DNA of 57,763 nucleotides from a virus: the IMG/VR virus record IMGVR_UViG_3300045988_077974, one strand, 5' to 3'. Under the pieces are notes generated by a model. The model was not told where the DNA came from. It was given only the letters and a program-made list of their open reading frames with translations, and searched no databases. Made by a program: the position numbers and the translations under genes. Below are positions 1 to 57,763 of this stretch, piece by piece; the stretch's first letter is position 1; each line of letters begins with the position of its first letter.

Positions 1-108
1 GTAATCTCCAGAGCTACCAATCTGTGCGGAATCTCCAGAGCTACCAATCTTTGCGGAATCTCCAGAGCTACCAATCTTTGCGGAATCTCCAGAGCTACCA
101 ATCTGCGC
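1..108. repeat. 27-bp tandem repeat, 4 units (consensus ggaatctccagagctaccaatctgtgc)
   Basis: Units at 1-27, 28-54, 55-81 and 82-108 differ only at three variable positions. Same family as 57373..57763. Confidence 0.95.
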
Positions 109-480
109 GTTTCTTTCTTTGCTGTCGTTTTTGCCAGAACCATCACAGGTAAATCTTGTCTTTTCGATGGTAAAGTCAACACACGCTTTGATAAATCCTT
201 TAAGACCAAGCTTTAAACCGACGTGTAATTTGTTCGTAGCACATTTATCCTCTTTTTCGTATACATCTCCGACAGCTTCCACCTCTGAAAATTCAGAAAT
301 ATTGCCATTTTCATCTACTAATGGATAATAATTAAGCACGTCGAACGGCTCCTTGCAAAAATGCATAACACCAGATTCACAAATTTCGTTTCCGCTTTCC
401 TCGTAAGTAGTATTTTCCTCATACTGCTTTCCTTTGCAAATCATTCCTTTTTCGTAAGCTTTGTAACCTTTAACTGACAT
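1..480 (-). CDS. Repeat protein, N-terminal part: DUF7666-like head followed by IGSSGD[YS]A[QK] nonapeptide repeats. The ORF runs off the window start and is continued by 57149..57763 if the molecule is circular
   Basis: ATG at 480-478 sits behind a GGAGA RBS. My translation MSVKGYKAYEKGMICKGKQYEENTTYEESGNEICESGVMHFCKEPFDVLNYYPL... stays open to nt 1 and enters the 27-bp repeats. It is absent from the ORF track because no stop lies in the window. Confidence 0.7.
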   Translation of the reverse strand, partial: MSVKGYKAYEKGMICKGKQYEENTTYEESGNEICESGVMHFCKEPFDVLNYYPLVDENGNISEFSEVEAVGDVYEKEDKCATNKLHVGLKLGLKGFIKACVDFTIEKTRFTCDGSGKNDSKERNAQIGSSGDSAKIGSSGDSAKIGSSGDSAQIGSSGDY

Positions 481-494
481 AAACGTCTCCTTTC

Positions 495-1232
495 TTAAAT
501 TTCCATCTGCTTAAACTTATTGATAAAGTAAATCTGACCTTTACCGCTAACCTTTGTGGTTCGTGTAATTCTCACGCTTCCATCGGGATTCTGAAAGTTG
601 CTTTCTTTCACCTCGAAAAGCCCCTGTTCGACATAACGCTGCTGCGGCATATTCCTTGACGAACCACTTTTGATTAAGTAGCCGTTGCTCCGTAACCACT
701 CAAACAATCGTTTCTGCCCTATCTGGTAGCCGTTCTGACAAATTAGTTTTGCCAAATCGCCAACAAGAATTGACGTCTTACTGGTTGCTACCGCATCAGC
801 AAAAACCTCTTTCGGTTTCATACGCTGAATAATCCTGTCCCTCTCTGCGATTTTGTTATTTGCAACAACCAACGCCTTTGCCATCAGCTCTTCATCAGAT
901 AAATACTCCTGCCCGTCAATGTAACCTCCGTTCTTTCTGATTGACGGCAACACCTCTGACGTAACCCATTTGCGGAATTTCTTTGCATTTGGCTTATCAC
1001 TTCGCAGGATAACAGCATAAAGACCGCTTTCTGTAATGAAGTTGGTATTTCCTGCACGCCCTAGATTTAATCTAGTGCGTTCGTCTTCATCAAGCCTTTT
1101 TGCTACGTCAGTAGCATTCTTAATCCCCAACGCCTTGCAAACATCAGCCAAGCAAAACATTGGTTCATCATCCACAGTTACGGTTCGGATTTCTCCAAAC
1201 TCACTGTTTTGAAAAATCTGTAAATCTTCCAT
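495..1232 (-). CDS. Phage antirepressor (Bro-N domain plus KilAC/ANT-like C-terminal domain)
   Basis: The N-terminus FQNSEFGEIRTVTVDDEPMFCLADVCKALG...KFRKWVTSEVLPSIRKNG matches the Bro-N signature. The C-terminal ILVGDLAKLICQNGYQIGQKRLFEWLR resembles KilAC. Confidence 0.85.
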   Translation of the reverse strand: MEDLQIFQNSEFGEIRTVTVDDEPMFCLADVCKALGIKNATDVAKRLDEDERTRLNLGRAGNTNFITESGLYAVILRSDKPNAKKFRKWVTSEVLPSIRKNGGYIDGQEYLSDEELMAKALVVANNKIAERDRIIQRMKPKEVFADAVATSKTSILVGDLAKLICQNGYQIGQKRLFEWLRSNGYLIKSGSSRNMPQQRYVEQGLFEVKESNFQNPDGSVRITRTTKVSGKGQIYFINKFKQMEI

Positions 1233-1284
1233 ATAATCTCCTTTCTGTGATATAATGTCCTAAAAAACTTTAGGAGGATTTCGT

Positions 1285-1710
1285 ATGCTTTCTTTGAAAA
1301 CACAAAATTTGTCGGTAATCATTCCTGCAATTACGCTTATGGTTTCTATCGTATCTCCCGTTATTGTGGCTTTGATAAACAACGTCCATAATAGCCATAT
1401 GAAAAGAATGGAATTAAAATACGAAAAGCTATCTTCTTATTACGAAAAACAGCAAGAAGTATTTTCAAACTTCCTAAGTAGCGTTTCTCGGCAAATAGAG
1501 TCGAATTATCAAAGTCAGCGTATTGAATACATTCGTTGTTACAATGAATTGTTTCTTTACACACCGAGTAAATACTGGGATGAATTTCAGAAACTAAACG
1601 AATTGATACTTTCAAGGAATACATCAGAAGCAAAGGTAAAACTATCTTCTGTCGCTAAAACATTGGGCAAAATCCTACAAATATCTGAGAAACAATTCCC
1701 AAAAATATAG
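1285..1710 (+). CDS. Hypothetical membrane-anchored protein
   Basis: RBS taggagga lies 6 nt before the ATG. N-terminal hydrophobic segment. No recognisable family. Confidence 0.4.
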   Translation: MLSLKTQNLSVIIPAITLMVSIVSPVIVALINNVHNSHMKRMELKYEKLSSYYEKQQEVFSNFLSSVSRQIESNYQSQRIEYIRCYNELFLYTPSKYWDEFQKLNELILSRNTSEAKVKLSSVAKTLGKILQISEKQFPKI

Positions 1711-1846
1711 TGTAGAAGAGACCGTATAACCCCCATCCCTGCTCTGACCTTGCGTGCCAATACGAAGTGGCACAGGTGATAATCACAAAAATAGAAATCG
1801 GAATTGCGTCAAGCAAACTTCGATTTAATACCTGTAATGTCAACAT
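1655..1846 (-). CDS. Small hydrophobic protein (2 TM-like segments)
   Basis: GGAGGG RBS before the ATG at 1846. Follows the 1907..2053 ORF in the same operon. Overlaps the 3' end of 1285..1710, so one of the two may be spurious. Confidence 0.3.
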   Translation of the reverse strand: MLTLQVLNRSLLDAIPISIFVIITCATSYWHARSEQGWGLYGLFYTIFLGIVSQIFVGFCPMF

Positions 1847-1906
1847 CTTCCCTCCTCATTTTGATATACCGCTTCTTCCTTTTCTAAGTAAACCAGTTCG
1901 TCCAAG

Positions 1907-2053
1907 CTAAGCCTCCTTTGCTTCCTTATGCTTCTTCTCTTTCTGCTCTGCCATATTCTCTACTTTTCCGAGAATGTATCCCTTGTCAAAATCCGACATT
2001 TTAGGAATGGCGTCTTTGAGCTTCTCGACAATGTTCTTTTCCTTTTCACTCAT
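1907..2053 (-). CDS. Small early protein (48 aa, MSEKEKNIVEKLKDAIPKMSDFDKGYILGKVENMAEQKEKKHKEAKEA)
   Basis: Hand translation. GGGGAGG RBS 8 nt upstream. First gene of the leftward early operon, divergent from the XRE gene. Too short for the ORF track. Confidence 0.45.
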   Translation of the reverse strand: MSEKEKNIVEKLKDAIPKMSDFDKGYILGKVENMAEQKEKKHKEAKEA

Positions 2054-2072
2054 AGGCTTTTACCTCCCCTCT

Positions 2073-2157
2073 TTGTTGATTCTAAAACAAGTATATGTCA
2101 TTCTAAAACATTTGTCAATAAGTTTTTGTTGATTTTTTCAACAATGTATGGTATTCT
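2073..2157. promoter_or_regulatory. Divergent early control region: operator-like direct repeats plus a putative rightward promoter
   Basis: ATTCTAAAACA occurs at 2079-2089 and 2100-2110 (21-bp spacing). TTGTTGATT occurs at 2073-2081 and 2126-2134. Putative promoter: -35 TTGATT at 2129-2134, 17-nt spacer, extended -10 TGgTATTCT at 2149-2157. Confidence 0.45.
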
Positions 2158-2181
2158 ATTATCAGAAAGGAGGGAATAGTC

Positions 2182-2544
2182 TTGAATGAGCGTATTAAAC
2201 AAATAAGAAACACGTTCGATCTTACTCAACAGGAATTTGCGGATAAGATAAAAGTAAAAAGGAATACTGTAGCCACATATGAAATGGGAAGAAGTATTCC
2301 AAGTGATTCCGCAATAGCATTGATATGTAGAGTTTTTGGTGTTAGCGAGGATTGGCTTAGAACAGGGAGCGGAGAAATGCTTTCTAAAAGCACCAAAGAC
2401 GAACAGATTTCAGAAATGTTAGGAGAAATTCAAAGAGGAGAAGAAGACAGTTTCAAACGCAGACTTGTTTCCGCACTATCTAAATTAAGCGATTCAGAAT
2501 GGGATGTTTTAGAAAAACTGATTGATTCTATCGCAGAAAAGTAA
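2182..2544 (+). CDS. XRE-family helix-turn-helix regulator (Cro/CI-type)
   Basis: TTG start behind AAGGAGGG. IRNTFDLTQQEFADKIKVKRNTVATYEMGRSIPSDSAIALICRVFGVSEDWL is a canonical HTH_3/XRE motif. Confidence 0.85.
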   Translation: MNERIKQIRNTFDLTQQEFADKIKVKRNTVATYEMGRSIPSDSAIALICRVFGVSEDWLRTGSGEMLSKSTKDEQISEMLGEIQRGEEDSFKRRLVSALSKLSDSEWDVLEKLIDSIAEK

Positions 2545-2548
2545 CAAA

Positions 2549-2581
2549 GAGCCACGGTAGGCAAAACCGTGGCTCTTTTTC
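2549..2581 (+). terminator. Rho-independent terminator
   Basis: Stem GAGCCACGG (2549-2557) pairs with CCGTGGCTC (2567-2575), followed by TTTTT. Confidence 0.8.
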
Positions 2582-2687
2582 ATCCTATAAGTTTTTTCAG
2601 ATAAGCGTATATGGCTTTTAGCCAGTAAAGGCTCTGACAATTATTCACCATTTCAATAATTTCCTGTTTCAATTCATCCTTTTCCAT
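2580..2687 (-). CDS. Possible 35-aa ORF (MEKDELKQEIIEMVNNCQSLYWLKAIYAYLKKLIG)
   Basis: GGAGGT RBS 5 nt upstream of the ATG at 2687. Very short, with no other support. Confidence 0.25.
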   Translation of the reverse strand: MEKDELKQEIIEMVNNCQSLYWLKAIYAYLKKLIG

Positions 2688-2760
2688 ACAATACCTCCAT
2701 AGCCAATCTCCCAGTGACGATTTACCCCATTATAGAACGTATGTTCTTTTATGTCAATAC

Positions 2761-2789
2761 TTGACTTCATTCGTAAATCATCGTAAAAT
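2761..2789 (+). promoter_or_regulatory. Near-consensus sigma70/sigmaA-type promoter for the CI-like gene
   Basis: TTGACT at 2761-2766, 17-nt spacer, TAAAAT at 2784-2789. Confidence 0.6.
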
Positions 2790-2914
2790 TTTTATGTGCT
2801 TAAAATTTCGGGACGGCAGAAACGCCAATAACTACCGCCCCTATGCCAAAACTTGAAGTCCCCCTCTTTGTAGGGGGTATATATATCATAGCACGCTTAA
2901 TAGGAGGAGAAAGT

Positions 2915-3709
2915 ATGATAAGGGATGAAAAATTGAAACAAATTTCGACAAAGTTAATTCGTTCTGACAAAGTGGACGATATCGCCACGCTACGCCGTAA
3001 CGTGGAAATGTACGTTCAAGACCCCGATATTACGATACGGGATATTTCGGAACAGTCGGGCGTACCGATACCAACGATAAACAATCTGCTATACAAAGAC
3101 AAGCAGGGAATACGGCTGTCTACCGTCATAGCACTGGCAAGGGCATTACAGGTCAGCATTGATGAATTGGTCGGCTGTCAGACTATGACAAAGGAAATGC
3201 GGGAAAGCGTAGAAATCTGCCGTGGACTACCCGAAAATGCGCTGCTGTTAGTTCGGTACTTCATACGCCATCAGCAAATGCTATACTCAAAAGTAAGTAA
3301 CAAATCTAATTATATCTCTGTATTCGTTCCGAAGTATGAAAATGGAATCCTAGCAACTACCAACGTATCTGAAATGGTCAATTTAGAGAATTTTCCGTCA
3401 AATGTGAAATCCAAGGCTTATACTGGAATTAAAATTCCTAACGACAGTTATATGCCCTACTATATGGAAAATGAGATTGTACTGGTTGCCTGCGACCGTG
3501 AAGCTGTCAAAGGTGAGCATTGTATTATTACCAGTGGCGGCGGTATCTATATTGTAAAGAAAGAAATCAGTGTTCGGAACTGCAGGAAAGAAAAGCACTA
3601 CATATCTCTTTATGGTGATTCTGACATTATCCCAGACAGCAAAATTGACGATAGGATAGGTTATGTGGTCGGTTTTATCGACAGCAACGGAAAATGGGGT
3701 GTTCGGTGA
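2915..3709 (+). CDS. CI-like repressor: N-terminal HTH plus C-terminal S24/LexA-like domain
   Basis: ATG at 2915 behind AGGAGG (the track ORF starts earlier, at 2843). HTH segment: ITIRDISEQSGVPIPTINNLLYKDKQGIRLSTVIALARALQVSIDEL. The C-terminus (IKIPNDSYMPYY...IVLV...GEHCII...GYVVGF) resembles the S24 fold, from memory of the GDSM-type motif. Confidence 0.65.
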   Translation: MIRDEKLKQISTKLIRSDKVDDIATLRRNVEMYVQDPDITIRDISEQSGVPIPTINNLLYKDKQGIRLSTVIALARALQVSIDELVGCQTMTKEMRESVEICRGLPENALLLVRYFIRHQQMLYSKVSNKSNYISVFVPKYENGILATTNVSEMVNLENFPSNVKSKAYTGIKIPNDSYMPYYMENEIVLVACDREAVKGEHCIITSGGGIYIVKKEISVRNCRKEKHYISLYGDSDIIPDSKIDDRIGYVVGFIDSNGKWGVR

Positions 3710-3723
3710 TTGAATTTTGGCAA

Positions 3724-3756
3724 TAAAAAAAGGGGGGGCATATGCCCCCTTTTGAT
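3724..3756. terminator. Bidirectional terminator between the convergent CI-like and endolysin genes
   Basis: Perfect palindrome GGGGGCATATGCCCCC (3734-3749) flanked by an A-run and a T-run. Confidence 0.75.
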
Positions 3757-3757
3757 T

Positions 3758-4552
3758 TTAAAATTTTAAATATTTTTTTGCTACATATCCTGCTTTTCCC
3801 TTGTATTTCACTTTAGACATAGTATAAAGCGTGCCGCAAATTATCATCTTTTTTGCGTTTTTATCAAGAACAGAAACGCTACATTCTTTTAAAATAGAAC
3901 CTATTTTCTTTCCTTTTGAGTTTCTAAATGCAAGGCAGGAAGCATTTACTTTTGCTATTACAGAACTTCCATTTTTTGTTTTTTCTTTTTTTACATTTTT
4001 AGAATCATACGGAGGTCTGCCAAACCCTGCAATCCTCCCGTAATTAATTGGATATGTTTTTAAAGCAACACATCCACCGTTTGCAATCACTCCGATTTTA
4101 GAGCTTGTATTCCCCTCTATTGTATCAAATTCGTTAGACCTAACTTTTACTACAAGACCTGTATGGCAAATTCTTCCTTTTGAATTTTTAAAAAATACCT
4201 GGTCTCCTGCTTTTGGGTTTTTATGCCATGCATTTTTTGATTTGTACATGTTAGAACTGCTTATTGTATAATCATCAAAATTTCCGCAAATAAGTTTTTT
4301 GGCTGTTGAAATTCCGTAAGCTTTCTGAAAACACCAATCAACAAAACAATCACACCAATATGCAGGAAAATCCATAACAGACGGGTATATTTTGTGCATA
4401 TCTCTTCCATATTTTGTATAATTGTCCGACCCCGCACCCTCTTTTTTCTTATCAAGGACGGATGGGTCCATTTTGTATGCTGATTTTGATTTTTCAATAT
4501 AACCTATCTCTTTTTTTGCGACTTTAATTACAGTTTTTGGACAAATTGACAT
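3758..4552 (-). CDS. Endolysin: CHAP/NlpC-like hydrolase domain plus SH3b-like C-terminal domain
   Basis: Motifs YWCDCFVDWCF...GDQVFF...ICHTGLVV...FDTIEGNTS are typical of CHAP lysins. The C-terminal ~65 aa (GYVAKKYLKF) is SH3b-like. Last gene of the late operon. Confidence 0.8.
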   Translation of the reverse strand: MSICPKTVIKVAKKEIGYIEKSKSAYKMDPSVLDKKKEGAGSDNYTKYGRDMHKIYPSVMDFPAYWCDCFVDWCFQKAYGISTAKKLICGNFDDYTISSSNMYKSKNAWHKNPKAGDQVFFKNSKGRICHTGLVVKVRSNEFDTIEGNTSSKIGVIANGGCVALKTYPINYGRIAGFGRPPYDSKNVKKEKTKNGSSVIAKVNASCLAFRNSKGKKIGSILKECSVSVLDKNAKKMIICGTLYTMSKVKYKGKAGYVAKKYLKF

Positions 4553-4554
4553 TT

Positions 4555-4668
4555 TTATGCCTCCTTTTCTTTATTTAATTCTTTTTCGACAAGATCACGC
4601 CACTTAACAGGAACATCTTCCAATTTCTTTTTCCCTGCCTTAATTTGTAATACATAAAATTTTACCAT
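4555..4668 (-). CDS. Small conserved late protein (37 aa, MVKFYVLQIKAGKKKLEDVPVKWRDLVEKELNKEKEA), in an XkdX-like position
   Basis: Hand translation. GGAGGTGAATAAT RBS. The motif L.DVP..WR..V is recalled from small proteins found between the fibre and lysis genes of Firmicutes phages. Confidence 0.5.
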   Translation of the reverse strand: MVKFYVLQIKAGKKKLEDVPVKWRDLVEKELNKEKEA

Positions 4669-4669
4669 A

Positions 4670-4945
4670 TTATTCACCTCCAATAATGGATGCAAGTTCA
4701 TCAATTGCAGATTCTATTGCACTTAATCTTTCTTCTGTTGTTGGTTCTATATAGTCCGTAGATTGTGAGTTTTTAATATCATTCAACACATCATTGTCTA
4801 CAATCAACATTTTTTTGTCTTTGTCGTATTTATACGCAAAGAGATCAGATACCGATTCTACAGATGGCATTTCTTCTACTTCCACAATATTTTCTGCATC
4901 TTTTTCTGCATAATAGCCCTTATTATCAATTCCTATTTTATACAT
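4670..4945 (-). CDS. Hypothetical tail-fibre-associated protein
   Basis: ORF track. Tightly packed between the fibre and lysis genes. Confidence 0.55.
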   Translation of the reverse strand: MYKIGIDNKGYYAEKDAENIVEVEEMPSVESVSDLFAYKYDKDKKMLIVDNDVLNDIKNSQSTDYIEPTTEERLSAIESAIDELASIIGGE

Positions 4946-4960
4946 ATTAAATTTCCCTCC

Positions 4961-6067
4961 TTAATTTATTTGAAGTAAACTAATCGTAAAGCTACCACTT
5001 TGACTGTTAATCCATCCGCTTCCGCTTACCGTTAATGTATATCCGCTAACTGAATTGCTTGCAAAATTTTGATCTAATGCGCGACATAGATTTCCGTCAT
5101 AACCATATAAGATTCCTCTTACAATTCCAGTCGTGGGACTTTGTGGGTTATATTTACAACTGCCATAAAAAACAGCTATCCAAAATTTATTTTTCGGAAG
5201 AGAAACCGATGCACTTCCATTATTACTTTCTTTCCTTTCTATCGTTTTTGCGTATCCCCAATCATTTACTATTGAATCTGTTACCTTATTATTTTCAAAT
5301 TTTTCATACAAAACTTTATTTTGAACTGGGTTTTCGCTAGTGCTTGAAAGCTCAGTATCTATAGTTATATTTGCAATTTTTTTGGCTTGTTCTGAATAAT
5401 ACTTTGCGTTGTCTGTATCTTCCCCATCTCTGATACCGCTCTTCCCAACTGCGTAAGATTGTGATAATTTAGCGTCTGTTAATGCATTGCTTTCGCTTGT
5501 AGATGCATTTTCAGCACTGCTACTTGCGGATTGTGCTTGTGCAGTTATATTAGATAAATAATTTTGTTCTAAATATTCATCTGTAATACTTCCTTTTAAA
5601 ATATCAGCATTTACAGCAAAACTTCCATCTGCATTTTCGATTTTTTCAAAACGAATCCTTTGACTATTATTAAAATTGTAAGTAGGAATCATGCTTCCAA
5701 TATTAGCTTGCCATTCGGTTCCGTCTTCCGTTGTCATTACAAGCACTCCGTTGCTATTCAAGGAAAATGATACTGGTATTTTTTCGATGTTAAAATCAAT
5801 GCTAAAACTTGTTCCGTCAAAAAACTTAAAAGTCAAAATCCCTGTTTCAGCATCCCATGTAGGCGTTTCTGAAAGTAATTTATTTGCCGAAGATTTGTCA
5901 AGCTTTTCAATGCTAAATCCATTGTATACGACATCCATAATTTCACACAATTTTTTTATTGTATTGTCCATTTTGTTTAAATTGTTTTTATCAATAGGCG
6001 TCTTAAGGCTTTCTGATCTGTTTTCCCATCCAACGGGATAATAAATAATTTTTTCGTAATTATCCAT
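4961..6067 (-). CDS. Tail fibre / receptor-binding protein candidate
   Basis: Position after the tail tip gene. Ala/Ser/Gln-rich coiled segment AQAQSASSSAENASTSESNALTDAKLSQSYA, typical of phage fibres. Confidence 0.6.
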   Translation of the reverse strand: MDNYEKIIYYPVGWENRSESLKTPIDKNNLNKMDNTIKKLCEIMDVVYNGFSIEKLDKSSANKLLSETPTWDAETGILTFKFFDGTSFSIDFNIEKIPVSFSLNSNGVLVMTTEDGTEWQANIGSMIPTYNFNNSQRIRFEKIENADGSFAVNADILKGSITDEYLEQNYLSNITAQAQSASSSAENASTSESNALTDAKLSQSYAVGKSGIRDGEDTDNAKYYSEQAKKIANITIDTELSSTSENPVQNKVLYEKFENNKVTDSIVNDWGYAKTIERKESNNGSASVSLPKNKFWIAVFYGSCKYNPQSPTTGIVRGILYGYDGNLCRALDQNFASNSVSGYTLTVSGSGWINSQSGSFTISLLQIN

Positions 6068-6078
6068 ATTCTTTCCTC

Positions 6079-8901
6079 CTAAACTCTAGCCCAGTATCCA
6101 TAATTTATCCTGTAATATTGCCCTTGTGTTTCTATATCTGTATGATATACCATTATTTCTTGTAAAGATGGAATAATAGAAACTCCTAAAACGTAAAATT
6201 CACAAGAATCAAAATCTCCATTTGTTGCATTCGCAGGCATATCTGTTATAATTCCTGGGGTGCTTATTCTTAAATACGCATGCTCATTTGAATCATTACC
6301 TGAATACACATTTACAACTGTTCCTGTAACATATTTCATATTATTCAAAATTATAGAATCCGTTTTGATTGAAGGTGTTGATATTCCTTTTGAAACTTCT
6401 ACTATATCACCATTTTCTTCAACGGTTGTTGATTCTCCGAATTGAAATTTACCACAATCTGTAACAAATTTTGGCAATGGGTTAAAGTCTCCATCATATC
6501 CTCCATTCTCTATCTTTACATTAGCAGTTATTACTTCTTGCTTTGCAACTCCCATCCTTGTTGTGTATTCAATTTTTTCAAAAACCAACTCACCTTTTGA
6601 TATTCCACAAGAAATTCCCTCTTTAAATGTTTCTGTTTTTGTACCTCCATTCCCATCTTCTATTTCTAAAGATTTGTCAGTATGGTCAGAACAAGATATT
6701 TCACCTCCACTACTAAGAGAAACCTCACTCCATTGTACACCATCTGGTATTTCTTCTTGAGTTACATCATACCATTTTGCTTCTCCTTCTATAACAATAT
6801 ACTGATAAAGCCTACTATTTTCAGTATCAAAATAATGTGCCCCCAAAGTTGCAAGAGTAAAATTAGGTGCTCCTTGTCCGATATATTCAATATTTTGACT
6901 TTCTAAATAATTATTTCTTAGAAGTATTAATCCTTCTTCGTTTGATGCTGTTTGAAGATTTATTTTTCCTCCTGTCACATCTATTGATTTTGCAACAACC
7001 TCTCCGTCAGAATTAACAGAAAAAAGCTCGCTAATTATGTTAATTTTATTCGCTGTAAGGTTTATTGTTTTTCCCGAAATAATGTTTAATATATCTTCTG
7101 CTGTAAAATCAATATTATCTGCGGTTAATTTTATGTAATTTTTCCCGGAATCGGCATCAACACCAAGTTCAACACTTACTATTTTCCCGTTTTTATCTAC
7201 TTTTAAAACGATTTCAGAGGCAAATTGTTCAATTGAAGATTCTAATTTTTCTACGCTTTCTTCTGCCTGTCCTATTTCTTTCCAAGAACCGCTTGGATTG
7301 GTCTTTTGGTAAATTTTGCCATCCGAAACATTGAGATAATAGTCTTTTTTTGAAGAAAACCAAAGCTTTGGCGTAGGCAATCCATAACCGTATTCGTAAG
7401 AATCCGCATTTTCTACATACCATTTTGATTGAGAAGAAGAAACCGTACTGCTTATTTCCTCTGCCGTTTGTTCTATAGATGTTTGCAATGTTTTTTTCGA
7501 GGAATTTGCATCTTCTTTTGTTTCGTATGTTTTTGAAACAGAAGATATTATTTCTTCTGCTGTTTGCTCTATATTACTTTGAAGTTTTTCTTCTTCTTCT
7601 GTAGCTCTTTTTACTTCTGTTGTGATTTGCTCGGCAGTTTGTTCAAATCTTGAAGATGTATTTTCACCGAGATTTTTTATATCCACAGACAACCCATCAA
7701 TAGATTTTTTTATTTCAAAACTTTTGCCAAGTAATTGTATGATTTCATCACGGCTTGTTGTCTCATTTGCCATTATTTTATTTCCTTTTGCCGTAAATTC
7801 ATCTTTTAGCCCTTGTATTCCGCTTAATGTCCTTGAAAAAACAAACGCTGTAACAGTATCTCTATTTTTCACTAAAGAATATGAATCTCCCAAATCAATA
7901 AATGGCAAGCCGTATAATTTTGTTGTGTTTGGTCTATATACTATATTCCTTATTTCGTTATGAATTGATTTTCCGATGGTTTTTAATTCTTGTTCGGATT
8001 TTCCGAAAAGTAAAAAATTAGAGGATATAACATAAGGATTGCTTTCATCGCTGTTTGATGAAACTCCGATATCGCTAGATGAAGATTTTATTGTTACGCA
8101 TGTAATAGGCATGGTTTCATATTCTTCATATTTTGTTTCAATGTATTGTAACCCCTCTGATTCAGAATCCAAAAACTCGACATTTGATTTTTCCGGGTAT
8201 AAATCTTCTGATGGATAAAGGTTGAAATCCGGATATATTCCAGATACTTTTACCGCTTTTATCTCATTAAATTTACCATATCGGTCAATATATCCAAAAG
8301 AACCATTTATTTCGCATATATATTTTAAAAGTAAAGCACCTGTAACTGTTCCTTTTCCCATTTCTACAGTCTTTTCAATATATATATCGTCATTTGCAAA
8401 TTCTCCACCGGAAAATTCTATCCCAAAATGTTTTAAAAGTTTTGAGCGAAATTCTGACAATTTAATTTTTTCATTTTCAGAAAATATATCGTTATAAAAA
8501 TCTGAAATATCTTCTGAAACGTCATAAAGCACATCATATGCAGTTATTTTCTTATAATCCTTATCATCTACGCATTTTGCACTATCGACACGATATACAC
8601 CCATAGGGACGGTTAAAACGATGTTGCCGTCTGAATCTTCCACATCCATATAGCACTTAAACTCAATTTCTGTAATGTCTTTATCCATAATTTCAGAAAC
8701 TTCAAATTCAAGCGAAGATGCAATACATCCACCTAAGACTAATTCCGAATCGCTACAGATAGATTGAGTAATTGTGACACTTTCTTGGTGAATTGTTTCG
8801 TTGTCAATCGTCAAGTTAATATCATCAAAAACCATCCGGTATCCCTTGTAATATCCGGACGAATAAAACATAGCTTTTTGTTCGTCTGTCAGATTAAGCA
8901 T
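6079..8901 (-). CDS. Tail tip / Tal-like minor structural protein (940 aa)
   Basis: Size and position (second gene after the tape measure). Central coiled-coil with repeated IEQTAEEI(S/I)S units. The N-terminal region resembles the prophage-tail family. Confidence 0.65.
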   Translation of the reverse strand: MLNLTDEQKAMFYSSGYYKGYRMVFDDINLTIDNETIHQESVTITQSICSDSELVLGGCIASSLEFEVSEIMDKDITEIEFKCYMDVEDSDGNIVLTVPMGVYRVDSAKCVDDKDYKKITAYDVLYDVSEDISDFYNDIFSENEKIKLSEFRSKLLKHFGIEFSGGEFANDDIYIEKTVEMGKGTVTGALLLKYICEINGSFGYIDRYGKFNEIKAVKVSGIYPDFNLYPSEDLYPEKSNVEFLDSESEGLQYIETKYEEYETMPITCVTIKSSSSDIGVSSNSDESNPYVISSNFLLFGKSEQELKTIGKSIHNEIRNIVYRPNTTKLYGLPFIDLGDSYSLVKNRDTVTAFVFSRTLSGIQGLKDEFTAKGNKIMANETTSRDEIIQLLGKSFEIKKSIDGLSVDIKNLGENTSSRFEQTAEQITTEVKRATEEEEKLQSNIEQTAEEIISSVSKTYETKEDANSSKKTLQTSIEQTAEEISSTVSSSQSKWYVENADSYEYGYGLPTPKLWFSSKKDYYLNVSDGKIYQKTNPSGSWKEIGQAEESVEKLESSIEQFASEIVLKVDKNGKIVSVELGVDADSGKNYIKLTADNIDFTAEDILNIISGKTINLTANKINIISELFSVNSDGEVVAKSIDVTGGKINLQTASNEEGLILLRNNYLESQNIEYIGQGAPNFTLATLGAHYFDTENSRLYQYIVIEGEAKWYDVTQEEIPDGVQWSEVSLSSGGEISCSDHTDKSLEIEDGNGGTKTETFKEGISCGISKGELVFEKIEYTTRMGVAKQEVITANVKIENGGYDGDFNPLPKFVTDCGKFQFGESTTVEENGDIVEVSKGISTPSIKTDSIILNNMKYVTGTVVNVYSGNDSNEHAYLRISTPGIITDMPANATNGDFDSCEFYVLGVSIIPSLQEIMVYHTDIETQGQYYRINYGYWARV

Positions 8902-8912
8902 ACGGCACCTCC

Positions 8913-9365
8913 TTAATACTCAATAAATTCCCAAGAAATCGGCATATACGTTGGAACGCCCTCATAAGTACCTCCGTACTGAAATTGAACGTCCGGAACA
9001 TAAAAGAATCCATGGTCATAATCGTTAGTCCATTCATTGAAATACCGTATTCTTATTTTCTTTTCCGGCAATCCTGCACAATCTTTTTGTTTCATTCCTG
9101 TAGTAAGTATTTTCATGAAAGAACGCATAGTAGTGTTTTTCATGTAAATGGTCGAAAATGCGATTCCGTCACGCATATGCTTTAACACATTTCTTTTAAG
9201 ATGACCGTTTGCATTTACATAGCTGTCAAGGTCCTGCGCTCTGCCGGGAGTGATATTAAGATTGTCAGCGGCAATGTATTTATCAATCTTTGTATACTGA
9301 TAATCACCTCCGGAATAACCGGTTGCTATCGAAACAAGACCTTTTGCTTTCTCAAATCCTGCCAT
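8913..9365 (-). CDS. Putative distal tail protein (assigned by position)
   Basis: First tail gene after the tape measure (apart from the inserted zinc-ribbon ORF). No motif recognised. Confidence 0.35.
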   Translation of the reverse strand: MAGFEKAKGLVSIATGYSGGDYQYTKIDKYIAADNLNITPGRAQDLDSYVNANGHLKRNVLKHMRDGIAFSTIYMKNTTMRSFMKILTTGMKQKDCAGLPEKKIRIRYFNEWTNDYDHGFFYVPDVQFQYGGTYEGVPTYMPISWEFIEY

Positions 9366-9415
9366 TTTATACCTCCAATTATTAAAGGTTAGCGGCTCTG
9401 AATAGACATAGCCGG

Positions 9416-9446
9416 AAATAAAAAAGAGCGGTGTTATCCGCTCTTT
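9416..9446 (-). terminator. Rho-independent terminator after the zinc-ribbon ORF
   Basis: Stem AGAGCGG (9425-9431) pairs with CCGCTCT (9438-9444). The plus-strand A-run at 9420-9425 gives a U-tail on the minus strand. Confidence 0.65.
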
Positions 9447-9465
9447 TCGTAAATAAACAATATTT

Positions 9466-9807
9466 TTAGAATCCCTGTGATGCCGTTATAATTAAGCTAA
9501 CAACTATAAAAGCATATATACATGCATTCCTTGTCTTTTTCACGCTTCTCACATTATATTCCGGGTCTTTTGACCTTTTAGAGTAAATCGTCTGATAAAC
9601 AATAAGCCACCCAAGAATAACCAGGTACGCACCAACCCACCACGGGCTAAAACCCAAAAATAAAGAAAATGCTAAACTAAAAAAGCAAAGCAAATCCAAA
9701 ATTTTATTATTTGCTTCTTTCTTTTTCACCTTTGCTCCGCAATGCGGGCAACTGTCTGCTGTTGTGCTTACCTCATTTCCACATTCGCTACATTTAATCA
9801 TTGCCAT
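9466..9807 (-). CDS. Zinc-ribbon membrane protein (moron-like insert between tape measure and distal tail genes)
   Basis: CSECGNEVSTTADSCPHCG zinc ribbon followed by 3 hydrophobic segments. Has its own terminator. Confidence 0.65.
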   Translation of the reverse strand: MAMIKCSECGNEVSTTADSCPHCGAKVKKKEANNKILDLLCFFSLAFSLFLGFSPWWVGAYLVILGWLIVYQTIYSKRSKDPEYNVRSVKKTRNACIYAFIVVSLIITASQGF

Positions 9808-9867
9808 AATACTTATCCCTCCTGTTTTTAAAATTTACCCTATTATACACTACAAACGACAGATTGT

Positions 9868-12800
9868 CTATGCATAAAGCGGTCTGCCGTTTGTTTTCTT
9901 AAATTTTTCGTTTGCATCGGTCGTAATTCTGACGATATCACCATCAGAAACGCCCTCGACGTAAAGTGCTTGACCGTTTCCGCTGTTCATTTTGTTGATG
10001 GCAACAACCAGACTTGTAAGCACCGGGGTCATTACATTGTAAACAGCATCCGCAACACCTTTAGATGTAGATGCAATAATCTGGTCATTGTTGATTACTT
10101 TTGTCCTGTTGCCTTGTCTACCGACAAGCTCCGGTTTGCCATTTTCTCTCGCATAAAAAAGCTCACCCATTTTAGGGGTACCACCAGTTTCAAACGTAGC
10201 AATATGGCTTATATTAAAACCGAGCTTTCCTCCCCCTAATGCTTTTGGTATTTTTAATGATATCTTATTAAGATTATCAATAATTTTTCCGTTAATCCAT
10301 CCTATAAGCGTATTAATTCCTTTTTTTAATGTTTCCATAGAAAATATGCTCTTAATTTTTAAAGCCTTATCTCCCCACCATTTTTTAACATTGTCCCACC
10401 ATTTTGCTATCTCATTTGCTTTTGTGGCTAACGCAGATTTTACATTTACTGCTTTTTCTCCCCACCAGTCTTTTACATTTCCCCACCAATTTTTAACCTT
10501 GCTTTTGGTGGTCTCAAAATTTGATTTTACTGAAAGTGCTTTTTCTCCCCACCATTCTTTTACGCCAGTCCACCAGTCTCCTATAGACTTTTTCCATTCT
10601 CCAAATTTTATTTTAATGCTTAATCCCTTTTTGCTCCACCAGTCTTCAACATCTACCCACCAGTCAGCAAATGCTTGCCAAAAATCAGACCAATCCTCTG
10701 AATCCCACTTAAATACATCTGAAAAATTCAAATGATACGCATATTTTTTTTGATCGTCAGACATAATAAGCTTTCCTATTTCTTGACCTAAATGAAATCC
10801 GACAAAAGCTGCGGCCAACGCCGCTACCACTCCTCCAAGAATGCTTGCAGCTGTAGCGGCTGCACCGCTAGAAATGAATGTACCTATAAGTGACGGTATT
10901 TTTGTTACCGCCGTACCGATTGCACTGCAAATGGATTTTGCAATACTAGCGGTACCTCCAGCGTTGATAATTGCAAGTCCTATTTTATCCATTACATAAG
11001 ACGCAAGGTTTTTAAACACGCTCGTCCCAAGTCCTGTAAATTTAAGTGTAGCAAAAATACCGATAATTGCTGTTTCAATAGGTGCTGTTTCCATAGACCC
11101 TTTAATTGCTTTTCCAATGGCTTTTCCAATGGCAATCGCAAGTTTTCCAAAATCTAATGCAACCTTTCCAAAATCAATTCCAGAAAGAAAATTGCCTATA
11201 GATTGACCGACATTTTCCCAGTCAACTCCATCTAAAGCTGTTGTAAGCGTAGTTGCTATACCGCTAAATGTTGAGCTTATGCTTTTGCCAAGTTTTTTCC
11301 ATCCGCTTTTTCCGAATCCTTTGAAAAATCCATTTATTCCATCCGATATTTTAGTGCCTAAATCTTTCCATGTTTGTTTTTTTGATACTAAAGTATAAAG
11401 AGCATTTACTATGGAATCTACAAGCTTTCCAAAGTTTTCCCCAATACCAGATGCATTAATATCGGAAATTAATTGACCAATACGCTTTGCTATCAAACTC
11501 CAATCAGTACGATTTATTGCTGATATCATGCTTTTTAAAATTCCATTTACAACATTATTGAATGTAGAAGCAGTAAGACCTGCATTCCATGAAGTAAAAA
11601 ATCCGTTAATTCCAAGTCCTAAATTTCTTCCAAATTCATCCCACTTAAAAGTAGTCGCAAAACTATTTAGTCCAGTCAGGGCTGTATTTAATGAGTTTGC
11701 AATGGTTTTTCCTAAGTTTGAAAAAAGTCTTGCTCCCTCGCCTCCTGCAAAAAGTCCGTTAAGGAAAGATGCTAACCCCGTTCCAAATCCTGCCGCTTTT
11801 TGATAAATGGATTTCCAGTCAATATCCTCCATAGCCTTTGACAATGTTGTAGATATCTTTTTTCCAAGCTTTTCAAGTGTATCAATATCGCTTTCAAACT
11901 TCTTGAAAATGCTATCTTTCTGTTTCCACTTACCGCCACTTCCAGAGCCAATGTTAGACAGATTCCCAACACTAGTGCCTTTGTCATTTCCTGTACCGTC
12001 ATTATCTTTTCCTTTTGAGGATGTAAGGTTATTCAGACGGTCAAAGCCCTGCAACTGCTTATTGAACTCTTTTTGTGCCTTTGTAGCCTTTTTGGTAGCA
12101 TCGGCTGTATCGTTCGCTCCGTCAGCGGCATCTTCCATATCATCCTTGTAATTTTGAGTAACGCCGCCGCCCTCTTCATATTCCCATCCGAAAATCTTTC
12201 CAAGTGCGTCTCTGGCTGATTTTGCAAATTTATCCAGATGAACTAAAGTGCTGTTCATAGCTTTTACAAACGGCTTAAAAGCGTTAATCGCAATTTGACC
12301 AATCGTAGAGCCTAACTGCTGAAAATTTTGTTTCAGCATACGGGTTTGGTTTGCCCAGGTATTAGAAGTCCTAGAAAAATCCCCCTGTGCAGCACCGGTT
12401 TGTGAAATCACATACTGATAGCGGAGCATTGTCTTTTCCGCTTGTGACATAGATTTAATATTGGCATCTATGCCCTGCTTATGCGCCCACTCTTGAAGAG
12501 TTGCTTGCGTAAGGTCAATTCCATACTTTCTAAGTGGCATTGTTGTTCCGGTAAACACGGATTGCAGAGACTTGGCAACCTTTTCCTGATCTTCATTATA
12601 GAAAGATGCCATATCAGCAGACAGCTTTGTTAATTCAGTAGACATTCCCGACATTTTCTTTTGTGAAAATCCGACTGCTGTTCCCATTGCTTGGAAACGT
12701 CCGGCAATCTGCTTTGCTGTCAATTCAGACATACCGTAGTCTTGAATAGACGTTTTTGCCAAGTCTTCAATCTTGCTTTTATACTTTCCGAAACCAACGT

Positions 12801-14301
12801 CAACGACATTCTGAACCTCTGTCAAATTAGAAGAATAGTCCATTGCTGATTTTAGACCATTGAAAGCTCCCTTTGCCGCATTTACTCCGATAACAAGTTT
12901 TGTAAGCTTGGATGCAATGCCGCCGAATCCACTGCTTAATTTTCTTTGAGAAGAAAATCCGCTTTTTATTCTAGCAAAGAAAGAGCCGATAGACGCACTG
13001 GAAGCTTTTATGTTTTTCCCTATATTAGAAAAAGCCGAAATCATACTTTTTTGGAAAGAACCGGCATCTTTTCCAGTATCATTCAGCGTTTTTTTATAAG
13101 TCTTAAGCTCTGATTCCGCTTTTACAAGCTCTTGATATGATTTATCAAATCCCTCGTTTCCGAAACCGATACCGGCAGATTGCATCTTTTTAAGGTTTGC
13201 CCTTAATTTGCTTACTTTTGCATCTAAACTGTCTGTTTCTGTAATGTCGGTAGTAATTCCTTTTGCTTTCTGATTAAGCGCCGCCTTATACCTCTTTGCT
13301 TCGTCCGTAACTTTTGCCAAAGCCATATATGCAGTATCCCATTCAGAAGTACCCATTCCGAGACCGCTTTGCTCAACACTAGCCAAATACGATTTAGCAT
13401 CCTGCACCATAGCGGTATATCTCGAAATACCGTCTAAATTAGGATTAAGACCAGATTTTAACTCTTCCTTATAGTCTCTTACCTTTTTGTCAAGCTTTTC
13501 AACAGCTAAATAGGCATCATTCCACTCTTTATCTCCGACAGAATATCCTTGACTGGATAATTCCTTGAGGCGTTGCTTCGCATTATTAAGAGCGTCACCG
13601 TACTCATTTGTACTCTTTTCTGCTTTTTTAGTTTCTTTAATTGTCTGCATCAAAGAATCAGAATATCCAACCGCTGATTTCGGAATATAGGAAGTCTTTG
13701 GCTGTGCGGCTTTGGTATCTTTCAGACCGCCATTATCGCTACGGTTAATCTGAATCTGCTTTTGCGATGTTGCCATTTCTTTCATTTTCTTTGAAAGAGC
13801 ATCCATTTTGTTAATAGTTTCAGCAATATCGTACTGCATATTCACAAAAGAGCTTTTACCAGTAGATGCACTACCGGTAGCCAAAGCCTTTTTCTCTTTT
13901 TCTGCTAAATTATCCAGCTTCGCAGAAAGCTTGTCATACTCTTTCTGTAATTGTACGGTAGAACCATCAAACTTTGCATCTTTTCCGATTTCAGAAAACT
14001 TTTCCTGTAATGCTCTGATGGCTTCCATTCCAGTTTTTGTATCGACATTGACTTTTGTTTTTCTCTTTCCGAGATTTTTTACAGACTTATCAATTCCGTC
14101 AATAGCGGCTTTGGCGTCTTTCAGACCGCCATTTTTAACAATGCCATTAATATTTTTAGCAAAATTACCCAGTGCGGATGTATCAACTCCTCCAATAGCA
14201 GAAGATACCGCACCAAGCTTTTTTATAAGGCTATCAAGTGCGGCATTTGCCTTTTTCGCACTCGCTTCAATTTCTAACTCTAAGCTTTCCTCTGTAGCCA
14301 T
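9868..14301 (-). CDS. Tail tape measure protein (1477 aa)
   Basis: Size and position after the chaperones. Long coiled-coil N-terminus, TP901-type core (MSELTAKQIAGRFQAMG), Gly/Ala hydrophobic stretch and Trp-rich WW..KA repeats near the C-terminus. Confidence 0.92.
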   Translation of the reverse strand: MATEESLELEIEASAKKANAALDSLIKKLGAVSSAIGGVDTSALGNFAKNINGIVKNGGLKDAKAAIDGIDKSVKNLGKRKTKVNVDTKTGMEAIRALQEKFSEIGKDAKFDGSTVQLQKEYDKLSAKLDNLAEKEKKALATGSASTGKSSFVNMQYDIAETINKMDALSKKMKEMATSQKQIQINRSDNGGLKDTKAAQPKTSYIPKSAVGYSDSLMQTIKETKKAEKSTNEYGDALNNAKQRLKELSSQGYSVGDKEWNDAYLAVEKLDKKVRDYKEELKSGLNPNLDGISRYTAMVQDAKSYLASVEQSGLGMGTSEWDTAYMALAKVTDEAKRYKAALNQKAKGITTDITETDSLDAKVSKLRANLKKMQSAGIGFGNEGFDKSYQELVKAESELKTYKKTLNDTGKDAGSFQKSMISAFSNIGKNIKASSASIGSFFARIKSGFSSQRKLSSGFGGIASKLTKLVIGVNAAKGAFNGLKSAMDYSSNLTEVQNVVDVGFGKYKSKIEDLAKTSIQDYGMSELTAKQIAGRFQAMGTAVGFSQKKMSGMSTELTKLSADMASFYNEDQEKVAKSLQSVFTGTTMPLRKYGIDLTQATLQEWAHKQGIDANIKSMSQAEKTMLRYQYVISQTGAAQGDFSRTSNTWANQTRMLKQNFQQLGSTIGQIAINAFKPFVKAMNSTLVHLDKFAKSARDALGKIFGWEYEEGGGVTQNYKDDMEDAADGANDTADATKKATKAQKEFNKQLQGFDRLNNLTSSKGKDNDGTGNDKGTSVGNLSNIGSGSGGKWKQKDSIFKKFESDIDTLEKLGKKISTTLSKAMEDIDWKSIYQKAAGFGTGLASFLNGLFAGGEGARLFSNLGKTIANSLNTALTGLNSFATTFKWDEFGRNLGLGINGFFTSWNAGLTASTFNNVVNGILKSMISAINRTDWSLIAKRIGQLISDINASGIGENFGKLVDSIVNALYTLVSKKQTWKDLGTKISDGINGFFKGFGKSGWKKLGKSISSTFSGIATTLTTALDGVDWENVGQSIGNFLSGIDFGKVALDFGKLAIAIGKAIGKAIKGSMETAPIETAIIGIFATLKFTGLGTSVFKNLASYVMDKIGLAIINAGGTASIAKSICSAIGTAVTKIPSLIGTFISSGAAATAASILGGVVAALAAAFVGFHLGQEIGKLIMSDDQKKYAYHLNFSDVFKWDSEDWSDFWQAFADWWVDVEDWWSKKGLSIKIKFGEWKKSIGDWWTGVKEWWGEKALSVKSNFETTKSKVKNWWGNVKDWWGEKAVNVKSALATKANEIAKWWDNVKKWWGDKALKIKSIFSMETLKKGINTLIGWINGKIIDNLNKISLKIPKALGGGKLGFNISHIATFETGGTPKMGELFYARENGKPELVGRQGNRTKVINNDQIIASTSKGVADAVYNVMTPVLTSLVVAINKMNSGNGQALYVEGVSDGDIVRITTDANEKFKKTNGRPLYA

Positions 14302-14319
14302 TACCGCACCCCACTTTCA

Positions 14320-14424
14320 TTACTGTGCCTTGTTGTATACCAAAACAGAGTCTACGATTGCCTGTGCAATCTTACCCTGCGGATTATGACCGACGTGTAC
14401 CGTTACCGCTGTAATCTTTGCCAT
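14320..14424 (-). CDS. Possible 34-aa ORF (MAKITAVTVHVGHNPQGKIAQAIVDSVLVYNKAQ)
   Basis: GGAGGGATAAAG RBS before the ATG at 14424. Fills the gap between the chaperone and the tape measure. Very short. Confidence 0.3.
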   Translation of the reverse strand: MAKITAVTVHVGHNPQGKIAQAIVDSVLVYNKAQ

Positions 14425-14460
14425 CTTTATCCCTCCATTCAAAAAAAGACGGCGGGGCTT

Positions 14461-14829
14461 TTACACCTCGCCGTTACTTTCCATCAGTTTTCTACTCTGA
14501 ATTTCAAGCCTATGATTTGCACGTCTTGTAAGTGCATCAAGCCTTCGCGTTTCTGCTTCCGCCTTATCATTTTTAACATTATTAGAATCTTTATCCACTT
14601 CAATGTTTGAATAAAAAGGCTTCTCCGGATATTTTACCTTGTCTCCATTAAATGCACTTCCGATTGAAAATTGCGTGTAAAACCCAATAAGCCAAGCGAA
14701 ATACTCCCTATCATCGTTTTCGCTTTTCAATCTGTCGTTATATGCTGTAATTCTTCGATTTATCGCTGCCGGAGTCATATGAAAAAATTCACACTCTGTC
14801 AATCCGATTTTCAATGCTGCTGGCAACAA
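14461..14829 (-). CDS. Tail assembly chaperone, gpT-like -1 frame extension
   Basis: The motif LTECEFFHMTPAAINRRI..AYN is typical of the second chaperone ORF. It lies in the -1 frame relative to 14838..15305, and that frame stays open upstream past a TTTTTTC heptamer. Confidence 0.6.
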   Translation of the reverse strand: MLPAALKIGLTECEFFHMTPAAINRRITAYNDRLKSENDDREYFAWLIGFYTQFSIGSAFNGDKVKYPEKPFYSNIEVDKDSNNVKNDKAEAETRRLDALTRRANHRLEIQSRKLMESNGEV

Positions 14830-14837
14830 ATCTTCAA

Positions 14838-15305
14838 TTACTCGCTCTCGGAAACTTTTGGCTGCTTCTTCTTGTGATCCTGTGGTTTCTTCTGCTCTTT
14901 CTCCTCGGTCATCGGAGACATCATCTCTTCCAGACCGATCAGTTTGAAAAAACCATCTTCACCCATCTGATCTAACAACATTTCCATAACCGACCAGAAA
15001 TTTCCGTTGTTTTCCTTAATATAACTTTTCAAAAGGATTTTAGCCGTTTTCTTATCCGGCACCTCTCCGTCTCCCTCTTCCGTTCCGTGATGTTCCATAA
15101 GACCTGCATAAAACATAGAAAGAGCCACTTGAGGAATGTCTGAAATCCCTTTGAATTTTGTCTTAATGCTCTCAGCGTTATCGCCGTCTTCATTAACTGC
15201 CGTCATAAGATTTATTACTTTCTCTGTACACTCACCATACAATGAAGCTTCCACAGAAAATTCGATCTTATAATCTTTTCCAGAAATTTTCAAAACCTTA
15301 TACAT
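14838..15305 (-). CDS. Tail assembly chaperone (gpG-like)
   Basis: Position between the major tail and tape measure genes. Acidic C-terminus. Confidence 0.65.
   Translation of the reverse strand: MYKVLKISGKDYKIEFSVEASLYGECTEKVINLMTAVNEDGDNAESIKTKFKGISDIPQVALSMFYAGLMEHHGTEEGDGEVPDKKTAKILLKSYIKENNGNFWSVMEMLLDQMGEDGFFKLIGLEEMMSPMTEEKEQKKPQDHKKKQPKVSESE
14946..14952 (-). promoter_or_regulatory. Candidate -1 slippery heptamer U UUU UUC
   Basis: In the zero frame of 14838..15305 the sequence reads GGT TTT TTC. The -1 frame is open from here into 14461..14829 (checked by hand). Confidence 0.35.
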
Positions 15306-15454
15306 TTTACCTATCCTTTCCCTCCCTTTTTATAAGGGAAAGGGGCAGTCCGAAAACCGCCCCCTTATAAACTAATTATTAAGTTCTGTATCATCTACGG
15401 CTGATTCGTCATAGCCAGCCACAGCCTTTTTACTGCTCGTTTCAGACTGGCTAT

Positions 15455-15955
15455 CTATTCCCCCGAATGCTCGGTAGGAGTTACAGCTGTATCCTCTCCC
15501 TTAAGCTCGTCCGTGATACAGTTCATCTGCATTGTAAGAAGTCCGTTCTGCTCTTTTGCAGTCTTCGGGATTCTAGCAGGAGGAGACGCAACGATAAACT
15601 CCGCATTGGTAAGTCCCTCTGTAATTTCTTGGAACCAAACTCTTTTACCTGCTGCTTTAGCCGTCTGTGCTTCACTGATCAGATCGGTCCATTCCTTGAC
15701 CGTTTGGTCTGTCTTATTTACCGTAACAACGTAATTTTCCGTTACGGTATCTCTTCCGGCAATATTTCTCGTCTGCTTATCTTCCAAAGCAGAAGCGTCA
15801 ATAGCTTCCGGCTCAACCGTTACTTCGTCAATGGAGTTAATTCTGTGAAGCAACGTAAATTTAGTTGGTTTTTGACCAGCCACCGTTTCAATGCCATAAG
15901 ACAGAGTGGTACCGTTGGTGCTAACGCCAGCCACATAAGATGTATTATCTGCCAT
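15455..15955 (-). CDS. Major tail (tube) protein
   Basis: 166 aa, immediately upstream of the chaperone pair. Weak GC hairpin downstream at about 15340-15375. Confidence 0.7.
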   Translation of the reverse strand: MADNTSYVAGVSTNGTTLSYGIETVAGQKPTKFTLLHRINSIDEVTVEPEAIDASALEDKQTRNIAGRDTVTENYVVTVNKTDQTVKEWTDLISEAQTAKAAGKRVWFQEITEGLTNAEFIVASPPARIPKTAKEQNGLLTMQMNCITDELKGEDTAVTPTEHSGE

Positions 15956-16023
15956 TATTTACCTCTCTTTCTACCGCTAATTATTGCGGTCAGCGAACAT
16001 TTCAATAAATGCCCGGTACATAG

Positions 16024-16437
16024 TTACAAAATAGTGTCGTTCGCTCCATATAAGCGTCTAAAACGCATCGTTGAAGTATATATGCCGTCAGACTTTCCGT
16101 AAGTCGGCATACCGACAGCGTCAAATCTCAATTCCTTGAACGAATTTGCCACGGTTGCCGTTACCAATCGAACATCTGAACCGCTTGTATTTGAAGAAAT
16201 ATCGACTTGTATAGTTTCCAAAACTGCATTGACGGTTTGCCCGTCAAGCGTTTGTCCCTGTTCTAATCCAGACAGTTCGTGAATGTAAACAGTCGGAAAA
16301 ATAGGTTTTTGATTTGTTTCTCCCTCGTCCGTGATATACACATCAGGGAATTTCTTTTGCAAAATAGGCTCTGCTCTGGATTTCACAACATAAAAGATTG
16401 TGTTTCCAAGTTCAAACGCCCAACTGTTATCTACCAT
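16024..16437 (-). CDS. Putative tail terminator / completion protein (assigned by position)
   Basis: Gene order only. Confidence 0.4.
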   Translation of the reverse strand: MVDNSWAFELGNTIFYVVKSRAEPILQKKFPDVYITDEGETNQKPIFPTVYIHELSGLEQGQTLDGQTVNAVLETIQVDISSNTSGSDVRLVTATVANSFKELRFDAVGMPTYGKSDGIYTSTMRFRRLYGANDTIL

Positions 16438-16961
16438 CAGCTAAACACCTCCTTGAAAATCTTTTCATATTGCGAAATAATCTCCATACTAGCCTTATAA
16501 ATAGGCATTGTTGCTTTGATTCCTTTTGAATAGTGCCACTTATTATCATTACCGAGGTAATACCACCCATCTTCAAAGGCGTGTATTTGCCCCGGATATG
16601 TTCCGACACCATATCCCATATCGTTTGCTTTCGAGTTAGGCTCCGGGTTGTAGTGGATACCGGTACCAAATTCTACAGCTAAAACCGTGTAGAACGGGTC
16701 TCTGTCTTTTACCTCATGTACTTTACCAGTAGCAATCAAAACGGCTTTACAGCCCATTTTAGACGGTTCTCTGTCTATGCTAAGAGTTATTTGATTCCCG
16801 ATAGGGCTTTCATTGATTGCTTGTATCGCTACTTGCTCTCCAATTTTTGTCAATCGGTCAACATACTCTTTGCATTTTTTATTGATATCAGATTTATATT
16901 GCTCAATCTGCTTTATCGCTTCTTGAATAGACTTTTTCGACAACCCCATTTTTACCTTCAT
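16437..16961 (-). CDS. HK97 gp10-like head-tail component
   Basis: The VLAVEFGTG motif is typical of the HK97 gp10 family. Position is consistent. Confidence 0.6.
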   Translation of the reverse strand: MKVKMGLSKKSIQEAIKQIEQYKSDINKKCKEYVDRLTKIGEQVAIQAINESPIGNQITLSIDREPSKMGCKAVLIATGKVHEVKDRDPFYTVLAVEFGTGIHYNPEPNSKANDMGYGVGTYPGQIHAFEDGWYYLGNDNKWHYSKGIKATMPIYKASMEIISQYEKIFKEVFS

Positions 16962-16970
16962 AAAAACCGC

Positions 16971-17396
16971 CTACTTTGTTGTTTTCTGCAAAAGAAAAAG
17001 GTCTACTGTCAATCCCTCGTCAGCCACACCTTTGACGATGTAGTCAGCGGTCAAGATATCAACAAGACCTTCTTTCGTATGTCCCACGTCAGATTTTTTC
17101 CAAATATAATCACCGGACTTAATCGGCAAATATCCCTTGTCTGTCGTGATCTGGCAGTAAGATGTGCTATCATCAATACCAAACTCTTTGACAAGAACTT
17201 CCGAAAGTTTATTGCTGATATTTGCCATAAACGATACCGGCTCCGAAAATCCATCCACTTTTTTTGTGTAGTAGATTTTTTCGCCGTCTGACGTTTCGTA
17301 AAATTTACGATTTCCGTCATCGTCCGTCTCATAAATGGTTATTTTCTGACCGGCACGGGAATATTTCATTTTCTGTTTGTTAGCCTTTAAGCTCAT
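16971..17396 (-). CDS. Putative head-closure / head-tail adaptor protein
   Basis: Position. Preferred start is the ATG at 17396 behind GGAGGAAG (the track start 17423 would overlap the holin more). Confidence 0.45.
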   Translation of the reverse strand: MSLKANKQKMKYSRAGQKITIYETDDDGNRKFYETSDGEKIYYTKKVDGFSEPVSFMANISNKLSEVLVKEFGIDDSTSYCQITTDKGYLPIKSGDYIWKKSDVGHTKEGLVDILTADYIVKGVADEGLTVDLFLLQKTTK

Positions 17397-17592
17397 TTGC
17401 ATCTTCCTCCGGCAGTCCGGCAACGCTTGTCAGCAAAGATACCAGTCCTGCAAGAACGGAAGCCGACACAACCACCTTCCAATCTACCGCACTAATGACC
17501 ATGCTCGAACCGATTACACCAATTGCCGTTTGTGCAACTGTCTTTACCGCTCTGATTCCTGCTTTCTTCGCCCAGTCTTTCCAATCTCTCAT
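17380..17592 (-). CDS. Holin, phage r1t-type family
   Basis: WAKKAGIRAVKTVAQTAIGVIGSS...VDWKVVVSASVLAGLVSLLTSVAGLPE matches the r1t-holin pattern (ERAVKT.AQ...VDW...LLTS) as I remember it. Confidence 0.65.
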   Translation of the reverse strand: MRDWKDWAKKAGIRAVKTVAQTAIGVIGSSMVISAVDWKVVVSASVLAGLVSLLTSVAGLPEEDANELKG

Positions 17593-17919
17593 TTACGATG
17601 CCCCCTTACAATTGATACGTTCCGCAATTTCATTGATACGATGATGAGCTTGCTTTACGCTCTCCTCGACAACCGTAATTCTGCTATCGTGAGAATCAAG
17701 CTCCTTCTTCATTTCAGACCGTTCATTTTTCATTTCATTGATAGTGTCAAGTATTGCATCTAATTTCATATTGATTTTAGTGTTTTCCTTCACCCTATCT
17801 TCGATTTCCTTAGTATCTGTATGTTTGCTGTTTTTTGCATTGTAACTTAAGCTAAAAAAGCCGAAAAAGACGGAAAAAACGACCGAAACGCCGCTTATAA
17901 TAATTGGTATTATATTCAT
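17593..17919 (-). CDS. N-terminal TM plus coiled-coil protein (possible holin partner)
   Basis: MNIIPIIISGVSVVFSVFFGFFSL TM segment followed by a heptad-rich region. Stop abuts the holin start. Confidence 0.5.
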   Translation of the reverse strand: MNIIPIIISGVSVVFSVFFGFFSLSYNAKNSKHTDTKEIEDRVKENTKINMKLDAILDTINEMKNERSEMKKELDSHDSRITVVEESVKQAHHRINEIAERINCKGAS

Positions 17920-18021
17920 ATATACCGCCTTTCATAAAAAATGGCACGCCGCCCACCACCCTTAAAGCGTGCCGCCTGCTACCATTTTGTTGACCTAAAC
18001 AAAATCGCAACGCACAATCTT

Positions 18022-18402
18022 CTATAAGACTTTAGCAAACGGAAAAACTCCTGCCAGTAATTCTTTTCTGTCCTTCCAATTACGACTAATGCCGTTTTCG
18101 GAATAAGAAGACATATATGATTCGCCAGCTTGCGAATAATCATACACAGCAAGGTTGACAATGACTGATTGATATTTCTTCATATCTTCGTCTATTCGCT
18201 CATCGGTATAACTATCCGGATAATTTCTTAATGTCCTTATTTCTTCCGTTGCCTGCTCTATAAGCTGTTCGATAAGAGGGTTTTCCTCCTTTTTGTCAAA
18301 AACAACAACGTCAGAAGTGGTATCATCGCCGTTATCAACCGTATCAATATGAAATTGTTCTAATCGGATTTTCACCTGCTCTAACGTGCTGTATTTCGTC
18401 AT
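18022..18402 (-). CDS. Head-tail connector protein (gp6-like / DNA-packaging QLRG family)
   Basis: Position after the capsid genes. Pattern ...LIEQATEEIRTLRNYP...NLAVYDYSQ is typical of Phage_connect_1. Confidence 0.6.
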   Translation of the reverse strand: MTKYSTLEQVKIRLEQFHIDTVDNGDDTTSDVVVFDKKEENPLIEQLIEQATEEIRTLRNYPDSYTDERIDEDMKKYQSVIVNLAVYDYSQAGESYMSSYSENGISRNWKDRKELLAGVFPFAKVL

Positions 18403-18413
18403 ATGGATGCCTC

Positions 18414-18668
18414 CTACAAACCAAGCTTATCAACCAAAAGTTTTTTAAGGTCTGCCCCTGTATAGGTGTCAGCCTCTTCGATATCAAGTTCTTTTGCCAG
18501 TTTCTTTAAATCAGCCGTACTCATACGGGAAATTTCGGTTTTGGTATATTCCGGCGGATTCATATGATTAGAAAAAGCAGAAGTATTTTTATCCTCTGCT
18601 TTTCCCTTGATTTCCTCTCCCGGTCTATACCACACGCCGTTAATTTTTACGGAATGTGTTGCAACCAT
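18414..18668 (-). CDS. Small protein with Rho-N/SAP-like HeH motif
   Basis: The C-terminal MSTADLKKLAKELDIE...TGADLKKLLVDKL is a duplicated HeH motif, common just after capsid genes. Confidence 0.5.
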   Translation of the reverse strand: MVATHSVKINGVWYRPGEEIKGKAEDKNTSAFSNHMNPPEYTKTEISRMSTADLKKLAKELDIEEADTYTGADLKKLLVDKLGL

Positions 18669-19765
18669 TACTCACCCTCCTTGACCTTCATAACAACTAC
18701 GCTGTCCATTCCCTCGAATGTAGGAAGTCCAATCATAGAAACTACGCAGTGAGTGTTGATAGGATGATTTGTAGCATATGTGTAAACAGCGATACCGGTC
18801 TCTACGATAGAAAGATTTCCGTCTGTAAGACTTCCACTTCTCTCCTCTGGAGTTCTGCCGAATACATATTCCCCAAGGAATACTCCGCCGGACTGTGCTG
18901 ACACAATGCCGGTAGGTACAAAGCTCTTTGTCTTTCCATCTGCCGGATCAATGTACAGCTTGTCGTAAATCTCAATCTCGATACCGTACCCACGAAGATA
19001 CTCTGTTACCTGTCCCGGCTGCAATCTGATTCCACCATTGTAAGCGGTAATTCCAAGCACTTGCTTCTTTGTATCCTCTGCCTTGAGAACCATTTCCCAA
19101 GTCTCTGTATTCATCGTAAATCGTGTGAGCGAATATCCTGTTTTCTTTGCAAACTCACGTCTGGTTTGAATAAGATCATCAAGAGGAGTTGCAGTTGCCG
19201 ACTTATCCCATGCACTTGTATCCTTAAACTCAACAAAGTGGTCTGTTTTATGCTCTGCTCCGTTATCTGCCGTGTAGTCGATTGTGTATTTCTTATCGCC
19301 AAGAACAACATCAACCTTCGGAATACCATCTTTCGGTGCAAGCAACTGCCAAATCTGTCTCTCCGGAACCACTCTAGCTCCCTCGATAAGGTTCATTGGC
19401 TTTTTGCTGATCTCACGAAGCACGCTATTGGCAAGGCCTGAATTTTCAGCGTTTTGATAATTTGCGTACTCCTGCTCCTCTTTCTCTGTTACCATGTAAC
19501 TCTCACGGTAAAAAGGCATCTCACTCTGAATGTCAGAGAAACCTCCAACGTCTCTTAACTCTGCCTGTGCGTCAAAATTAGATGCTTTCAAAGAGACCGG
19601 GAGTCCGCTCTTTCCTTTGATAAACCTAAGATCGAGACTATCCTGCTTTCTTGTTCCAAACTTTAAACGTCCAAGATAAGGCTCCGTTCCTAATGTTTTC
19701 TTGTAATTATCCCACATTACACCGAGACTTCTCGCTGTAAATGCTTCTGCTAATGGTAATGCCAT
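18668..19765 (-). CDS. Major capsid protein (lambda gpE-like family)
   Basis: 365 aa, preceded by decoration and scaffold genes. The N-terminus MALPLAEAFTARSL...YLGRLKFGTRK is typical of Phage_cap_E. Confidence 0.85.
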   Translation of the reverse strand: MALPLAEAFTARSLGVMWDNYKKTLGTEPYLGRLKFGTRKQDSLDLRFIKGKSGLPVSLKASNFDAQAELRDVGGFSDIQSEMPFYRESYMVTEKEEQEYANYQNAENSGLANSVLREISKKPMNLIEGARVVPERQIWQLLAPKDGIPKVDVVLGDKKYTIDYTADNGAEHKTDHFVEFKDTSAWDKSATATPLDDLIQTRREFAKKTGYSLTRFTMNTETWEMVLKAEDTKKQVLGITAYNGGIRLQPGQVTEYLRGYGIEIEIYDKLYIDPADGKTKSFVPTGIVSAQSGGVFLGEYVFGRTPEERSGSLTDGNLSIVETGIAVYTYATNHPINTHCVVSMIGLPTFEGMDSVVVMKVKEGE

Positions 19766-19787
19766 AGTTTTTTACCTCCTTAAATCA

Positions 19788-20135
19788 TTACACCTGTGCA
19801 ATCTTTGGTGCGCCGTAAAATGTAACCCTTGGTGTTGCTTTTCTTGCTGCGTCAGCAATCGCTGGATCAAGATTTTTTACCTTTTCCCAGTCGATTGTCC
19901 CTTGATAAACATAGGTACCAGGTGCATCACCCTGTGTAACATCTACATCCTCAAGCAGATATCCAAGGCATCCATCATCATTTGTTGGGTAAGGTGTTCC
20001 TGCAGGAACAATCTTTCTTTCGTTTGCATCTGCAACAACTCCCGACTGCGCTACTACGCAAGCCGCTCCCTCATAAGGGAAAAATTTCAAAATCCCTTTA
20101 CTTTGTGTAAAATCCCTTGTAATAGGCTTTCCCAT
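19788..20135 (-). CDS. Head decoration protein (gpD-like)
   Basis: 115 aa between the scaffold and capsid genes. The GDAPGTYVYQG-type segment resembles gpD-like proteins. Confidence 0.65.
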   Translation of the reverse strand: MGKPITRDFTQSKGILKFFPYEGAACVVAQSGVVADANERKIVPAGTPYPTNDDGCLGYLLEDVDVTQGDAPGTYVYQGTIDWEKVKNLDPAIADAARKATPRVTFYGAPKIAQV

Positions 20136-20149
20136 CGTCTTTTACCTCC

Positions 20150-20701
20150 TTAAATCACATAATGGTTTTGATCTTCTACGTTAGTCTCAACGCCAAAAGT
20201 AATGTTTTCGGCGTTTTCAACGTCAGCTGTTTTTTCTTTGTTTTTACCACCGCCGGCACTTCCACCGCCCGGATTTGTAGAACCGTTTGCGATTTCCTGC
20301 TCTTTTGCTTGTGCGGCAGCGGTTTCTTTCTCGGACATAATTTTTCCAAGAGCAGCCGTGTCGAAATTTCCATCATCACCAACAACTTCTTTTGCCTGTT
20401 CTGCTGTGATGCGAAAATCTGTCATAGCTTTTTCACGAAGATCTCTAATTGCATTATTTTTTTGTAACTCTGCAATCTGCTGATTAGCTGTCTCCAATGC
20501 TTTGTTAGCTTTATCAAGCTCGGTAAGGTTTCCAGCTTCAAAATCATCAATCTTTTTTTGAAGCTCATCTGCTTTTTCAGCTTTTTCCTTATATTGAGCT
20601 GTTTTTGCCTTTTCCCTTTGGATAGAGCTGCCGTAATCTGCCATAATCTTGTCAGCGTCTTCTTCGCTAACTCCCATAGCAATAAGTTCTTCTCTCTTCA
20701 T
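20150..20701 (-). CDS. Scaffolding protein (GP20-like)
   Basis: Start at 20701 behind GGAGGTAATT. Highly charged coiled-coil: MKREELIAMGVSEEDADKIMADYG... Confidence 0.75.
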   Translation of the reverse strand: MKREELIAMGVSEEDADKIMADYGSSIQREKAKTAQYKEKAEKADELQKKIDDFEAGNLTELDKANKALETANQQIAELQKNNAIRDLREKAMTDFRITAEQAKEVVGDDGNFDTAALGKIMSEKETAAAQAKEQEIANGSTNPGGGSAGGGKNKEKTADVENAENITFGVETNVEDQNHYVI

Positions 20702-20815
20702 AATTACCTCCGATATGTCATACGATTTTTTATACGGTGCAACGACACCGATTGACATTGTTGATTTTTACGCTCACAACTTTGCGAATTTTTATAAAAT
20801 AAAAACGGCTACTGA

Positions 20816-22276
20816 TTATTCAGCAACCGTTTTATCTATCTCTTTGTCTAATGGATTGTCGTTATTTAATTTATCTGTTATTTCCTTGGCTTTTCTTTCC
20901 TGTTCTTCCAAATCATCAATCGTTTGATATTTCGCTTTTAAGTACGGATCAGAAAGAATAAATGTTTTTTCCGCATCTCCCCAAAGACCAACTGTTTTAA
21001 TAGCCACAAGCGGATGAATACCACATTGTAAAAGTACCGTAAGCGTTTGTGCTTTTGTGTACATATTATCCTGCGGACTGTGATTGATCTGCACATCAAA
21101 ATCCCTTGAGGTAATGCCAAGATCATGATCTTTTATTCTGATAATGTTCAGAATAATTTTCGCCAGCTTCTTTTCTGCAGACTTTACCAATGGGTCTTTC
21201 AGCTTTGCCCTTGTCTTTGAAAAATCCCAACCATTTCTAAGTTGAACCGCTCCCTGTGTATCTCCACCGGAATTATTATTGTTTTTATTTGGGATTGCTA
21301 AAATTGATAAAGCGTTATCCCACAGATCATCTTTCGCAACCTGGCATTCCGTTTGATTAAGCTCCTGCGTCATCACATCAACATCTGATTTATTGTCTTT
21401 GTTGATTGACTTTACGACCAAGGCTCGATTCATTTTCATTTTTTCAAATTCTTCTGAATCAATTTCACAATTTACGAATTTTATCCAGCTTTGAACGAAT
21501 TGTTCAATACCGTCCATTCTGTTCGATTGCATTGTATTGATAGAATCTAAAATATCAATGACAAGTTCGATATCAGATATTCTTTCGTGGTTGTTCGGAA
21601 ACTCCACAATCGGAATACCACCAAAACCGTGTAATTTCCAATCATAAACTTTTCCGTCTGCAATTTTGCATTCATGTGTCTTTGTATAGCAAAGCTTATA
21701 CCACTCGCCATCTTCATTTTTCAATTCTTGGACGGCAACCAACGCCTCTTCTGTATGTCTGCTATAAATAACAAACGTATTCATCGGAGATGGAGCAACG
21801 ATACGAAACGGTATGTCGCCATCGGAAAATTGTGCCGCTTTAAACGACGTCCCTACGGCAGATTGCCATTCTCCGGCTTTGATATCTTTTTCCTGTTTGT
21901 CGGCATCCGTTGTATAATCGTTATATTCATCAACAGCCTTGTTAATGTTTTCATCATTTTTCCGGCTTACCATTTGCACCGGCTCACCGTAAGTTTGCCC
22001 TACTTTAAATTGCACAATTTCATATGCGTGATTTTCTTCTACCTTATTTGTGATATCTTCATTCGATACTTTGGTTCTATAAAGCACCGGCTGATCTCCT
22101 TTGTAATAATTCCAAAGGTACTCAATAGCTGTTTTATTGTAGTTAAAAATTCCAATGCAATTTCCGATAACATTAGAAATATTATTCGCCGTTATCGTTT
22201 CTACGTCCGTATATGCAATTTTCCGTCCGTATCTACCTTTCGCAATATCACGAAATGGCATTTTGTTTCTTAACAT
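20816..22276 (-). CDS. Portal protein (SPP1 gp6-like)
   Basis: 486 aa downstream of terL. YLWNYYKGDQPVLYR and the QSWIKF region are typical of SPP1-type portals. Confidence 0.88.
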   Translation of the reverse strand: MLRNKMPFRDIAKGRYGRKIAYTDVETITANNISNVIGNCIGIFNYNKTAIEYLWNYYKGDQPVLYRTKVSNEDITNKVEENHAYEIVQFKVGQTYGEPVQMVSRKNDENINKAVDEYNDYTTDADKQEKDIKAGEWQSAVGTSFKAAQFSDGDIPFRIVAPSPMNTFVIYSRHTEEALVAVQELKNEDGEWYKLCYTKTHECKIADGKVYDWKLHGFGGIPIVEFPNNHERISDIELVIDILDSINTMQSNRMDGIEQFVQSWIKFVNCEIDSEEFEKMKMNRALVVKSINKDNKSDVDVMTQELNQTECQVAKDDLWDNALSILAIPNKNNNNSGGDTQGAVQLRNGWDFSKTRAKLKDPLVKSAEKKLAKIILNIIRIKDHDLGITSRDFDVQINHSPQDNMYTKAQTLTVLLQCGIHPLVAIKTVGLWGDAEKTFILSDPYLKAKYQTIDDLEEQERKAKEITDKLNNDNPLDKEIDKTVAE

Positions 22277-22288
22277 ACAATTCCACCT

Positions 22289-22486
22289 CTAAAAAAATGT
22301 CATACCGCTCGAAGTTTCCCTCGCAGGTAACTTTTTAATCTCTCTTTTTCCTGTTTCCGGATAATAAATAACACGCTTTACGCATTTATTGCACCGGCAA
22401 ACAATATTCATCGTCCCTCTCCCGTCATAAGTTCCGACCTTACGACCGCAATTAGGACAATATATCGTTCTTTTTACATACTCCAT
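22289..22486 (-). CDS. Com-like zinc-ribbon protein
   Basis: CPNCGRK...CRCNKC four-Cys arrangement, resembling the Mu Com zinc finger. Function not established. Confidence 0.45.
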   Translation of the reverse strand: MEYVKRTIYCPNCGRKVGTYDGRGTMNIVCRCNKCVKRVIYYPETGKREIKKLPARETSSGMTFF

Positions 22487-22501
22487 AAAATACCTCTTTT
22501 T

Positions 22502-22531
22502 AAAACAAAAAAGGACACCTAAATGGTGTCC
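22502..22531 (-). terminator. Rho-independent terminator between the DUF1492 gene and the portal block
   Basis: Stem GGACACC (22513-22519) pairs with GGTGTCC (22525-22531). The plus-strand A-run at 22502-22512 gives a U-tail on the minus strand. Confidence 0.7.
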
Positions 22532-22622
22532 CCTCTACATCACAGGAGTAAAGATATGAGCTTTAACTCTTTCTTCACGATAAATATTATCATAAAAGAT
22601 ATATGACATTCTATGACAAGTT

Positions 22623-23045
22623 TTACAAATATTCTTCTCCGTACTTTTTTTCAAATTGTTGCAACGCTTTTCCGTGTAATCTGACAATCTGCCTCCACGA
22701 ATATTCCATTTCGGTAGCAATTTTTTCAAAAGTCTTTTTTTCTATGTACCTGGAAAATAAAATTTGATAAACGCTTTCTTCCTCCATTGTATCTATTTGA
22801 GCAATAATCCTTTCTCTTTTGACTAAATATTCGTCAATCATTTTATCGAGATTGTTCTCCAGTTCATCTATTTTTGCGATCGCTGTTCCTATTTTGTCAA
22901 AATTAGGAGAAGTCTGTACCTTTTCATCGTTTCCAATAGCTGATATGCTTACAGAAAGCTCTCTTAATTGAGATATTTCAGACAACTTATTGTTTATCAT
23001 TTTGTTTAATCTGCTTACTTGTGATAAATAATCTTTAGTTTTCAT
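22623..23045 (-). CDS. DUF1492-type sigma70-region-4-like transcriptional regulator
   Basis: KDYLSQVSRLNKMINNKLSEISQLRE...ILFSRYIEKKTFEKIATEMEYSWRQIVRLHGKAL matches the DUF1492 pattern (AYRLD.RI..K...; ...W..IA.EMGY..R...RLHG.AL). Confidence 0.7.
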   Translation of the reverse strand: MKTKDYLSQVSRLNKMINNKLSEISQLRELSVSISAIGNDEKVQTSPNFDKIGTAIAKIDELENNLDKMIDEYLVKRERIIAQIDTMEEESVYQILFSRYIEKKTFEKIATEMEYSWRQIVRLHGKALQQFEKKYGEEYL

Positions 23046-23046
23046 C

Positions 23047-24771
23047 TCAATACCTCCTAAATGGATTTTTTATTGCTTCTACTTTTGCAACTCTATTTCC
23101 TTGGGTTATTCTTAGAGCAAAGTTTGAAAAAACATCCGGCACATCATCTAATTGTTTTTTCCCGGATACAGAATATTGCTTTAATAACGACATCATCACG
23201 CCGTATGGATCGTTTGGTTTATAAAGAGAACTGTCTTTAAAAATTACATGCTGCAATATCCAGTTTGAACATTGAAAAATTCTTGCTTCTTTGTTCGTTT
23301 CCGTTGGAACGTCAGTTATATTGCATATCCACCCAACACTTTCCACACGTTTATTTACTTCCATGGCTACACGGTCTCCGCCGGCATTACGCTCAAATTC
23401 GCATTCTTGTACTTTATTATTTACAAGAACTCCTGCGGCGTTTCTATATTGTTCTTCATAATCTGCCGTGTTATCGCACACGCAATCCACGCAATAATAA
23501 TCTTCTCCGTATTTTTGTAGAACAGGCAACACAAAATAGTCAGTTCCTTTTCCTTTTGTATCACACTGACCCGTAACAATTTCCGGTTCTCCGTGCGGCA
23601 AATTAAGATACCGTCGAATTTTATCTTCCGGAAACAATAGCCCTTCTCTTTCAATCGGATCCTGTTTGTATAGGCAGCGATAAGAAATTTCATCCATAAG
23701 CAACTGTATGTCTTCAAAATCCTTTACCGTATATCCACCGAATTCAAAGTTGAAATTACTTTCTCCAGTTTTCGGGTCAATGTCCGGAACCGATATCACC
23801 TTTACCCTTTTATTTCCCTCATATGCCTGTATAATACGACCTATAACATCCCGAACGCTCCATCTCGTAGCAATGTGTATTTCCTTGCACGGATTTCCGT
23901 CTTCGTCCGGAATTTTTCTCTGTCTAGCATCTACAGCATACTTTCCCCATAATTTATCAAGATAAGTAGGGTTTAGTGCTTCTTCAATTCCCCCAATCAT
24001 ATCATCAACAAGCAAAAATTTATTTGCACGGACTTTACCAGCATTTTTACTTCCGACTGACGTACATTGTACAGACTGAAACGGCTTATACTTTCCGACA
24101 TTAAATTGTTCAAGTTTTGCGTTTGTACTTGTTACTTTAAGGTCTGGGAATATTTCATTCCAGGTATATTCATCTTCGTTCGTTACAATATCGTACATAC
24201 CGTCATAATACATTCTGGTAATATCTCCGCTATGGGAATAAAAAAGATTATATCCACTCGTATACCATCCTATAACCGCAGAATGGAAAAATTTTTCAAT
24301 CGTTGTCTTTCCTGTTCCTGGGGGTAATGAGATACACAATATGTCGTACTTATCATCAATCATCCCCTGCAACGCATCCACAAGACCAATTTTTAAAAAT
24401 TGTTTTCTTCTTGGCATATAAAAACGCTCTTTAGGCTCTCTTTTTTTCTCAATGTACCTAAAAAAACTGTCAACAATTTTATTTTGAGCTTCGATCAACA
24501 AAATCTCATAATATTTATCCAGCAATTCAAAAGAGCTTTTATTTTTGAAAACAAACTTTTCTATGCCCCACATATCAAGTCCTGTGTCACGAATGCATAC
24601 GGTTTCTATCAGCTCTTTTGCTCTAGCCGTACATTTCAGCATTAAGTCAGTTTTTTTTTCTTCCTTAGCAAGCTGGCACACATCACAGTATGTATTTATT
24701 ATGTTTTCATCAATTCCATTTCGGGTAATATACTTTTCGCAATCAGAAATCAGATTTTCTAATTCAGACAT
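23047..24771 (-). CDS. terL: Terminase large subunit
   Basis: Walker A ISLPPGTGKTT and LLVDDMIGG, plus the C-terminal nuclease half. Preferred start is the ATG at 24771 (MSELENL...) behind GAGGTG. Confidence 0.9.
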   Translation of the reverse strand: MSELENLISDCEKYITRNGIDENIINTYCDVCQLAKEEKKTDLMLKCTARAKELIETVCIRDTGLDMWGIEKFVFKNKSSFELLDKYYEILLIEAQNKIVDSFFRYIEKKREPKERFYMPRRKQFLKIGLVDALQGMIDDKYDILCISLPPGTGKTTIEKFFHSAVIGWYTSGYNLFYSHSGDITRMYYDGMYDIVTNEDEYTWNEIFPDLKVTSTNAKLEQFNVGKYKPFQSVQCTSVGSKNAGKVRANKFLLVDDMIGGIEEALNPTYLDKLWGKYAVDARQRKIPDEDGNPCKEIHIATRWSVRDVIGRIIQAYEGNKRVKVISVPDIDPKTGESNFNFEFGGYTVKDFEDIQLLMDEISYRCLYKQDPIEREGLLFPEDKIRRYLNLPHGEPEIVTGQCDTKGKGTDYFVLPVLQKYGEDYYCVDCVCDNTADYEEQYRNAAGVLVNNKVQECEFERNAGGDRVAMEVNKRVESVGWICNITDVPTETNKEARIFQCSNWILQHVIFKDSSLYKPNDPYGVMMSLLKQYSVSGKKQLDDVPDVFSNFALRITQGNRVAKVEAIKNPFRRY

Positions 24772-24777
24772 AAAGAA

Positions 24778-24807
24778 AAGCACCTCGCTTTCACAGCAAA
24801 GGTGCTT
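24778..24807 (-). promoter_or_regulatory. Hairpin sequestering the terL RBS (terminator/attenuator-like)
   Basis: AAGCACCT (24800-24807) pairs with AGGTGCTT (24778-24785) on the minus-strand RNA, followed by UUCUUU and the AUG. The GAGGUG RBS is inside the 3' arm. Confidence 0.5.
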
Positions 24808-24872
24808 ATAGACCTCTGCCTATAATTTTTCTAGGGTAGCGACTACAATCAATATGTAGCCGGTAATATCAC

Positions 24873-25157
24873 TTAATCAATGTCCGCAATGCTTTCTACA
24901 AAACAATTGTAATAAATATATCTCTTTCCATTGAAGTCAAACTTAACATATCCACCATCATTTGTATCAATATCAATCTTTCCTTTATATGTTGCAAGCT
25001 CTTTACCATCTGCCGTATATACAGTAATTGTTCTGTTCATACCGCCATTGATATTGCTCTTAAAATCAGTTACACTTCTTTCCCATTGTGCAGTACATCC
25101 AGTCATTCCAAAACACAATGTTAATCCTAATACTACAGATAAAATTTTCTTCTTCAT
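24873..25157 (-). CDS. Small lipoprotein (moron-like)
   Basis: Signal peptide MKKKILSVVLGLTLCFGMTGC with a lipobox-like MTGC. Confidence 0.7.
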   Translation of the reverse strand: MKKKILSVVLGLTLCFGMTGCTAQWERSVTDFKSNINGGMNRTITVYTADGKELATYKGKIDIDTNDGGYVKFDFNGKRYIYYNCFVESIADID

Positions 25158-25222
25158 AATAATTCCTTTCTGCTGATATCAGCAATTTATTTTTTGTCTT
25201 CGTTTTATTTATTTCAACATAT

Positions 25223-25603
25223 TCATACGTCATCCTCCTCAAATATTTTTTTTACTTTTTCCATATAATCCGGCATACCATCTAATATTTTATACAATTC
25301 ATCTGCTGTGTTTGGAGTTCTGCTTCCTGTATGTAATATTTCTTTTCCTTTTTTGAATATCGACATTGAAGTTTCACCATACAAACAACCTTCATATCCG
25401 TTTTTATGTTTAACAATTATTTGATTGTTTTTTATTTCATATTTTATTCCGTTTTTAGATATGTATATTCCATTTTGCATACTAATATCCTCAATTTTTA
25501 AATTAAAATCATTCCTATTCATTCTAAATTTATCTAAATAGGCTTGTATCATTCCCTTTGCTACAAGTGTAAATGGTATATTCTTCCCCTGTTTCTTCAT
25601 CAA
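25223..25603 (-). CDS. Hypothetical protein
   Basis: ORF track. Co-oriented packing. Start uncertain. Confidence 0.45.
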   Translation of the reverse strand: MMKKQGKNIPFTLVAKGMIQAYLDKFRMNRNDFNLKIEDISMQNGIYISKNGIKYEIKNNQIIVKHKNGYEGCLYGETSMSIFKKGKEILHTGSRTPNTADELYKILDGMPDYMEKVKKIFEEDDV

Positions 25604-25641
25604 AAACGAAATCTTCTTCGCTTAATTTACATTTTAAACAA

Positions 25642-25920
25642 TCATTCATTCCTAGCAGCTCTGCACACATAAGTATGGCACCTCCTTGAATATCTAATAC
25701 ACATTACAGAGTCATGTACAAGGTCTGGCATATACCCTGTTTCTAAAATAGTTTTCGATATTTTTCTCGCTTGCTTGATACTATTGAGTAATGGCATGTT
25801 TAAATCTTTTCTAAAGTGCTTAAAGTACGAAAGGAACCATTCTCTTTGTGCATATCTTATATTGTGCCTTATTCTGCTATCTAATTGCAGACAATGAAGT
25901 ATTTCTTTAATTCTTCTCAT
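25642..25920 (-). CDS. Hypothetical protein
   Basis: ORF track. An alternative 46-aa ORF with a strong RBS starts near 25673, so this call is uncertain. Confidence 0.35.
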   Translation of the reverse strand: MRRIKEILHCLQLDSRIRHNIRYAQREWFLSYFKHFRKDLNMPLLNSIKQARKISKTILETGYMPDLVHDSVMCIRYSRRCHTYVCRAARNE

Positions 25921-26143
25921 TCCTCATAAACCTCTCAAAATCTTTCCTACACTTAGGACATAACTCGTAATTCCATTTTAGAAAATGTGTATAGGTAACT
26001 TTTTCAAACAAATTTTCATCTTCGTACTTAGGAACAACATCTCCATATACACCGCACATCTGAAAACTCATTTTTGTCATTGGTTTGATTTTGATTTTTG
26101 CATCGCACCTGTCGCAAGTACGCCATTCTTTTTGATGTTTCAT
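25907..26143 (-). CDS. Hypothetical Cys-pair (zinc-ribbon-like) protein
   Basis: CDRCDAK...CPKC motifs. Confidence 0.5.
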   Translation of the reverse strand: MKHQKEWRTCDRCDAKIKIKPMTKMSFQMCGVYGDVVPKYEDENLFEKVTYTHFLKWNYELCPKCRKDFERFMRNEKN

Positions 26144-26167
26144 TCTTCCACCACCTATTCTATATGC

Positions 26168-26311
26168 TTAAATGTTCGCTACAATCATTGTCAAAAGAAA
26201 TATAATACTTAAAAACCCCACTTCTGCGACTTCTCTAATATTTTTGGATTTCTTTATGAGCCATAACGATAAGATATAGTAAATAAACAATGCTATTTTA
26301 CACAATATCAT
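26168..26311 (-). CDS. Possible 47-aa two-TM peptide (MILCKIALFIYYILSLWLIKK...)
   Basis: Hand translation. GGTGGAAG RBS. Confidence 0.35.
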   Translation of the reverse strand: MILCKIALFIYYILSLWLIKKSKNIREVAEVGFLSIIFLLTMIVANI

Positions 26312-26326
26312 TCTTCCACCAGCTTT

Positions 26327-26536
26327 CTATATTTCTGATATATCTTTTATTTCTCCATCTGGAAGTTTTACCTTAACTTTGTCTGCTAGTAATGTTATTT
26401 GAATTTCTTTTGCTGTGTCCTTTTGATAAATATTGGATATACCATCAATACTTATTACTCCTTTTAAAAATTCGCCATCAAGAAATAATCTAACAATTCC
26501 GCTTGAATGGTCAAGCAACACCTCTTTAACCATCAT
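26327..26536 (-). CDS. Hypothetical protein
   Basis: ATGA-type overlap with the stop of 26533..26793. The track start 26602 is less likely. Confidence 0.5.
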   Translation of the reverse strand: MMVKEVLLDHSSGIVRLFLDGEFLKGVISIDGISNIYQKDTAKEIQITLLADKVKVKLPDGEIKDISEI

Positions 26537-26793
26537 TCCACCAACTTTCTGCCACACATAGGGCAATAATTTATTTTTATATATCCTCTTGCGTATTCCC
26601 AACTCGAATTATCAAAATATAGTCGATTTTCTTCATCTTCGTTCACTAATGTTACTCCGTTGACTTCGTTAAGTTTATAATCTCTTGAACAAAAAATACT
26701 TTTTGTTCTTTTTGTATATTTTTTCCCTTTTCCATACCCATCTACAATTTTAAAATTTATTTTTTCGCAAAATTCACACATATTACACCTCAA
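26533..26793 (-). CDS. Hypothetical zinc-ribbon protein
   Basis: CNMCEFC...CPMCG motifs. Confidence 0.55.
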   Translation of the reverse strand: MRCNMCEFCEKINFKIVDGYGKGKKYTKRTKSIFCSRDYKLNEVNGVTLVNEDEENRLYFDNSSWEYARGYIKINYCPMCGRKLVE

Positions 26794-26859
26794 TCAAATA
26801 TTCTTTGAAATAGTTTTCAATATCTTTAGGCATATTAACAATTCTAAGCCATGTCCATT

Positions 26860-27084
26860 TTACAATCCGTTACAATGTACCGTGAATCCGCCATCCATAT
26901 ACTCTTTTACAGCTTTTCGCAACGCAGACTTTGACTTATATCTCTTTCTTAGCATAATAGCCACGCCTTTTCTCTCGATAGCATAAATTCCAAACGGAAC
27001 GGTATCGCTTGCAATTTTCAGAAGTTCATTAAACTGAACAATAGAAAGTCCATCATAAATGCTTTTCCCTATATTGACCGTCAT
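26860..27084 (-). CDS. Hypothetical protein
   Basis: ORF track. RBS GGAGGGATTAT before the ATG. Confidence 0.5.
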   Translation of the reverse strand: MTVNIGKSIYDGLSIVQFNELLKIASDTVPFGIYAIERKGVAIMLRKRYKSKSALRKAVKEYMDGGFTVHCNGL

Positions 27085-27182
27085 ATAATCCCTCCTACAC
27101 CTTGTATATCGCTCATATTCAAACGATTTTATTTTTTATGCACAATTCCCTGCTTTTGTCCTAAAATTGATTTACGGGCAAA

Positions 27183-27380
27183 TTAGACATTTCTCAAATC
27201 CGTAATGATAACCATTCTATCAAAATTATCTTCCATAGCTTTATCGAAAGTCTTTGTTGCATAAAGAAATTCGCCAGTATAAAAATCTGTCACAGCATAT
27301 CTGTATTCCGGATAAAGGTCATATTTTATCTTTTCCAAAGTCTTTTCTGTCTTTTTGATTGCATTTCCCGTTCCAAACAT
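27183..27380 (-). CDS. Hypothetical protein
   Basis: ORF track. Co-oriented. Confidence 0.45.
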   Translation of the reverse strand: MFGTGNAIKKTEKTLEKIKYDLYPEYRYAVTDFYTGEFLYATKTFDKAMEDNFDRMVIITDLRNV

Positions 27381-27382
27381 CC

Positions 27383-27595
27383 CTAAATCCTCACAATTTC
27401 GTCAAGGTCGTAATTATCTCTGACATAATCAACAACCTCGCTCAATCTGTTTTTCACAAATTCATCATTAGCAATTTCCGGCAAACAATGAAATGTGCAG
27501 CTATTCTCTTTCCCGTACTTTTTATACTTCCCGTAGTCAAATGTCATATAAAAATCGGTATTTGCGTCAGATTTTTCGTTTTTCTGCAAAGCCAA
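27383..27595 (-). CDS. Hypothetical protein
   Basis: ORF track. TTG start without a clear RBS. Confidence 0.35.
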   Translation of the reverse strand: MALQKNEKSDANTDFYMTFDYGKYKKYGKENSCTFHCLPEIANDEFVKNRLSEVVDYVRDNYDLDEIVRI

Positions 27596-27610
27596 TGGTT
27601 AAAAATCCAT

Positions 27611-27763
27611 TCAATCATTGTTTTCCTCCATACACAAAACTAATTTCACAATTTCTAAACACTTTTCACGATTTTCTTCATCAGTGCAACACCCAAAAGC
27701 GTTATACCGGCAATCGTGAAAGTGACAACTATAATCTTTTGGTGCGATATCAGAAAAATTCAT
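27611..27763 (-). CDS. Possible 50-aa Cys-rich protein (MNFSDIAPKDYSCHFHDCRYNAFGCCTDEENREKCLEIVKLVLCMEENND)
   Basis: Hand translation. GGAG RBS 5 nt upstream. Confidence 0.4.
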   Translation of the reverse strand: MNFSDIAPKDYSCHFHDCRYNAFGCCTDEENREKCLEIVKLVLCMEENND

Positions 27764-27770
27764 ATTTCTC

Positions 27771-28712
27771 CTAACTCATGACAAATTGTGCCAGTTTCAA
27801 AAGATACTTTTTGTTACAAAAATGAGCTATGCTATAATCTGTCTTACCATTGTGGCTTCTGGCAAAGTGCAGTCTTACCATTTCTTCCAACGGCATCGTT
27901 CCATCTTCTTTTTGTTTTGAAAAATCAAACTCCTCAAAATGATTAAACTCTTTATCGTTTATATGCGATAAAGCTGAGCATACATCAATCAGCGTTTCGC
28001 TTCTAAGTATCGGATGTATCTTCCCTGTTTTCTTCGTAAACAAATCCAGGTAAAGATTAAAAGCATTATTTACTGCTTCTTTCAAATCGCCATGACCGAT
28101 AGATACATCGCAGATATCATAAAAGCGTTTAGACATGTCCTTTTGTTTTTTCTGCAATTCTGATTTTGTGAGTTTTGTTTTTACATCATTTTCTGAAAAT
28201 GATGTATTTACCTTTCCATCATCGTTAGATGATGTATTATCCTCTATGTAGTCTTTGTATGTATTCTCTGCAGTAGTCTCTGGTATTGCTTTGCTGAGAT
28301 TGCCATGTCCATCTGTGCAATTTGCCATGTCGTGAACGCAATCTGCCATATCGTAATTGTCAACAAGACTTTGCAGCTTTTCATAGTCAATAGAATACCA
28401 CTTTGTCTTGTCAATTTTCATTTTGTTATAATTAGCTGTAATGACAATGCCTTTTTTCTCCAGACTGGTTATTGTTCTTCTGATCGTGTCTACTGACCAA
28501 AAATCAAAATCAGTTTCTTTCCATGACTGATATGTATTAAAAATCCAGTATCTTCCATCACGGAAATTTTTATCTGCCTTTTTATTAATTTCAAGCCAAT
28601 AATGTATCTGATTGAGAACAACAGCTTCATTCAGATTACCCAAAACCTTTACAAGCGTTTTTCGGATAAGCAAAACATCGTCTTTGTTTATAAACAGCTC
28701 ATTATAATTCAT
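27771..28712 (-). CDS. Winged-helix DNA-binding protein, replication-initiator/replisome-organiser-like N-terminal domain
   Basis: AVVLNQIHYWL...YWIFNTYQSWKE.DFDFWSVDTIRRTITSLEKKGIVI...DKTKWYSIDYEKL resembles a recurrent phage/plasmid wHTH family, recalled from memory. Confidence 0.45.
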   Translation of the reverse strand: MNYNELFINKDDVLLIRKTLVKVLGNLNEAVVLNQIHYWLEINKKADKNFRDGRYWIFNTYQSWKETDFDFWSVDTIRRTITSLEKKGIVITANYNKMKIDKTKWYSIDYEKLQSLVDNYDMADCVHDMANCTDGHGNLSKAIPETTAENTYKDYIEDNTSSNDDGKVNTSFSENDVKTKLTKSELQKKQKDMSKRFYDICDVSIGHGDLKEAVNNAFNLYLDLFTKKTGKIHPILRSETLIDVCSALSHINDKEFNHFEEFDFSKQKEDGTMPLEEMVRLHFARSHNGKTDYSIAHFCNKKYLLKLAQFVMS

Positions 28713-28872
28713 ATTGTTTACCTCCTACGAAACATAAACAGCACCACGCTTTATGTGCTAAACTCTACGATTAATAAAAAACAACAAACAGGCAGTCGTA
28801 GGTCTGCTTTTCGGTCTGCATCACCTAGTTTGTTGCATTTATTTACTGATAATATTCAAATATCAGCAAAAC

Positions 28873-28958
28873 GGACGGTTGCGGATTTGAACCGCAATCA
28901 CTCTTTTATGTTGGAGCAAAGGAGTGAAAACCTCCAACCGGCATTCCAGCCTCCGTCC
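28873..28958 (-). ncRNA. Atypical 86-nt tRNA-like gene (canonical T-arm and acceptor, aberrant D/anticodon region)
   Basis: Minus-strand sequence GGACGGAGGCTGGAATGCCGGTTGGAGGTTTTCACTCCTTTGCTCCAACATAAAAGAGTGATTGCGGTTCAAATCCGCAACCGTCC. Acceptor is 6 bp plus an A:A mismatch. T-arm is UGCGG/UUCAAAU/CCGCA. The anticodon register is ambiguous. Confidence 0.4.
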
Positions 28959-29012
28959 ACCAGTCTTTTATTAAGACCAGCCGGTCACAGGAATAAATCC
29001 CGTGCCGGATAA

Positions 29013-29077
29013 TGGCAAGGATGGATTCGAACCATCTTTCCGTCTGCACGAATAACGGATGCCCTGCGCACTTGCCA
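29013..29077 (-). ncRNA. Short (65-nt) tRNA-like element or tRNA pseudogene
   Basis: Sequence TGGCAAGTGCGCAGGGCATCCGTTATTCGTGCAGACGGAAAGATGGTTCGAATCCATCCTTGCCA. It has a perfect 7-bp acceptor and a GATGG/TTCGAAT/CCATC T-arm, but only 32 nt remain for the D and anticodon arms. Confidence 0.3.
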
Positions 29078-29159
29078 CTCAAAAACATACAATTATCAGT
29101 GGAGGATTTTGTATGAAATGACACCGCCTGTTACGGCTACGCTCATGCCAAAAAGCGTA

Positions 29160-29262
29160 AGTTGATTTGCACGCTTGAGCATCGTTGGATAGATGCTCAA
29201 GAAATCCCCTCCGATCCTTGTGACGGATCTTTAATCAGCTTTCCGCTAGAGGGGTATTAGAA
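29160..29262 (-). other. Unclassified structured segment: three-way-junction-like fold plus a perfect 10-bp hairpin
   Basis: Minus strand: CCCCTC...GAGGGG encloses AGC-GGAAA-GCT and GATCC-GTCACAA-GGATC. It is followed by CTTGAGCATC-TATCCAAC-GATGCTCAAG (29173-29200), then AGCGT..ACGCT and a U-run. Confidence 0.35.
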
Positions 29263-29346
29263 AGGAGATGTACAATGCAAATAGCATGTAGCATCATGGT
29301 CCCGGCAGGGGAGAAAAAGTATAATACTAAAAGCACCTGCCGGAAA

Positions 29347-29418
29347 CTAGGGTACCCGGATTCGAACCGGGAAGTCTGGGAACCAAAATCCCATGCCTTA
29401 CCATTTGGCGATACCCCA
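29347..29418 (-). tRNA. tRNA-Gln (anticodon UUG)
   Basis: Minus-strand sequence TGGGGTATCGCCAAATGGTAAGGCATGGGATTTTGGTTCCCAGACTTCCCGGTTCGAATCCGGGTACCCTA-G. Full cloverleaf drawn by hand: U1:A72, G73, anticodon loop UUUUGGU, T-loop TTCGAAT. No encoded CCA. Confidence 0.88.
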
Positions 29419-29558
29419 TCACTTACGGGCGAAGAGACCAATCAAACGCCCGTAAACTACTACGATTAAAAGGTTAATTATGACACGTTTATTTCAGACT
29501 GTTATTTATAGTTCAATTGTTATTCCTTTCCCGCTACCTAGTTGGGCATCTGATTTTT

Positions 29559-29750
29559 CTATTCTGATCCATAGACTTTACCTCCTTTTCGCTTATCTAA
29601 ATGTTCAAACTGACATTTAACCATGTCAGTGACATTACTACGTTGGCAATCAATGCCATGGCCGGCTTTAAATAATTCACATTCAAACATCCGGACGCAT
29701 TTCGTACATTCATCGTCAATCTCTTTACGACCTATTTTCATCTTTCTCAC
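29559..29750 (-). CDS. Hypothetical Cys-rich protein
   Basis: ORF track. Confidence 0.45.
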   Translation of the reverse strand: MRKMKIGRKEIDDECTKCVRMFECELFKAGHGIDCQRSNVTDMVKCQFEHLDKRKGGKVYGSE

Positions 29751-30060
29751 TCAATTCAATGTATTTATTCAAATACCAAACTGCTTTTTTTACATCCTCT
29801 AATCCATTCTTTTTACGGTGCCGGTAGATATACTTAAATGCATTGCAGATGCAGAAATCTTTTACCGCTTCTGTGCCTTGCGTTTCCTCCATCACGTCTA
29901 TGCATTGGTATTTTCCAGTTTCATAATGCGACGGATGATTTACGTTGTCATTCTTAATTCCGTTGCACAGTTCTAAAACTTTTTCTTGTTCTGCTTCCGT
30001 AAAAATATCAAGATCAATCTTGGAAGCATCAATCATTTTATCGCTCATCGGATCAAACAT
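29725..30060 (-). CDS. DUF3310-family protein
   Basis: NHPSHY...CIDVME...CICNAFKYIYRHRKKNGLEDVKKAVWYLNKYI matches the DUF3310 signature. Start at 30060 behind GGAGGA. Confidence 0.75.
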   Translation of the reverse strand: MFDPMSDKMIDASKIDLDIFTEAEQEKVLELCNGIKNDNVNHPSHYETGKYQCIDVMEETQGTEAVKDFCICNAFKYIYRHRKKNGLEDVKKAVWYLNKYIELSEKDENRS

Positions 30061-30082
30061 ATATTCCTCCATTTTTAGTTTA

Positions 30083-30241
30083 TTACTCAACTTTAACCAA
30101 AATGTAACTATGTCTCTTTATCCAATTATCAGCATTGCCATATTTACTAACTAAGTAATAGCCACGGAATAAGTGTATTATTTCTACTTCCGGAAACTTA
30201 TATGGCAAAAGAAATAATTTATTCGGTGTTGTTCTTATCAT
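30083..30241 (-). CDS. Possible 52-aa ORF (MIRTTPNKLFLLPYKFPEVEIIHLFRGYYLVSKYGNADNWIKRHSYILVKVE)
   Basis: Hand translation. GGAGTG RBS. Confidence 0.4.
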   Translation of the reverse strand: MIRTTPNKLFLLPYKFPEVEIIHLFRGYYLVSKYGNADNWIKRHSYILVKVE

Positions 30242-30434
30242 TGTTTTCACTCCTGTTGTATATTGATTATGGTTAATGCTGTCAAGAGCAGGTCTTTTTG
30301 TTTTTGAGAATATTTGGGGGGCTTAGTACGCCCGCTAGGGCGTCCGGTACAGAGGGGGACGCCCCTTTTTCATCTGGAGCCGTGAAATGGTCCCGAAATG
30401 GTGATTTTTCTTCCGGTTTCCTGCCGTTCCTTTG

Positions 30435-30470
30435 GCTCTCTTTGATAAAGTCCGGTTTATCCAAGAGAGC
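30435..30470. other. Long hairpin (15-bp stem, one mismatch) just downstream of terS
   Basis: GCTCTCTTTGATAAA (30435-30449), loop gtccgg, TTTATCCAAGAGAGC (30456-30470). Confidence 0.8.
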
Positions 30471-30491
30471 TACCACAATATATAGTGGTGT

Positions 30492-31157
30492 TTATCCACC
30501 ATCCACAACATCTTGTGTTTCGGTGTGTTTGCTGTCAGACAACCGAGCTCGAATGTCTGACGCTGTAAGCGCTTTCTTCGCTTCTCGCTCCTTGCTTACG
30601 CCTGGTAGGTTCCACCCGTAGTGCTTATTGAGGATTGCTATCTGAGCTACCGCCTGCTTACTGTCCACCAGCTTTGCGCTCAAGCTCTCTTCTCTTTCCT
30701 GCGATAATTTTTTGTAAATATCCGCACCCGAATCACTTAATATATTCTTTTCATCTCTCCAAGCATAAATAGTATTATCATCTATACCAGTTAATTTATT
30801 AAATCCTAATATGCTAACTTCTTTACAGTATTGATAACACATATATATATAATAATCACATATCTCATTTACTAAACTAATATTATAAGCATTACAATTC
30901 GATTTATTGAGATTACTGGTAACATCAGAGTTATTATTGTTTTTGTAACCATTAAGGTGATTGTTTAATTTTAATTTATTAGTTCCTTTGAAAAGGTGAT
31001 GTTGAATATATAAAAGAGCCGCATTCCATACCCCCTGCGGTGCTGTGGTCATATCCTCGATTGGTGGCTTTCTCTGCTCGCAAAACTCCTGCAAATAATA
31101 TTCGATATCGTTGGCGAACACCTCGCCGGTCAATGGCTCATCCTCTAATCGTTCCAC
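30492..31157 (-). CDS. terS: Terminase small subunit candidate
   Basis: GTG start behind AAGGAGGTGA. The C-terminal half (ILGFNKLTGIDDNTIYAWRDE...KLSQEREESLSAKLVDSKQ.AVAQIAILNKHYGWN) resembles the HTH plus oligomerisation region of TerS proteins. First gene after a long regulatory gap. Confidence 0.55.
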   Translation of the reverse strand: MERLEDEPLTGEVFANDIEYYLQEFCEQRKPPIEDMTTAPQGVWNAALLYIQHHLFKGTNKLKLNNHLNGYKNNNNSDVTSNLNKSNCNAYNISLVNEICDYYIYMCYQYCKEVSILGFNKLTGIDDNTIYAWRDEKNILSDSGADIYKKLSQEREESLSAKLVDSKQAVAQIAILNKHYGWNLPGVSKEREAKKALTASDIRARLSDSKHTETQDVVDGG

Positions 31158-31177
31158 GTTCTCACCTCCTTAAATCA

Positions 31178-31213
31178 AATAAAAAACGCCCACAAGAAAG
31201 ACCTAACAGGCGT
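31178..31213 (-). terminator. Leader terminator immediately upstream of the terS RBS
   Basis: Minus-strand RNA reads ACGCCUG-(14 nt)-UGGGCGU followed by UUUUUUAUUU, about 15 nt before AAGGAGGUGA. Confidence 0.5.
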
Positions 31214-31340
31214 ATATATAACACCTCTGGTCATTCCTGCGAGCGTTCCGTTGCCGTCCTGGCTCGTCATCCTATCGCTTTAAGTATCTGCTCCCCTCTC
31301 ACGGCTCCGGGGTGATCCTCTGCCGGTAACACCGGCTGCG
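31214..31340 (-). ncRNA. GC-rich structured leader RNA of the late operon (unclassified)
   Basis: Locally GC-rich in an AT-rich genome. Hairpins include GCCGG-UGUUA-CCGGC, CCCC...GGGG and CGAGC...GCUCG. No credible ORF, and no riboswitch class recognised. Confidence 0.4.
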
Positions 31341-31510
31341 ATTCAGATCTAAATTGTAATTGAGATTATAAATCAATATTTTTATTTTGTCAATATCTAA
31401 AAAAAATAATAATTTATTTTCGTTTTTTCTTTCCTTTTTTCTTTCCTTTTCTCTTTCTTCTTTTCTCCTATTGTACAAAAAGTATTTATTTTAGTGTATT
31501 ATTTTGGCGC

Positions 31511-31542
31511 AAAATAAAAAAGCACCTATATTTCAAGGTGCT
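31511..31542 (-). terminator. Rho-independent terminator ending the upstream (early/middle) unit
   Basis: AGCACC (31521-31526) pairs with GGTGCT (31537-31542). The plus-strand A-run at 31511-31520 gives a U-tail on the minus strand. Confidence 0.75.
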
Positions 31543-31564
31543 TAAAATGATATCTACTTTTTCT

Positions 31565-31858
31565 TTATTCATCTTCATTTTTGACGGCTAAATAATAAGT
31601 CTCTTCATTCTCTTCTCCGTCTTCATCGGTCCATCTCGTCCCTACGTTGTAAAAGCTGTATCCGTAAACCTCATCATTTGGCTGCTCCGGATCAAGATAT
31701 GCTTCTTGCACATACGTTACAACCTCATCATATCCATCACTAGAATACACTCCATACGCTTCGCCCTCCTTTGGGATCCTATCTACAACGTCATAAGACC
31801 TATGATATATCTTATTGCTCCTCTCGTTATATCCTACGTTTGCCTTTATTGTCTTCAT
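31565..31858 (-). CDS. Hypothetical acidic protein
   Basis: ORF track. Followed by a terminator. Confidence 0.55.
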   Translation of the reverse strand: MKTIKANVGYNERSNKIYHRSYDVVDRIPKEGEAYGVYSSDGYDEVVTYVQEAYLDPEQPNDEVYGYSFYNVGTRWTDEDGEENEETYYLAVKNEDE

Positions 31859-31923
31859 GATAATCTCCTTTCATCCGCTTCACCCTGCGGCGGGTTGCTT
31901 TCTTTTTGATCTAAAAACAGTAT

Positions 31924-31939
31924 ATAACGATATCGTTAT
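31924..31939. promoter_or_regulatory. 16-bp perfect palindrome ATAACGATATCGTTAT (operator-like)
   Basis: Same half-site as the iterons at 32405-32588. Lies just downstream of the RHH gene. Confidence 0.6.
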
Positions 31940-31960
31940 AATGTCAATAGTTAATTGCAA

Positions 31961-32380
31961 CTATTTATTATTTTTTGTCGCTTTATCAAAAACCTTGTCC
32001 GGAACGCATACAAGGAGCGTTCTGTCTCGCTTTCTTTCTTCTTCTGCTGTCAATTCTGCTTTCTTGGTAGCCATCTTTTGATTGACTTGCTTTTGTAATT
32101 CTTCCGCTTCTTCGGCTTCTTCTGGGGTCCTCTCTCCTGCCACAGGTGGGATCGTAAACGGTCTTTCTGGTGCTGTGTCTGCTTCGTTCCGCAATTCTGG
32201 CAATGCTCCGGACGCATTGACCTTTTCCATAACGGCTTCAACGATAAACCCATTCAAGCTCTTTCCTGCTGCTGCTCGTATCGCTTCTTCGTCTTCTTTC
32301 TTAAAACGGACTAAGGTTTTGAAATATGATTTATCCTCGTATTTTTTGGTCGCTCTGATTTGACTTTCTTTTACTGCCAT
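31961..32380 (-). CDS. Ribbon-helix-helix (Arc/CopG-like) DNA-binding protein with an acidic/charged tail
   Basis: The N-terminus SQIRATKKYEDKSYFKTLVRFKKEDEEAIRAAAGKSLNGFIVEAVMEKV fits the RHH beta-alpha-alpha pattern. Confidence 0.65.
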   Translation of the reverse strand: MAVKESQIRATKKYEDKSYFKTLVRFKKEDEEAIRAAAGKSLNGFIVEAVMEKVNASGALPELRNEADTAPERPFTIPPVAGERTPEEAEEAEELQKQVNQKMATKKAELTAEEERKRDRTLLVCVPDKVFDKATKNNK

Positions 32381-32404
32381 CGCTTCTTACCTCCTAATAT
32401 ATGA

Positions 32405-32588
32405 TATCGTTATATTATTATATAATGTTATCGTTATTTTGTCAAGCATTTTGAAGAACGGTATCTTATAGCATTATCGTTATATTATTATATAATGTTA
32501 TCGTTATACATATTGCACAATAAATAATATAATGTTATCGTTATATTTGTGTGGTTTGTCTATTGAAATCATATAACGATAGCGTTAT
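32405..32588. repeat. Iteron array: six TTATCGTTAT-type sites, including a 33-bp direct repeat and one inverted pair
   Basis: Sites at 32405-32413, 32428-32437, 32474-32483, 32498-32507 and 32535-32544, plus the inverted pair ATAACGAT/AGCGTTAT at 32573-32588. The unit tatcgttatattattatataatgttatcgttat occurs at 32405-32437 and 32475-32507. Confidence 0.9.
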
Positions 32589-32642
32589 ACTATATTCAAG
32601 ATCAAAAGAAAGGAGCCGGAAAATCCGGCAGGGTAAAGAAAA

Positions 32643-32759
32643 ATGAGAAAATGCGAAATTAGAGTTGATGGACTTCTGGTAGGAGTTGAAGAGTTTACAA
32701 TCGAGGAGATCAAGGAACTGAACAAGGACGCAGAGATCAGCGTAACAATCATTAAATAA
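32643..32759 (+). CDS. Possible 38-aa ORF (MRKCEIRVDGLLVGVEEFTIEEIKELNKDAEISVTIIK)
   Basis: Hand translation. Weak RBS. First ORF of the plus-strand island. Confidence 0.35.
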   Translation: MRKCEIRVDGLLVGVEEFTIEEIKELNKDAEISVTIIK

Positions 32760-32779
32760 ATAATAAGGAGGGCAAAACA

Positions 32780-32932
32780 ATGACATATCAAATCAAAATC
32801 ACGGGTAGCATTTACAACGAAGATTACACCTTCACAGATCCGGCAGAGGGATCTATCAGGGAAGAGGTTGAGGCCATTCTTGAGGATATGGCAAACGGCA
32901 ATATTGACAGTCTGGAAATGTCAATCAAATAG
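32780..32932 (+). CDS. 50-aa ORF (MTYQIKITGSIYNEDYTFTDPAEGSIREEVEAILEDMANGNIDSLEMSIK)
   Basis: Hand translation. AAGGAGGG RBS 7 nt upstream. Confidence 0.55.
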   Translation: MTYQIKITGSIYNEDYTFTDPAEGSIREEVEAILEDMANGNIDSLEMSIK

Positions 32933-32976
32933 CAAGACCGGCAGGCGGTTCTGGGGTTCAATTCCCCGGCTTGCTT
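32931..32976 (+). ncRNA. tRNA-like minihelix (acceptor-like stem plus canonical T-arm, no D or anticodon arms)
   Basis: AGCAAGA-ccggcaggcggtt-CTGGGG-TTCAATT-CCCCGG-CTTGCT. Followed by GC-rich hairpins ACGCTC..GAGCGT and CACCGCGGGA..TCCCGGTG up to the RBS of 33066. Confidence 0.35.
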
Positions 32977-33065
32977 TACCCGATAGCCGAAACGCTCAAT
33001 TCCGGAGCGTCCACCGCGGGATGGTCTCCCGGTGCTGATGATGGCAGACCAGAAAGGGAAATATT

Positions 33066-33515
33066 ATGAATACAATTAAATTACAAGGAATTTACAGCAG
33101 ACAGAAAGCAATACCGGCGGCAGATCTTAAGCCGGGAATGGTTACAACTTGGAATTATGGTTATACTGAGACAGTTAAAAGCGTAGAGCCTACCAAGAGC
33201 GGTAAAAGCGTTAAATGCGTTATCATCTCAAACGAAAGCGGAACTGAATGCGTACGAACAATGAGAGCTGATAGGCTTGTAGGAGTTAAAGAGGAAGAAC
33301 CAAAAACCCCTATTGACAAAGCACTAGAAAATAGGACTAAAACATACAGCGGGATTTATAGCGATGTCGGCACAGCCTTAGAAGCTTTCAGCACTTCGGA
33401 GCTTGCGGAATATTATATACAGCGTTTCGGCGATAGTGCATTACGATATTTTCTTGAGCAGGGAATAATTTCCGCAGAAATCAACGCAGAGAAAGAGAAA
33501 AGAGAAATTTGTTAA
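33066..33515 (+). CDS. Hypothetical protein
   Basis: ORF track. Plus-strand island. Confidence 0.6.
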   Translation: MNTIKLQGIYSRQKAIPAADLKPGMVTTWNYGYTETVKSVEPTKSGKSVKCVIISNESGTECVRTMRADRLVGVKEEEPKTPIDKALENRTKTYSGIYSDVGTALEAFSTSELAEYYIQRFGDSALRYFLEQGIISAEINAEKEKREIC

Positions 33516-33563
33516 TTTTCACACGCCCCGGAGTAATCCGGGGATGGGCAGAAAGGAGCTAAA

Positions 33564-33719
33564 ATGGATAAGATAGTTAAATGGCTTATATCTTGCGGAT
33601 ATAATGAAAGAGAAGCTGTAAAAGAAGCAAATAAAATGATTGAGCAGAACAGATGGGACGGAGTAGAAAAATGCTCAAGGGAATTCGCTATAAATATGAT
33701 TTTAGAGAATTTAGAATAA
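33564..33719 (+). CDS. 51-aa ORF (MDKIVKWLISCGYNEREAVKEANKMIEQNRWDGVEKCSREFAINMILENLE)
   Basis: Hand translation. AAAGGAG RBS. Followed by a terminator. Confidence 0.5.
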   Translation: MDKIVKWLISCGYNEREAVKEANKMIEQNRWDGVEKCSREFAINMILENLE

Positions 33720-33726
33720 TTTGAAT

Positions 33727-33752
33727 AAGGGGCGAAAGCCCCTTATTTTTTT
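33727..33752 (+). terminator. Rho-independent terminator (GNRA tetraloop)
   Basis: AAGGGGC-GAAA-GCCCCTT followed by a T-run. Confidence 0.85.
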
Positions 33753-33878
33753 GTTTTGATTTCTTTTAATTTCTTTTTGTAGTGCTTAAAATGCCACCGC
33801 AAGCGGATGATCTTCACGCCGTCACGCTCAACGGTGTATGTTTCTGCGATAGCGTCAGCGCCGAAAACATAACCGCCC

Positions 33879-34583
33879 TTATTCGTTCCGGATCTGCTGC
33901 CCATCCTTGCACCCCCTTAATTTTTGCGTCAGCTCCTGTCCGAAGCTGTCAAGGTATATTACTTCTGTCGTTTCTTTCGTTCCTGTCTCTATCGGTCTAC
34001 CCACCACCAGAACCCGGAACGGCTCCAACCGCCGGACCATTTCGCGGAATCCTGCTATATAGCAATGCTTTCCGGCATCCGTAAAACAACGGTTTGTGCT
34101 GACTATTAGCGTGCTGTGTATTGGCAGACCGTCAAAACAAAAGTCGTATGTATCCGCAGATCCCCAACCAACAACCGGTATCACGTCCATACCGTTTAGC
34201 GTCAGCCACCAAGACAACGCCCGCGATCGGTATGCCTGGTATATCTGCAACGCTACCGGCATATCATCGTAAAAACTGAAATCAACACCGGCGATGTATT
34301 TGAAATTGCCAAGCATATCAAAATATTTCTGTGGATTGTTCCATAGACGCTCAAACAAATTATCGTCTATGAAGAAATGACACAGGCAGTCTGCCGGATG
34401 CTTTTCTTTCGATGCTGAATTAAACGGAACTGGTCGCAATCCGTCTGCGGATGCATTTATCGGTGGCAACTGTGGAAATTCATATTTACCGACCAGATCC
34501 GCACCGTAAATAAAACGCTCACGCAAAACATCATCTTTCGTGTTCACGCAGATTCCGTTCGTGTTGTCGAAGTTATTGACCAT
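33879..34583 (-). CDS. DUF4417-family protein (independent transcription unit)
   Basis: FIDDNLFERLWNNPQKYFDML..F.YIAGVDFSFYDDMPVALQIYQAYRSRALSWWL..NGMDVIPVVGW matches the DUF4417 pattern. Start at 34583 behind GAGGTG (track start 34616). Confidence 0.7.
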   Translation of the reverse strand: MVNNFDNTNGICVNTKDDVLRERFIYGADLVGKYEFPQLPPINASADGLRPVPFNSASKEKHPADCLCHFFIDDNLFERLWNNPQKYFDMLGNFKYIAGVDFSFYDDMPVALQIYQAYRSRALSWWLTLNGMDVIPVVGWGSADTYDFCFDGLPIHSTLIVSTNRCFTDAGKHCYIAGFREMVRRLEPFRVLVVGRPIETGTKETTEVIYLDSFGQELTQKLRGCKDGQQIRNE

Positions 34584-34691
34584 ATCGTTGCACCTCACTT
34601 TCGTCATTTTGCACAATGTGCGTCGTGTACTTCAAATTATAAATTGTGCAAAAAAACATAAAATGCATTTTAATTTACATTTTATAAATGT

Positions 34692-34720
34692 ATTATACCA
34701 TAATTAAAAATAATTTGCAA
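34692..34720 (-). promoter_or_regulatory. Consensus promoter for the DUF4417 gene
   Basis: Minus strand reads TTGCAA, 17 nt, TGgTATAAT (extended -10 with a perfect TATAAT). Confidence 0.7.
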
Positions 34721-34759
34721 CAAAAAAGCTACCGGACGCCGCTTGAATGCCCGATAGCT
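34721..34759 (-). terminator. Rho-independent terminator
   Basis: Minus strand reads AGCUAUCGG...CCGGUAGCU (9 bp) followed by UUUUUUG. Confidence 0.8.
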
Positions 34760-34796
34760 TTTATGGATAACTTGTAGAATATATTAAATTGTATAA

Positions 34797-34958
34797 CTAC
34801 AATAACATATTTCTAACATTTTTGCAAGTATTATTTTCTGCGGTCATAATCAGAGAACGTGAAGCATACCCGTTTACTGATAATTCTTTGACCAATTTCT
34901 CCTCTGTAATATCCGGATTCGTCCGGCGAACGTAGTCAAGTAGCTGTTTAATATCCAT
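34797..34958 (-). CDS. 53-aa ORF (MDIKQLLDYVRRTNPDITEEKLVKELSVNGYASRSLIMTAENNTCKNVRNMLL)
   Basis: Hand translation. Its start overlaps the stop of 34958..35278 (TGATG). Confidence 0.45.
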   Translation of the reverse strand: MDIKQLLDYVRRTNPDITEEKLVKELSVNGYASRSLIMTAENNTCKNVRNMLL

Positions 34959-35278
34959 CACGCAACCCTCCTCATAGACGATAGCAACATATCAACGATT
35001 TCAAAGACTTCCGCCCCGTATGTTGCTACAAAATCACATAAAACTTCTTCCTGCTCAAGCGGCAGATAAATGTCATAACTAAGGCAAATGGCGTGACATA
35101 TTTCGTGAGTAAGCACTTTTCTGAAAAATCCACCTTTTACAAGGCTAGAAATGTAAATTTCGTGAGTATTGCTGTCGGTAACACCGATGCTCATAGTGCC
35201 ATCACTCCGAAGCAGCCGGTAATCATCCGGTGGAACAATCACAACATCCCATGCCGTATCATTGATCGTAAACATCAC
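34958..35278 (-). CDS. Small zinc-metallopeptidase-like protein (HExxH)
   Basis: VLTHEICHAI motif, with an overall layout like SprT/ImmA-type minimal metalloproteases. Confidence 0.55.
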   Translation of the reverse strand: MMFTINDTAWDVVIVPPDDYRLLRSDGTMSIGVTDSNTHEIYISSLVKGGFFRKVLTHEICHAICLSYDIYLPLEQEEVLCDFVATYGAEVFEIVDMLLSSMRRVA

Positions 35279-35293
35279 GCCATCACCTCACTG

Positions 35294-35917
35294 TCAAATT
35301 TTAGAAACCAGTGTTGAAAGCTTGTTTCTAAGTAAATTCTTTTCTTCTGCCGTCATATCGTGCATAAGCTTTGTCACATCTCCGGTAATCTCTTTCATAT
35401 AGCTGTCAAGAGACTCCATCTTTTTCTGCTTATCCTCCGGCGTGTCAGCCTTGTGCATATCTTTTGTTTCCGTGTAATGACGTTTTGCACGGTCGTAATT
35501 GCTTTCTTTCATTTCCGGACGGTTCATGCCAGTGTCGGTGTAATGCATTTTACCATCGTGTCTATCCATATCACGATCCCACTCCGGATCCGTATGGTAA
35601 TACGGCGGTTCATCATATCCCCTGCGTGTACCCCTGCCCTTTGGAGCGAATCTTCCGTCAGCGTAGCGGTAGTGGTCATAGTATCTTCTGTCCGGATAAT
35701 CTTCGTACTGTTCAAGCATACGCATGATATCTTCGTTATCTTCTGACTTTTCCATAGCTTCAACAATTCTGTAATCCTTATCAAAGCAAACTATGTTCTT
35801 AGCTATTTCTGTAAAATCCTTTAAATCGTCAAGGTTTTGCCCTTCAAAGCTATCTAATCCGATTGCTTCAACCTTAGCCTTGACACATTCCATAATCTGT
35901 TTAGCCCATTTATGCAT
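35294..35917 (-). CDS. Hypothetical Tyr/His/Asp/Arg-rich protein
   Basis: Low-complexity core YYDHYRYADGRFAPKGRGTRRGYDEPPYYHTDPEWDRDMDRHDGKMHY. No family recognised. Confidence 0.6.
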   Translation of the reverse strand: MHKWAKQIMECVKAKVEAIGLDSFEGQNLDDLKDFTEIAKNIVCFDKDYRIVEAMEKSEDNEDIMRMLEQYEDYPDRRYYDHYRYADGRFAPKGRGTRRGYDEPPYYHTDPEWDRDMDRHDGKMHYTDTGMNRPEMKESNYDRAKRHYTETKDMHKADTPEDKQKKMESLDSYMKEITGDVTKLMHDMTAEEKNLLRNKLSTLVSKI

Positions 35918-35921
35918 AATA

Positions 35922-36341
35922 TCAAGCCTCCCTTACTGCAATCAAATTGCTGTTCTGAACCTCAATAGCTTGTGCTGACGTATTCTGCACGGCAACAGTG
36001 CTACAGCAACCGCAAGGAACGTCAATATAAGCCTGTGCGGAGACATTAAAGAAATTTTCTACAGCCGCAGGAGTGACAATCATCCGTGTTGCCTGCAATG
36101 GCTCTCCGTCTACTGCAATGGCAAGGGAAATGGCTTCCACCGTACCACCTGTAGGTATCTGAATATTGCCACTGTAAGAAACCAAAAACCTAGCCCTGCA
36201 TTGATTGGTTATTCCTCTAAGCTTAATAATTCCGCTTCCCTGTCTGTGGACTATACATTTGGTTCCGCATACTGGCGTTTCTGTAAATGCAACATCCTCT
36301 CCGGCGGCAACTGTTTGCAACGCAATTCCTGTTATTTCCAT
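35922..36341 (-). CDS. Beta-rich protein resembling the BclA C-terminal (C1q/TNF-like) domain
   Basis: Start at 36341 behind GAGAGG. The pattern QTVAAGEDVAFTE....GSGIIKL...G.FLVSYSGNI......ISLAIAVDGEPL...V.....NF.NVSAQAYIDV......V.N.S resembles BclA-CTD-like jelly rolls. Recalled from memory, weak. Confidence 0.35.
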   Translation of the reverse strand: MEITGIALQTVAAGEDVAFTETPVCGTKCIVHRQGSGIIKLRGITNQCRARFLVSYSGNIQIPTGGTVEAISLAIAVDGEPLQATRMIVTPAAVENFFNVSAQAYIDVPCGCCSTVAVQNTSAQAIEVQNSNLIAVREA

Positions 36342-36464
36342 AGTTTTTACCTCTCTTTCACAAAATAAGGGCAAACATTACAGTCTGCCCTTTGATTCAA
36401 AAGTAATACTGCTTAGCAGACATAATCGAGTTAAACTCAATTAAGATACTCAATTATTTAGTTG

Positions 36465-37256
36465 TTAGCAGTTACAACCCGTATTACATCCGCAACCATA
36501 AGCATATGCGTTAGGATTAGGAACGACATACGCCGGAACAGCTGTAGGATTTACAGAATTGATAATCTGCTGCGTCTGTGCATTCATTGCAGTTGTCAGA
36601 AATGCGGACTGGCGATCCTGCGAAGCTGCTCTGCGAAGATCATTGTTCTCTGCCTGCAGGGTAGAGATTTTTTCCTGGCAAAGGTAATCAAGGATTGCAC
36701 GGGTGCCAGCATTCTGGCTGTCAATGATGTCTCTGGTGTTGTTATTCATTGTGTTCTGTAAAGCACATGCGTTTTGAGCTGCATTGTAGTTTACACCTTG
36801 AATAGCCTCTCTTACATCACAGCAGCAACTAGCAATCTGCGACTGTAAAGCATTTGTGTTTTGCATATTTGCCACAGTATCGGCGTTAATAGCCTGCTGA
36901 ATTCCGTACCCGGTCTGCATTACATTGGTGTTAATGCCATTAAACCCAGTAAGCATACCGTTATTCATAGCATAAAAACCATCACACAAACCGTTGTTGA
37001 TTCCGTCAAGCTTTCCGATGATAGACTGTGTATCAAATCCTCTCTGAATTGCACTGTCTGTGTATGCGGCTGCTGTAGATCCCATTCCGCCGCCATTGCC
37101 GCCCCAGCCGTTACCGCCGAAGCTGCCCCAGCCAAAGATCATAGCGAAGATGATAATAGCCCACCAGCCATCACCGCCCCACATACCATCATTATTCCTG
37201 TTGTTTCCTGTCACTGCCGCAATATCGGCAAGACTTGGTGAATTTCCATTAAACAT
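36465..37256 (-). CDS. Membrane-anchored Gly/Trp-rich, Gln/Asn-rich, Cys-rich protein
   Basis: WGGDGWWAIIIFAMIFGWGSFGGNGWGGNGGG TM/Gly region, Q/N-rich helical core with CC/CCC motifs, and C-terminus YGCGCNTGCNC. Confidence 0.7.
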   Translation of the reverse strand: MFNGNSPSLADIAAVTGNNRNNDGMWGGDGWWAIIIFAMIFGWGSFGGNGWGGNGGGMGSTAAAYTDSAIQRGFDTQSIIGKLDGINNGLCDGFYAMNNGMLTGFNGINTNVMQTGYGIQQAINADTVANMQNTNALQSQIASCCCDVREAIQGVNYNAAQNACALQNTMNNNTRDIIDSQNAGTRAILDYLCQEKISTLQAENNDLRRAASQDRQSAFLTTAMNAQTQQIINSVNPTAVPAYVVPNPNAYAYGCGCNTGCNC

Positions 37257-37325
37257 TTTGGTTTACCTCCGTAAATTTATTTACATCGGGTAACCGGTCT
37301 TTTTGTGCGCACGACCCAAAATGTA

Positions 37326-37565
37326 TCAATGTTTGTTAAACATACCCATAACTTGTTGTTTGGCTTGGTCTACCGTAATTCCACGCTCTTTGCACATATT
37401 TTCAGCCATATTCTGCAAGCCCCTCGTATCTCCGTTTTGATACATTTTCATGGCGTTTTGTGCAAGCGGATTGTTTTGAACATTAGGATTGTTTTCAATT
37501 ATGCTTTGAATTGCCTGCTGCGGATTTCCGCTTGTCATCATTTGAATAATGTTAATTGGGTTCAT
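37326..37565 (-). CDS. Hypothetical Gln/Asn-rich small protein
   Basis: ORF track. Overlaps the stop of 37562..38077. Confidence 0.55.
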   Translation of the reverse strand: MNPINIIQMMTSGNPQQAIQSIIENNPNVQNNPLAQNAMKMYQNGDTRGLQNMAENMCKERGITVDQAKQQVMGMFNKH

Positions 37566-38077
37566 TCAGCATCACTCTCCTTTTTGGTTGAAGATCTTGT
37601 GCTTTTCGCTGTATTTTTTGTTAATGACGATTCAATGGACGATATTTTGCTTTCCAATTCATCAAATCGTTTCATAAACGCCCCTGTAACATCGTCAGAT
37701 AGCCCTATTTCAAGTTTTTTACCATCATCCATAGGATTTACACCATCCGTCATCGAAACAGGCTTAAAAACGACAGTATCAAGAGTGCCGTTGCTGTTCC
37801 AAGCCTTGACATAGATTTCTGATAAGTCCTGTTTTGGAAAAAATGCCGGGGATCCGGTCATTGGTACGTCCTGTGGAGCTATATCTTCTATTCTTCCGAC
37901 CATTTTACCTACCATACCGGACATCGGTGCTGGTTGTTGTACTTGCTGTGGTTGCATCTGTTCTTGCGGCAACCTCTGTTGTACGTTTTGCATCGGATTG
38001 TATTGATAAGCGTTAAATTCCGGACTATAAGTCATAGTCGGAGCCTGCTGATATGTCTGATACGGATTCATCTGCAT
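37562..38077 (-). CDS. Hypothetical protein with a Gln/Pro/Tyr-rich N-terminus
   Basis: MQMNPYQTYQQAPTMTYSPEFNAYQYNPMQNVQQRLPQEQMQPQQVQQP... GAGGAGGG RBS. Confidence 0.6.
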   Translation of the reverse strand: MQMNPYQTYQQAPTMTYSPEFNAYQYNPMQNVQQRLPQEQMQPQQVQQPAPMSGMVGKMVGRIEDIAPQDVPMTGSPAFFPKQDLSEIYVKAWNSNGTLDTVVFKPVSMTDGVNPMDDGKKLEIGLSDDVTGAFMKRFDELESKISSIESSLTKNTAKSTRSSTKKESDAE

Positions 38078-38201
38078 TTATTTCGCCCTCCTCCAAAACT
38101 TCGTCTATTGCCTTCAAAATAAGGGACAGCGTAACAAGGTCAACACGCTTCATTACTGTTTCATTCCCGAAAATACGTTCTCGCATTGCGTCTGTAATCA
38201 T
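38025..38201 (-). CDS. Hypothetical small acidic protein
   Basis: Start at 38201 behind AAAGGAGGGAACGG. The track start 38258 would run through a terminator hairpin. Confidence 0.45.
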   Translation of the reverse strand: MITDAMRERIFGNETVMKRVDLVTLSLILKAIDEVLEEGEINADESVSDISAGSDYDL

Positions 38202-38233
38202 CTGCCGTTCCCTCCTTTGATTAAATTTTTGCA

Positions 38234-38262
38234 TAAAAAAAGAGATGTGAATTATCACATCT
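38234..38262 (-). terminator. Rho-independent terminator downstream of int/attP
   Basis: AGATGTGA-(4-nt loop)-TCACATCT followed by a U-run on the minus strand. Confidence 0.7.
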
Positions 38263-38320
38263 TTATCAATTTTTTATCATTGCATAGGGCTTTTTGAATT
38301 ATTTTTTTAGTATTTTGTTT

Positions 38321-38582
38321 ATGTACCAATCTATGTACCAATCGTGTACCAATTTTTGTTAAATTATGAAAATATATGATTAAATTCGTAAATGTTAGGT
38401 AATTTTGAAATGCTGTATTTTCAATGCATTGAAACAATTTGAGCAATTATGTAAAATTACGCAAAAATCCAATGTACACAAACTTTACATTTGTGTTAAA
38501 ATTCAATTAAATATTGGAAACAACTGAAAACACTGCATTGCAATATACTACGTTCTTAATTATGTACCAATTATGTACCAAT
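38321..38582. promoter_or_regulatory. Probable attP: integrase arm-type repeats flanking a core region
   Basis: ATGTACCAAT at 38321-38330, 38333-38342, 38562-38571 and 38573-38582, and GTGTACCAAT at 38344-38353. 14-bp palindrome TTCAATGCATTGAA at 38420-38433. Directly 3' of int. Confidence 0.55.
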
Positions 38583-38583
38583 T

Positions 38584-39708
38584 TCAAACAATGTTAATTG
38601 CATCCCCTACCTTGAAAAGTTCCTCTATACCATAATCATCTCCCGGTGTGACATACAGATCAAGTGTTGTTGATATTTTTTGATGCCCCATAATTCTTTG
38701 CAGTGCTTTCGGGTTCATCCCAGCTTGTATGCACCGTGTGGCGAAAGTGTGTCTTAATAGATGCATTGATATGTTTCGTAGTCCGTTTGTCTTACAAACA
38801 TAAGCTATTCTTGTCGATAAACAAAATCTAGGTATACAGCTTCCGTCTGAATTTTTAAAAACCAAATCACCATATACTATGTTTGTAGCATATCCTTTTT
38901 GAGATTTTTTTACAATCCGTAGTATCCTTAACGCTTCCGTTGTCAATGGTATATTTCTTTTTCCGGCTTTCGTTTTTGTTTCGCCTAAAAACCAGCTATT
39001 ATCATTTTTATCTTGAATCAAGCTTCTATTTACCGACAAAGTATTATTTTCATAGTCTATATCGGACCACTTCATGCCAAGAACCTCTCCAACTCTCAAT
39101 CCTGTTTGCAGTACGAATCTGAATATATATTCGTATTTTCCTCCGGTTATTGCTTCTACAAATATTTTTTGCTCATTTTTGCTCATGGCAATCCGTTCAC
39201 GTTCTTCTTTTCCTGTTAATTTAACAGTTTTTCCGCACGGATTTTCTTTTAAAACCTTATTTTGCACTGCATAATCAAACATATTTCCCATTATAGCCTT
39301 TACGATATCTTCTGTTTTATTGCTCATTCCTGCATCTGACATATCATTAAGAACTCTTTGGCACGTTAATGGTATTATTTTTTTAATTTCAACATCTCCT
39401 ATTTTTGGCTTTATATGTTTTTCGTAATTAAAAGAATAAATATATAATGTCCCCTGCTTAACAGTCCTTCTTTTCATATCAATCCATATTTCATACCATG
39501 AATTAACCGTCATATTGTCTGGTTGCTCAATATCGCTATGTTCATTATGGTATTTACTATCAGCAACCCATTTCTGGCATTCTCGAACATTACGAAACAA
39601 TTTCTGCCTACGTTTACCAAATCTATCGGTATATCTGCCAACATAGTAACCGTCCTTTCTTTGAGATATACCCTCTCCAAGCTCCTTGCCTTTCAGACTT
39701 TTTCCCAT
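38584..39708 (-). CDS. int: Tyrosine integrase
   Basis: C-terminal catalytic region ...GLRVGEVLGMKW...HLLRHTFATRCIQAGMNPKALQRIMGHQKISTTLDLYV (R..HxxR..Y). Confidence 0.92.
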   Translation of the reverse strand: MGKSLKGKELGEGISQRKDGYYVGRYTDRFGKRRQKLFRNVRECQKWVADSKYHNEHSDIEQPDNMTVNSWYEIWIDMKRRTVKQGTLYIYSFNYEKHIKPKIGDVEIKKIIPLTCQRVLNDMSDAGMSNKTEDIVKAIMGNMFDYAVQNKVLKENPCGKTVKLTGKEERERIAMSKNEQKIFVEAITGGKYEYIFRFVLQTGLRVGEVLGMKWSDIDYENNTLSVNRSLIQDKNDNSWFLGETKTKAGKRNIPLTTEALRILRIVKKSQKGYATNIVYGDLVFKNSDGSCIPRFCLSTRIAYVCKTNGLRNISMHLLRHTFATRCIQAGMNPKALQRIMGHQKISTTLDLYVTPGDDYGIEELFKVGDAINIV

Positions 39709-39732
39709 TGCTGTTCTCTCCTTTCTTATACA

Positions 39733-39774
39733 GAAAAAGCCCTATGCAACATTACATACTATCACATAAGGCTT
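39733..39774 (-). terminator. Hairpin terminator between xis and int
   Basis: Minus strand reads AAGCCUUAUG...CAUAGGGCUU (10 bp including one G:U) followed by UUUUCU. Confidence 0.55.
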
Positions 39775-39781
39775 CATAAGT

Positions 39782-40180
39782 CTACAATTCAACATTTTCC
39801 TCGATGTATTTTTCAAAGGATTTTCTTTTAATCAATCGTTTCTTGCCGACAAAAACAACAAATCCGCATCTCGGATTATTGGACAGCTCACGGATCTTGT
39901 GGATTCCTATGTTGCTATATGCTGCTGCTTCCTCTATAGTCAGCGTAACTTTCTCCCAGATTGGTACTTCCTTTGTTTTCATATAATCGCCACCTATCTT
40001 CTTTTTAATACTTTCTATCCTCCTGCTAACCGTTGCTGTTGATATTGCGTGTTCAAATGCTATCTGTTCCAGACTTTTCCCTTTTGATAGCATTTTAAAC
40101 ACATATTCTTCATCTTCTGTTAAATTGGCGTTTTCAAGTATCTCTTCAAGTTCTGGCTTAGTCAGTTTCGATAACTTCAT
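39782..40180 (-). CDS. xis: Excisionase-family DNA-binding protein fused to (or preceded in-frame by) a sigma70-region-4/LuxR-like HTH
   Basis: The C-terminal half LTIEEAAAYSNIGIHKIRELSN....FVVFVGKKRLIKRKSFEKYI is an excisionase/MerR-type HTH. The N-terminal half EEYVFKMLSKGKSLEQIAFEHAISTATVSRRI is region-4-like. An internal ATG (MKTKEV...) could give a separate Xis. Confidence 0.7.
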   Translation of the reverse strand: MKLSKLTKPELEEILENANLTEDEEYVFKMLSKGKSLEQIAFEHAISTATVSRRIESIKKKIGGDYMKTKEVPIWEKVTLTIEEAAAYSNIGIHKIRELSNNPRCGFVVFVGKKRLIKRKSFEKYIEENVEL

Positions 40181-40194
40181 AAGCCAATCTCCTA

Positions 40195-40341
40195 TTATTT
40201 TGTTTTATCTTTCATTTTCTCCTGCCATTCTTCTTCCAGCTTTAAAGCGTGATACACTGTGACGTACATTTCCGTATCATTTCTGCTTAAATCCAAAAGA
40301 ATCGGTGCTATGAATTTCCATATTTCTTTAGGATCGGTCAT
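40195..40341 (-). CDS. 48-aa ORF (MTDPKEIWKFIAPILLDLSRNDTEMYVTVYHALKLEEEWQEKMKDKTK)
   Basis: Hand translation. ATGA overlap with the stop of 40338..40595. Confidence 0.45.
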   Translation of the reverse strand: MTDPKEIWKFIAPILLDLSRNDTEMYVTVYHALKLEEEWQEKMKDKTK

Positions 40342-40595
40342 TTCTTCATCCCACCTCCCTCTACTATTCCAATTGCCCTTTCATATGCATCCTTTAAGCC
40401 TTCAGCGTAATCAACGCTAGTGCTTCTTACTATTCCATAACATCGTTTCAACTGTTCTACAACTCCGTCAATATCATAAGCTGTTGGATATTCTTCTAGT
40501 AAATACAATACTGCATTTGTATTTACTAAAGTTTCATTGCTTAAAGTAACCGATTTTAAATCTTTCTTTAGTGCATCTGCATCTATCAATTTCAT
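40338..40595 (-). CDS. Hypothetical protein
   Basis: ORF track. Overlapping stop/start with neighbours. Confidence 0.55.
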   Translation of the reverse strand: MKLIDADALKKDLKSVTLSNETLVNTNAVLYLLEEYPTAYDIDGVVEQLKRCYGIVRSTSVDYAEGLKDAYERAIGIVEGGGMKK

Positions 40596-40885
40596 TCTTT
40601 ACCACTCCAATCTAACCTACAACCGCAATTGCTACAGTAATTTGGTGCATTGTTGTTATTCATTATTCCTACATCATGACTGACTTTGATTGTGTTTCCA
40701 CATTCACAATGGAATACAGAAAGAGTATCACTAAGGTTATGGTTAAATATAGGTTTCTTCGGTATCTGCTTTTCAAGTGCCTGTATTGCAAATTTGACAG
40801 CTTCTATCCCATCTGTAAGTGCGTTATTTTTAACCTGTATCTCTAAATCTCTTTGTAATATTTTAATTGCTTCACTCTCTGTCAT
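40592..40885 (-). CDS. Hypothetical zinc-ribbon protein
   Basis: Start at 40885 behind GAGGGATAAT. CECG...CSNCG motifs. Confidence 0.55.
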   Translation of the reverse strand: MTESEAIKILQRDLEIQVKNNALTDGIEAVKFAIQALEKQIPKKPIFNHNLSDTLSVFHCECGNTIKVSHDVGIMNNNNAPNYCSNCGCRLDWSGKE

Positions 40886-40886
40886 A

Positions 40887-41249
40887 TTATCCCTCGCTTT
40901 CTGATAATTCCGGATTGTCAAAAATGTTGCCAATAACTTCATCCTGTTGTAAATTCCAACGCATAGACTTAGAATATGTGAAGATAGGAGGTTGATATTC
41001 AATGAAATCAATTCTTGTTCCACCCCAATCGTATTTAACAATATCATTCTCCCAAATCAGCTTGCCGTTCTTATCTTTCAAGCCTGTGCATTGACAGATT
41101 GTGAATGGGTCTACTTCGAATCCCTGAAGAGAACCATCTGCCGGATTCTGGTTGAATATAGTAGATGCGTCATCGTGAAGCAGCAATGCACCTAGCACCC
41201 ATTCTCCGTTATCAATTCGCTTTGCCTTAAATAAATATCTATCTTCCAT
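40887..41249 (-). CDS. YopX-family protein
   Basis: FKAKRIDNGEWV.G......VDPFTICQCTGLKDKNGKLIWENDIV matches the YopX signature. Start at 41249 behind AGGAGAG. Confidence 0.75.
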   Translation of the reverse strand: MEDRYLFKAKRIDNGEWVLGALLLHDDASTIFNQNPADGSLQGFEVDPFTICQCTGLKDKNGKLIWENDIVKYDWGGTRIDFIEYQPPIFTYSKSMRWNLQQDEVIGNIFDNPELSESEG

Positions 41250-41257
41250 GTTCTCTC

Positions 41258-41464
41258 CTATTCTGCTTCTGATTGAAGCCATTCCAGTAAATCTCCATAA
41301 CTGTCATGAATTTCTTCTTCCCGATCGGTATCAAGGTTATAGATTGACTTATATGGTTCTTCGTGTCTTTCGATATCGCACATGTTAGTAAGCCATTCCG
41401 CCAACTCTTCATCCGACATATTCCTTATCCTGTCAGCATTGCTCTGTTTACCACTCATTTTCAA
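41258..41464 (-). CDS. Hypothetical protein, member of the NADRIRNMSDEELAE[WF]L...LQSEAE paralog family
   Basis: Shares a motif and 39-bp plus 24-bp identical DNA segments with 47798..48352. Confidence 0.6.
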   Translation of the reverse strand: MKMSGKQSNADRIRNMSDEELAEWLTNMCDIERHEEPYKSIYNLDTDREEEIHDSYGDLLEWLQSEAE

Positions 41465-41649
41465 TCTACCTCCACTTCATCCAACAAATCAATAACACAA
41501 TCTTTACACAACTGCCTGCCGTCAAATTCGTACAGTTTTTCTTCATCACCGCACTTGTCACAATAGCAATGTGGAACCCTGCTGTTAGGGCATCCATCAC
41601 CGATACAAACTGTATCGCAATGCAGGCATTCATTCTCGTAAACTACCAT
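41461..41649 (-). CDS. Hypothetical Cys-rich protein
   Basis: ORF track. Multiple CxxC motifs. Confidence 0.5.
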   Translation of the reverse strand: MVVYENECLHCDTVCIGDGCPNSRVPHCYCDKCGDEEKLYEFDGRQLCKDCVIDLLDEVEVD

Positions 41650-42269
41650 AAAATGCCCTCCTTAATCAAATTCTTTCTAGCTTTTTTTGCGTTCTCACAA
41701 TTAGCCATTTTTACCATTTTCTCATAATGAAATTCACAAACTTTGTATCCAGGCTTTAATGGTTTGTCGCAAAAAGTACATAAACCCAAAATATGCCTAT
41801 CCGACCTTTTACGCCTTGTATAATATCCGCTCCTTATTCTTTTCTGTTCAAGTATTTTAGCATGACAAATTTCGCACATTCTTCCATTTGCCGCCGGTCT
41901 TTTTTTGCAGTTAGGGCAAATGCCGGCATCTATCAGTTCGTGATATCTTCTGTTTTGAGATTTCTTGTGCTGTTCGTTTATCTTCTTTCCGTTTTTTTCT
42001 CTTGCCTTTTGCATCCATTCAGCTTTCTTGGCTCTGCATTCCGGGCAATTCTTTTCTTCTCCAAAAATCTTATTTTTTCCGCATATAGGACATATCCCGT
42101 GTTCTTTATACCATTTTCGTGATTCATTTTCGTATTTCTTATGCTTTTCGTTGCAAGAAATACAAATGGAACCTTTTCTGTCCAATGGCTTTCCACATTT
42201 TCCACAAAGTCCTTGTGCAACTCTTTTTCTATAAAGAGTTTTTACAGCTTCACAATGCTTCGTAGTCAT
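41643..42269 (-). CDS. Multi-zinc-ribbon protein (repeated CxxC pairs)
   Basis: CGKCGK..CISC, CPICG..CPEC, CPNC..CEIC, CTFC..CEFH. Confidence 0.6.
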   Translation of the reverse strand: MTTKHCEAVKTLYRKRVAQGLCGKCGKPLDRKGSICISCNEKHKKYENESRKWYKEHGICPICGKNKIFGEEKNCPECRAKKAEWMQKAREKNGKKINEQHKKSQNRRYHELIDAGICPNCKKRPAANGRMCEICHAKILEQKRIRSGYYTRRKRSDRHILGLCTFCDKPLKPGYKVCEFHYEKMVKMANCENAKKARKNLIKEGILW

Positions 42270-42270
42270 A

Positions 42271-43116
42271 TTATCCCTCCTGTCTCCTAATAGCGTTTAT
42301 CAACTCATACATATTTTCTTTAGCAATCCTATCTCTCACGCTTTCCTCCGGGAACGGTAATACAAAAGACCTCTCCTTGATACGGTTTACAATGCGATCA
42401 TCGTATCCGAGATTTTCTATGCCGGAATTGCTGGTGTAAATCGTCACATTTTTGTCCATATAGCGTGAATTGATAATTTGATAAAACCTTTCGCTTATCC
42501 ACGCCTTTTCACCCTGTTCCACATCGAAATCGTCAATAATTAACACTTCCGTGTTGGATAACTGGTTAATCAGCTCGCTTTCGCTCTGATATTCCGAGTT
42601 TTTATCCCAGCTTTTCTTGATTTCTGCCAAAATTTGCAGCGAAGTAGCGAATTTAACCTGTATACCCTTGTCCATCAATTCATTAGCAAGACTAACCGCC
42701 ATTCTGGTTTTTCCGCTCCCTTTAGTTTGTGAGTAAATGTACAAGCCCTTCCCTTGCCCTTTTAAGGCACTAAAATTATTTAGGTAATAGTTTATACCTT
42801 TGACAGCATTTCGTGCCGCATTTTGGCAATTAGGGCTATTGTAGGCGGCAATATCAAAACTGCTGATGCGTAATTTGCTAAAATTCGACGGCAAATTAGC
42901 AAATCGCATCCGATTTTCTTCAATCTGCCTCCTGCGGATACCACACTTACACTCCCGGCAGAATGTGTAACCGTCTTTCTCATATTCTTCCCACCCAGTA
43001 TCGTTACATACCGGGCAGGAATGCTTTGGTTCTTCATCAATGTGCCTCTCGGAAGAATTTCTCATAATCTGAATATCCGCCATCACTTTGTCTATTGTCC
43101 TGTCTATTACATCCAT
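42271..43116 (-). CDS. DnaC/IstB-like AAA+ helicase loader
   Basis: Walker A GLYIYSQTKGSGKTRMAVSLANEL and Walker B VLIIDDFD, with an N-terminal CPVC..CREC zinc motif. Start uncertain (43116, 43083 or 43170). Confidence 0.8.
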   Translation of the reverse strand: MDVIDRTIDKVMADIQIMRNSSERHIDEEPKHSCPVCNDTGWEEYEKDGYTFCRECKCGIRRRQIEENRMRFANLPSNFSKLRISSFDIAAYNSPNCQNAARNAVKGINYYLNNFSALKGQGKGLYIYSQTKGSGKTRMAVSLANELMDKGIQVKFATSLQILAEIKKSWDKNSEYQSESELINQLSNTEVLIIDDFDVEQGEKAWISERFYQIINSRYMDKNVTIYTSNSGIENLGYDDRIVNRIKERSFVLPFPEESVRDRIAKENMYELINAIRRQEG

Positions 43117-43798
43117 CATTGCCTCCCTTGTAATTCTTGTCCAGATAATCAACAAACGGTGTGGCAGCACTAAGAAATGTCGTTCCGTGCTTTATGTACT
43201 CCGTAGGCGTGCCTTTCTTTTTGCATTCATCCGCATAATTTCTGACGGCTTCTAAAAGCTCCGCCTCGGAATAACCGCTGTTTACTCTGGAACAGTAACA
43301 CTCATATGCCTTACCCTTGTTGATTTTCCGTGGGTAAATTTTCCAAAATTCCTCAAATGCACATATATATTTCTTTCTTTCTTTACTTCTTACATTCTTT
43401 ATATTCTTGTTTTGTGGTTCGTCTGATGGTTCGTCTGATGGTTCGTCTGATGGTTCACCAAAATTTTCGTACCCTTGATAAACCCCGTAATTTACTACGG
43501 TTATGAGCGTTCCTCTCTTGGTTCGTTCTGTGTACAACATTTGTTCACTTTCCAGTTCACTCAAGTAACGCTTAACCTTGTTCCGAGACCATCGCCAACG
43601 TGACGCTAATTTGTCAATACTGAACATATATGATCCACGCTTCACAGACTTAACAACTCCATCAACCATCATCTTCTTATCATTGTGTTGCATAAGAAGA
43701 AGCAGATCCACCCAGGCACTTCTTTTGTCAAACGGTTCGTTAGATTGCCAAATACAGCAGTCAACCATTTTCCTGTAAAGTTTTATCCATCCGTCCAC
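43037..43798 (-). CDS. DnaD/replisome-organiser-like replication protein
   Basis: The N-terminal WIKLYRKMVDCCIWQS..F..R.AWVDLLLL pattern and the C-terminal FEEFWKIYPRK segment are typical of phage replication organisers. Immediately upstream of the loader. Confidence 0.6.
   Translation of the reverse strand: MDGWIKLYRKMVDCCIWQSNEPFDKRSAWVDLLLLMQHNDKKMMVDGVVKSVKRGSYMFSIDKLASRWRWSRNKVKRYLSELESEQMLYTERTKRGTLITVVNYGVYQGYENFGEPSDEPSDEPSDEPQNKNIKNVRSKERKKYICAFEEFWKIYPRKINKGKAYECYCSRVNSGYSEAELLEAVRNYADECKKKGTPTEYIKHGTTFLSAATPFVDYLDKNYKGGNDGCNRQDNRQSDGGYSDYEKFFREAH
43416..43456. repeat. 12-bp tandem repeat x3.4 (encodes EPSDEPSDEPSDEP linker)
   Basis: ggttcgtctgat at 43416-43427, 43428-43439 and 43440-43451, plus a partial unit. 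Confidence 0.9.
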
Positions 43799-43812
43799 AA
43801 TTCACATCACCT

Positions 43813-44031
43813 TTATCTGTCTACCCATTCTATGCCGCCACCGTGACCACCACGGTGACAAACAATATTATCTTTGTAAACTTTCTTTAAATACGCCATA
43901 TCATAACGGATCGTACGTGTAGTAACGCCCAAAACTTCTTGCAATTCCGATGCCGTGCAAAATTTTTCACGTTTCAATATTTCAACAATCCGCATTTGTC
44001 TTTCGTTCACTCCATGAAGACCCATCACCAC
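43813..44031 (-). CDS. Small HTH (DeoR/HTH_11-like) regulator
   Basis: RQMRIVEILKREKFCTASELQEVLGVTTRTIRYDMAYLKK. Confidence 0.6.
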   Translation of the reverse strand: MVMGLHGVNERQMRIVEILKREKFCTASELQEVLGVTTRTIRYDMAYLKKVYKDNIVCHRGGHGGGIEWVDR

Positions 44032-44261
44032 ACCACCTTAGTTACAGTGCCACAATTAGGACATTTAACGTCAATACACGGATTTTCATTTTCTGGTAAA
44101 AGATTTTCCTCTATAAGCCGTATTGCGTAGTCAATTCCGTAAAACTGACCGTCTTCAAAACAATTATCAGGTCCATACGTTTCATCGGTCACACCACTAT
44201 CTGCCAGCTCTTTTTTTAAATCCTGTAAAACCTCCATCACTGACATTTTCTTATTTTCCAT
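44025..44261 (-). CDS. Hypothetical protein with a C-terminal zinc ribbon
   Basis: ORF track. CIDVKCPNCG motif. Confidence 0.5.
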   Translation of the reverse strand: MENKKMSVMEVLQDLKKELADSGVTDETYGPDNCFEDGQFYGIDYAIRLIEENLLPENENPCIDVKCPNCGTVTKVVW

Positions 44262-44272
44262 TTTTCTCTACC

Positions 44273-45894
44273 TCATTTCTGTTCAATATTCAAATTCTTA
44301 AACATAGCACACATAACATCTACGACTATGCTGTTGCCAAACTGCTTGTATAGCTGCGAATTACTATTTACTTCTTCCATTTTGGAAATATCTTCATCGG
44401 ATACAGCCATAAGACGCCCGCATTCTCTAGGTGTTAATTTTCTAATCCTATATTGTGGCTCAATCACAAGGTTATCTTTCTGCACACTTGTCAGACAATT
44501 ACTGGTTCTTTGCGTATTCACTTCTAATCTCTGTTCTGTTGGTCTACCCACGGACCTATCGGACGGATTATCGGGATTTCTGCCACGCATAGCAACTATC
44601 TGACTTTCAAAAATTTTCGGTTCTTGACCGCCACCTTGCATAGTACTCAATGTTGGACTACACCCCCCACATCATAAATTCGGTTCGTGCTTTCAAATTT
44701 GCTTTCAAGCGAACCTATCACTTTAACTTCATTCATTAAAACAACTCCTAAATCGTGCTTTTCAGCTTTCACACACCTTGCGATGGGAAATATACCTCTT
44801 TGAAATTTCTCTGAAACTTCCGTGTAAATACTTCCTATTAATTCCATTCAATCACTCCGTTACTTCCATAATTATCAAAGCCTTTGTAGTCTCTCGCTCT
44901 CAATGTTGTTGCAATATAAATTTGTTTATCTAATGTTGCTCCTTGGTCTTTCAACAACACAGTTTCCATCTGACCGCAAGTTGCTGATTCCTGCGTCATA
45001 TTTTGCCTTGATGCAGTTTGCAACTTCTCTTCTTCCCGGTTCACAAATTGTTCCGTCAACGCAAGTCTGCTCTGCTCTGCTCTGCTCTGCTCTGCTCTGC
45101 TCTGCTCTGCTCTTAGGGATTTTATCTGGCAATGTTCCGTTGTCAATAAGTGTCTGAATAAGTTTCTGTGCCTTTTCATTGTTAATGTAATACTTTTCTT
45201 CTACATTTTCCTCTAAGTAGTCTTTAAGTTTCTTTTTGAGTGGTATAGGGTTAGGAAACTTGTAATTATATTCTCCTAAGAATGAAAACATAAAGCATCT
45301 TTCCCTATTCTGTGCTACACCATAGTTCTTAGCATTTAAGTCTTGCCAGTAATTCACATATCCCAAACTTTCAAGGAAATCTAGCCACTTTCTAAAATCC
45401 GGCATATTGTCTTGACTATGTACCTGTGGCACATTCTCCATAAACAGTATCTGCGGAAGTTCTCCGTTGCTATCTCTGATTTCAGTTAAAATTCTCTCAA
45501 CTTCCCACAGTAGACCGCTTCTTGTACCACTACCCTTAGACATTCCGGCTTGTTTTCCGGCAACTGATAAATCCGTACAAGGGAATGAATAGGTAAGTAA
45601 ATAGGTGAATGCTGCTGTGTCACAAATGTTTAAATCTTCTGCGTGGACCTTTGTTATATCCATTGTAGGAAAATTCGTTCCGTGTACTGCGTTATAACTT
45701 GCAATAGCATACTTATCAAACTCCACAACTCTGTAATGTTCAAATTTTGCACCTATTTTCTTTAACGCCATAGCCTGCGAACCATATCCGGCAAATAATT
45801 CTATCAATCGGATAGGCTTTGTTATGCTAATTGGTTCTCTTGTGAAGTCAAATATAGACATCTGATTATCACAAGAATAATTTTCAAAATTCAT
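44273..45894 (-). pseudogene. DNA (cytosine-5)-methyltransferase with several TRD-like modules, split over four reading-frame segments
   Basis: Motif I ELFAGYGS, IV SFPCTDLS, VI ENV and VIII QNRER lie in 44926..45894. TRD-like pieces are VANCIKAKYDAGISN..GNCVVE, ATTLRARDYKGF..NGVIE and RIYDVGG/SPTLSTMQGGGQEPKI. Motifs IX RKLTPRECGRLM and X GNSIVV lie in 44273..44650. Frame changes occur near 44930, near 44845 and at the C6 run 44663-44668. Confidence 0.8.
45066..45113. repeat. Pentanucleotide microsatellite (tctgc)9.6, (GCAGA)n on the coding strand
   Basis: Nine full units at 45066-45110 plus tct. Encodes (SRAEQ)3 between motif VIII and the first TRD of the methyltransferase. Confidence 0.95.
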
Positions 45895-45960
45895 TTTCTC
45901 TTACCAAAAGGAAACCTCGGTTTTATGTCCGGACAACCTATTCCTTTCTTTGATTTTTAG

Positions 45961-46236
45961 TTAGTTATCTTCTTTTCTTTCAAAATCCTCGCAAGATACA
46001 TTAAGCAAGCAACCACATTGTTCGCTTTCTCCCATTGCATAATATGTCTTATATCTGTAAGAGTTTTTGCAGTTAAAGCAGAAATCACTGCCACTATTCA
46101 GCTTGCAACTTGTCTTTTTATCTTCCAACTTTTTCCCGATACTCTCGTTTGTCCTTTTGAGTTTCTCTAGATTTTCCTGTAATTCCTCTAAATCTTCAAT
46201 GAGTTTATTGTATTTCTTTTTACTTAAAATCTTCAT
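45961..46236 (-). CDS. Hypothetical coiled-coil / Cys-rich protein
   Basis: ORF track. Confidence 0.55.
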   Translation of the reverse strand: MKILSKKKYNKLIEDLEELQENLEKLKRTNESIGKKLEDKKTSCKLNSGSDFCFNCKNSYRYKTYYAMGESEQCGCLLNVSCEDFERKEDN

Positions 46237-46538
46237 TTTGAATCACCCTTTCCGTTCCTATATTCTTCTATTGCCTCGTCAACTTTGTCTTTGCCCCAAT
46301 CTGCACTATAGTACCATTCAACAGCTTTAAAAACAGGACTTAACATTTCAAAGAGCGTTTCCACTCTTATTTTAGCTGATTTGATATATTCAACTAACCG
46401 CATTGTATCTTTCGCCACATCTTCATATCCGTTTTGATTGAGATAATCAGCCATTTCTTCCAACAATTCAATATTTCCAGACTGTATAAGTTCATCAGCT
46501 TCTCTGGAATACAGATAGCTCCAACTTCCACCGCTCAT
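46233..46538 (-). CDS. Hypothetical protein
   Basis: ORF track. Overlapping stop/start. Confidence 0.55.
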   Translation of the reverse strand: MSGGSWSYLYSREADELIQSGNIELLEEMADYLNQNGYEDVAKDTMRLVEYIKSAKIRVETLFEMLSPVFKAVEWYYSADWGKDKVDEAIEEYRNGKGDSK

Positions 46539-47128
46539 TATTCCTCACCTACTTTCAATAAATCCATAAACTTCTCATACTGCCTTTGAGAAATTTTATT
46601 GTGCTTCTTATCCTCTCTGATTTCAATTTTAAGGTGTTTTTCTGCAATAGAGGATAATTCCCTCGCCAAGTTCTTTTCACCCTGTTTTAGACCGTCTCTG
46701 TATCCTCTGGAGGGCTTAAACTCATTTATCTTTTCCTTTCCCTCTCCTTGACCGCCAGCCGTCTTGTTATATCTGCACTGATAACCTTTCTTTGTGTATT
46801 CCAAAATCCAATACTGTTCCATTTTGTCAAGCTCCGATTTTGGATAGTTGATAAAATTCAGTTTCCATCCATAAGGGTTTTCCTCGCCGGAAAACCCCCT
46901 TTTCTTAATGGAAAGGTCAATATGCTGATACCCTGTTAAGTGACCGCACATTCTCTGGATGATGTTCACTGCTTGTCCGATGTAAAAATACGAAATATCG
47001 TTTTCGTCTGTACGGGTAAGAAAGTAAATGCCGCTACGGTCATTCAGATTAGGATTCACTTTCAGAAGCCGCTCACAGTTCTTCTTCTCGACAGCTTTGA
47101 TTTTCGCTATGTTTTTATACTGACTCAT
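46538..47128 (-). CDS. GIY-YIG nuclease-domain protein (free-standing, homing-endonuclease-like)
   Basis: GIYFL...YFYIGQAVNIIQRMCGH...YWILEY...YNKTAGG fits GIY-YIG motifs. Confidence 0.7.
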   Translation of the reverse strand: MSQYKNIAKIKAVEKKNCERLLKVNPNLNDRSGIYFLTRTDENDISYFYIGQAVNIIQRMCGHLTGYQHIDLSIKKRGFSGEENPYGWKLNFINYPKSELDKMEQYWILEYTKKGYQCRYNKTAGGQGEGKEKINEFKPSRGYRDGLKQGEKNLARELSSIAEKHLKIEIREDKKHNKISQRQYEKFMDLLKVGEE

Positions 47129-47328
47129 TCCGCAGCTCCTTTCAGCTTATCCGAAATTTCTTTGATTGTATTTTCTTCGATACAATCACCTTTTTCGAGA
47201 ACTTCCATAAGCTCCTCCGAAAATTTGTCATAACAGCGATTTTCAAAGTCCTGCAAAGTTTCGTGCAAGCAATCCCAACTACTGCATTTGCTATTCACAT
47301 AATGAACGCAACTTTTACATTCTCGCAT
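47125..47328 (-). CDS. Hypothetical Cys-rich protein
   Basis: Start at 47328 behind AAGGAGGA. Confidence 0.5.
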   Translation of the reverse strand: MRECKSCVHYVNSKCSSWDCLHETLQDFENRCYDKFSEELMEVLEKGDCIEENTIKEISDKLKGAAE

Positions 47329-47332
47329 AAAA

Positions 47333-47581
47333 TCAATCCTCCTTAATGTGATTTTTGAGGGTTTCAAGAATGCCGGAAAGAATGTCAACCGATTCTTTTC
47401 TGATTTCCTTTTCGCTCATAAGACCTCTTTTGTAAGATCGTTCCACCATTTCTTTTGCCTCGTCTTTTCCGTAATTTTCAGTCAGACTTTCAACCATACC
47501 TTTTGTAAGTGATGAAAATTCTGCCAAAATAATTGTAGTTGTCCCGTTGATTTCAACTTCTCCCATATTTGATTTAATCAT
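47333..47581 (-). CDS. Hypothetical protein
   Basis: ORF track. RBS AGGAGGTAAAAAATT. Confidence 0.55.
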   Translation of the reverse strand: MIKSNMGEVEINGTTTIILAEFSSLTKGMVESLTENYGKDEAKEMVERSYKRGLMSEKEIRKESVDILSGILETLKNHIKED

Positions 47582-47609
47582 AATTTTTTACCTCCTAAAA
47601 TTTAATTTT

Positions 47610-47786
47610 TTATGCTTCACTTTTTAAAAACTCAATAATTCTCGGTACGCAAATTTCCTCTGCACCGCTGCAGCTGTCGCAATCTTCATCACAGGAAACG
47701 AATTTAGCCGTTCCCTCTGAGACGCCGTAAAGAAACTCCGCCAGCTCTTCTGCTGACATTCCCTTAATTCTTTGAAATTCTGTCAT
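47610..47786 (-). CDS. 58-aa ORF, third member of the ...MSxEELAEFL...FLKSEA family
   Basis: Hand translation MTEFQRIKGMSAEELAEFLYGVSEGTAKFVSCDEDCDSCSGAEEICVPRIIEFLKSEA. GGAGGAGGAAG RBS. Confidence 0.5.
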   Translation of the reverse strand: MTEFQRIKGMSAEELAEFLYGVSEGTAKFVSCDEDCDSCSGAEEICVPRIIEFLKSEA

Positions 47787-47797
47787 TCTTCCTCCTC

Positions 47798-48352
47798 CTA
47801 TTCTGCTTCTGATTGAAGCTCTTTAATCCACCCATCATAATCCCATAAGCTTCCACATATAATATCACTTGTTACAGTTGTTAGAAATTCTGCTAACTCT
47901 TCATCCGACATATTCCTTATCCTGTCAGCATTGGTGTGGCTGTCACTTTCCACAATTTCAAAATATGTATCAATGTAACCTAATACAATTTTTAAGTCGT
48001 AAGAACTATATCCGATAGAATAATCTTCTTTGCCAACCTCTCTGTACTTCACTTCGTAATATGGTTTGTTGCCTATCATTCGTACAATTATTTCTAAGCT
48101 ATCTACCTTGACTATTTCAGCATTGGTCTGTCTGCTGTCACATCTGCAACAAGGCTCATTATCTCTCGAATTGCTGTTGTGCTGGCAGTTACAAGCATGA
48201 GCTTTTTCTTTTGTAGCTAAGTCAAGATAATATTTCAAATCTTTTATCAAACTGATAGTTCCGTAGAGTTGTTTTTCCTCAAGCATTTCAACAACTTCCG
48301 ATATTCTTCTATCAAAGTCACGCTTGTTTACGTTTTCAAGGAATTTATCCAT
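47798..48352 (-). CDS. Hypothetical protein with a C-terminal NADRIRNMSDEELAEFL...LQSEAE module
   Basis: ORF track. Shares DNA repeats with 41258..41464. Confidence 0.6.
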   Translation of the reverse strand: MDKFLENVNKRDFDRRISEVVEMLEEKQLYGTISLIKDLKYYLDLATKEKAHACNCQHNSNSRDNEPCCRCDSRQTNAEIVKVDSLEIIVRMIGNKPYYEVKYREVGKEDYSIGYSSYDLKIVLGYIDTYFEIVESDSHTNADRIRNMSDEELAEFLTTVTSDIICGSLWDYDGWIKELQSEAE

Positions 48353-48812
48353 TTTCTCCGCCTCTCAATTCTTTCAGTCTTGCTTTTACTTTTTCCTCTG
48401 TAGAAAAATACTTGCAATTTTCCTTATCAATATTCTCAATCTCGTATATCGCAAGCTCCCTTATAGATCTTTTCATAACCATTGAATACTTTGGATTGTT
48501 TATATCAACAATGAAATACACATCTTTGCAGGGTAGAAGAACAAGTCTGCCTTGTTCTTCTAAATCCTTATACTTTCTCCACTTGTCAACATCACCATCA
48601 GTCAGTACGATTGCTTTCTTCGGATGATGGCAACCATCGGGGATATGCTGACGGAAGATTCTTGCAAGTTCCTCTAGCGGTACGCCGATAAGCTCCTCTA
48701 AATCCTCATAATCAGCTAATTTTATAGCGGCTGATATATAATCATGGTTTTTGACCCATACCCCAGACTCTCCATCTGGGACATTATCAATCCTTTCTGT
48801 TAATCTCTCCAT
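48345..48812 (-). CDS. Hypothetical protein
   Basis: ORF track. Confidence 0.55.
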   Translation of the reverse strand: MERLTERIDNVPDGESGVWVKNHDYISAAIKLADYEDLEELIGVPLEELARIFRQHIPDGCHHPKKAIVLTDGDVDKWRKYKDLEEQGRLVLLPCKDVYFIVDINNPKYSMVMKRSIRELAIYEIENIDKENCKYFSTEEKVKARLKELRGGENG

Positions 48813-48830
48813 TACTGCTCCTTTCTGCCT

Positions 48831-48980
48831 TTAATCGTCCTTTTCTTCAAAATCATCGCAACTATCATCATACATAGTTGCTATTCTGTAATTGTCGCTA
48901 TCGGTATTGCGACAATAAAATTCCTTTTCTGTTGTAGAATACTTGTTATATTTGCATTCTCCGCAAATTTCTCTAGCCAT
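48831..48980 (-). CDS. 49-aa Cys-rich ORF (MAREICGECKYNKYSTTEKEFYCRNTDSDNYRIATMYDDSCDDFEEKDD)
   Basis: Hand translation. AAAGGAG RBS. Confidence 0.45.
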   Translation of the reverse strand: MAREICGECKYNKYSTTEKEFYCRNTDSDNYRIATMYDDSCDDFEEKDD

Positions 48981-48992
48981 ATAATCTCCTTT

Positions 48993-49730
48993 CTAAAACG
49001 GACACTCATTAGGATTTTTCGAATCCCAACTTTTCCCTGCTACTGCGACATCTACATTCGCCACAGGAGCGACTTTTTTCATCTTCTTGATAAAACTATC
49101 ACTATCGGAATTTTCACTCGATAAATGGCACATTATGACGTTCTGCAGGCGGTCTGAATAATTCTCCTTGACAAAATCACAAGCCGTGTCGATGGATAAA
49201 TGACCTCTGAAAACGTGATTGTTTTTAGCCGGATTGCTCCAGTCAACCATATCTTTGTCGTAATTGACACCAAGAAGAATATGGTCAATATCCTTAAATC
49301 TCCATTTGATAACTTCGCAATCGGTTATGTAAAGCATTCTCCCCATTTCCTTGTGAGTAATCAGAAAGCCGAATATCGGGCAAGGCTCGCCGTTTGCGTT
49401 TGTATGTGTCCAGTTTCCATCCATTGTTGTTAAATCAAATATTCTTACAGTAAAATAAGAATTTGCTAGAAACTGGTTCATAAGCAAGGTTTCATATGGC
49501 TTACATATTGGAATACCCATAGCTTCAAAATCTTTTACCGACTTGCTATGGTCAAGGTGCCGATGGGTGCATAACACACCCACAACATCTTTAATGTTCC
49601 AGTCTAATCCTTTTTTAATCTCCTTAATCGGTATTCCACAATCAAGGATAAGTGTTTCTCCGCTGTCGGAAGTTAGCGTATAGCAATTTCCGGCTGACGA
49701 TGAACCTAAGCATTTTAATCTCATACTCAC
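48993..49730 (-). CDS. Metallo-beta-lactamase-fold hydrolase (probable nuclease of the recombination module)
   Basis: LCTHRHLDHSKS (HxHxDH) motif, and the C-terminal MCHLS motif. Confidence 0.8.
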   Translation of the reverse strand: MSMRLKCLGSSSAGNCYTLTSDSGETLILDCGIPIKEIKKGLDWNIKDVVGVLCTHRHLDHSKSVKDFEAMGIPICKPYETLLMNQFLANSYFTVRIFDLTTMDGNWTHTNANGEPCPIFGFLITHKEMGRMLYITDCEVIKWRFKDIDHILLGVNYDKDMVDWSNPAKNNHVFRGHLSIDTACDFVKENYSDRLQNVIMCHLSSENSDSDSFIKKMKKVAPVANVDVAVAGKSWDSKNPNECPF

Positions 49731-50065
49731 ACCTCGATTTCTTCATCCCGCGGGAATTGAAAAACATTCATATTGCGATATTGTTTATTAATAGAATTCA
49801 CTTCATCCTCGTTCAATTCCCTTTCCATATATTCAGCGGTACCGTTTGCAATGACTTTCATCACCTCTAATTTACCGTATGCTTCTCTAAGCATTTCCAT
49901 AGCCTTAACCGCTTTTTCTTCGGTTGAATATGTGGCTATCTTTGTACCTTTGCAACCACCAGTAGACGGAACAATCTTTATTACACGTCCATCCATATAG
50001 TCAATAAACAAAGTGCTGTTTTCATATGGATAATCGCATTTCCCATCCTGTGATATAACCCTCAT
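49727..50065 (-). CDS. Hypothetical protein
   Basis: ORF track. Overlapping stop/start. Confidence 0.55.
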   Translation of the reverse strand: MRVISQDGKCDYPYENSTLFIDYMDGRVIKIVPSTGGCKGTKIATYSTEEKAVKAMEMLREAYGKLEVMKVIANGTAEYMERELNEDEVNSINKQYRNMNVFQFPRDEEIEV

Positions 50066-50066
50066 A

Positions 50067-50957
50067 CTACGCCTCCTCCGCTTTCATAAATTCCGGCAAA
50101 TCATCGTTTTCCTCCGCTGTCGCATCGTCAACATCGGTCGCAACGCTGTCGATAACGTCTGATTCGTCAAAATCAACGCTGTTTGCGTTCTGCTCAATAT
50201 CGTACTCGACATCTTTCTCGATCATTTCCTGCTCACTGACAACATTCAAATCGTCAATGTCGATCTCTGTGCCGGTATGCGAATTGTTGATATATTTCAG
50301 AAGCCGGTTTTTCACCGTTTTCATTGCCATCTGATCCGGAAACTTCTGGTGAGTTCCATTTCCATTCTCTTTGTATCCGTACCCCTGCTGCCAAGACTGC
50401 TTAATCTGATCCATCGTCATTACTTCCGAAATAATTTCCCCGTCATCCATAACAGCCACGGCATAAGCACCAATAATGTTATCATTGCTCATATTTTCAA
50501 AGGACTGCTCGTGAGAATCAATCACCGTCTTTGCGTTTTCCTTATGAAATTTGAAGATATCGCCTTTATAAATCACAGAAGCATTGATATCTTTCAGCCC
50601 AAAACGTCTCGCAATGCAGGTGTTTCCGTAAACGGAACGCTGACATTGTAATTTACCGCCATATGCGACTGGATAGCACTGCTTCTTTCTCATAGAAAGA
50701 CCGTCAGTGACCATTTCAATAAGGGCGTTTTCAATACTTGCTCTGCTGCAACTTTGCAAAACAGGCTTTTTATTTCTGTCAGTAGTCTCCTGTAAAATAA
50801 GCATTGCCGACATAAACTCATTGGTATAGTTGTAATCTTTCGGAAACGTCAAACCGAATTGCTCTTTCTGCTTGATCTTTACGACCATTCCCTCTGTGAA
50901 ATCTTTTGCAACCAGTTCTTTGCTTTCTGCTTCTTTAATTTCATTCTCCATAGTCAT
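50067..50957 (-). CDS. recT: RecT-family single-strand annealing protein
   Basis: MRKKQCYPVAYGGKLQCQRSVYG...IIGAYAVAVMDDGE...MTMDQIKQSW is a typical RecT core, with an acidic tail. Confidence 0.85.
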   Translation of the reverse strand: MTMENEIKEAESKELVAKDFTEGMVVKIKQKEQFGLTFPKDYNYTNEFMSAMLILQETTDRNKKPVLQSCSRASIENALIEMVTDGLSMRKKQCYPVAYGGKLQCQRSVYGNTCIARRFGLKDINASVIYKGDIFKFHKENAKTVIDSHEQSFENMSNDNIIGAYAVAVMDDGEIISEVMTMDQIKQSWQQGYGYKENGNGTHQKFPDQMAMKTVKNRLLKYINNSHTGTEIDIDDLNVVSEQEMIEKDVEYDIEQNANSVDFDESDVIDSVATDVDDATAEENDDLPEFMKAEEA

Positions 50958-51982
50958 TCCTCACTTTCAAATAATTCTTTTACATATAAATCCATTGAAT
51001 AACAAAGTTTTACGCAATTTCCGTGTAATGCATGATTTTTCCAGGAATTGTACTTCTCATAAAACTTCTTTTCTATCATTCTTCCAGATTTCACAAGCTT
51101 TACCCATGTTCTAATCTTCTTGCGGATTTTACGTTTATTCGATCCTGTAAGTTTTCTTATGTATTTTCCGTCTTTCGTAATGTAATGATGAAAACCGGTA
51201 AACAGTATCCCGTTTTTAAACGGCAATATTTGCGTTTTCCCATTCAGCGACAATCTGAGACTGGCAACAAATTCCCTTATGCAGTCAAGGCACCACATCA
51301 AATAACCTTTATCTTGGTGGATTAAGTAGAAATCGTCCATATATCGTCCGTATAGTTTTATACCTAATTCTCCGGTAATAAAACGATCTAACCCGTTAAG
51401 CGTCAACAAAGCATAAACCTGTGCAACTTGGTTTCCAAGCGGAAGCCCCAAACCATCTGTGCTGTCTATAAACAAATGATTTAACCACTTCACATATTCG
51501 TCTGTAAAATGATAGTCTACAATGTCTTTCAAAACCTCATGATCTATCTGGTAGAAAAACTTCGTAATATCACATTTAAGAATCCAACCATTAAGACCAT
51601 GCTCTCTGTAAAACTCAAGCATTTGATCTCTTAGACAATCCATTCCGAAATGAGTTCCTTTTCCTTTCTGCCCTGCATAATTGGTTTTGATAAACTCGCT
51701 TTCCAATCTCGGATGCAATATGTTGTCGCACAGACAATGTTGAACAACTTTATCCTTAAAAGAACACGATTTAATCACTCTCTCCTTAGGTTCATAGACC
51801 TTAAATTCATTGTACGGATTCATCCGGTATGTCTGATTTTCAAGCTGTTCTTTTAAAAGATGCAATCCCTCAAGGCTCATTGTCTGAAATTTTGCACTGC
51901 TGCCATTGAATTTTTTACCATATTTAGCTTTCTTATAAGCCTTATACAGATTTTCATAATCACAAATAATATCTTTATCCAT
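50954..51982 (-). CDS. DGR-type reverse transcriptase
   Basis: 342 aa. RT motifs ...ILKCDITKFFYQIDH..., GLPLGNQVAQVYA (resembles the DGR [IL]GxxxSQ motif) and GRYMDDFYLI. Sits directly 3' of a TR whose copies differ at adenines. Confidence 0.9.
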   Translation of the reverse strand: MDKDIICDYENLYKAYKKAKYGKKFNGSSAKFQTMSLEGLHLLKEQLENQTYRMNPYNEFKVYEPKERVIKSCSFKDKVVQHCLCDNILHPRLESEFIKTNYAGQKGKGTHFGMDCLRDQMLEFYREHGLNGWILKCDITKFFYQIDHEVLKDIVDYHFTDEYVKWLNHLFIDSTDGLGLPLGNQVAQVYALLTLNGLDRFITGELGIKLYGRYMDDFYLIHQDKGYLMWCLDCIREFVASLRLSLNGKTQILPFKNGILFTGFHHYITKDGKYIRKLTGSNKRKIRKKIRTWVKLVKSGRMIEKKFYEKYNSWKNHALHGNCVKLCYSMDLYVKELFESEE

Positions 51983-52003
51983 AGTAAAAATTCCTTTGTA
52001 TTT

Positions 52004-52021
52004 ATCCTTTTAGGAAAGGAT
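52004..52021 (-). other. 7-bp hairpin in the TR-RT spacer
   Basis: ATCCTTT-TAGG-AAAGGAT on the plus strand, between the TR and the RT start codon. Confidence 0.6.
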
Positions 52022-52081
52022 GCGCACTTTTTTGTATCTTTTTCCGATTTCGGCTTACTGCCTACTCTAACTGTCTGTGTA

Positions 52082-52157
52082 ATACAGAATGGGCGAACAC
52101 CGTTGTTGTTATTGTAGTTCCTGTTGTTGATATTGCCGGACGAAGCAACAACGGTTT
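52082..52157 (-). repeat. DGR template repeat (TR)
   Basis: About 76 nt. The sense strand is AAC/AAT-rich (AAT ATC AAC AAC AGG AAC TAC AAT AAC AAC AAC) and non-coding, between avd and the RT. It aligns to VR1 and VR2 with mismatches almost only at TR adenines. Confidence 0.9.
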
Positions 52158-52180
52158 ATACAGTGCGCAACCTAATAAAT

Positions 52181-52552
52181 TTATCTTTCTTTATCCTTAG
52201 TTCTCCAAGCAATCGCCATATGCTTAATGTCAGAAACCATCTTCGACCAATATTCCATGCTTTTTGCATTTATGATGTTTAGTTTCATTGATAATTCAAT
52301 GTAAAACAAAAGTTCGTCACAATGCGTTATTGCTTTGGTTTGAAGCTCCGACCGCTCCCTGCGATACAACTTCAAATCCGTTCGATTCGCTTCATACAGA
52401 TATTCATAGATTTCAAGTGCTTTATTTTGCATTTTATCCACAAGAGAAAATCTGTATTTCTTCGGATATCTATTGCAGTTTGAAGTTATCCGCAGCGTAT
52501 GTTCGGCAAGGTCTTTTGCTTTCAAGATTACCTTTAATTCCGTTCCAGCCAT
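52181..52552 (-). CDS. avd: Avd-like accessory variability determinant (four-helix-bundle, 23S rRNA IVS protein family)
   Basis: 123 aa, basic and helical. KAKDLAEHTLRITSN...YPKKYRFSLVDKMQNKALEIYEYLYEAN fits the Avd/IVS-protein pattern. Canonical position between target and TR. Confidence 0.8.
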   Translation of the reverse strand: MAGTELKVILKAKDLAEHTLRITSNCNRYPKKYRFSLVDKMQNKALEIYEYLYEANRTDLKLYRRERSELQTKAITHCDELLFYIELSMKLNIINAKSMEYWSKMVSDIKHMAIAWRTKDKER

Positions 52553-52556
52553 TTAA

Positions 52557-53165
52557 TTACTCCTCTGATTCAAAGATTGAAGAAGAAAAGATACAAAACG
52601 GGCGAACACCGTAGTCGCAATTGTAGTTCCTGATGATGAAATCGCCGGACGAAGAAACAACGGTAACCGAATATTCATAATCGTTGCAAGGTGTACTCCA
52701 AGGAGTAATAAGCCACCACCATTTTTTCTCGTTCGGAATAAGACTTCGATATTTCCTGTATTCATCTACAGTAAGAAGAGAAACGGAATCTTCGCACTTT
52801 TCATATTCCGTCTGACCGTCCAGAGATAACAGATCTCTTTCAAACTTAACGATATTTTCTTCTCCAACTTCATCGGATATCTTTTTGAGAAAATCTCCAT
52901 TCAAATATTCTCTTAAACCGCTCGATTTCCAGTCGTTAGAAGAATCGTCAAACTTCATATCTTCTTCCAAAATTTCACAAAGGCAAGAATAACCATTGTC
53001 TGTAATGTCAATAATCTTCCAGTCAAGACCTGCGATTTTAAAAGTGTCTCCAATTTTAAGGCTGGAAGGGATTTTAGAAACACTTTTCTCCGCTTTCAAA
53101 ATAGCAACATCATTCCTAAGTTCGTTGATCTGATCCTGCAAAATTTTCATTGTTAAATTAGCCAT
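52557..53165 (-). CDS. DGR target protein 1 (VR1 at the C-terminus)
   Basis: C-terminus WWWLITPWSTPCNDYEYSVTVVSSSGDFIIRNYNCDYGVRPFCIF. The overall layout (GD.F..G...W.V......LREYLN..F....vsLLTVDEY...WWW...) resembles DUF6273/CLec-like DGR targets. Alternative start at 53171. Confidence 0.85.
   Translation of the reverse strand: MANLTMKILQDQINELRNDVAILKAEKSVSKIPSSLKIGDTFKIAGLDWKIIDITDNGYSCLCEILEEDMKFDDSSNDWKSSGLREYLNGDFLKKISDEVGEENIVKFERDLLSLDGQTEYEKCEDSVSLLTVDEYRKYRSLIPNEKKWWWLITPWSTPCNDYEYSVTVVSSSGDFIIRNYNCDYGVRPFCIFSSSIFESEE
52591..52666 (-). repeat. DGR variable repeat VR1
   Basis: Aligned by hand to the TR. 9 in-frame substitutions at TR adenines and 2 at non-adenines. Confidence 0.9.
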
Positions 53166-53167
53166 AA

Positions 53168-53776
53168 TCATTCTCCTTTCGATACAAAGATATTAGATTT
53201 CAAGATACAAAATGGGCGAACACCGTTGCAGTTACCGTAGCCCCCGCAGCTGAAATTGCCGGACGAAGCAACAACGGCGATTGAATACTCCCATCCTCTT
53301 TCAGCTGTAGACCACGATGTGCAAGTCCACCACCAATCATTTAACTCGTTATTCACAAGAAGATCATTGTACTTTCTTGCTTCATCAAATGTAATAGGTC
53401 TGACCTTGCATTTAAAACGAGAAAATTCTTCCTGCATATCAACCGATGTCAAGTCGACAGAACATTCAACGATGTTTTCTTCACCAACCTCCGATTCAAT
53501 AATTGGCTGAATATCTTCCTCGATAACCTTTCTAAGATTAGATTTTCTGTAGTCTCTCGTATCATCATCAAATACGATATTTTTTGCCATAAATCCTTTT
53601 GAAATTACTGCCGTTGTTTCTGCATATTCATTCTGATCAAGCACAATAAAATCATGATCTCCAATTTTGAATGTATTGCCCGGATGCAATTCGCAAAGTT
53701 TGACTTTGCTTTTTTTCTCCTCTTCTTCAAGCCTTTTTACCAGTTCCCTTGCCATTTCCAATGTTTTACTATTCAT
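53168..53776 (-). CDS. DGR target protein 2 (VR2 at the C-terminus), paralog of target 1
   Basis: C-terminus WWWTCTSWSTAERGWEYSIAVVASSGNFSCGGYGNCNGVRPFCIL. Same architecture as target 1. RBS GGAGGG. Confidence 0.85.
   Translation of the reverse strand: MNSKTLEMARELVKRLEEEEKKSKVKLCELHPGNTFKIGDHDFIVLDQNEYAETTAVISKGFMAKNIVFDDDTRDYRKSNLRKVIEEDIQPIIESEVGEENIVECSVDLTSVDMQEEFSRFKCKVRPITFDEARKYNDLLVNNELNDWWWTCTSWSTAERGWEYSIAVVASSGNFSCGGYGNCNGVRPFCILKSNIFVSKGE
53205..53280 (-). repeat. DGR variable repeat VR2
   Basis: Aligned by hand to the TR. 12 substitutions at TR adenines and 1 at a non-adenine. Confidence 0.9.
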
Positions 53777-53779
53777 TTT

Positions 53780-55696
53780 TTATCCCTCCATAATTTCCAT
53801 ATCTTTGTTATCAACAATCAGAAGAATCTTCTGACTTTCGATCATATCAATTACTTTCGCCCGGTTCGCTTCATCCAAGCTCTCAACATCATCAATCCAA
53901 ATAGGGCAACGGATTCCGCTCATTTTCTGAATCGAATTACAAATGTCAATCCTGCCAATGATGCGGTTCCCCTTATTGCTCATAGTGGTTAGAATTGACT
54001 TTCCATCCACCATAGGGATGCAATCTGATTTGTAGCCGCCGGATTTTCCGATCTCAAACAATTTCCATTTGACAATTCCGAAATTAGCATTTACGGCATC
54101 AGCTAATTTTGAGTTTTTCACTTTCTCCAAATCCTCAATCAAATGAAGAACCCTCTCCGCATCTGCCTGCTTCTGTGATTTTTCACGCTGCTCTTTTCGC
54201 AGATGCTCTAATCTATCCTCGCAGTCGGAAGTATCTGACTGCGTCAGAAGCTTTTCCCATTCTGCCAATTCTGACCGTATTTCCGTCTCTTCTCCGGCTA
54301 GCATAGTTTTCAAAGCCGAAATGTCATTGTATTTCTCAAGGAATTTCTCCTTTTCGGAAATCTCACTTTCCAACTTCTTGTAATCATCGGTGCTGGTAAC
54401 GTCTCTTCTTTCTTCGGACAGATTGTTTTCAAGCTGCTTAATCTCTTCTGCCAAAATTTTCTTATCAGCTTCGTTATTTTTGTTTAGTTCCTCTAATTTA
54501 GATATTTCTTTGTTGTTTTCCTTGATTTCTTTCTTAATTTTCAAACCGTCACTCTCGATTTTTTTGATCCGATCATTCTTTGACTTCTCAAAATCAGATT
54601 TCAGAGTTTCAATTTCTTCATCCGGAAACTCCCGGTGACACGTCGGACATACAGTCGATTTCTCGTCGAATTGCTCTGATTTCACAGACTGCCAAACATT
54701 AGAAAGCCTTTCTCTCTCCTCGTTCAGCTTAATGTTTTCTTTTTTGTAACCAGAAAGCTCAAAAGTATTTTTCTGTATTTTTACATTAAGCTTTGTAAAA
54801 AGCTCTTCTTTTCTTCCAATCTGTTTTTTAATGTCACTCAATTCTTTTTCCGTTTTCTCATTCGCCTCACGAACCATATCATTAAGCCGAAATTTCATAT
54901 CAAGGATATCGTTCGTCTCCTTATCGTAAGAATCCATAAGATTCTTGTTAGAAGCCTGCTTGTCTTTGTTTTCTTTCAGACGTTCCAGTAAAAAGTTTCT
55001 TTGCAACTCTAACGCCGATACGTCCGTTTCCTGCTTCTGCTTGATCTCAAGCTCTTTCTCTGCGATGCGACCGGAATATGTTGATAATTCCTTTTTCATA
55101 TCGCTGACAATAGATTTGTTCATTGCCGTTATCTCTTCTACCGTATAATCAGCCAACAGCGGCAAAAGGTCTTTCAAATCTTCGTTTCCTGCGGCGATAT
55201 CATAATCGCTAATACTATCCGTATGAGCGAAAAGGTATTTCCTCATTTCGGTTGGCTTCTGTGCGGTAAAAGCGTTGATGTTGCAACACATCTTGACAAT
55301 GTCCATATCAATGCAGAGGTAACCCTTAAAGTCCTTGGCAGTTTTTAGAACGTCGTTAATAAAATACCTGTTATCGTCCTTGTAACTGCTGCCGTCTTTA
55401 CTATATGTCCGCTTCTGAACCTTTTTCATTGTGACTATTTTGCCATCAACACAAAACCTGGCAGTAACGCTAACATCGTCATCAACAGGCACCCCGTTTT
55501 CTTCCCGTCTTACAACCGGCTTCGGTGTCAAATCGTAGTCACAATCAAACAAAAGCCACATATAAGCATTCGCAATAGTGCTTTTTCCAACTCCGTTGCG
55601 ACCGATGATTCTGGTCAAATCGTTGAAACCGACCTTTTCGTAGCCATAAGCCATGAAGTTTGTCATTTCAATGTCAATGATTTTGATTTCTTTCAT
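53780..55696 (-). CDS. SMC/Rad50/SbcC-like AAA ATPase with a long coiled-coil and a CxxC hook
   Basis: Walker A IGRNGVGKSTI, about 350 aa of coiled coil containing CPTC, and a C-terminal ...IWIDDVESLD (Walker B/D-loop-like) motif. Confidence 0.8.
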   Translation of the reverse strand: MKEIKIIDIEMTNFMAYGYEKVGFNDLTRIIGRNGVGKSTIANAYMWLLFDCDYDLTPKPVVRREENGVPVDDDVSVTARFCVDGKIVTMKKVQKRTYSKDGSSYKDDNRYFINDVLKTAKDFKGYLCIDMDIVKMCCNINAFTAQKPTEMRKYLFAHTDSISDYDIAAGNEDLKDLLPLLADYTVEEITAMNKSIVSDMKKELSTYSGRIAEKELEIKQKQETDVSALELQRNFLLERLKENKDKQASNKNLMDSYDKETNDILDMKFRLNDMVREANEKTEKELSDIKKQIGRKEELFTKLNVKIQKNTFELSGYKKENIKLNEERERLSNVWQSVKSEQFDEKSTVCPTCHREFPDEEIETLKSDFEKSKNDRIKKIESDGLKIKKEIKENNKEISKLEELNKNNEADKKILAEEIKQLENNLSEERRDVTSTDDYKKLESEISEKEKFLEKYNDISALKTMLAGEETEIRSELAEWEKLLTQSDTSDCEDRLEHLRKEQREKSQKQADAERVLHLIEDLEKVKNSKLADAVNANFGIVKWKLFEIGKSGGYKSDCIPMVDGKSILTTMSNKGNRIIGRIDICNSIQKMSGIRCPIWIDDVESLDEANRAKVIDMIESQKILLIVDNKDMEIMEG

Positions 55697-55952
55697 TTGC
55701 CGCCGCTCTCCTTTCTTCTTCTCTTTTTCTTTCTTTCTCCTGTAAAAATTTGATTACTTCCTGTGCGTCAATCGTACCGATGACTGTCAGCATTTGAGTG
55801 ACATTCACATAACCGTCAAGTCTGATAAGCTCAACAAGTACACCAATACGGCTCTCAATCCCTAAAAGCTCCTCGTAACGCTTTCTGTCAATCTCAATGA
55901 CATTCTTCTTACACTCACAAACCTTTTCTTCAACTCCTGCAACTTCTAACAT
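55674..55952 (-). CDS. Hypothetical protein
   Basis: ORF track. Confidence 0.5.
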   Translation of the reverse strand: MLEVAGVEEKVCECKKNVIEIDRKRYEELLGIESRIGVLVELIRLDGYVNVTQMLTVIGTIDAQEVIKFLQEKERKREEERRAAANERNQNH

Positions 55953-55954
55953 AT

Positions 55955-56083
55955 CTACTTCTCCTTTCCAGGAAAGACAATCTTTGTAACCTTTCCGTTA
56001 TTGATTACAAAACCAATGCCGGTAAAAGCACTGATAACTTCCAAGTCAACAATTGATAACTCATTAAAATCTACATTTATCAT
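55955..56083 (-). CDS. Possible 42-aa ORF
   Basis: Hand translation MINVDFNELSIVDLEVISAFTGIGFVINNGKVTKIVFPGKEK. Weak RBS. Confidence 0.3.
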   Translation of the reverse strand: MINVDFNELSIVDLEVISAFTGIGFVINNGKVTKIVFPGKEK

Positions 56084-56086
56084 TTT

Positions 56087-56272
56087 CTACATCCTTTCTA
56101 TTTCAAACCGGAGCTTATCGACATATCTAACCTTTCCAGTAGCTTTGTTGATAAATCGAATATAAAACTCCATTTCCTCCAGTAACAACCAGTCATCTGC
56201 GTTCATGAAATTGAAACTGCATAACTCACGCTGACGGCGGCTCAATTTCTTTGGTCTCTTTAACTGTGCCAT
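56087..56272 (-). CDS. Hypothetical small basic protein
   Basis: Start at 56272 (MAQLKRPKKLSRRQRE...) downstream of AAGGAG. Confidence 0.45.
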   Translation of the reverse strand: MAQLKRPKKLSRRQRELCSFNFMNADDWLLLEEMEFYIRFINKATGKVRYVDKLRFEIERM

Positions 56273-56280
56273 CCCACAAA

Positions 56281-56391
56281 TCACTCCTTGTCATCGTGCT
56301 TGAATCCTATATACAGAATGATTGCCACAAATGCCAGCAGTTCAATTCCGACAACGGTTAAAACTCCAGCCCAAAACGGATTTACCCACAT
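56281..56391 (-). CDS. Possible 36-aa single-TM peptide (MWVNPFWAGVLTVVGIELLAFVAIILYIGFKHDDKE)
   Basis: Hand translation. Fills the gap after the 3D-domain gene. Confidence 0.35.
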   Translation of the reverse strand: MWVNPFWAGVLTVVGIELLAFVAIILYIGFKHDDKE

Positions 56392-56395
56392 ATCG

Positions 56396-56836
56396 CTATT
56401 CTCCTTTCTTTAAAATCCTAACTTTGACCGTCTGAACGCCAAACTCTTCTGCATCCTTATGACTTTCAAAGTAAATGTCCAACTTGTTCCCTTTGATTTT
56501 CGCCCCGCAATCCTCGGCGGTAAATTTTCCGATTCCCTTTAGGTGTAACTTCGTCCCATACGAAATCACTTTTGGATCAACTGCAATGGTACGTCCCTGC
56601 TTTGCTTTCGATCCTGTCGCAGTTAATCTTCCCCATCTACCGGAGCATTTCCGACAAGGGCAATATGCTGTAACTTTATACTTCTTCCAAACGATAGAAG
56701 CTTTCTTTTTCGGTTTTGCCTGCACGATTACTTCCTTATTATTAAGAAGCCCGTCAAACTGACATCCAATATCAGCTACCATCAACAGCGGTACGGCTAC
56801 CGCCAATACAAACAGTGCTATTTTCTTTCTTTTCAT
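56396..56836 (-). CDS. Secreted/anchored 3D-domain (RlpA/MltA-like double-psi barrel) cell-wall protein
   Basis: N-terminal hydrophobic signal. VTAYCPCRKCSG...TATGSKAKQGRTIAVDPKVISYGTKLHL.G.G.FTAEDCGAKIKGNKLDIYF matches the 3D-domain signature. Confidence 0.75.
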   Translation of the reverse strand: MKRKKIALFVLAVAVPLLMVADIGCQFDGLLNNKEVIVQAKPKKKASIVWKKYKVTAYCPCRKCSGRWGRLTATGSKAKQGRTIAVDPKVISYGTKLHLKGIGKFTAEDCGAKIKGNKLDIYFESHKDAEEFGVQTVKVRILKKGE

Positions 56837-56848
56837 CTTTCTTCCTTT

Positions 56849-57031
56849 CTAAACATTGATAACAAACTCGTTAAATTCGTTGAAACCAAAACCCGAAACA
56901 AATCTACTTTCGATATCCTCCGGAACGTCTGTTATCGGTCCTTTGAATATCTGCTTCTCCTCCCCTGTTTCAAAAATAAAAACTTCGTCATCATCGTACA
57001 TATAAAGCTCCAACAGCTCTTTAACTTCCAT
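56849..57031 (-). CDS. Hypothetical acidic protein
   Basis: ORF track. Confidence 0.45.
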   Translation of the reverse strand: MEVKELLELYMYDDDEVFIFETGEEKQIFKGPITDVPEDIESRFVSGFGFNEFNEFVINV

Positions 57032-57148
57032 CTTTTTCTCCTTTCATAAAAACCTTGCCAGTGCCGCCGTTATCGCAAATAGAAATAAAATCTCTATCAA
57101 ACGATCAATTATTTTGTTCTCGTCCATATTCTTTCTCCAAAATAATTT

Positions 57149-57763
57149 CTATTCAAGCTCCACAAATTCTCCGTTTTTTAATCGGTAAAACGTATCTTCT
57201 TTAATTTTTTCTCCGTCAACACATTCTGTTTTGACGCATACCGGAATCAAATAAGAATTATCGTTTTCATTTTTTCTTTCCCATTCAGCCAATGTAATCC
57301 AACTGCCAATTTTTGCTTTTGCAACAGAGTCCATTCCAGCTGCCATTATTACGGAGTGTTTGCCTTCCGATTCAATCTGTGCGTAATCTCCAGAGCTACC
57401 AATCTGCGCGTAATCTCCAGAGCTACCAATCTGTGCGTAATCTCCAGAGCTACCAATCTGTGCGGAATCTCCAGAGCTACCAATCTTTGCGGAATATCCA
57501 GAGCTACCAATCTGTGCGTAATCTCCAGAGCTACCAATCTGTGCGGAATCTCCAGAGCTACCAATCTGCGCGGAATATCCAGAGCTACCAATCTGTGCGT
57601 AATATCCAGAGCTACCAATCTTTGCGGAATCTCCAGAGCTACCAATCTGCGCGGAATATCCAGAGCTACCAATCTGTGCGGAATATCCAGAGCTACCAAT
57701 CTGTGCGTAATCTCCAGAGCTACCAATCTGTGCGTAATCTCCAGAGCTACCAATCTGTGCGGA
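57149..57763 (-). CDS. Repeat protein, C-terminal part (nonapeptide repeats plus 65-aa tail); 5' end leaves the window
   Basis: The frame of track ORF 57149..57346 stays open upstream through every repeat. Hand check gives ...SAQIGSSGDYAQIGSSGDYAQIESEGKHSVIMAAGMDSV... The track ORF 57349..57753 (HRLVALEIT) is a different, probably non-coding frame. Confidence 0.7.
   Translation of the reverse strand, partial: SAQIGSSGDYAQIGSSGDYAQIGSSGYSAQIGSSGYSAQIGSSGDSAKIGSSGYYAQIGSSGYSAQIGSSGDSAQIGSSGDYAQIGSSGYSAKIGSSGDSAQIGSSGDYAQIGSSGDYAQIGSSGDYAQIESEGKHSVIMAAGMDSVAKAKIGSWITLAEWERKNENDNSYLIPVCVKTECVDGEKIKEDTFYRLKNGEFVELE
57373..57763. repeat. 27-bp tandem repeat, about 14 units
   Basis: Units start at 57383. 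Variants are gta/gga, atc/ata and ctgtgc/ctgcgc/ctttgc. Continues at 1..108. Confidence 0.95.

Follow-up and report, generated by a model that had tools for sequence, protein, structure and literature searches.

A predicted DGR with a tandem pair of small DUF6273 targets in the early operon of gut-Clostridia prophages

The window analysed here, the whole stretch of 57,763 nucleotides from IMG/VR record IMGVR_UViG_3300045988_077974, is circular and represents a circularly permuted temperate siphophage, the host of which is probably a Lachnospiraceae. Every gene from Ant through RecT and beyond lies on the minus strand. A DGR cassette is located within this early operon, just downstream of the immunity module, between an SbcC-like ATPase and RecT. 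The SbcC/Rad50-like ATPase (53780..55696, minus strand) displays AAA_15, AAA_23 and Rad50 zinc hook matches and resembles the SbcC-like phrog_77 (E 1.2e-50). It is followed on the same strand by the upstream DGR target TgtA (53168..53776, an ORF of 202 aa), the downstream target TgtB (52557..53171, an ORF of 204 aa that would encode 202 aa if the second ATG, at 53165, were the start), the Avd accessory protein (52181..52552, 123 aa), the template repeat (TR, 52082..52155), the DGR reverse transcriptase (RT, 50954..51982, 342 aa) and, directly downstream of RT, the RecT single-strand annealing protein (50067..50957; Pfam RecT E 8.3e-37). A gap of 3 nt separates the ATPase from TgtA, an ATGA overlap joins TgtA to TgtB, 4 nt lie between TgtB and Avd, and the RT stop shares a further ATGA overlap with RecT. 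The first-pass annotation had placed the target pair in the early arm, and its location within the early recombination operon, with overlapping or abutting neighbours, confirms this. Promoter-like and terminator-like sites displayed no excess over shuffled sequence (30 sites observed and 23.9 expected for the former, 6 and 5.5 for the latter). On the circular map, the targets are separated from the distal tail genes by approximately 9 kb through the lysis and immunity genes, and by approximately 43 kb in the other direction; the genes at 4961-8901 are distal-tail genes by position, immediately following the tape measure gene. We also considered whether the DGR has a special functional connection to single-strand annealing proteins, represented by RecT in the window and by a Rad52-type protein in the related locus L047, and dropped the idea: genes of this kind are ordinary components of early operons, and the flank counts were modest.

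TgtA and TgtB are 41% identical over 174 aa (BLASTP, E 6e-38). TgtB matches Pfam DUF6273 (PF19789) with 41.9 bits against a cutoff of 23.5, TgtA matches it with 18.2 bits, under that cutoff, and both match phrog_9958 (E 1.1e-47 for TgtB and 5e-31 for TgtA). Judged by these matches, the two are paralogs, both small phage proteins of the DUF6273/phrog_9958 type, TgtA being composed of a charged N-terminal helix and a DUF6273 domain. The motifs KKWWWLITPWST and NDWWWTCTSWST were read from the target translations, and GVRPFCI lies close to the C-terminus of both. The earlier description of two adjacent paralogs of about 200 aa, each with a WWW...SW motif, a GVRPFCI end and a C-terminal VR, therefore holds: the ORFs abut, both motifs are read in the two translations, and VR_A in TgtA and VR_B in TgtB both match TR. 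A signal peptide or TM segment was found in neither protein, the maximum 19-residue Kyte-Doolittle means being 0.53 and 0.61, and both N-termini are strongly charged, in agreement with the claimed absence of a signal peptide. The size of approximately 200 aa likewise agrees with the claimed lack of fibre-like length. No Ig or Fn3 domain was identified by Pfam, and neither Pfam nor AF2 gave evidence of the beta-prism and beta-sandwich attachment domains of the Mtd type, each target comprising one helix and one globular domain. Weak matches to phrog_10993, “Hoc-like head decoration”, are local and confined to the lectin part of phrog_10993.

The AF2 model of TgtB has a mean pLDDT of 71.7 and that of TgtA a pLDDT of 38, too poor for use. 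In TgtB, residues 2-28 form a helix at pLDDT 80-89, so that the N-terminal coiled segment proposed for both proteins stands for TgtB, the TgtA model being too poor to bear on it. The VR region of TgtB falls below pLDDT 50 and most of the VR is unreliable in the model. Foldseek searches of PDB and BFVD with this model, its VR at pLDDT below 50, returned DUF6273 relatives only and no match to Mtd, TvpA or FGE, and no DUF1566 or FGE-sulfatase link was detected by Pfam at E<=10. DUF6273 has been reported to be C-type-lectin-like, with the VR forming a surface beta-hairpin (PMC10743442; bioRxiv 10.1101/2024.10.15.618418). Among solved structures, the only match is the DUF6273 domain at the N-terminus of an IgA protease from Thomasclavelia ramosa (PDB 9qa6; Foldseek E 1.3e-4, sequence-profile E 1.8e-4), which has the W.WL.TP...S.G...GVRP motif in common with the targets. 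This protease is a 137-kDa secreted, sortase-anchored peptidase, and the function of its DUF6273 domain is not described (PMC12402451). Unlike TgtA and TgtB, the domain is not a DGR target.

The repeat search detected a single family of direct repeats in the window, 74 nt in length and present in three copies. TR, located between Avd and RT and ending 99 nt upstream of the RT start codon, contains 22 adenines; in the reading frame of the targets it reads TVVASSGNINNRNYNNNNGVRPFC. VR_A (53205..53278, minus strand) covers about residues 167-191 at the C-terminus of TgtA and is 82% identical to TR; VR_B (52591..52664, minus strand) covers about residues 170-194 at the C-terminus of TgtB and is 85% identical. 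Each of the two conserved TR anchors occurs exactly 3 times in the window, with 0 occurrences expected by chance; the window therefore contains no VR besides VR_A and VR_B, in the tail genes or elsewhere, and a search with both anchors, permitting up to 3 mismatches, revealed none. Within the window, the TR/VR differences fall nearly all on TR adenines. When the window and 11 related loci were combined (12 genomes, both VRs), TR adenines carried 299 of the 329 TR/VR mismatches, and 24 of the remainder represent a single fixed C->T position at the 3' end. The adenine share is thus approximately 91%, rising to 98% without the fixed position. TR is nearly invariant in the 12 genomes, and both VRs vary between otherwise similar genomes; the two VRs diversify independently across the population. 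Among 120 homologs of TgtB, entropy reaches approximately 1.5-3.3 bits at residues 177-187, compared with a mean of 0.21 before residue 160.

The fixed position distinguishes an IMH*-like 3' end of TR (52082..52103, minus strand, ending ...CCCATTCTGTAT) from IMH-like 3' ends of the VRs (52591-52612 and 53205-53226, minus strand, ending ...TTTTGTAT). In the 12 genomes, the element GGTGTTCGCCCATT(T/C)TGTAT carries T in 24/24 VRs and C in 12/12 TRs. By analogy with BPP-1, we infer that the VR element may act as an IMH. No hairpin or cruciform of the BPP-1 type was found after the VRs, where the 61 nt of DNA at each 3' end gave folds that did not surpass those of shuffled sequence (z +0.52 and +1.32); not all DGRs have a hairpin downstream of the VR. 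Ordinary paralog similarity or chance, with no DGR origin, is practically untenable as the source of the repeats: shared 3' sequence is partly expected since TgtA and TgtB are paralogous, but the third copy is non-coding, the sequence flanking the 74-nt block does not align between copies, and this origin is refuted by that failure together with the adenine bias and the confinement of population hypervariation to the VR.

Avd occupies the canonical position between target and TR. It matches phrog_3206, “Avd protein of DGR” (E 5.8e-23), and its Pfam matches to bAvd (23.3 bits, under the 40-bit cutoff) and 23S_rRNA_IVP are both below the curated cutoffs. RT matches Pfam RVT_1 (E 2e-14) and is 50% identical to the nd12 DGR RT and 37-41% identical to the RTs of FP_Brigit, FP_Toutatis and Lelie. 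The cassette TgtA-TgtB-Avd-TR-RT is very probably a complete and active DGR, an assignment made because of the three-copy repeat, the adenine bias, the VR hypervariation and the RT, Avd and DUF6273 matches. Following established DGR biology, a complex of RT and Avd would copy TR RNA with adenine-specific errors, and the IMH-like sequence common to both target genes would then direct the cDNA there, to replace their 3' ends.

The same Tgt-Tgt-Avd-RT arrangement was found in 43 of the 80 Clostridia loci scanned in addition to the window; a scan of IMG/VR with a single protein as query yielded only 6 loci. In the tree, 45/48 upstream Tgt copies form a pure clade that includes TgtA, and the best match of an upstream copy was another upstream copy in 47/47 cases. 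To judge from these relationships, the Tgt duplication is old and the gene order fixed. Fused two-domain proteins are present in at least five clusters, P0121 for example joining a TgtA-like and a TgtB-like part through a helical linker. The surroundings were surveyed through the Pfam matches of 249 flanking ORFs, the survey covering the 25 commonest families on each side and many ORFs having no match. HTH/Cro/CI, S24, ParB, DnaB, SSB, Sak, Rad52, RecT, ERCC4, methylases and Rep were observed, and no tail, capsid or portal family was among the 25 commonest per side. In an Agathobacter locus (L025) the cassette follows ATPase-RecT-MBL, and in L047, examined in detail, it lies beside a Rad52-type gene. 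The targets are kept and RT and TR lost in L022, L024 and L026, and a cultured strain of Lachnospira intestinalis carries a version of the cassette without RT. Homologs are not always encoded inside tail modules; the opposite is seen, with regulatory, replication and recombination surroundings in five or more further phage lineages and approximately 48 prophage cassettes. In all likelihood, the cassette in the window belongs to a conserved early-operon class that is widespread in gut-Clostridia prophages. Early position in dozens of related prophages questions the assumption that these small DUF6273 targets are tail receptor binders.

Small DUF6273 targets are also known from phages in which RT is located elsewhere. 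Published single-domain examples are nd4_tgt2 and nd12_tgt2 (Baykov et al. 2023, PMC10743442), the targets of Lelie/CP11 (PMC11792537), and Toutatis VR2, FP_Toutatis gp24 (bioRxiv 10.1101/2024.10.15.618418); Faecalibacterium phages that carry the family have been isolated or induced (PMC11792537). In FP_Brigit, the small target gp06 lies between a regulator gene and exonuclease/RecT genes, and 7/7 mismatches of its VR are at A, with TR/RT 41 kb away; RT and the other target directly follow the tail-fibre gene. In FP_Brigit, a single TR is the template for the small target as well as for a Hoc-like/tentaclin protein whose gene adjoins the tail genes, and this two-target arrangement has also been reported for Toutatis, nd4 and nd12 (PMC10743442; bioRxiv 10.1101/2024.10.15.618418). 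The same early-target pattern can be observed for FP_Toutatis gp24, Lelie orf58, nd4 tgt2 and nd12-like loci. FP_Toutatis gp23 and Lelie orf57 were considered as tandem paralogs and rejected, identity being 16-17% with no common motifs. In FP_Brigit, FP_Toutatis, Lelie and nd4 the target thus remains among early genes even where RT is elsewhere, and therefore position follows the target family rather than RT. These phages bear directly on the suggestion that the early position is functionally meaningless, the cassette being a mobile module in a permissive early spot and the targets riding with RT. A shifting place relative to the recombination genes (window, L025 and L047) and the loss of RT and TR from loci where targets remain would suit that suggestion, but the early location of targets far from RT speaks against it, as does the status of the small Toutatis target as core, in 98.8% of genomes (bioRxiv 10.1101/2024.10.15.618418), and we consider it quite improbable.

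We read TgtA and TgtB as probably soluble proteins that bind in a lectin-like manner, each carrying a short helix as a handle. The existence of fused proteins with TgtA-like and TgtB-like domains makes it probable that the two work as a pair. Production of the targets would coincide with that of the early recombination and replication proteins rather than the tail proteins, and therefore they are most likely not Mtd-type tail-module receptor-binding proteins. On balance we lean slightly towards hypervariable binders that act off the tail, diversified by an active DGR of the conserved early-operon class, rather than Mtd-type receptor-binding proteins. For the narrower statement that TgtA and TgtB are not virion tail proteins, the chances appear even.

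To our knowledge, every C-type-lectin DGR target of known function is extracellular (Mtd, TvpA, LdtA and the Bacteroides pilins), an observation that runs against action off the tail. Three others run in the same direction: the lectin fold was not reproduced in the AF2 and Foldseek results, a few cassettes adjoin packaging genes (GP3_package twice, Terminase_6N once), and the only solved DUF6273 domain comes from a secreted, wall-anchored IgA protease (PMC12402451). The literature favours Mtd-like receptor binders, presuming this role for the small DUF6273 targets (PMC10743442; bioRxiv 10.1101/2024.10.15.618418); no virion proteomics for any small DUF6273 target was found in the literature on these DGR targets, and no comment on their early position in the literature search. 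TgtA and TgtB may instead be virion-associated accessory receptor-binding or adhesin proteins, Mtd-like and merely encoded outside the structural module, whose terminal helices dock on tail or capsid, possibly as oligomers, the DGR altering binding to host or mucus. The reported lectin likeness, the extracellular nature of the sole solved relative, the weak Hoc-like matches, the reported two-target phages and the TR common to the small target and the Hoc-like/tentaclin protein of FP_Brigit all favour such a role, and the confident amphipathic N-terminal helix of the TgtB model could serve docking onto the virion or oligomerisation. Against it stand an early-operon position kept across many lineages with unrelated structural modules, the tight coupling of the target genes to recombination genes, the lack of both an Mtd-type attachment domain and fibre-like length, and the absence from the window of a tail-gene VR and of a tentaclin. 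A virion role is possible on this evidence, though we would not put it at even chances.

As regards what off-tail binders would bind, the first-pass annotation spoke of cytoplasmic proteins and of binding to host or defence factors. Its interpretation is partly supported: small, early-encoded targets with no signal peptide stand and extend to other lineages; a cytoplasmic location and an interaction with host or defence factors are speculation. In its fullest form, the proposal would make TgtA/TgtB a hetero-oligomeric hypervariable early binder inside the infected cell, a phage-encoded “antibody” tracking variable host proteins (defence, recombination or replication factors) rather than cell-surface receptors, which at present seems unlikely.

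Phage DGRs are usually explained as tropism switching via diversification of the tail fibre. In the gut-Clostridia prophages, an entire class of DGRs appears to direct hypervariation exclusively to one conserved protein pair, small, lectin-like and encoded early, and the DUF6273 family keeps its early position even where RT adjoins tail genes. If the proteins are not virion parts, DGR diversity in the human gut virome serves something besides adsorption, and the published label of Mtd-like receptor-binding protein for tgt2-type proteins needs revision. If they are virion parts, early operons would, unusually, retain genes for structural proteins or adhesins. Should the intracellular reading be true, this class of DGRs would be the first to be dedicated to conflict between phage and host inside the cell.

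The DGR system and the DUF6273 family are already known. In BPP-1 (mtd-avd-TR-brt), as in the window, the cassette is ordered target, Avd, TR and RT, TR-to-VR differences are adenine-specific, the VR lies at the target C-terminus, and a conserved IMH-like 3' element differs between TR and VR. Mtd is a protein of 381 aa, with beta-prism and beta-sandwich domains for attachment to the tail fibre, and its gene closes the tail module (PMC10743442), whereas the window has two targets of approximately 200 aa each in an early operon and no significant hairpin after the VRs. The small target2 proteins of nd4, nd12, Lelie/CP11, Toutatis and Brigit are closer, with 28-36% identity to Tgt, DUF6273 and the WWW...GVRP motif aligned, a single globular domain with a short helix, a C-terminal VR and an early-gene location. 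However, those phages have a single small target that lies far from TR/RT (by 17-41 kb in Toutatis and Brigit) and shares TR with a large Ig-domain tentaclin, beside the tail genes in Brigit; in the window there is no tentaclin, and the sole targets are two tandem paralogs in cis, upstream of Avd-TR-RT. The helix is N-terminal in the window targets and C-terminal in Toutatis, Brigit and nd4. Tentaclins themselves, of about 570 aa, join DUF6273 to Ig-like or Fn3 domains, which TgtA and TgtB lack. An earlier case of a phage DGR target that is not structural is the second target of Quimbyvirus, which, like those of the window, is distal to the structural module; the authors read it as non-structural and involved in phage-host conflict (Benler et al. 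2021, PMC8008677). Quimbyvirus is a Bacteroidetes phage with a frameshifted RT and also a structural target, and its second target lies on the opposite strand, inside a defence/counter-defence island; in the window, by comparison, both targets would be non-tail, are co-oriented with recombination genes, and belong to Clostridia prophages.

Gene order, read along the - strand from PHROG and Pfam annotation, demonstrates that both targets of the diversity-generating retroelement (DGR) are located in the early arm of the genome, apart from the tail genes, as the first-pass annotation had mapped them. Nearly all genes of the window are carried by the - strand. At 57373-57763 lies a 27-nt tandem array (14.5 copies, 93% matches) that reaches past the end of the window and resumes at 1 to about 110. 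This makes the window a circularly permuted genome, cut within a - strand gene (start codon ATG near 480, stop codon at 57349) that encodes 9-aa repeats (VALEIxHRL) and whose orthologs in relatives have Pfam DUF7666. Beside the CI-like repressor (2843-3709, +), the - strand order runs from Ant (495-1232) through this repeat gene, a 3D-domain protein (56396-56836) and an SbcC/Rad50-like ATPase (53780-55696) to the upstream target TgtA (53168-53776), the downstream target TgtB (52557-53171), the accessory gene Avd (52181-52552; phrog_3206, 6e-23), the template repeat TR (a non-coding direct repeat of 74 nt, 52082-52155), the reverse transcriptase RT (50954-51982; RVT_1) and RecT (50067-50957). 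An MBL hydrolase (48993-49730) follows, then a methylase, DnaC-like loader, integrase and replication initiator. Also on the - strand are TerL (23047-24783), followed by the portal, major capsid (18668-19765), tape measure (9868-14301), two distal tail proteins of 940 and 368 aa (4961-8901) and endolysin (3758-4552). Genes around the cassette meet, in order, with a gap of 3 nt, an overlap (ATGA), a gap of 4 nt and, between RT and RecT, another ATGA overlap; promoter- or terminator-like sites showed no enrichment. The order from HTH repressor/Cro to RecT is preserved in close relatives. The tyrosine integrase (38584-39708, -; phrog_1, E 1e-73) is situated mid replication region, with the repressor/Cro/Ant immunity module ~35 kb away, an unusual arrangement for a temperate phage. 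Orthologs of the MBL-fold hydrolase (in loci L012-L018) give weak or faint Pfam Anti-Pycsar_Apyc1 matches, and the enzyme could be either the nuclease partner of RecT or a cyclic-nucleotide-degrading anti-defence enzyme.

The two tandem ORFs, of 202 aa (TgtA) and 204 aa (TgtB), are paralogs, identical at 41% of 174 aligned residues (E 6e-38). Their C-terminal variable regions match the TR with 82% (VR_A, 53205-53278, -) and 85% identity (VR_B, 52591-52664, -), and they share a WWW..T.WST motif and a GVRPFCI end, so that the initial description of the pair stands. Both match the small-protein family phrog_9958 (TgtA 5e-31, TgtB 1e-47); for Pfam DUF6273, TgtB scores 41.9 bits, over the cutoff of 23.5, and TgtA 18.2 bits, under it. 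Each of the two conserved anchors of the repeat has exactly three matches in the window, with 0 expected; therefore only TgtA and TgtB are targeted, and no tail gene is diversified. Base-by-base comparison demonstrates that TR/VR similarity ends abruptly outside the 74-nt block, within which the differences in the window fall on TR adenines. Across the window and 11 related genomes the TR is near-invariant, and its adenines carry 299 of 329 mismatches (143 in VR_A, 156 in VR_B). A further 24 represent one fixed C(TR)->T(VR) site in the 3' GGTGTTCGCCCATT(C/T)TGTAT element, which is the expected distinction between IMH* and IMH, the 3' elements of TR and VR. Among 120 TgtB homologs (86-94% identity), entropy reaches about 3.3 bits at residues 177-187 and averages 0.21 bits before residue 160, while the variable sites display N, D, Y, G, S, C, F and I, the typical AAY-codon set. 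With mismatches concentrated at adenines, a near-constant TR and entropy confined to the VR, diversification is thus ongoing, and independent, in both VRs. No significant DNA hairpin was found 3' of VR_A or VR_B (z +0.5 and +1.3), in contrast to BPP-1, where such a hairpin follows the VR. The segment at 52031-52091 (-), comprising the last 10 nt of TR and 51 nt toward RT, folds as single-stranded DNA better than shuffles (z -2.8), which would fit a structured spacer within the DGR RNA.

A survey of one genome per GTDB species provided 80 loci, of which 43, in addition to the window, have the Tgt-Tgt-Avd-RT layout; five hold a single target with Avd and RT, and several hold target pairs without RT. 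The closest loci, at 52-70% identity, are from Lachnospiraceae (Lachnospira intestinalis, Roseburia, Agathobacter), which suggests a host in that family; remoter ones are from Oscillospiraceae, Acutalibacteraceae, Christensenellales and others. Flanks of about 48 cassettes were scanned against Pfam (129 downstream and 120 upstream ORFs, many with no match). The 25 commonest families on each side include HTH_3/Cro-CI, Peptidase_S24, ParB, DnaB, replisome organiser, SSB, Sak, Rad52, RecT, ERCC4, PDDEXK, HNH, DNA methylases and Rep proteins. Among these listed matches, packaging is represented only by GP3_package (twice) and Terminase_6N (once), and tail, capsid and portal families are absent. 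Locus L047, for example, reads integrase (-), lysogeny genes, Tgt, Tgt, Avd, RT, Rad52-type annealing protein and methylase. The target pair in an early operon is thus the rule, not an oddity. The closest prophage relative (L022, 9398-11930), in cultured Lachnospira intestinalis CLA-AA-H89B, carries the SbcC-like ATPase, TgtA, TgtB and Avd (91% identical); its RecT begins about 70 nt past Avd, and TR and RT have therefore been deleted, leaving a "frozen" DGR. L024 and L026 likewise carry orphan pairs without an RT.

The tandem duplication is old, with both copies retained in a fixed order, as judged by sequence comparison. When the 96 pair members are placed in a neighbour-joining tree, 45 of the 48 upstream copies fall in a pure clade, the best match of an upstream copy is another upstream copy in 47 of 47 testable cases, and mean identity is 45% between upstream copies, 43% between downstream copies and 35% between the two types across loci. 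The three exceptions (L047, L053 and L063, from Candidatus Fimenecus and a Clostridia MAG) cluster with their own downstream copies, which points to gene conversion or to another round of duplication; identity within a locus is at most 61% over all loci. Single ORFs of 355-411 aa with two DUF6273 domains form at least five clusters (P0121, P0122, P0194, P0212, P0218). Some could be frameshift artefacts, but that five clusters differ in sequence argues that the fusions are real. P0121 joins a TgtA-like (67% identity) and a TgtB-like part (65%) through a helical linker, and such fusions suggest that TgtA and TgtB act together. A giant multi-DUF6273 repeat protein, P0197 (6979 aa), matches the 204-aa TgtB in 18 separate stretches.

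Comparison phages demonstrate that early position tracks the family of small DUF6273 proteins rather than the RT. In Faecalibacterium phage FP_Brigit, tail fibre gp57 is followed consecutively by Avd, RT and Hoc-like gp60; the small DUF6273 protein of this phage, gp06, is encoded 41 kb away, between a transcriptional regulator gene and exonuclease/RecT genes. The FP_Brigit TR, which overlaps the end of the annotated Avd gene, matches VRs in both gp60 and gp06 (TR/VR sites by TR matching: L002 4373-4445; L102 7412-7489/9477-9554). The gp06 VR is 90% identical to the TR, with 7/7 mismatches at adenines, and is a true remote VR of it; the searched literature contained no mention of gp06 as a second target. 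FP_Toutatis gp24 and Lelie orf58 are among early genes with the RT about 17 kb off (bioRxiv 10.1101/2024.10.15.618418), and nd4 tgt2, located in the replication region, directly precedes an exonuclease-like gene. Because the RT of Brigit, Toutatis, Lelie and nd4 is elsewhere yet the small target is early, position follows family. Metagenomic loci resembling nd12 and Brigit have the early position too; homologs, checked for confinement to tail modules, sit early instead.

The AF2 model of TgtB (mean pLDDT 71.7, pTM 0.67) has one globular domain and a confident N-terminal helix at residues 2-28 with heptad-like L11/I15/L18/V22/L25, and pLDDT falls below 50 at residues 159-186, most of the VR. 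For TgtB this helix agrees with the coiled segment proposed for both targets; the TgtA model (pLDDT 38) is too poor to use. Foldseek against the PDB and a profile search gave a sole match, the DUF6273 N-terminal domain of 9qa6, a secreted T. ramosa IgA protease (PMC12402451), and BFVD matches were uncharacterised or DUF6273 proteins from gut phages. This large family comprises 1764 clusters (50% identity, E<=1e-3), the best 150 of which are mostly 170-240 aa long. In agreement with the initial claim of no signal peptide, neither target has a signal-peptide-like N-terminus; nor has either a hydrophobic segment. The description of small targets in an early operon, far from the tail and lacking a signal peptide, is solid and general; the other part of that interpretation, a cytoplasmic pair binding host or defence factors, is hypothetical. 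We marginally favour a pair that does not serve as a receptor-binding protein of the tail or virion. Less probably, the pair is an adhesin associated with the virion but encoded at an unexpected site. Published small single-domain DUF6273 targets of nd4 and nd12 (PMC10743442), Lelie and CP11 (PMC11792537) and Toutatisvirus (bioRxiv 10.1101/2024.10.15.618418) were assumed to be Mtd-like receptor binders, and the searched literature contained no remark on their early-gene position. An intracellular binder, as the specific form of the non-virion reading, is rather unlikely.

Within the searches made, four findings seem new: a class of cassettes with an ancient tandem pair as sole targets, the fixed gene order and fused versions of that pair, the systematic occurrence of the small-target family in early operons, and Brigit gp06 as a proven remote early-region target. 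The targets of viral DGRs are reported to be annotated for the most part as tail proteins (Roux et al., PMC8144416), and a Quimbyvirus target, located outside the structural module, was interpreted as non-structural (Benler et al., PMC8008677).
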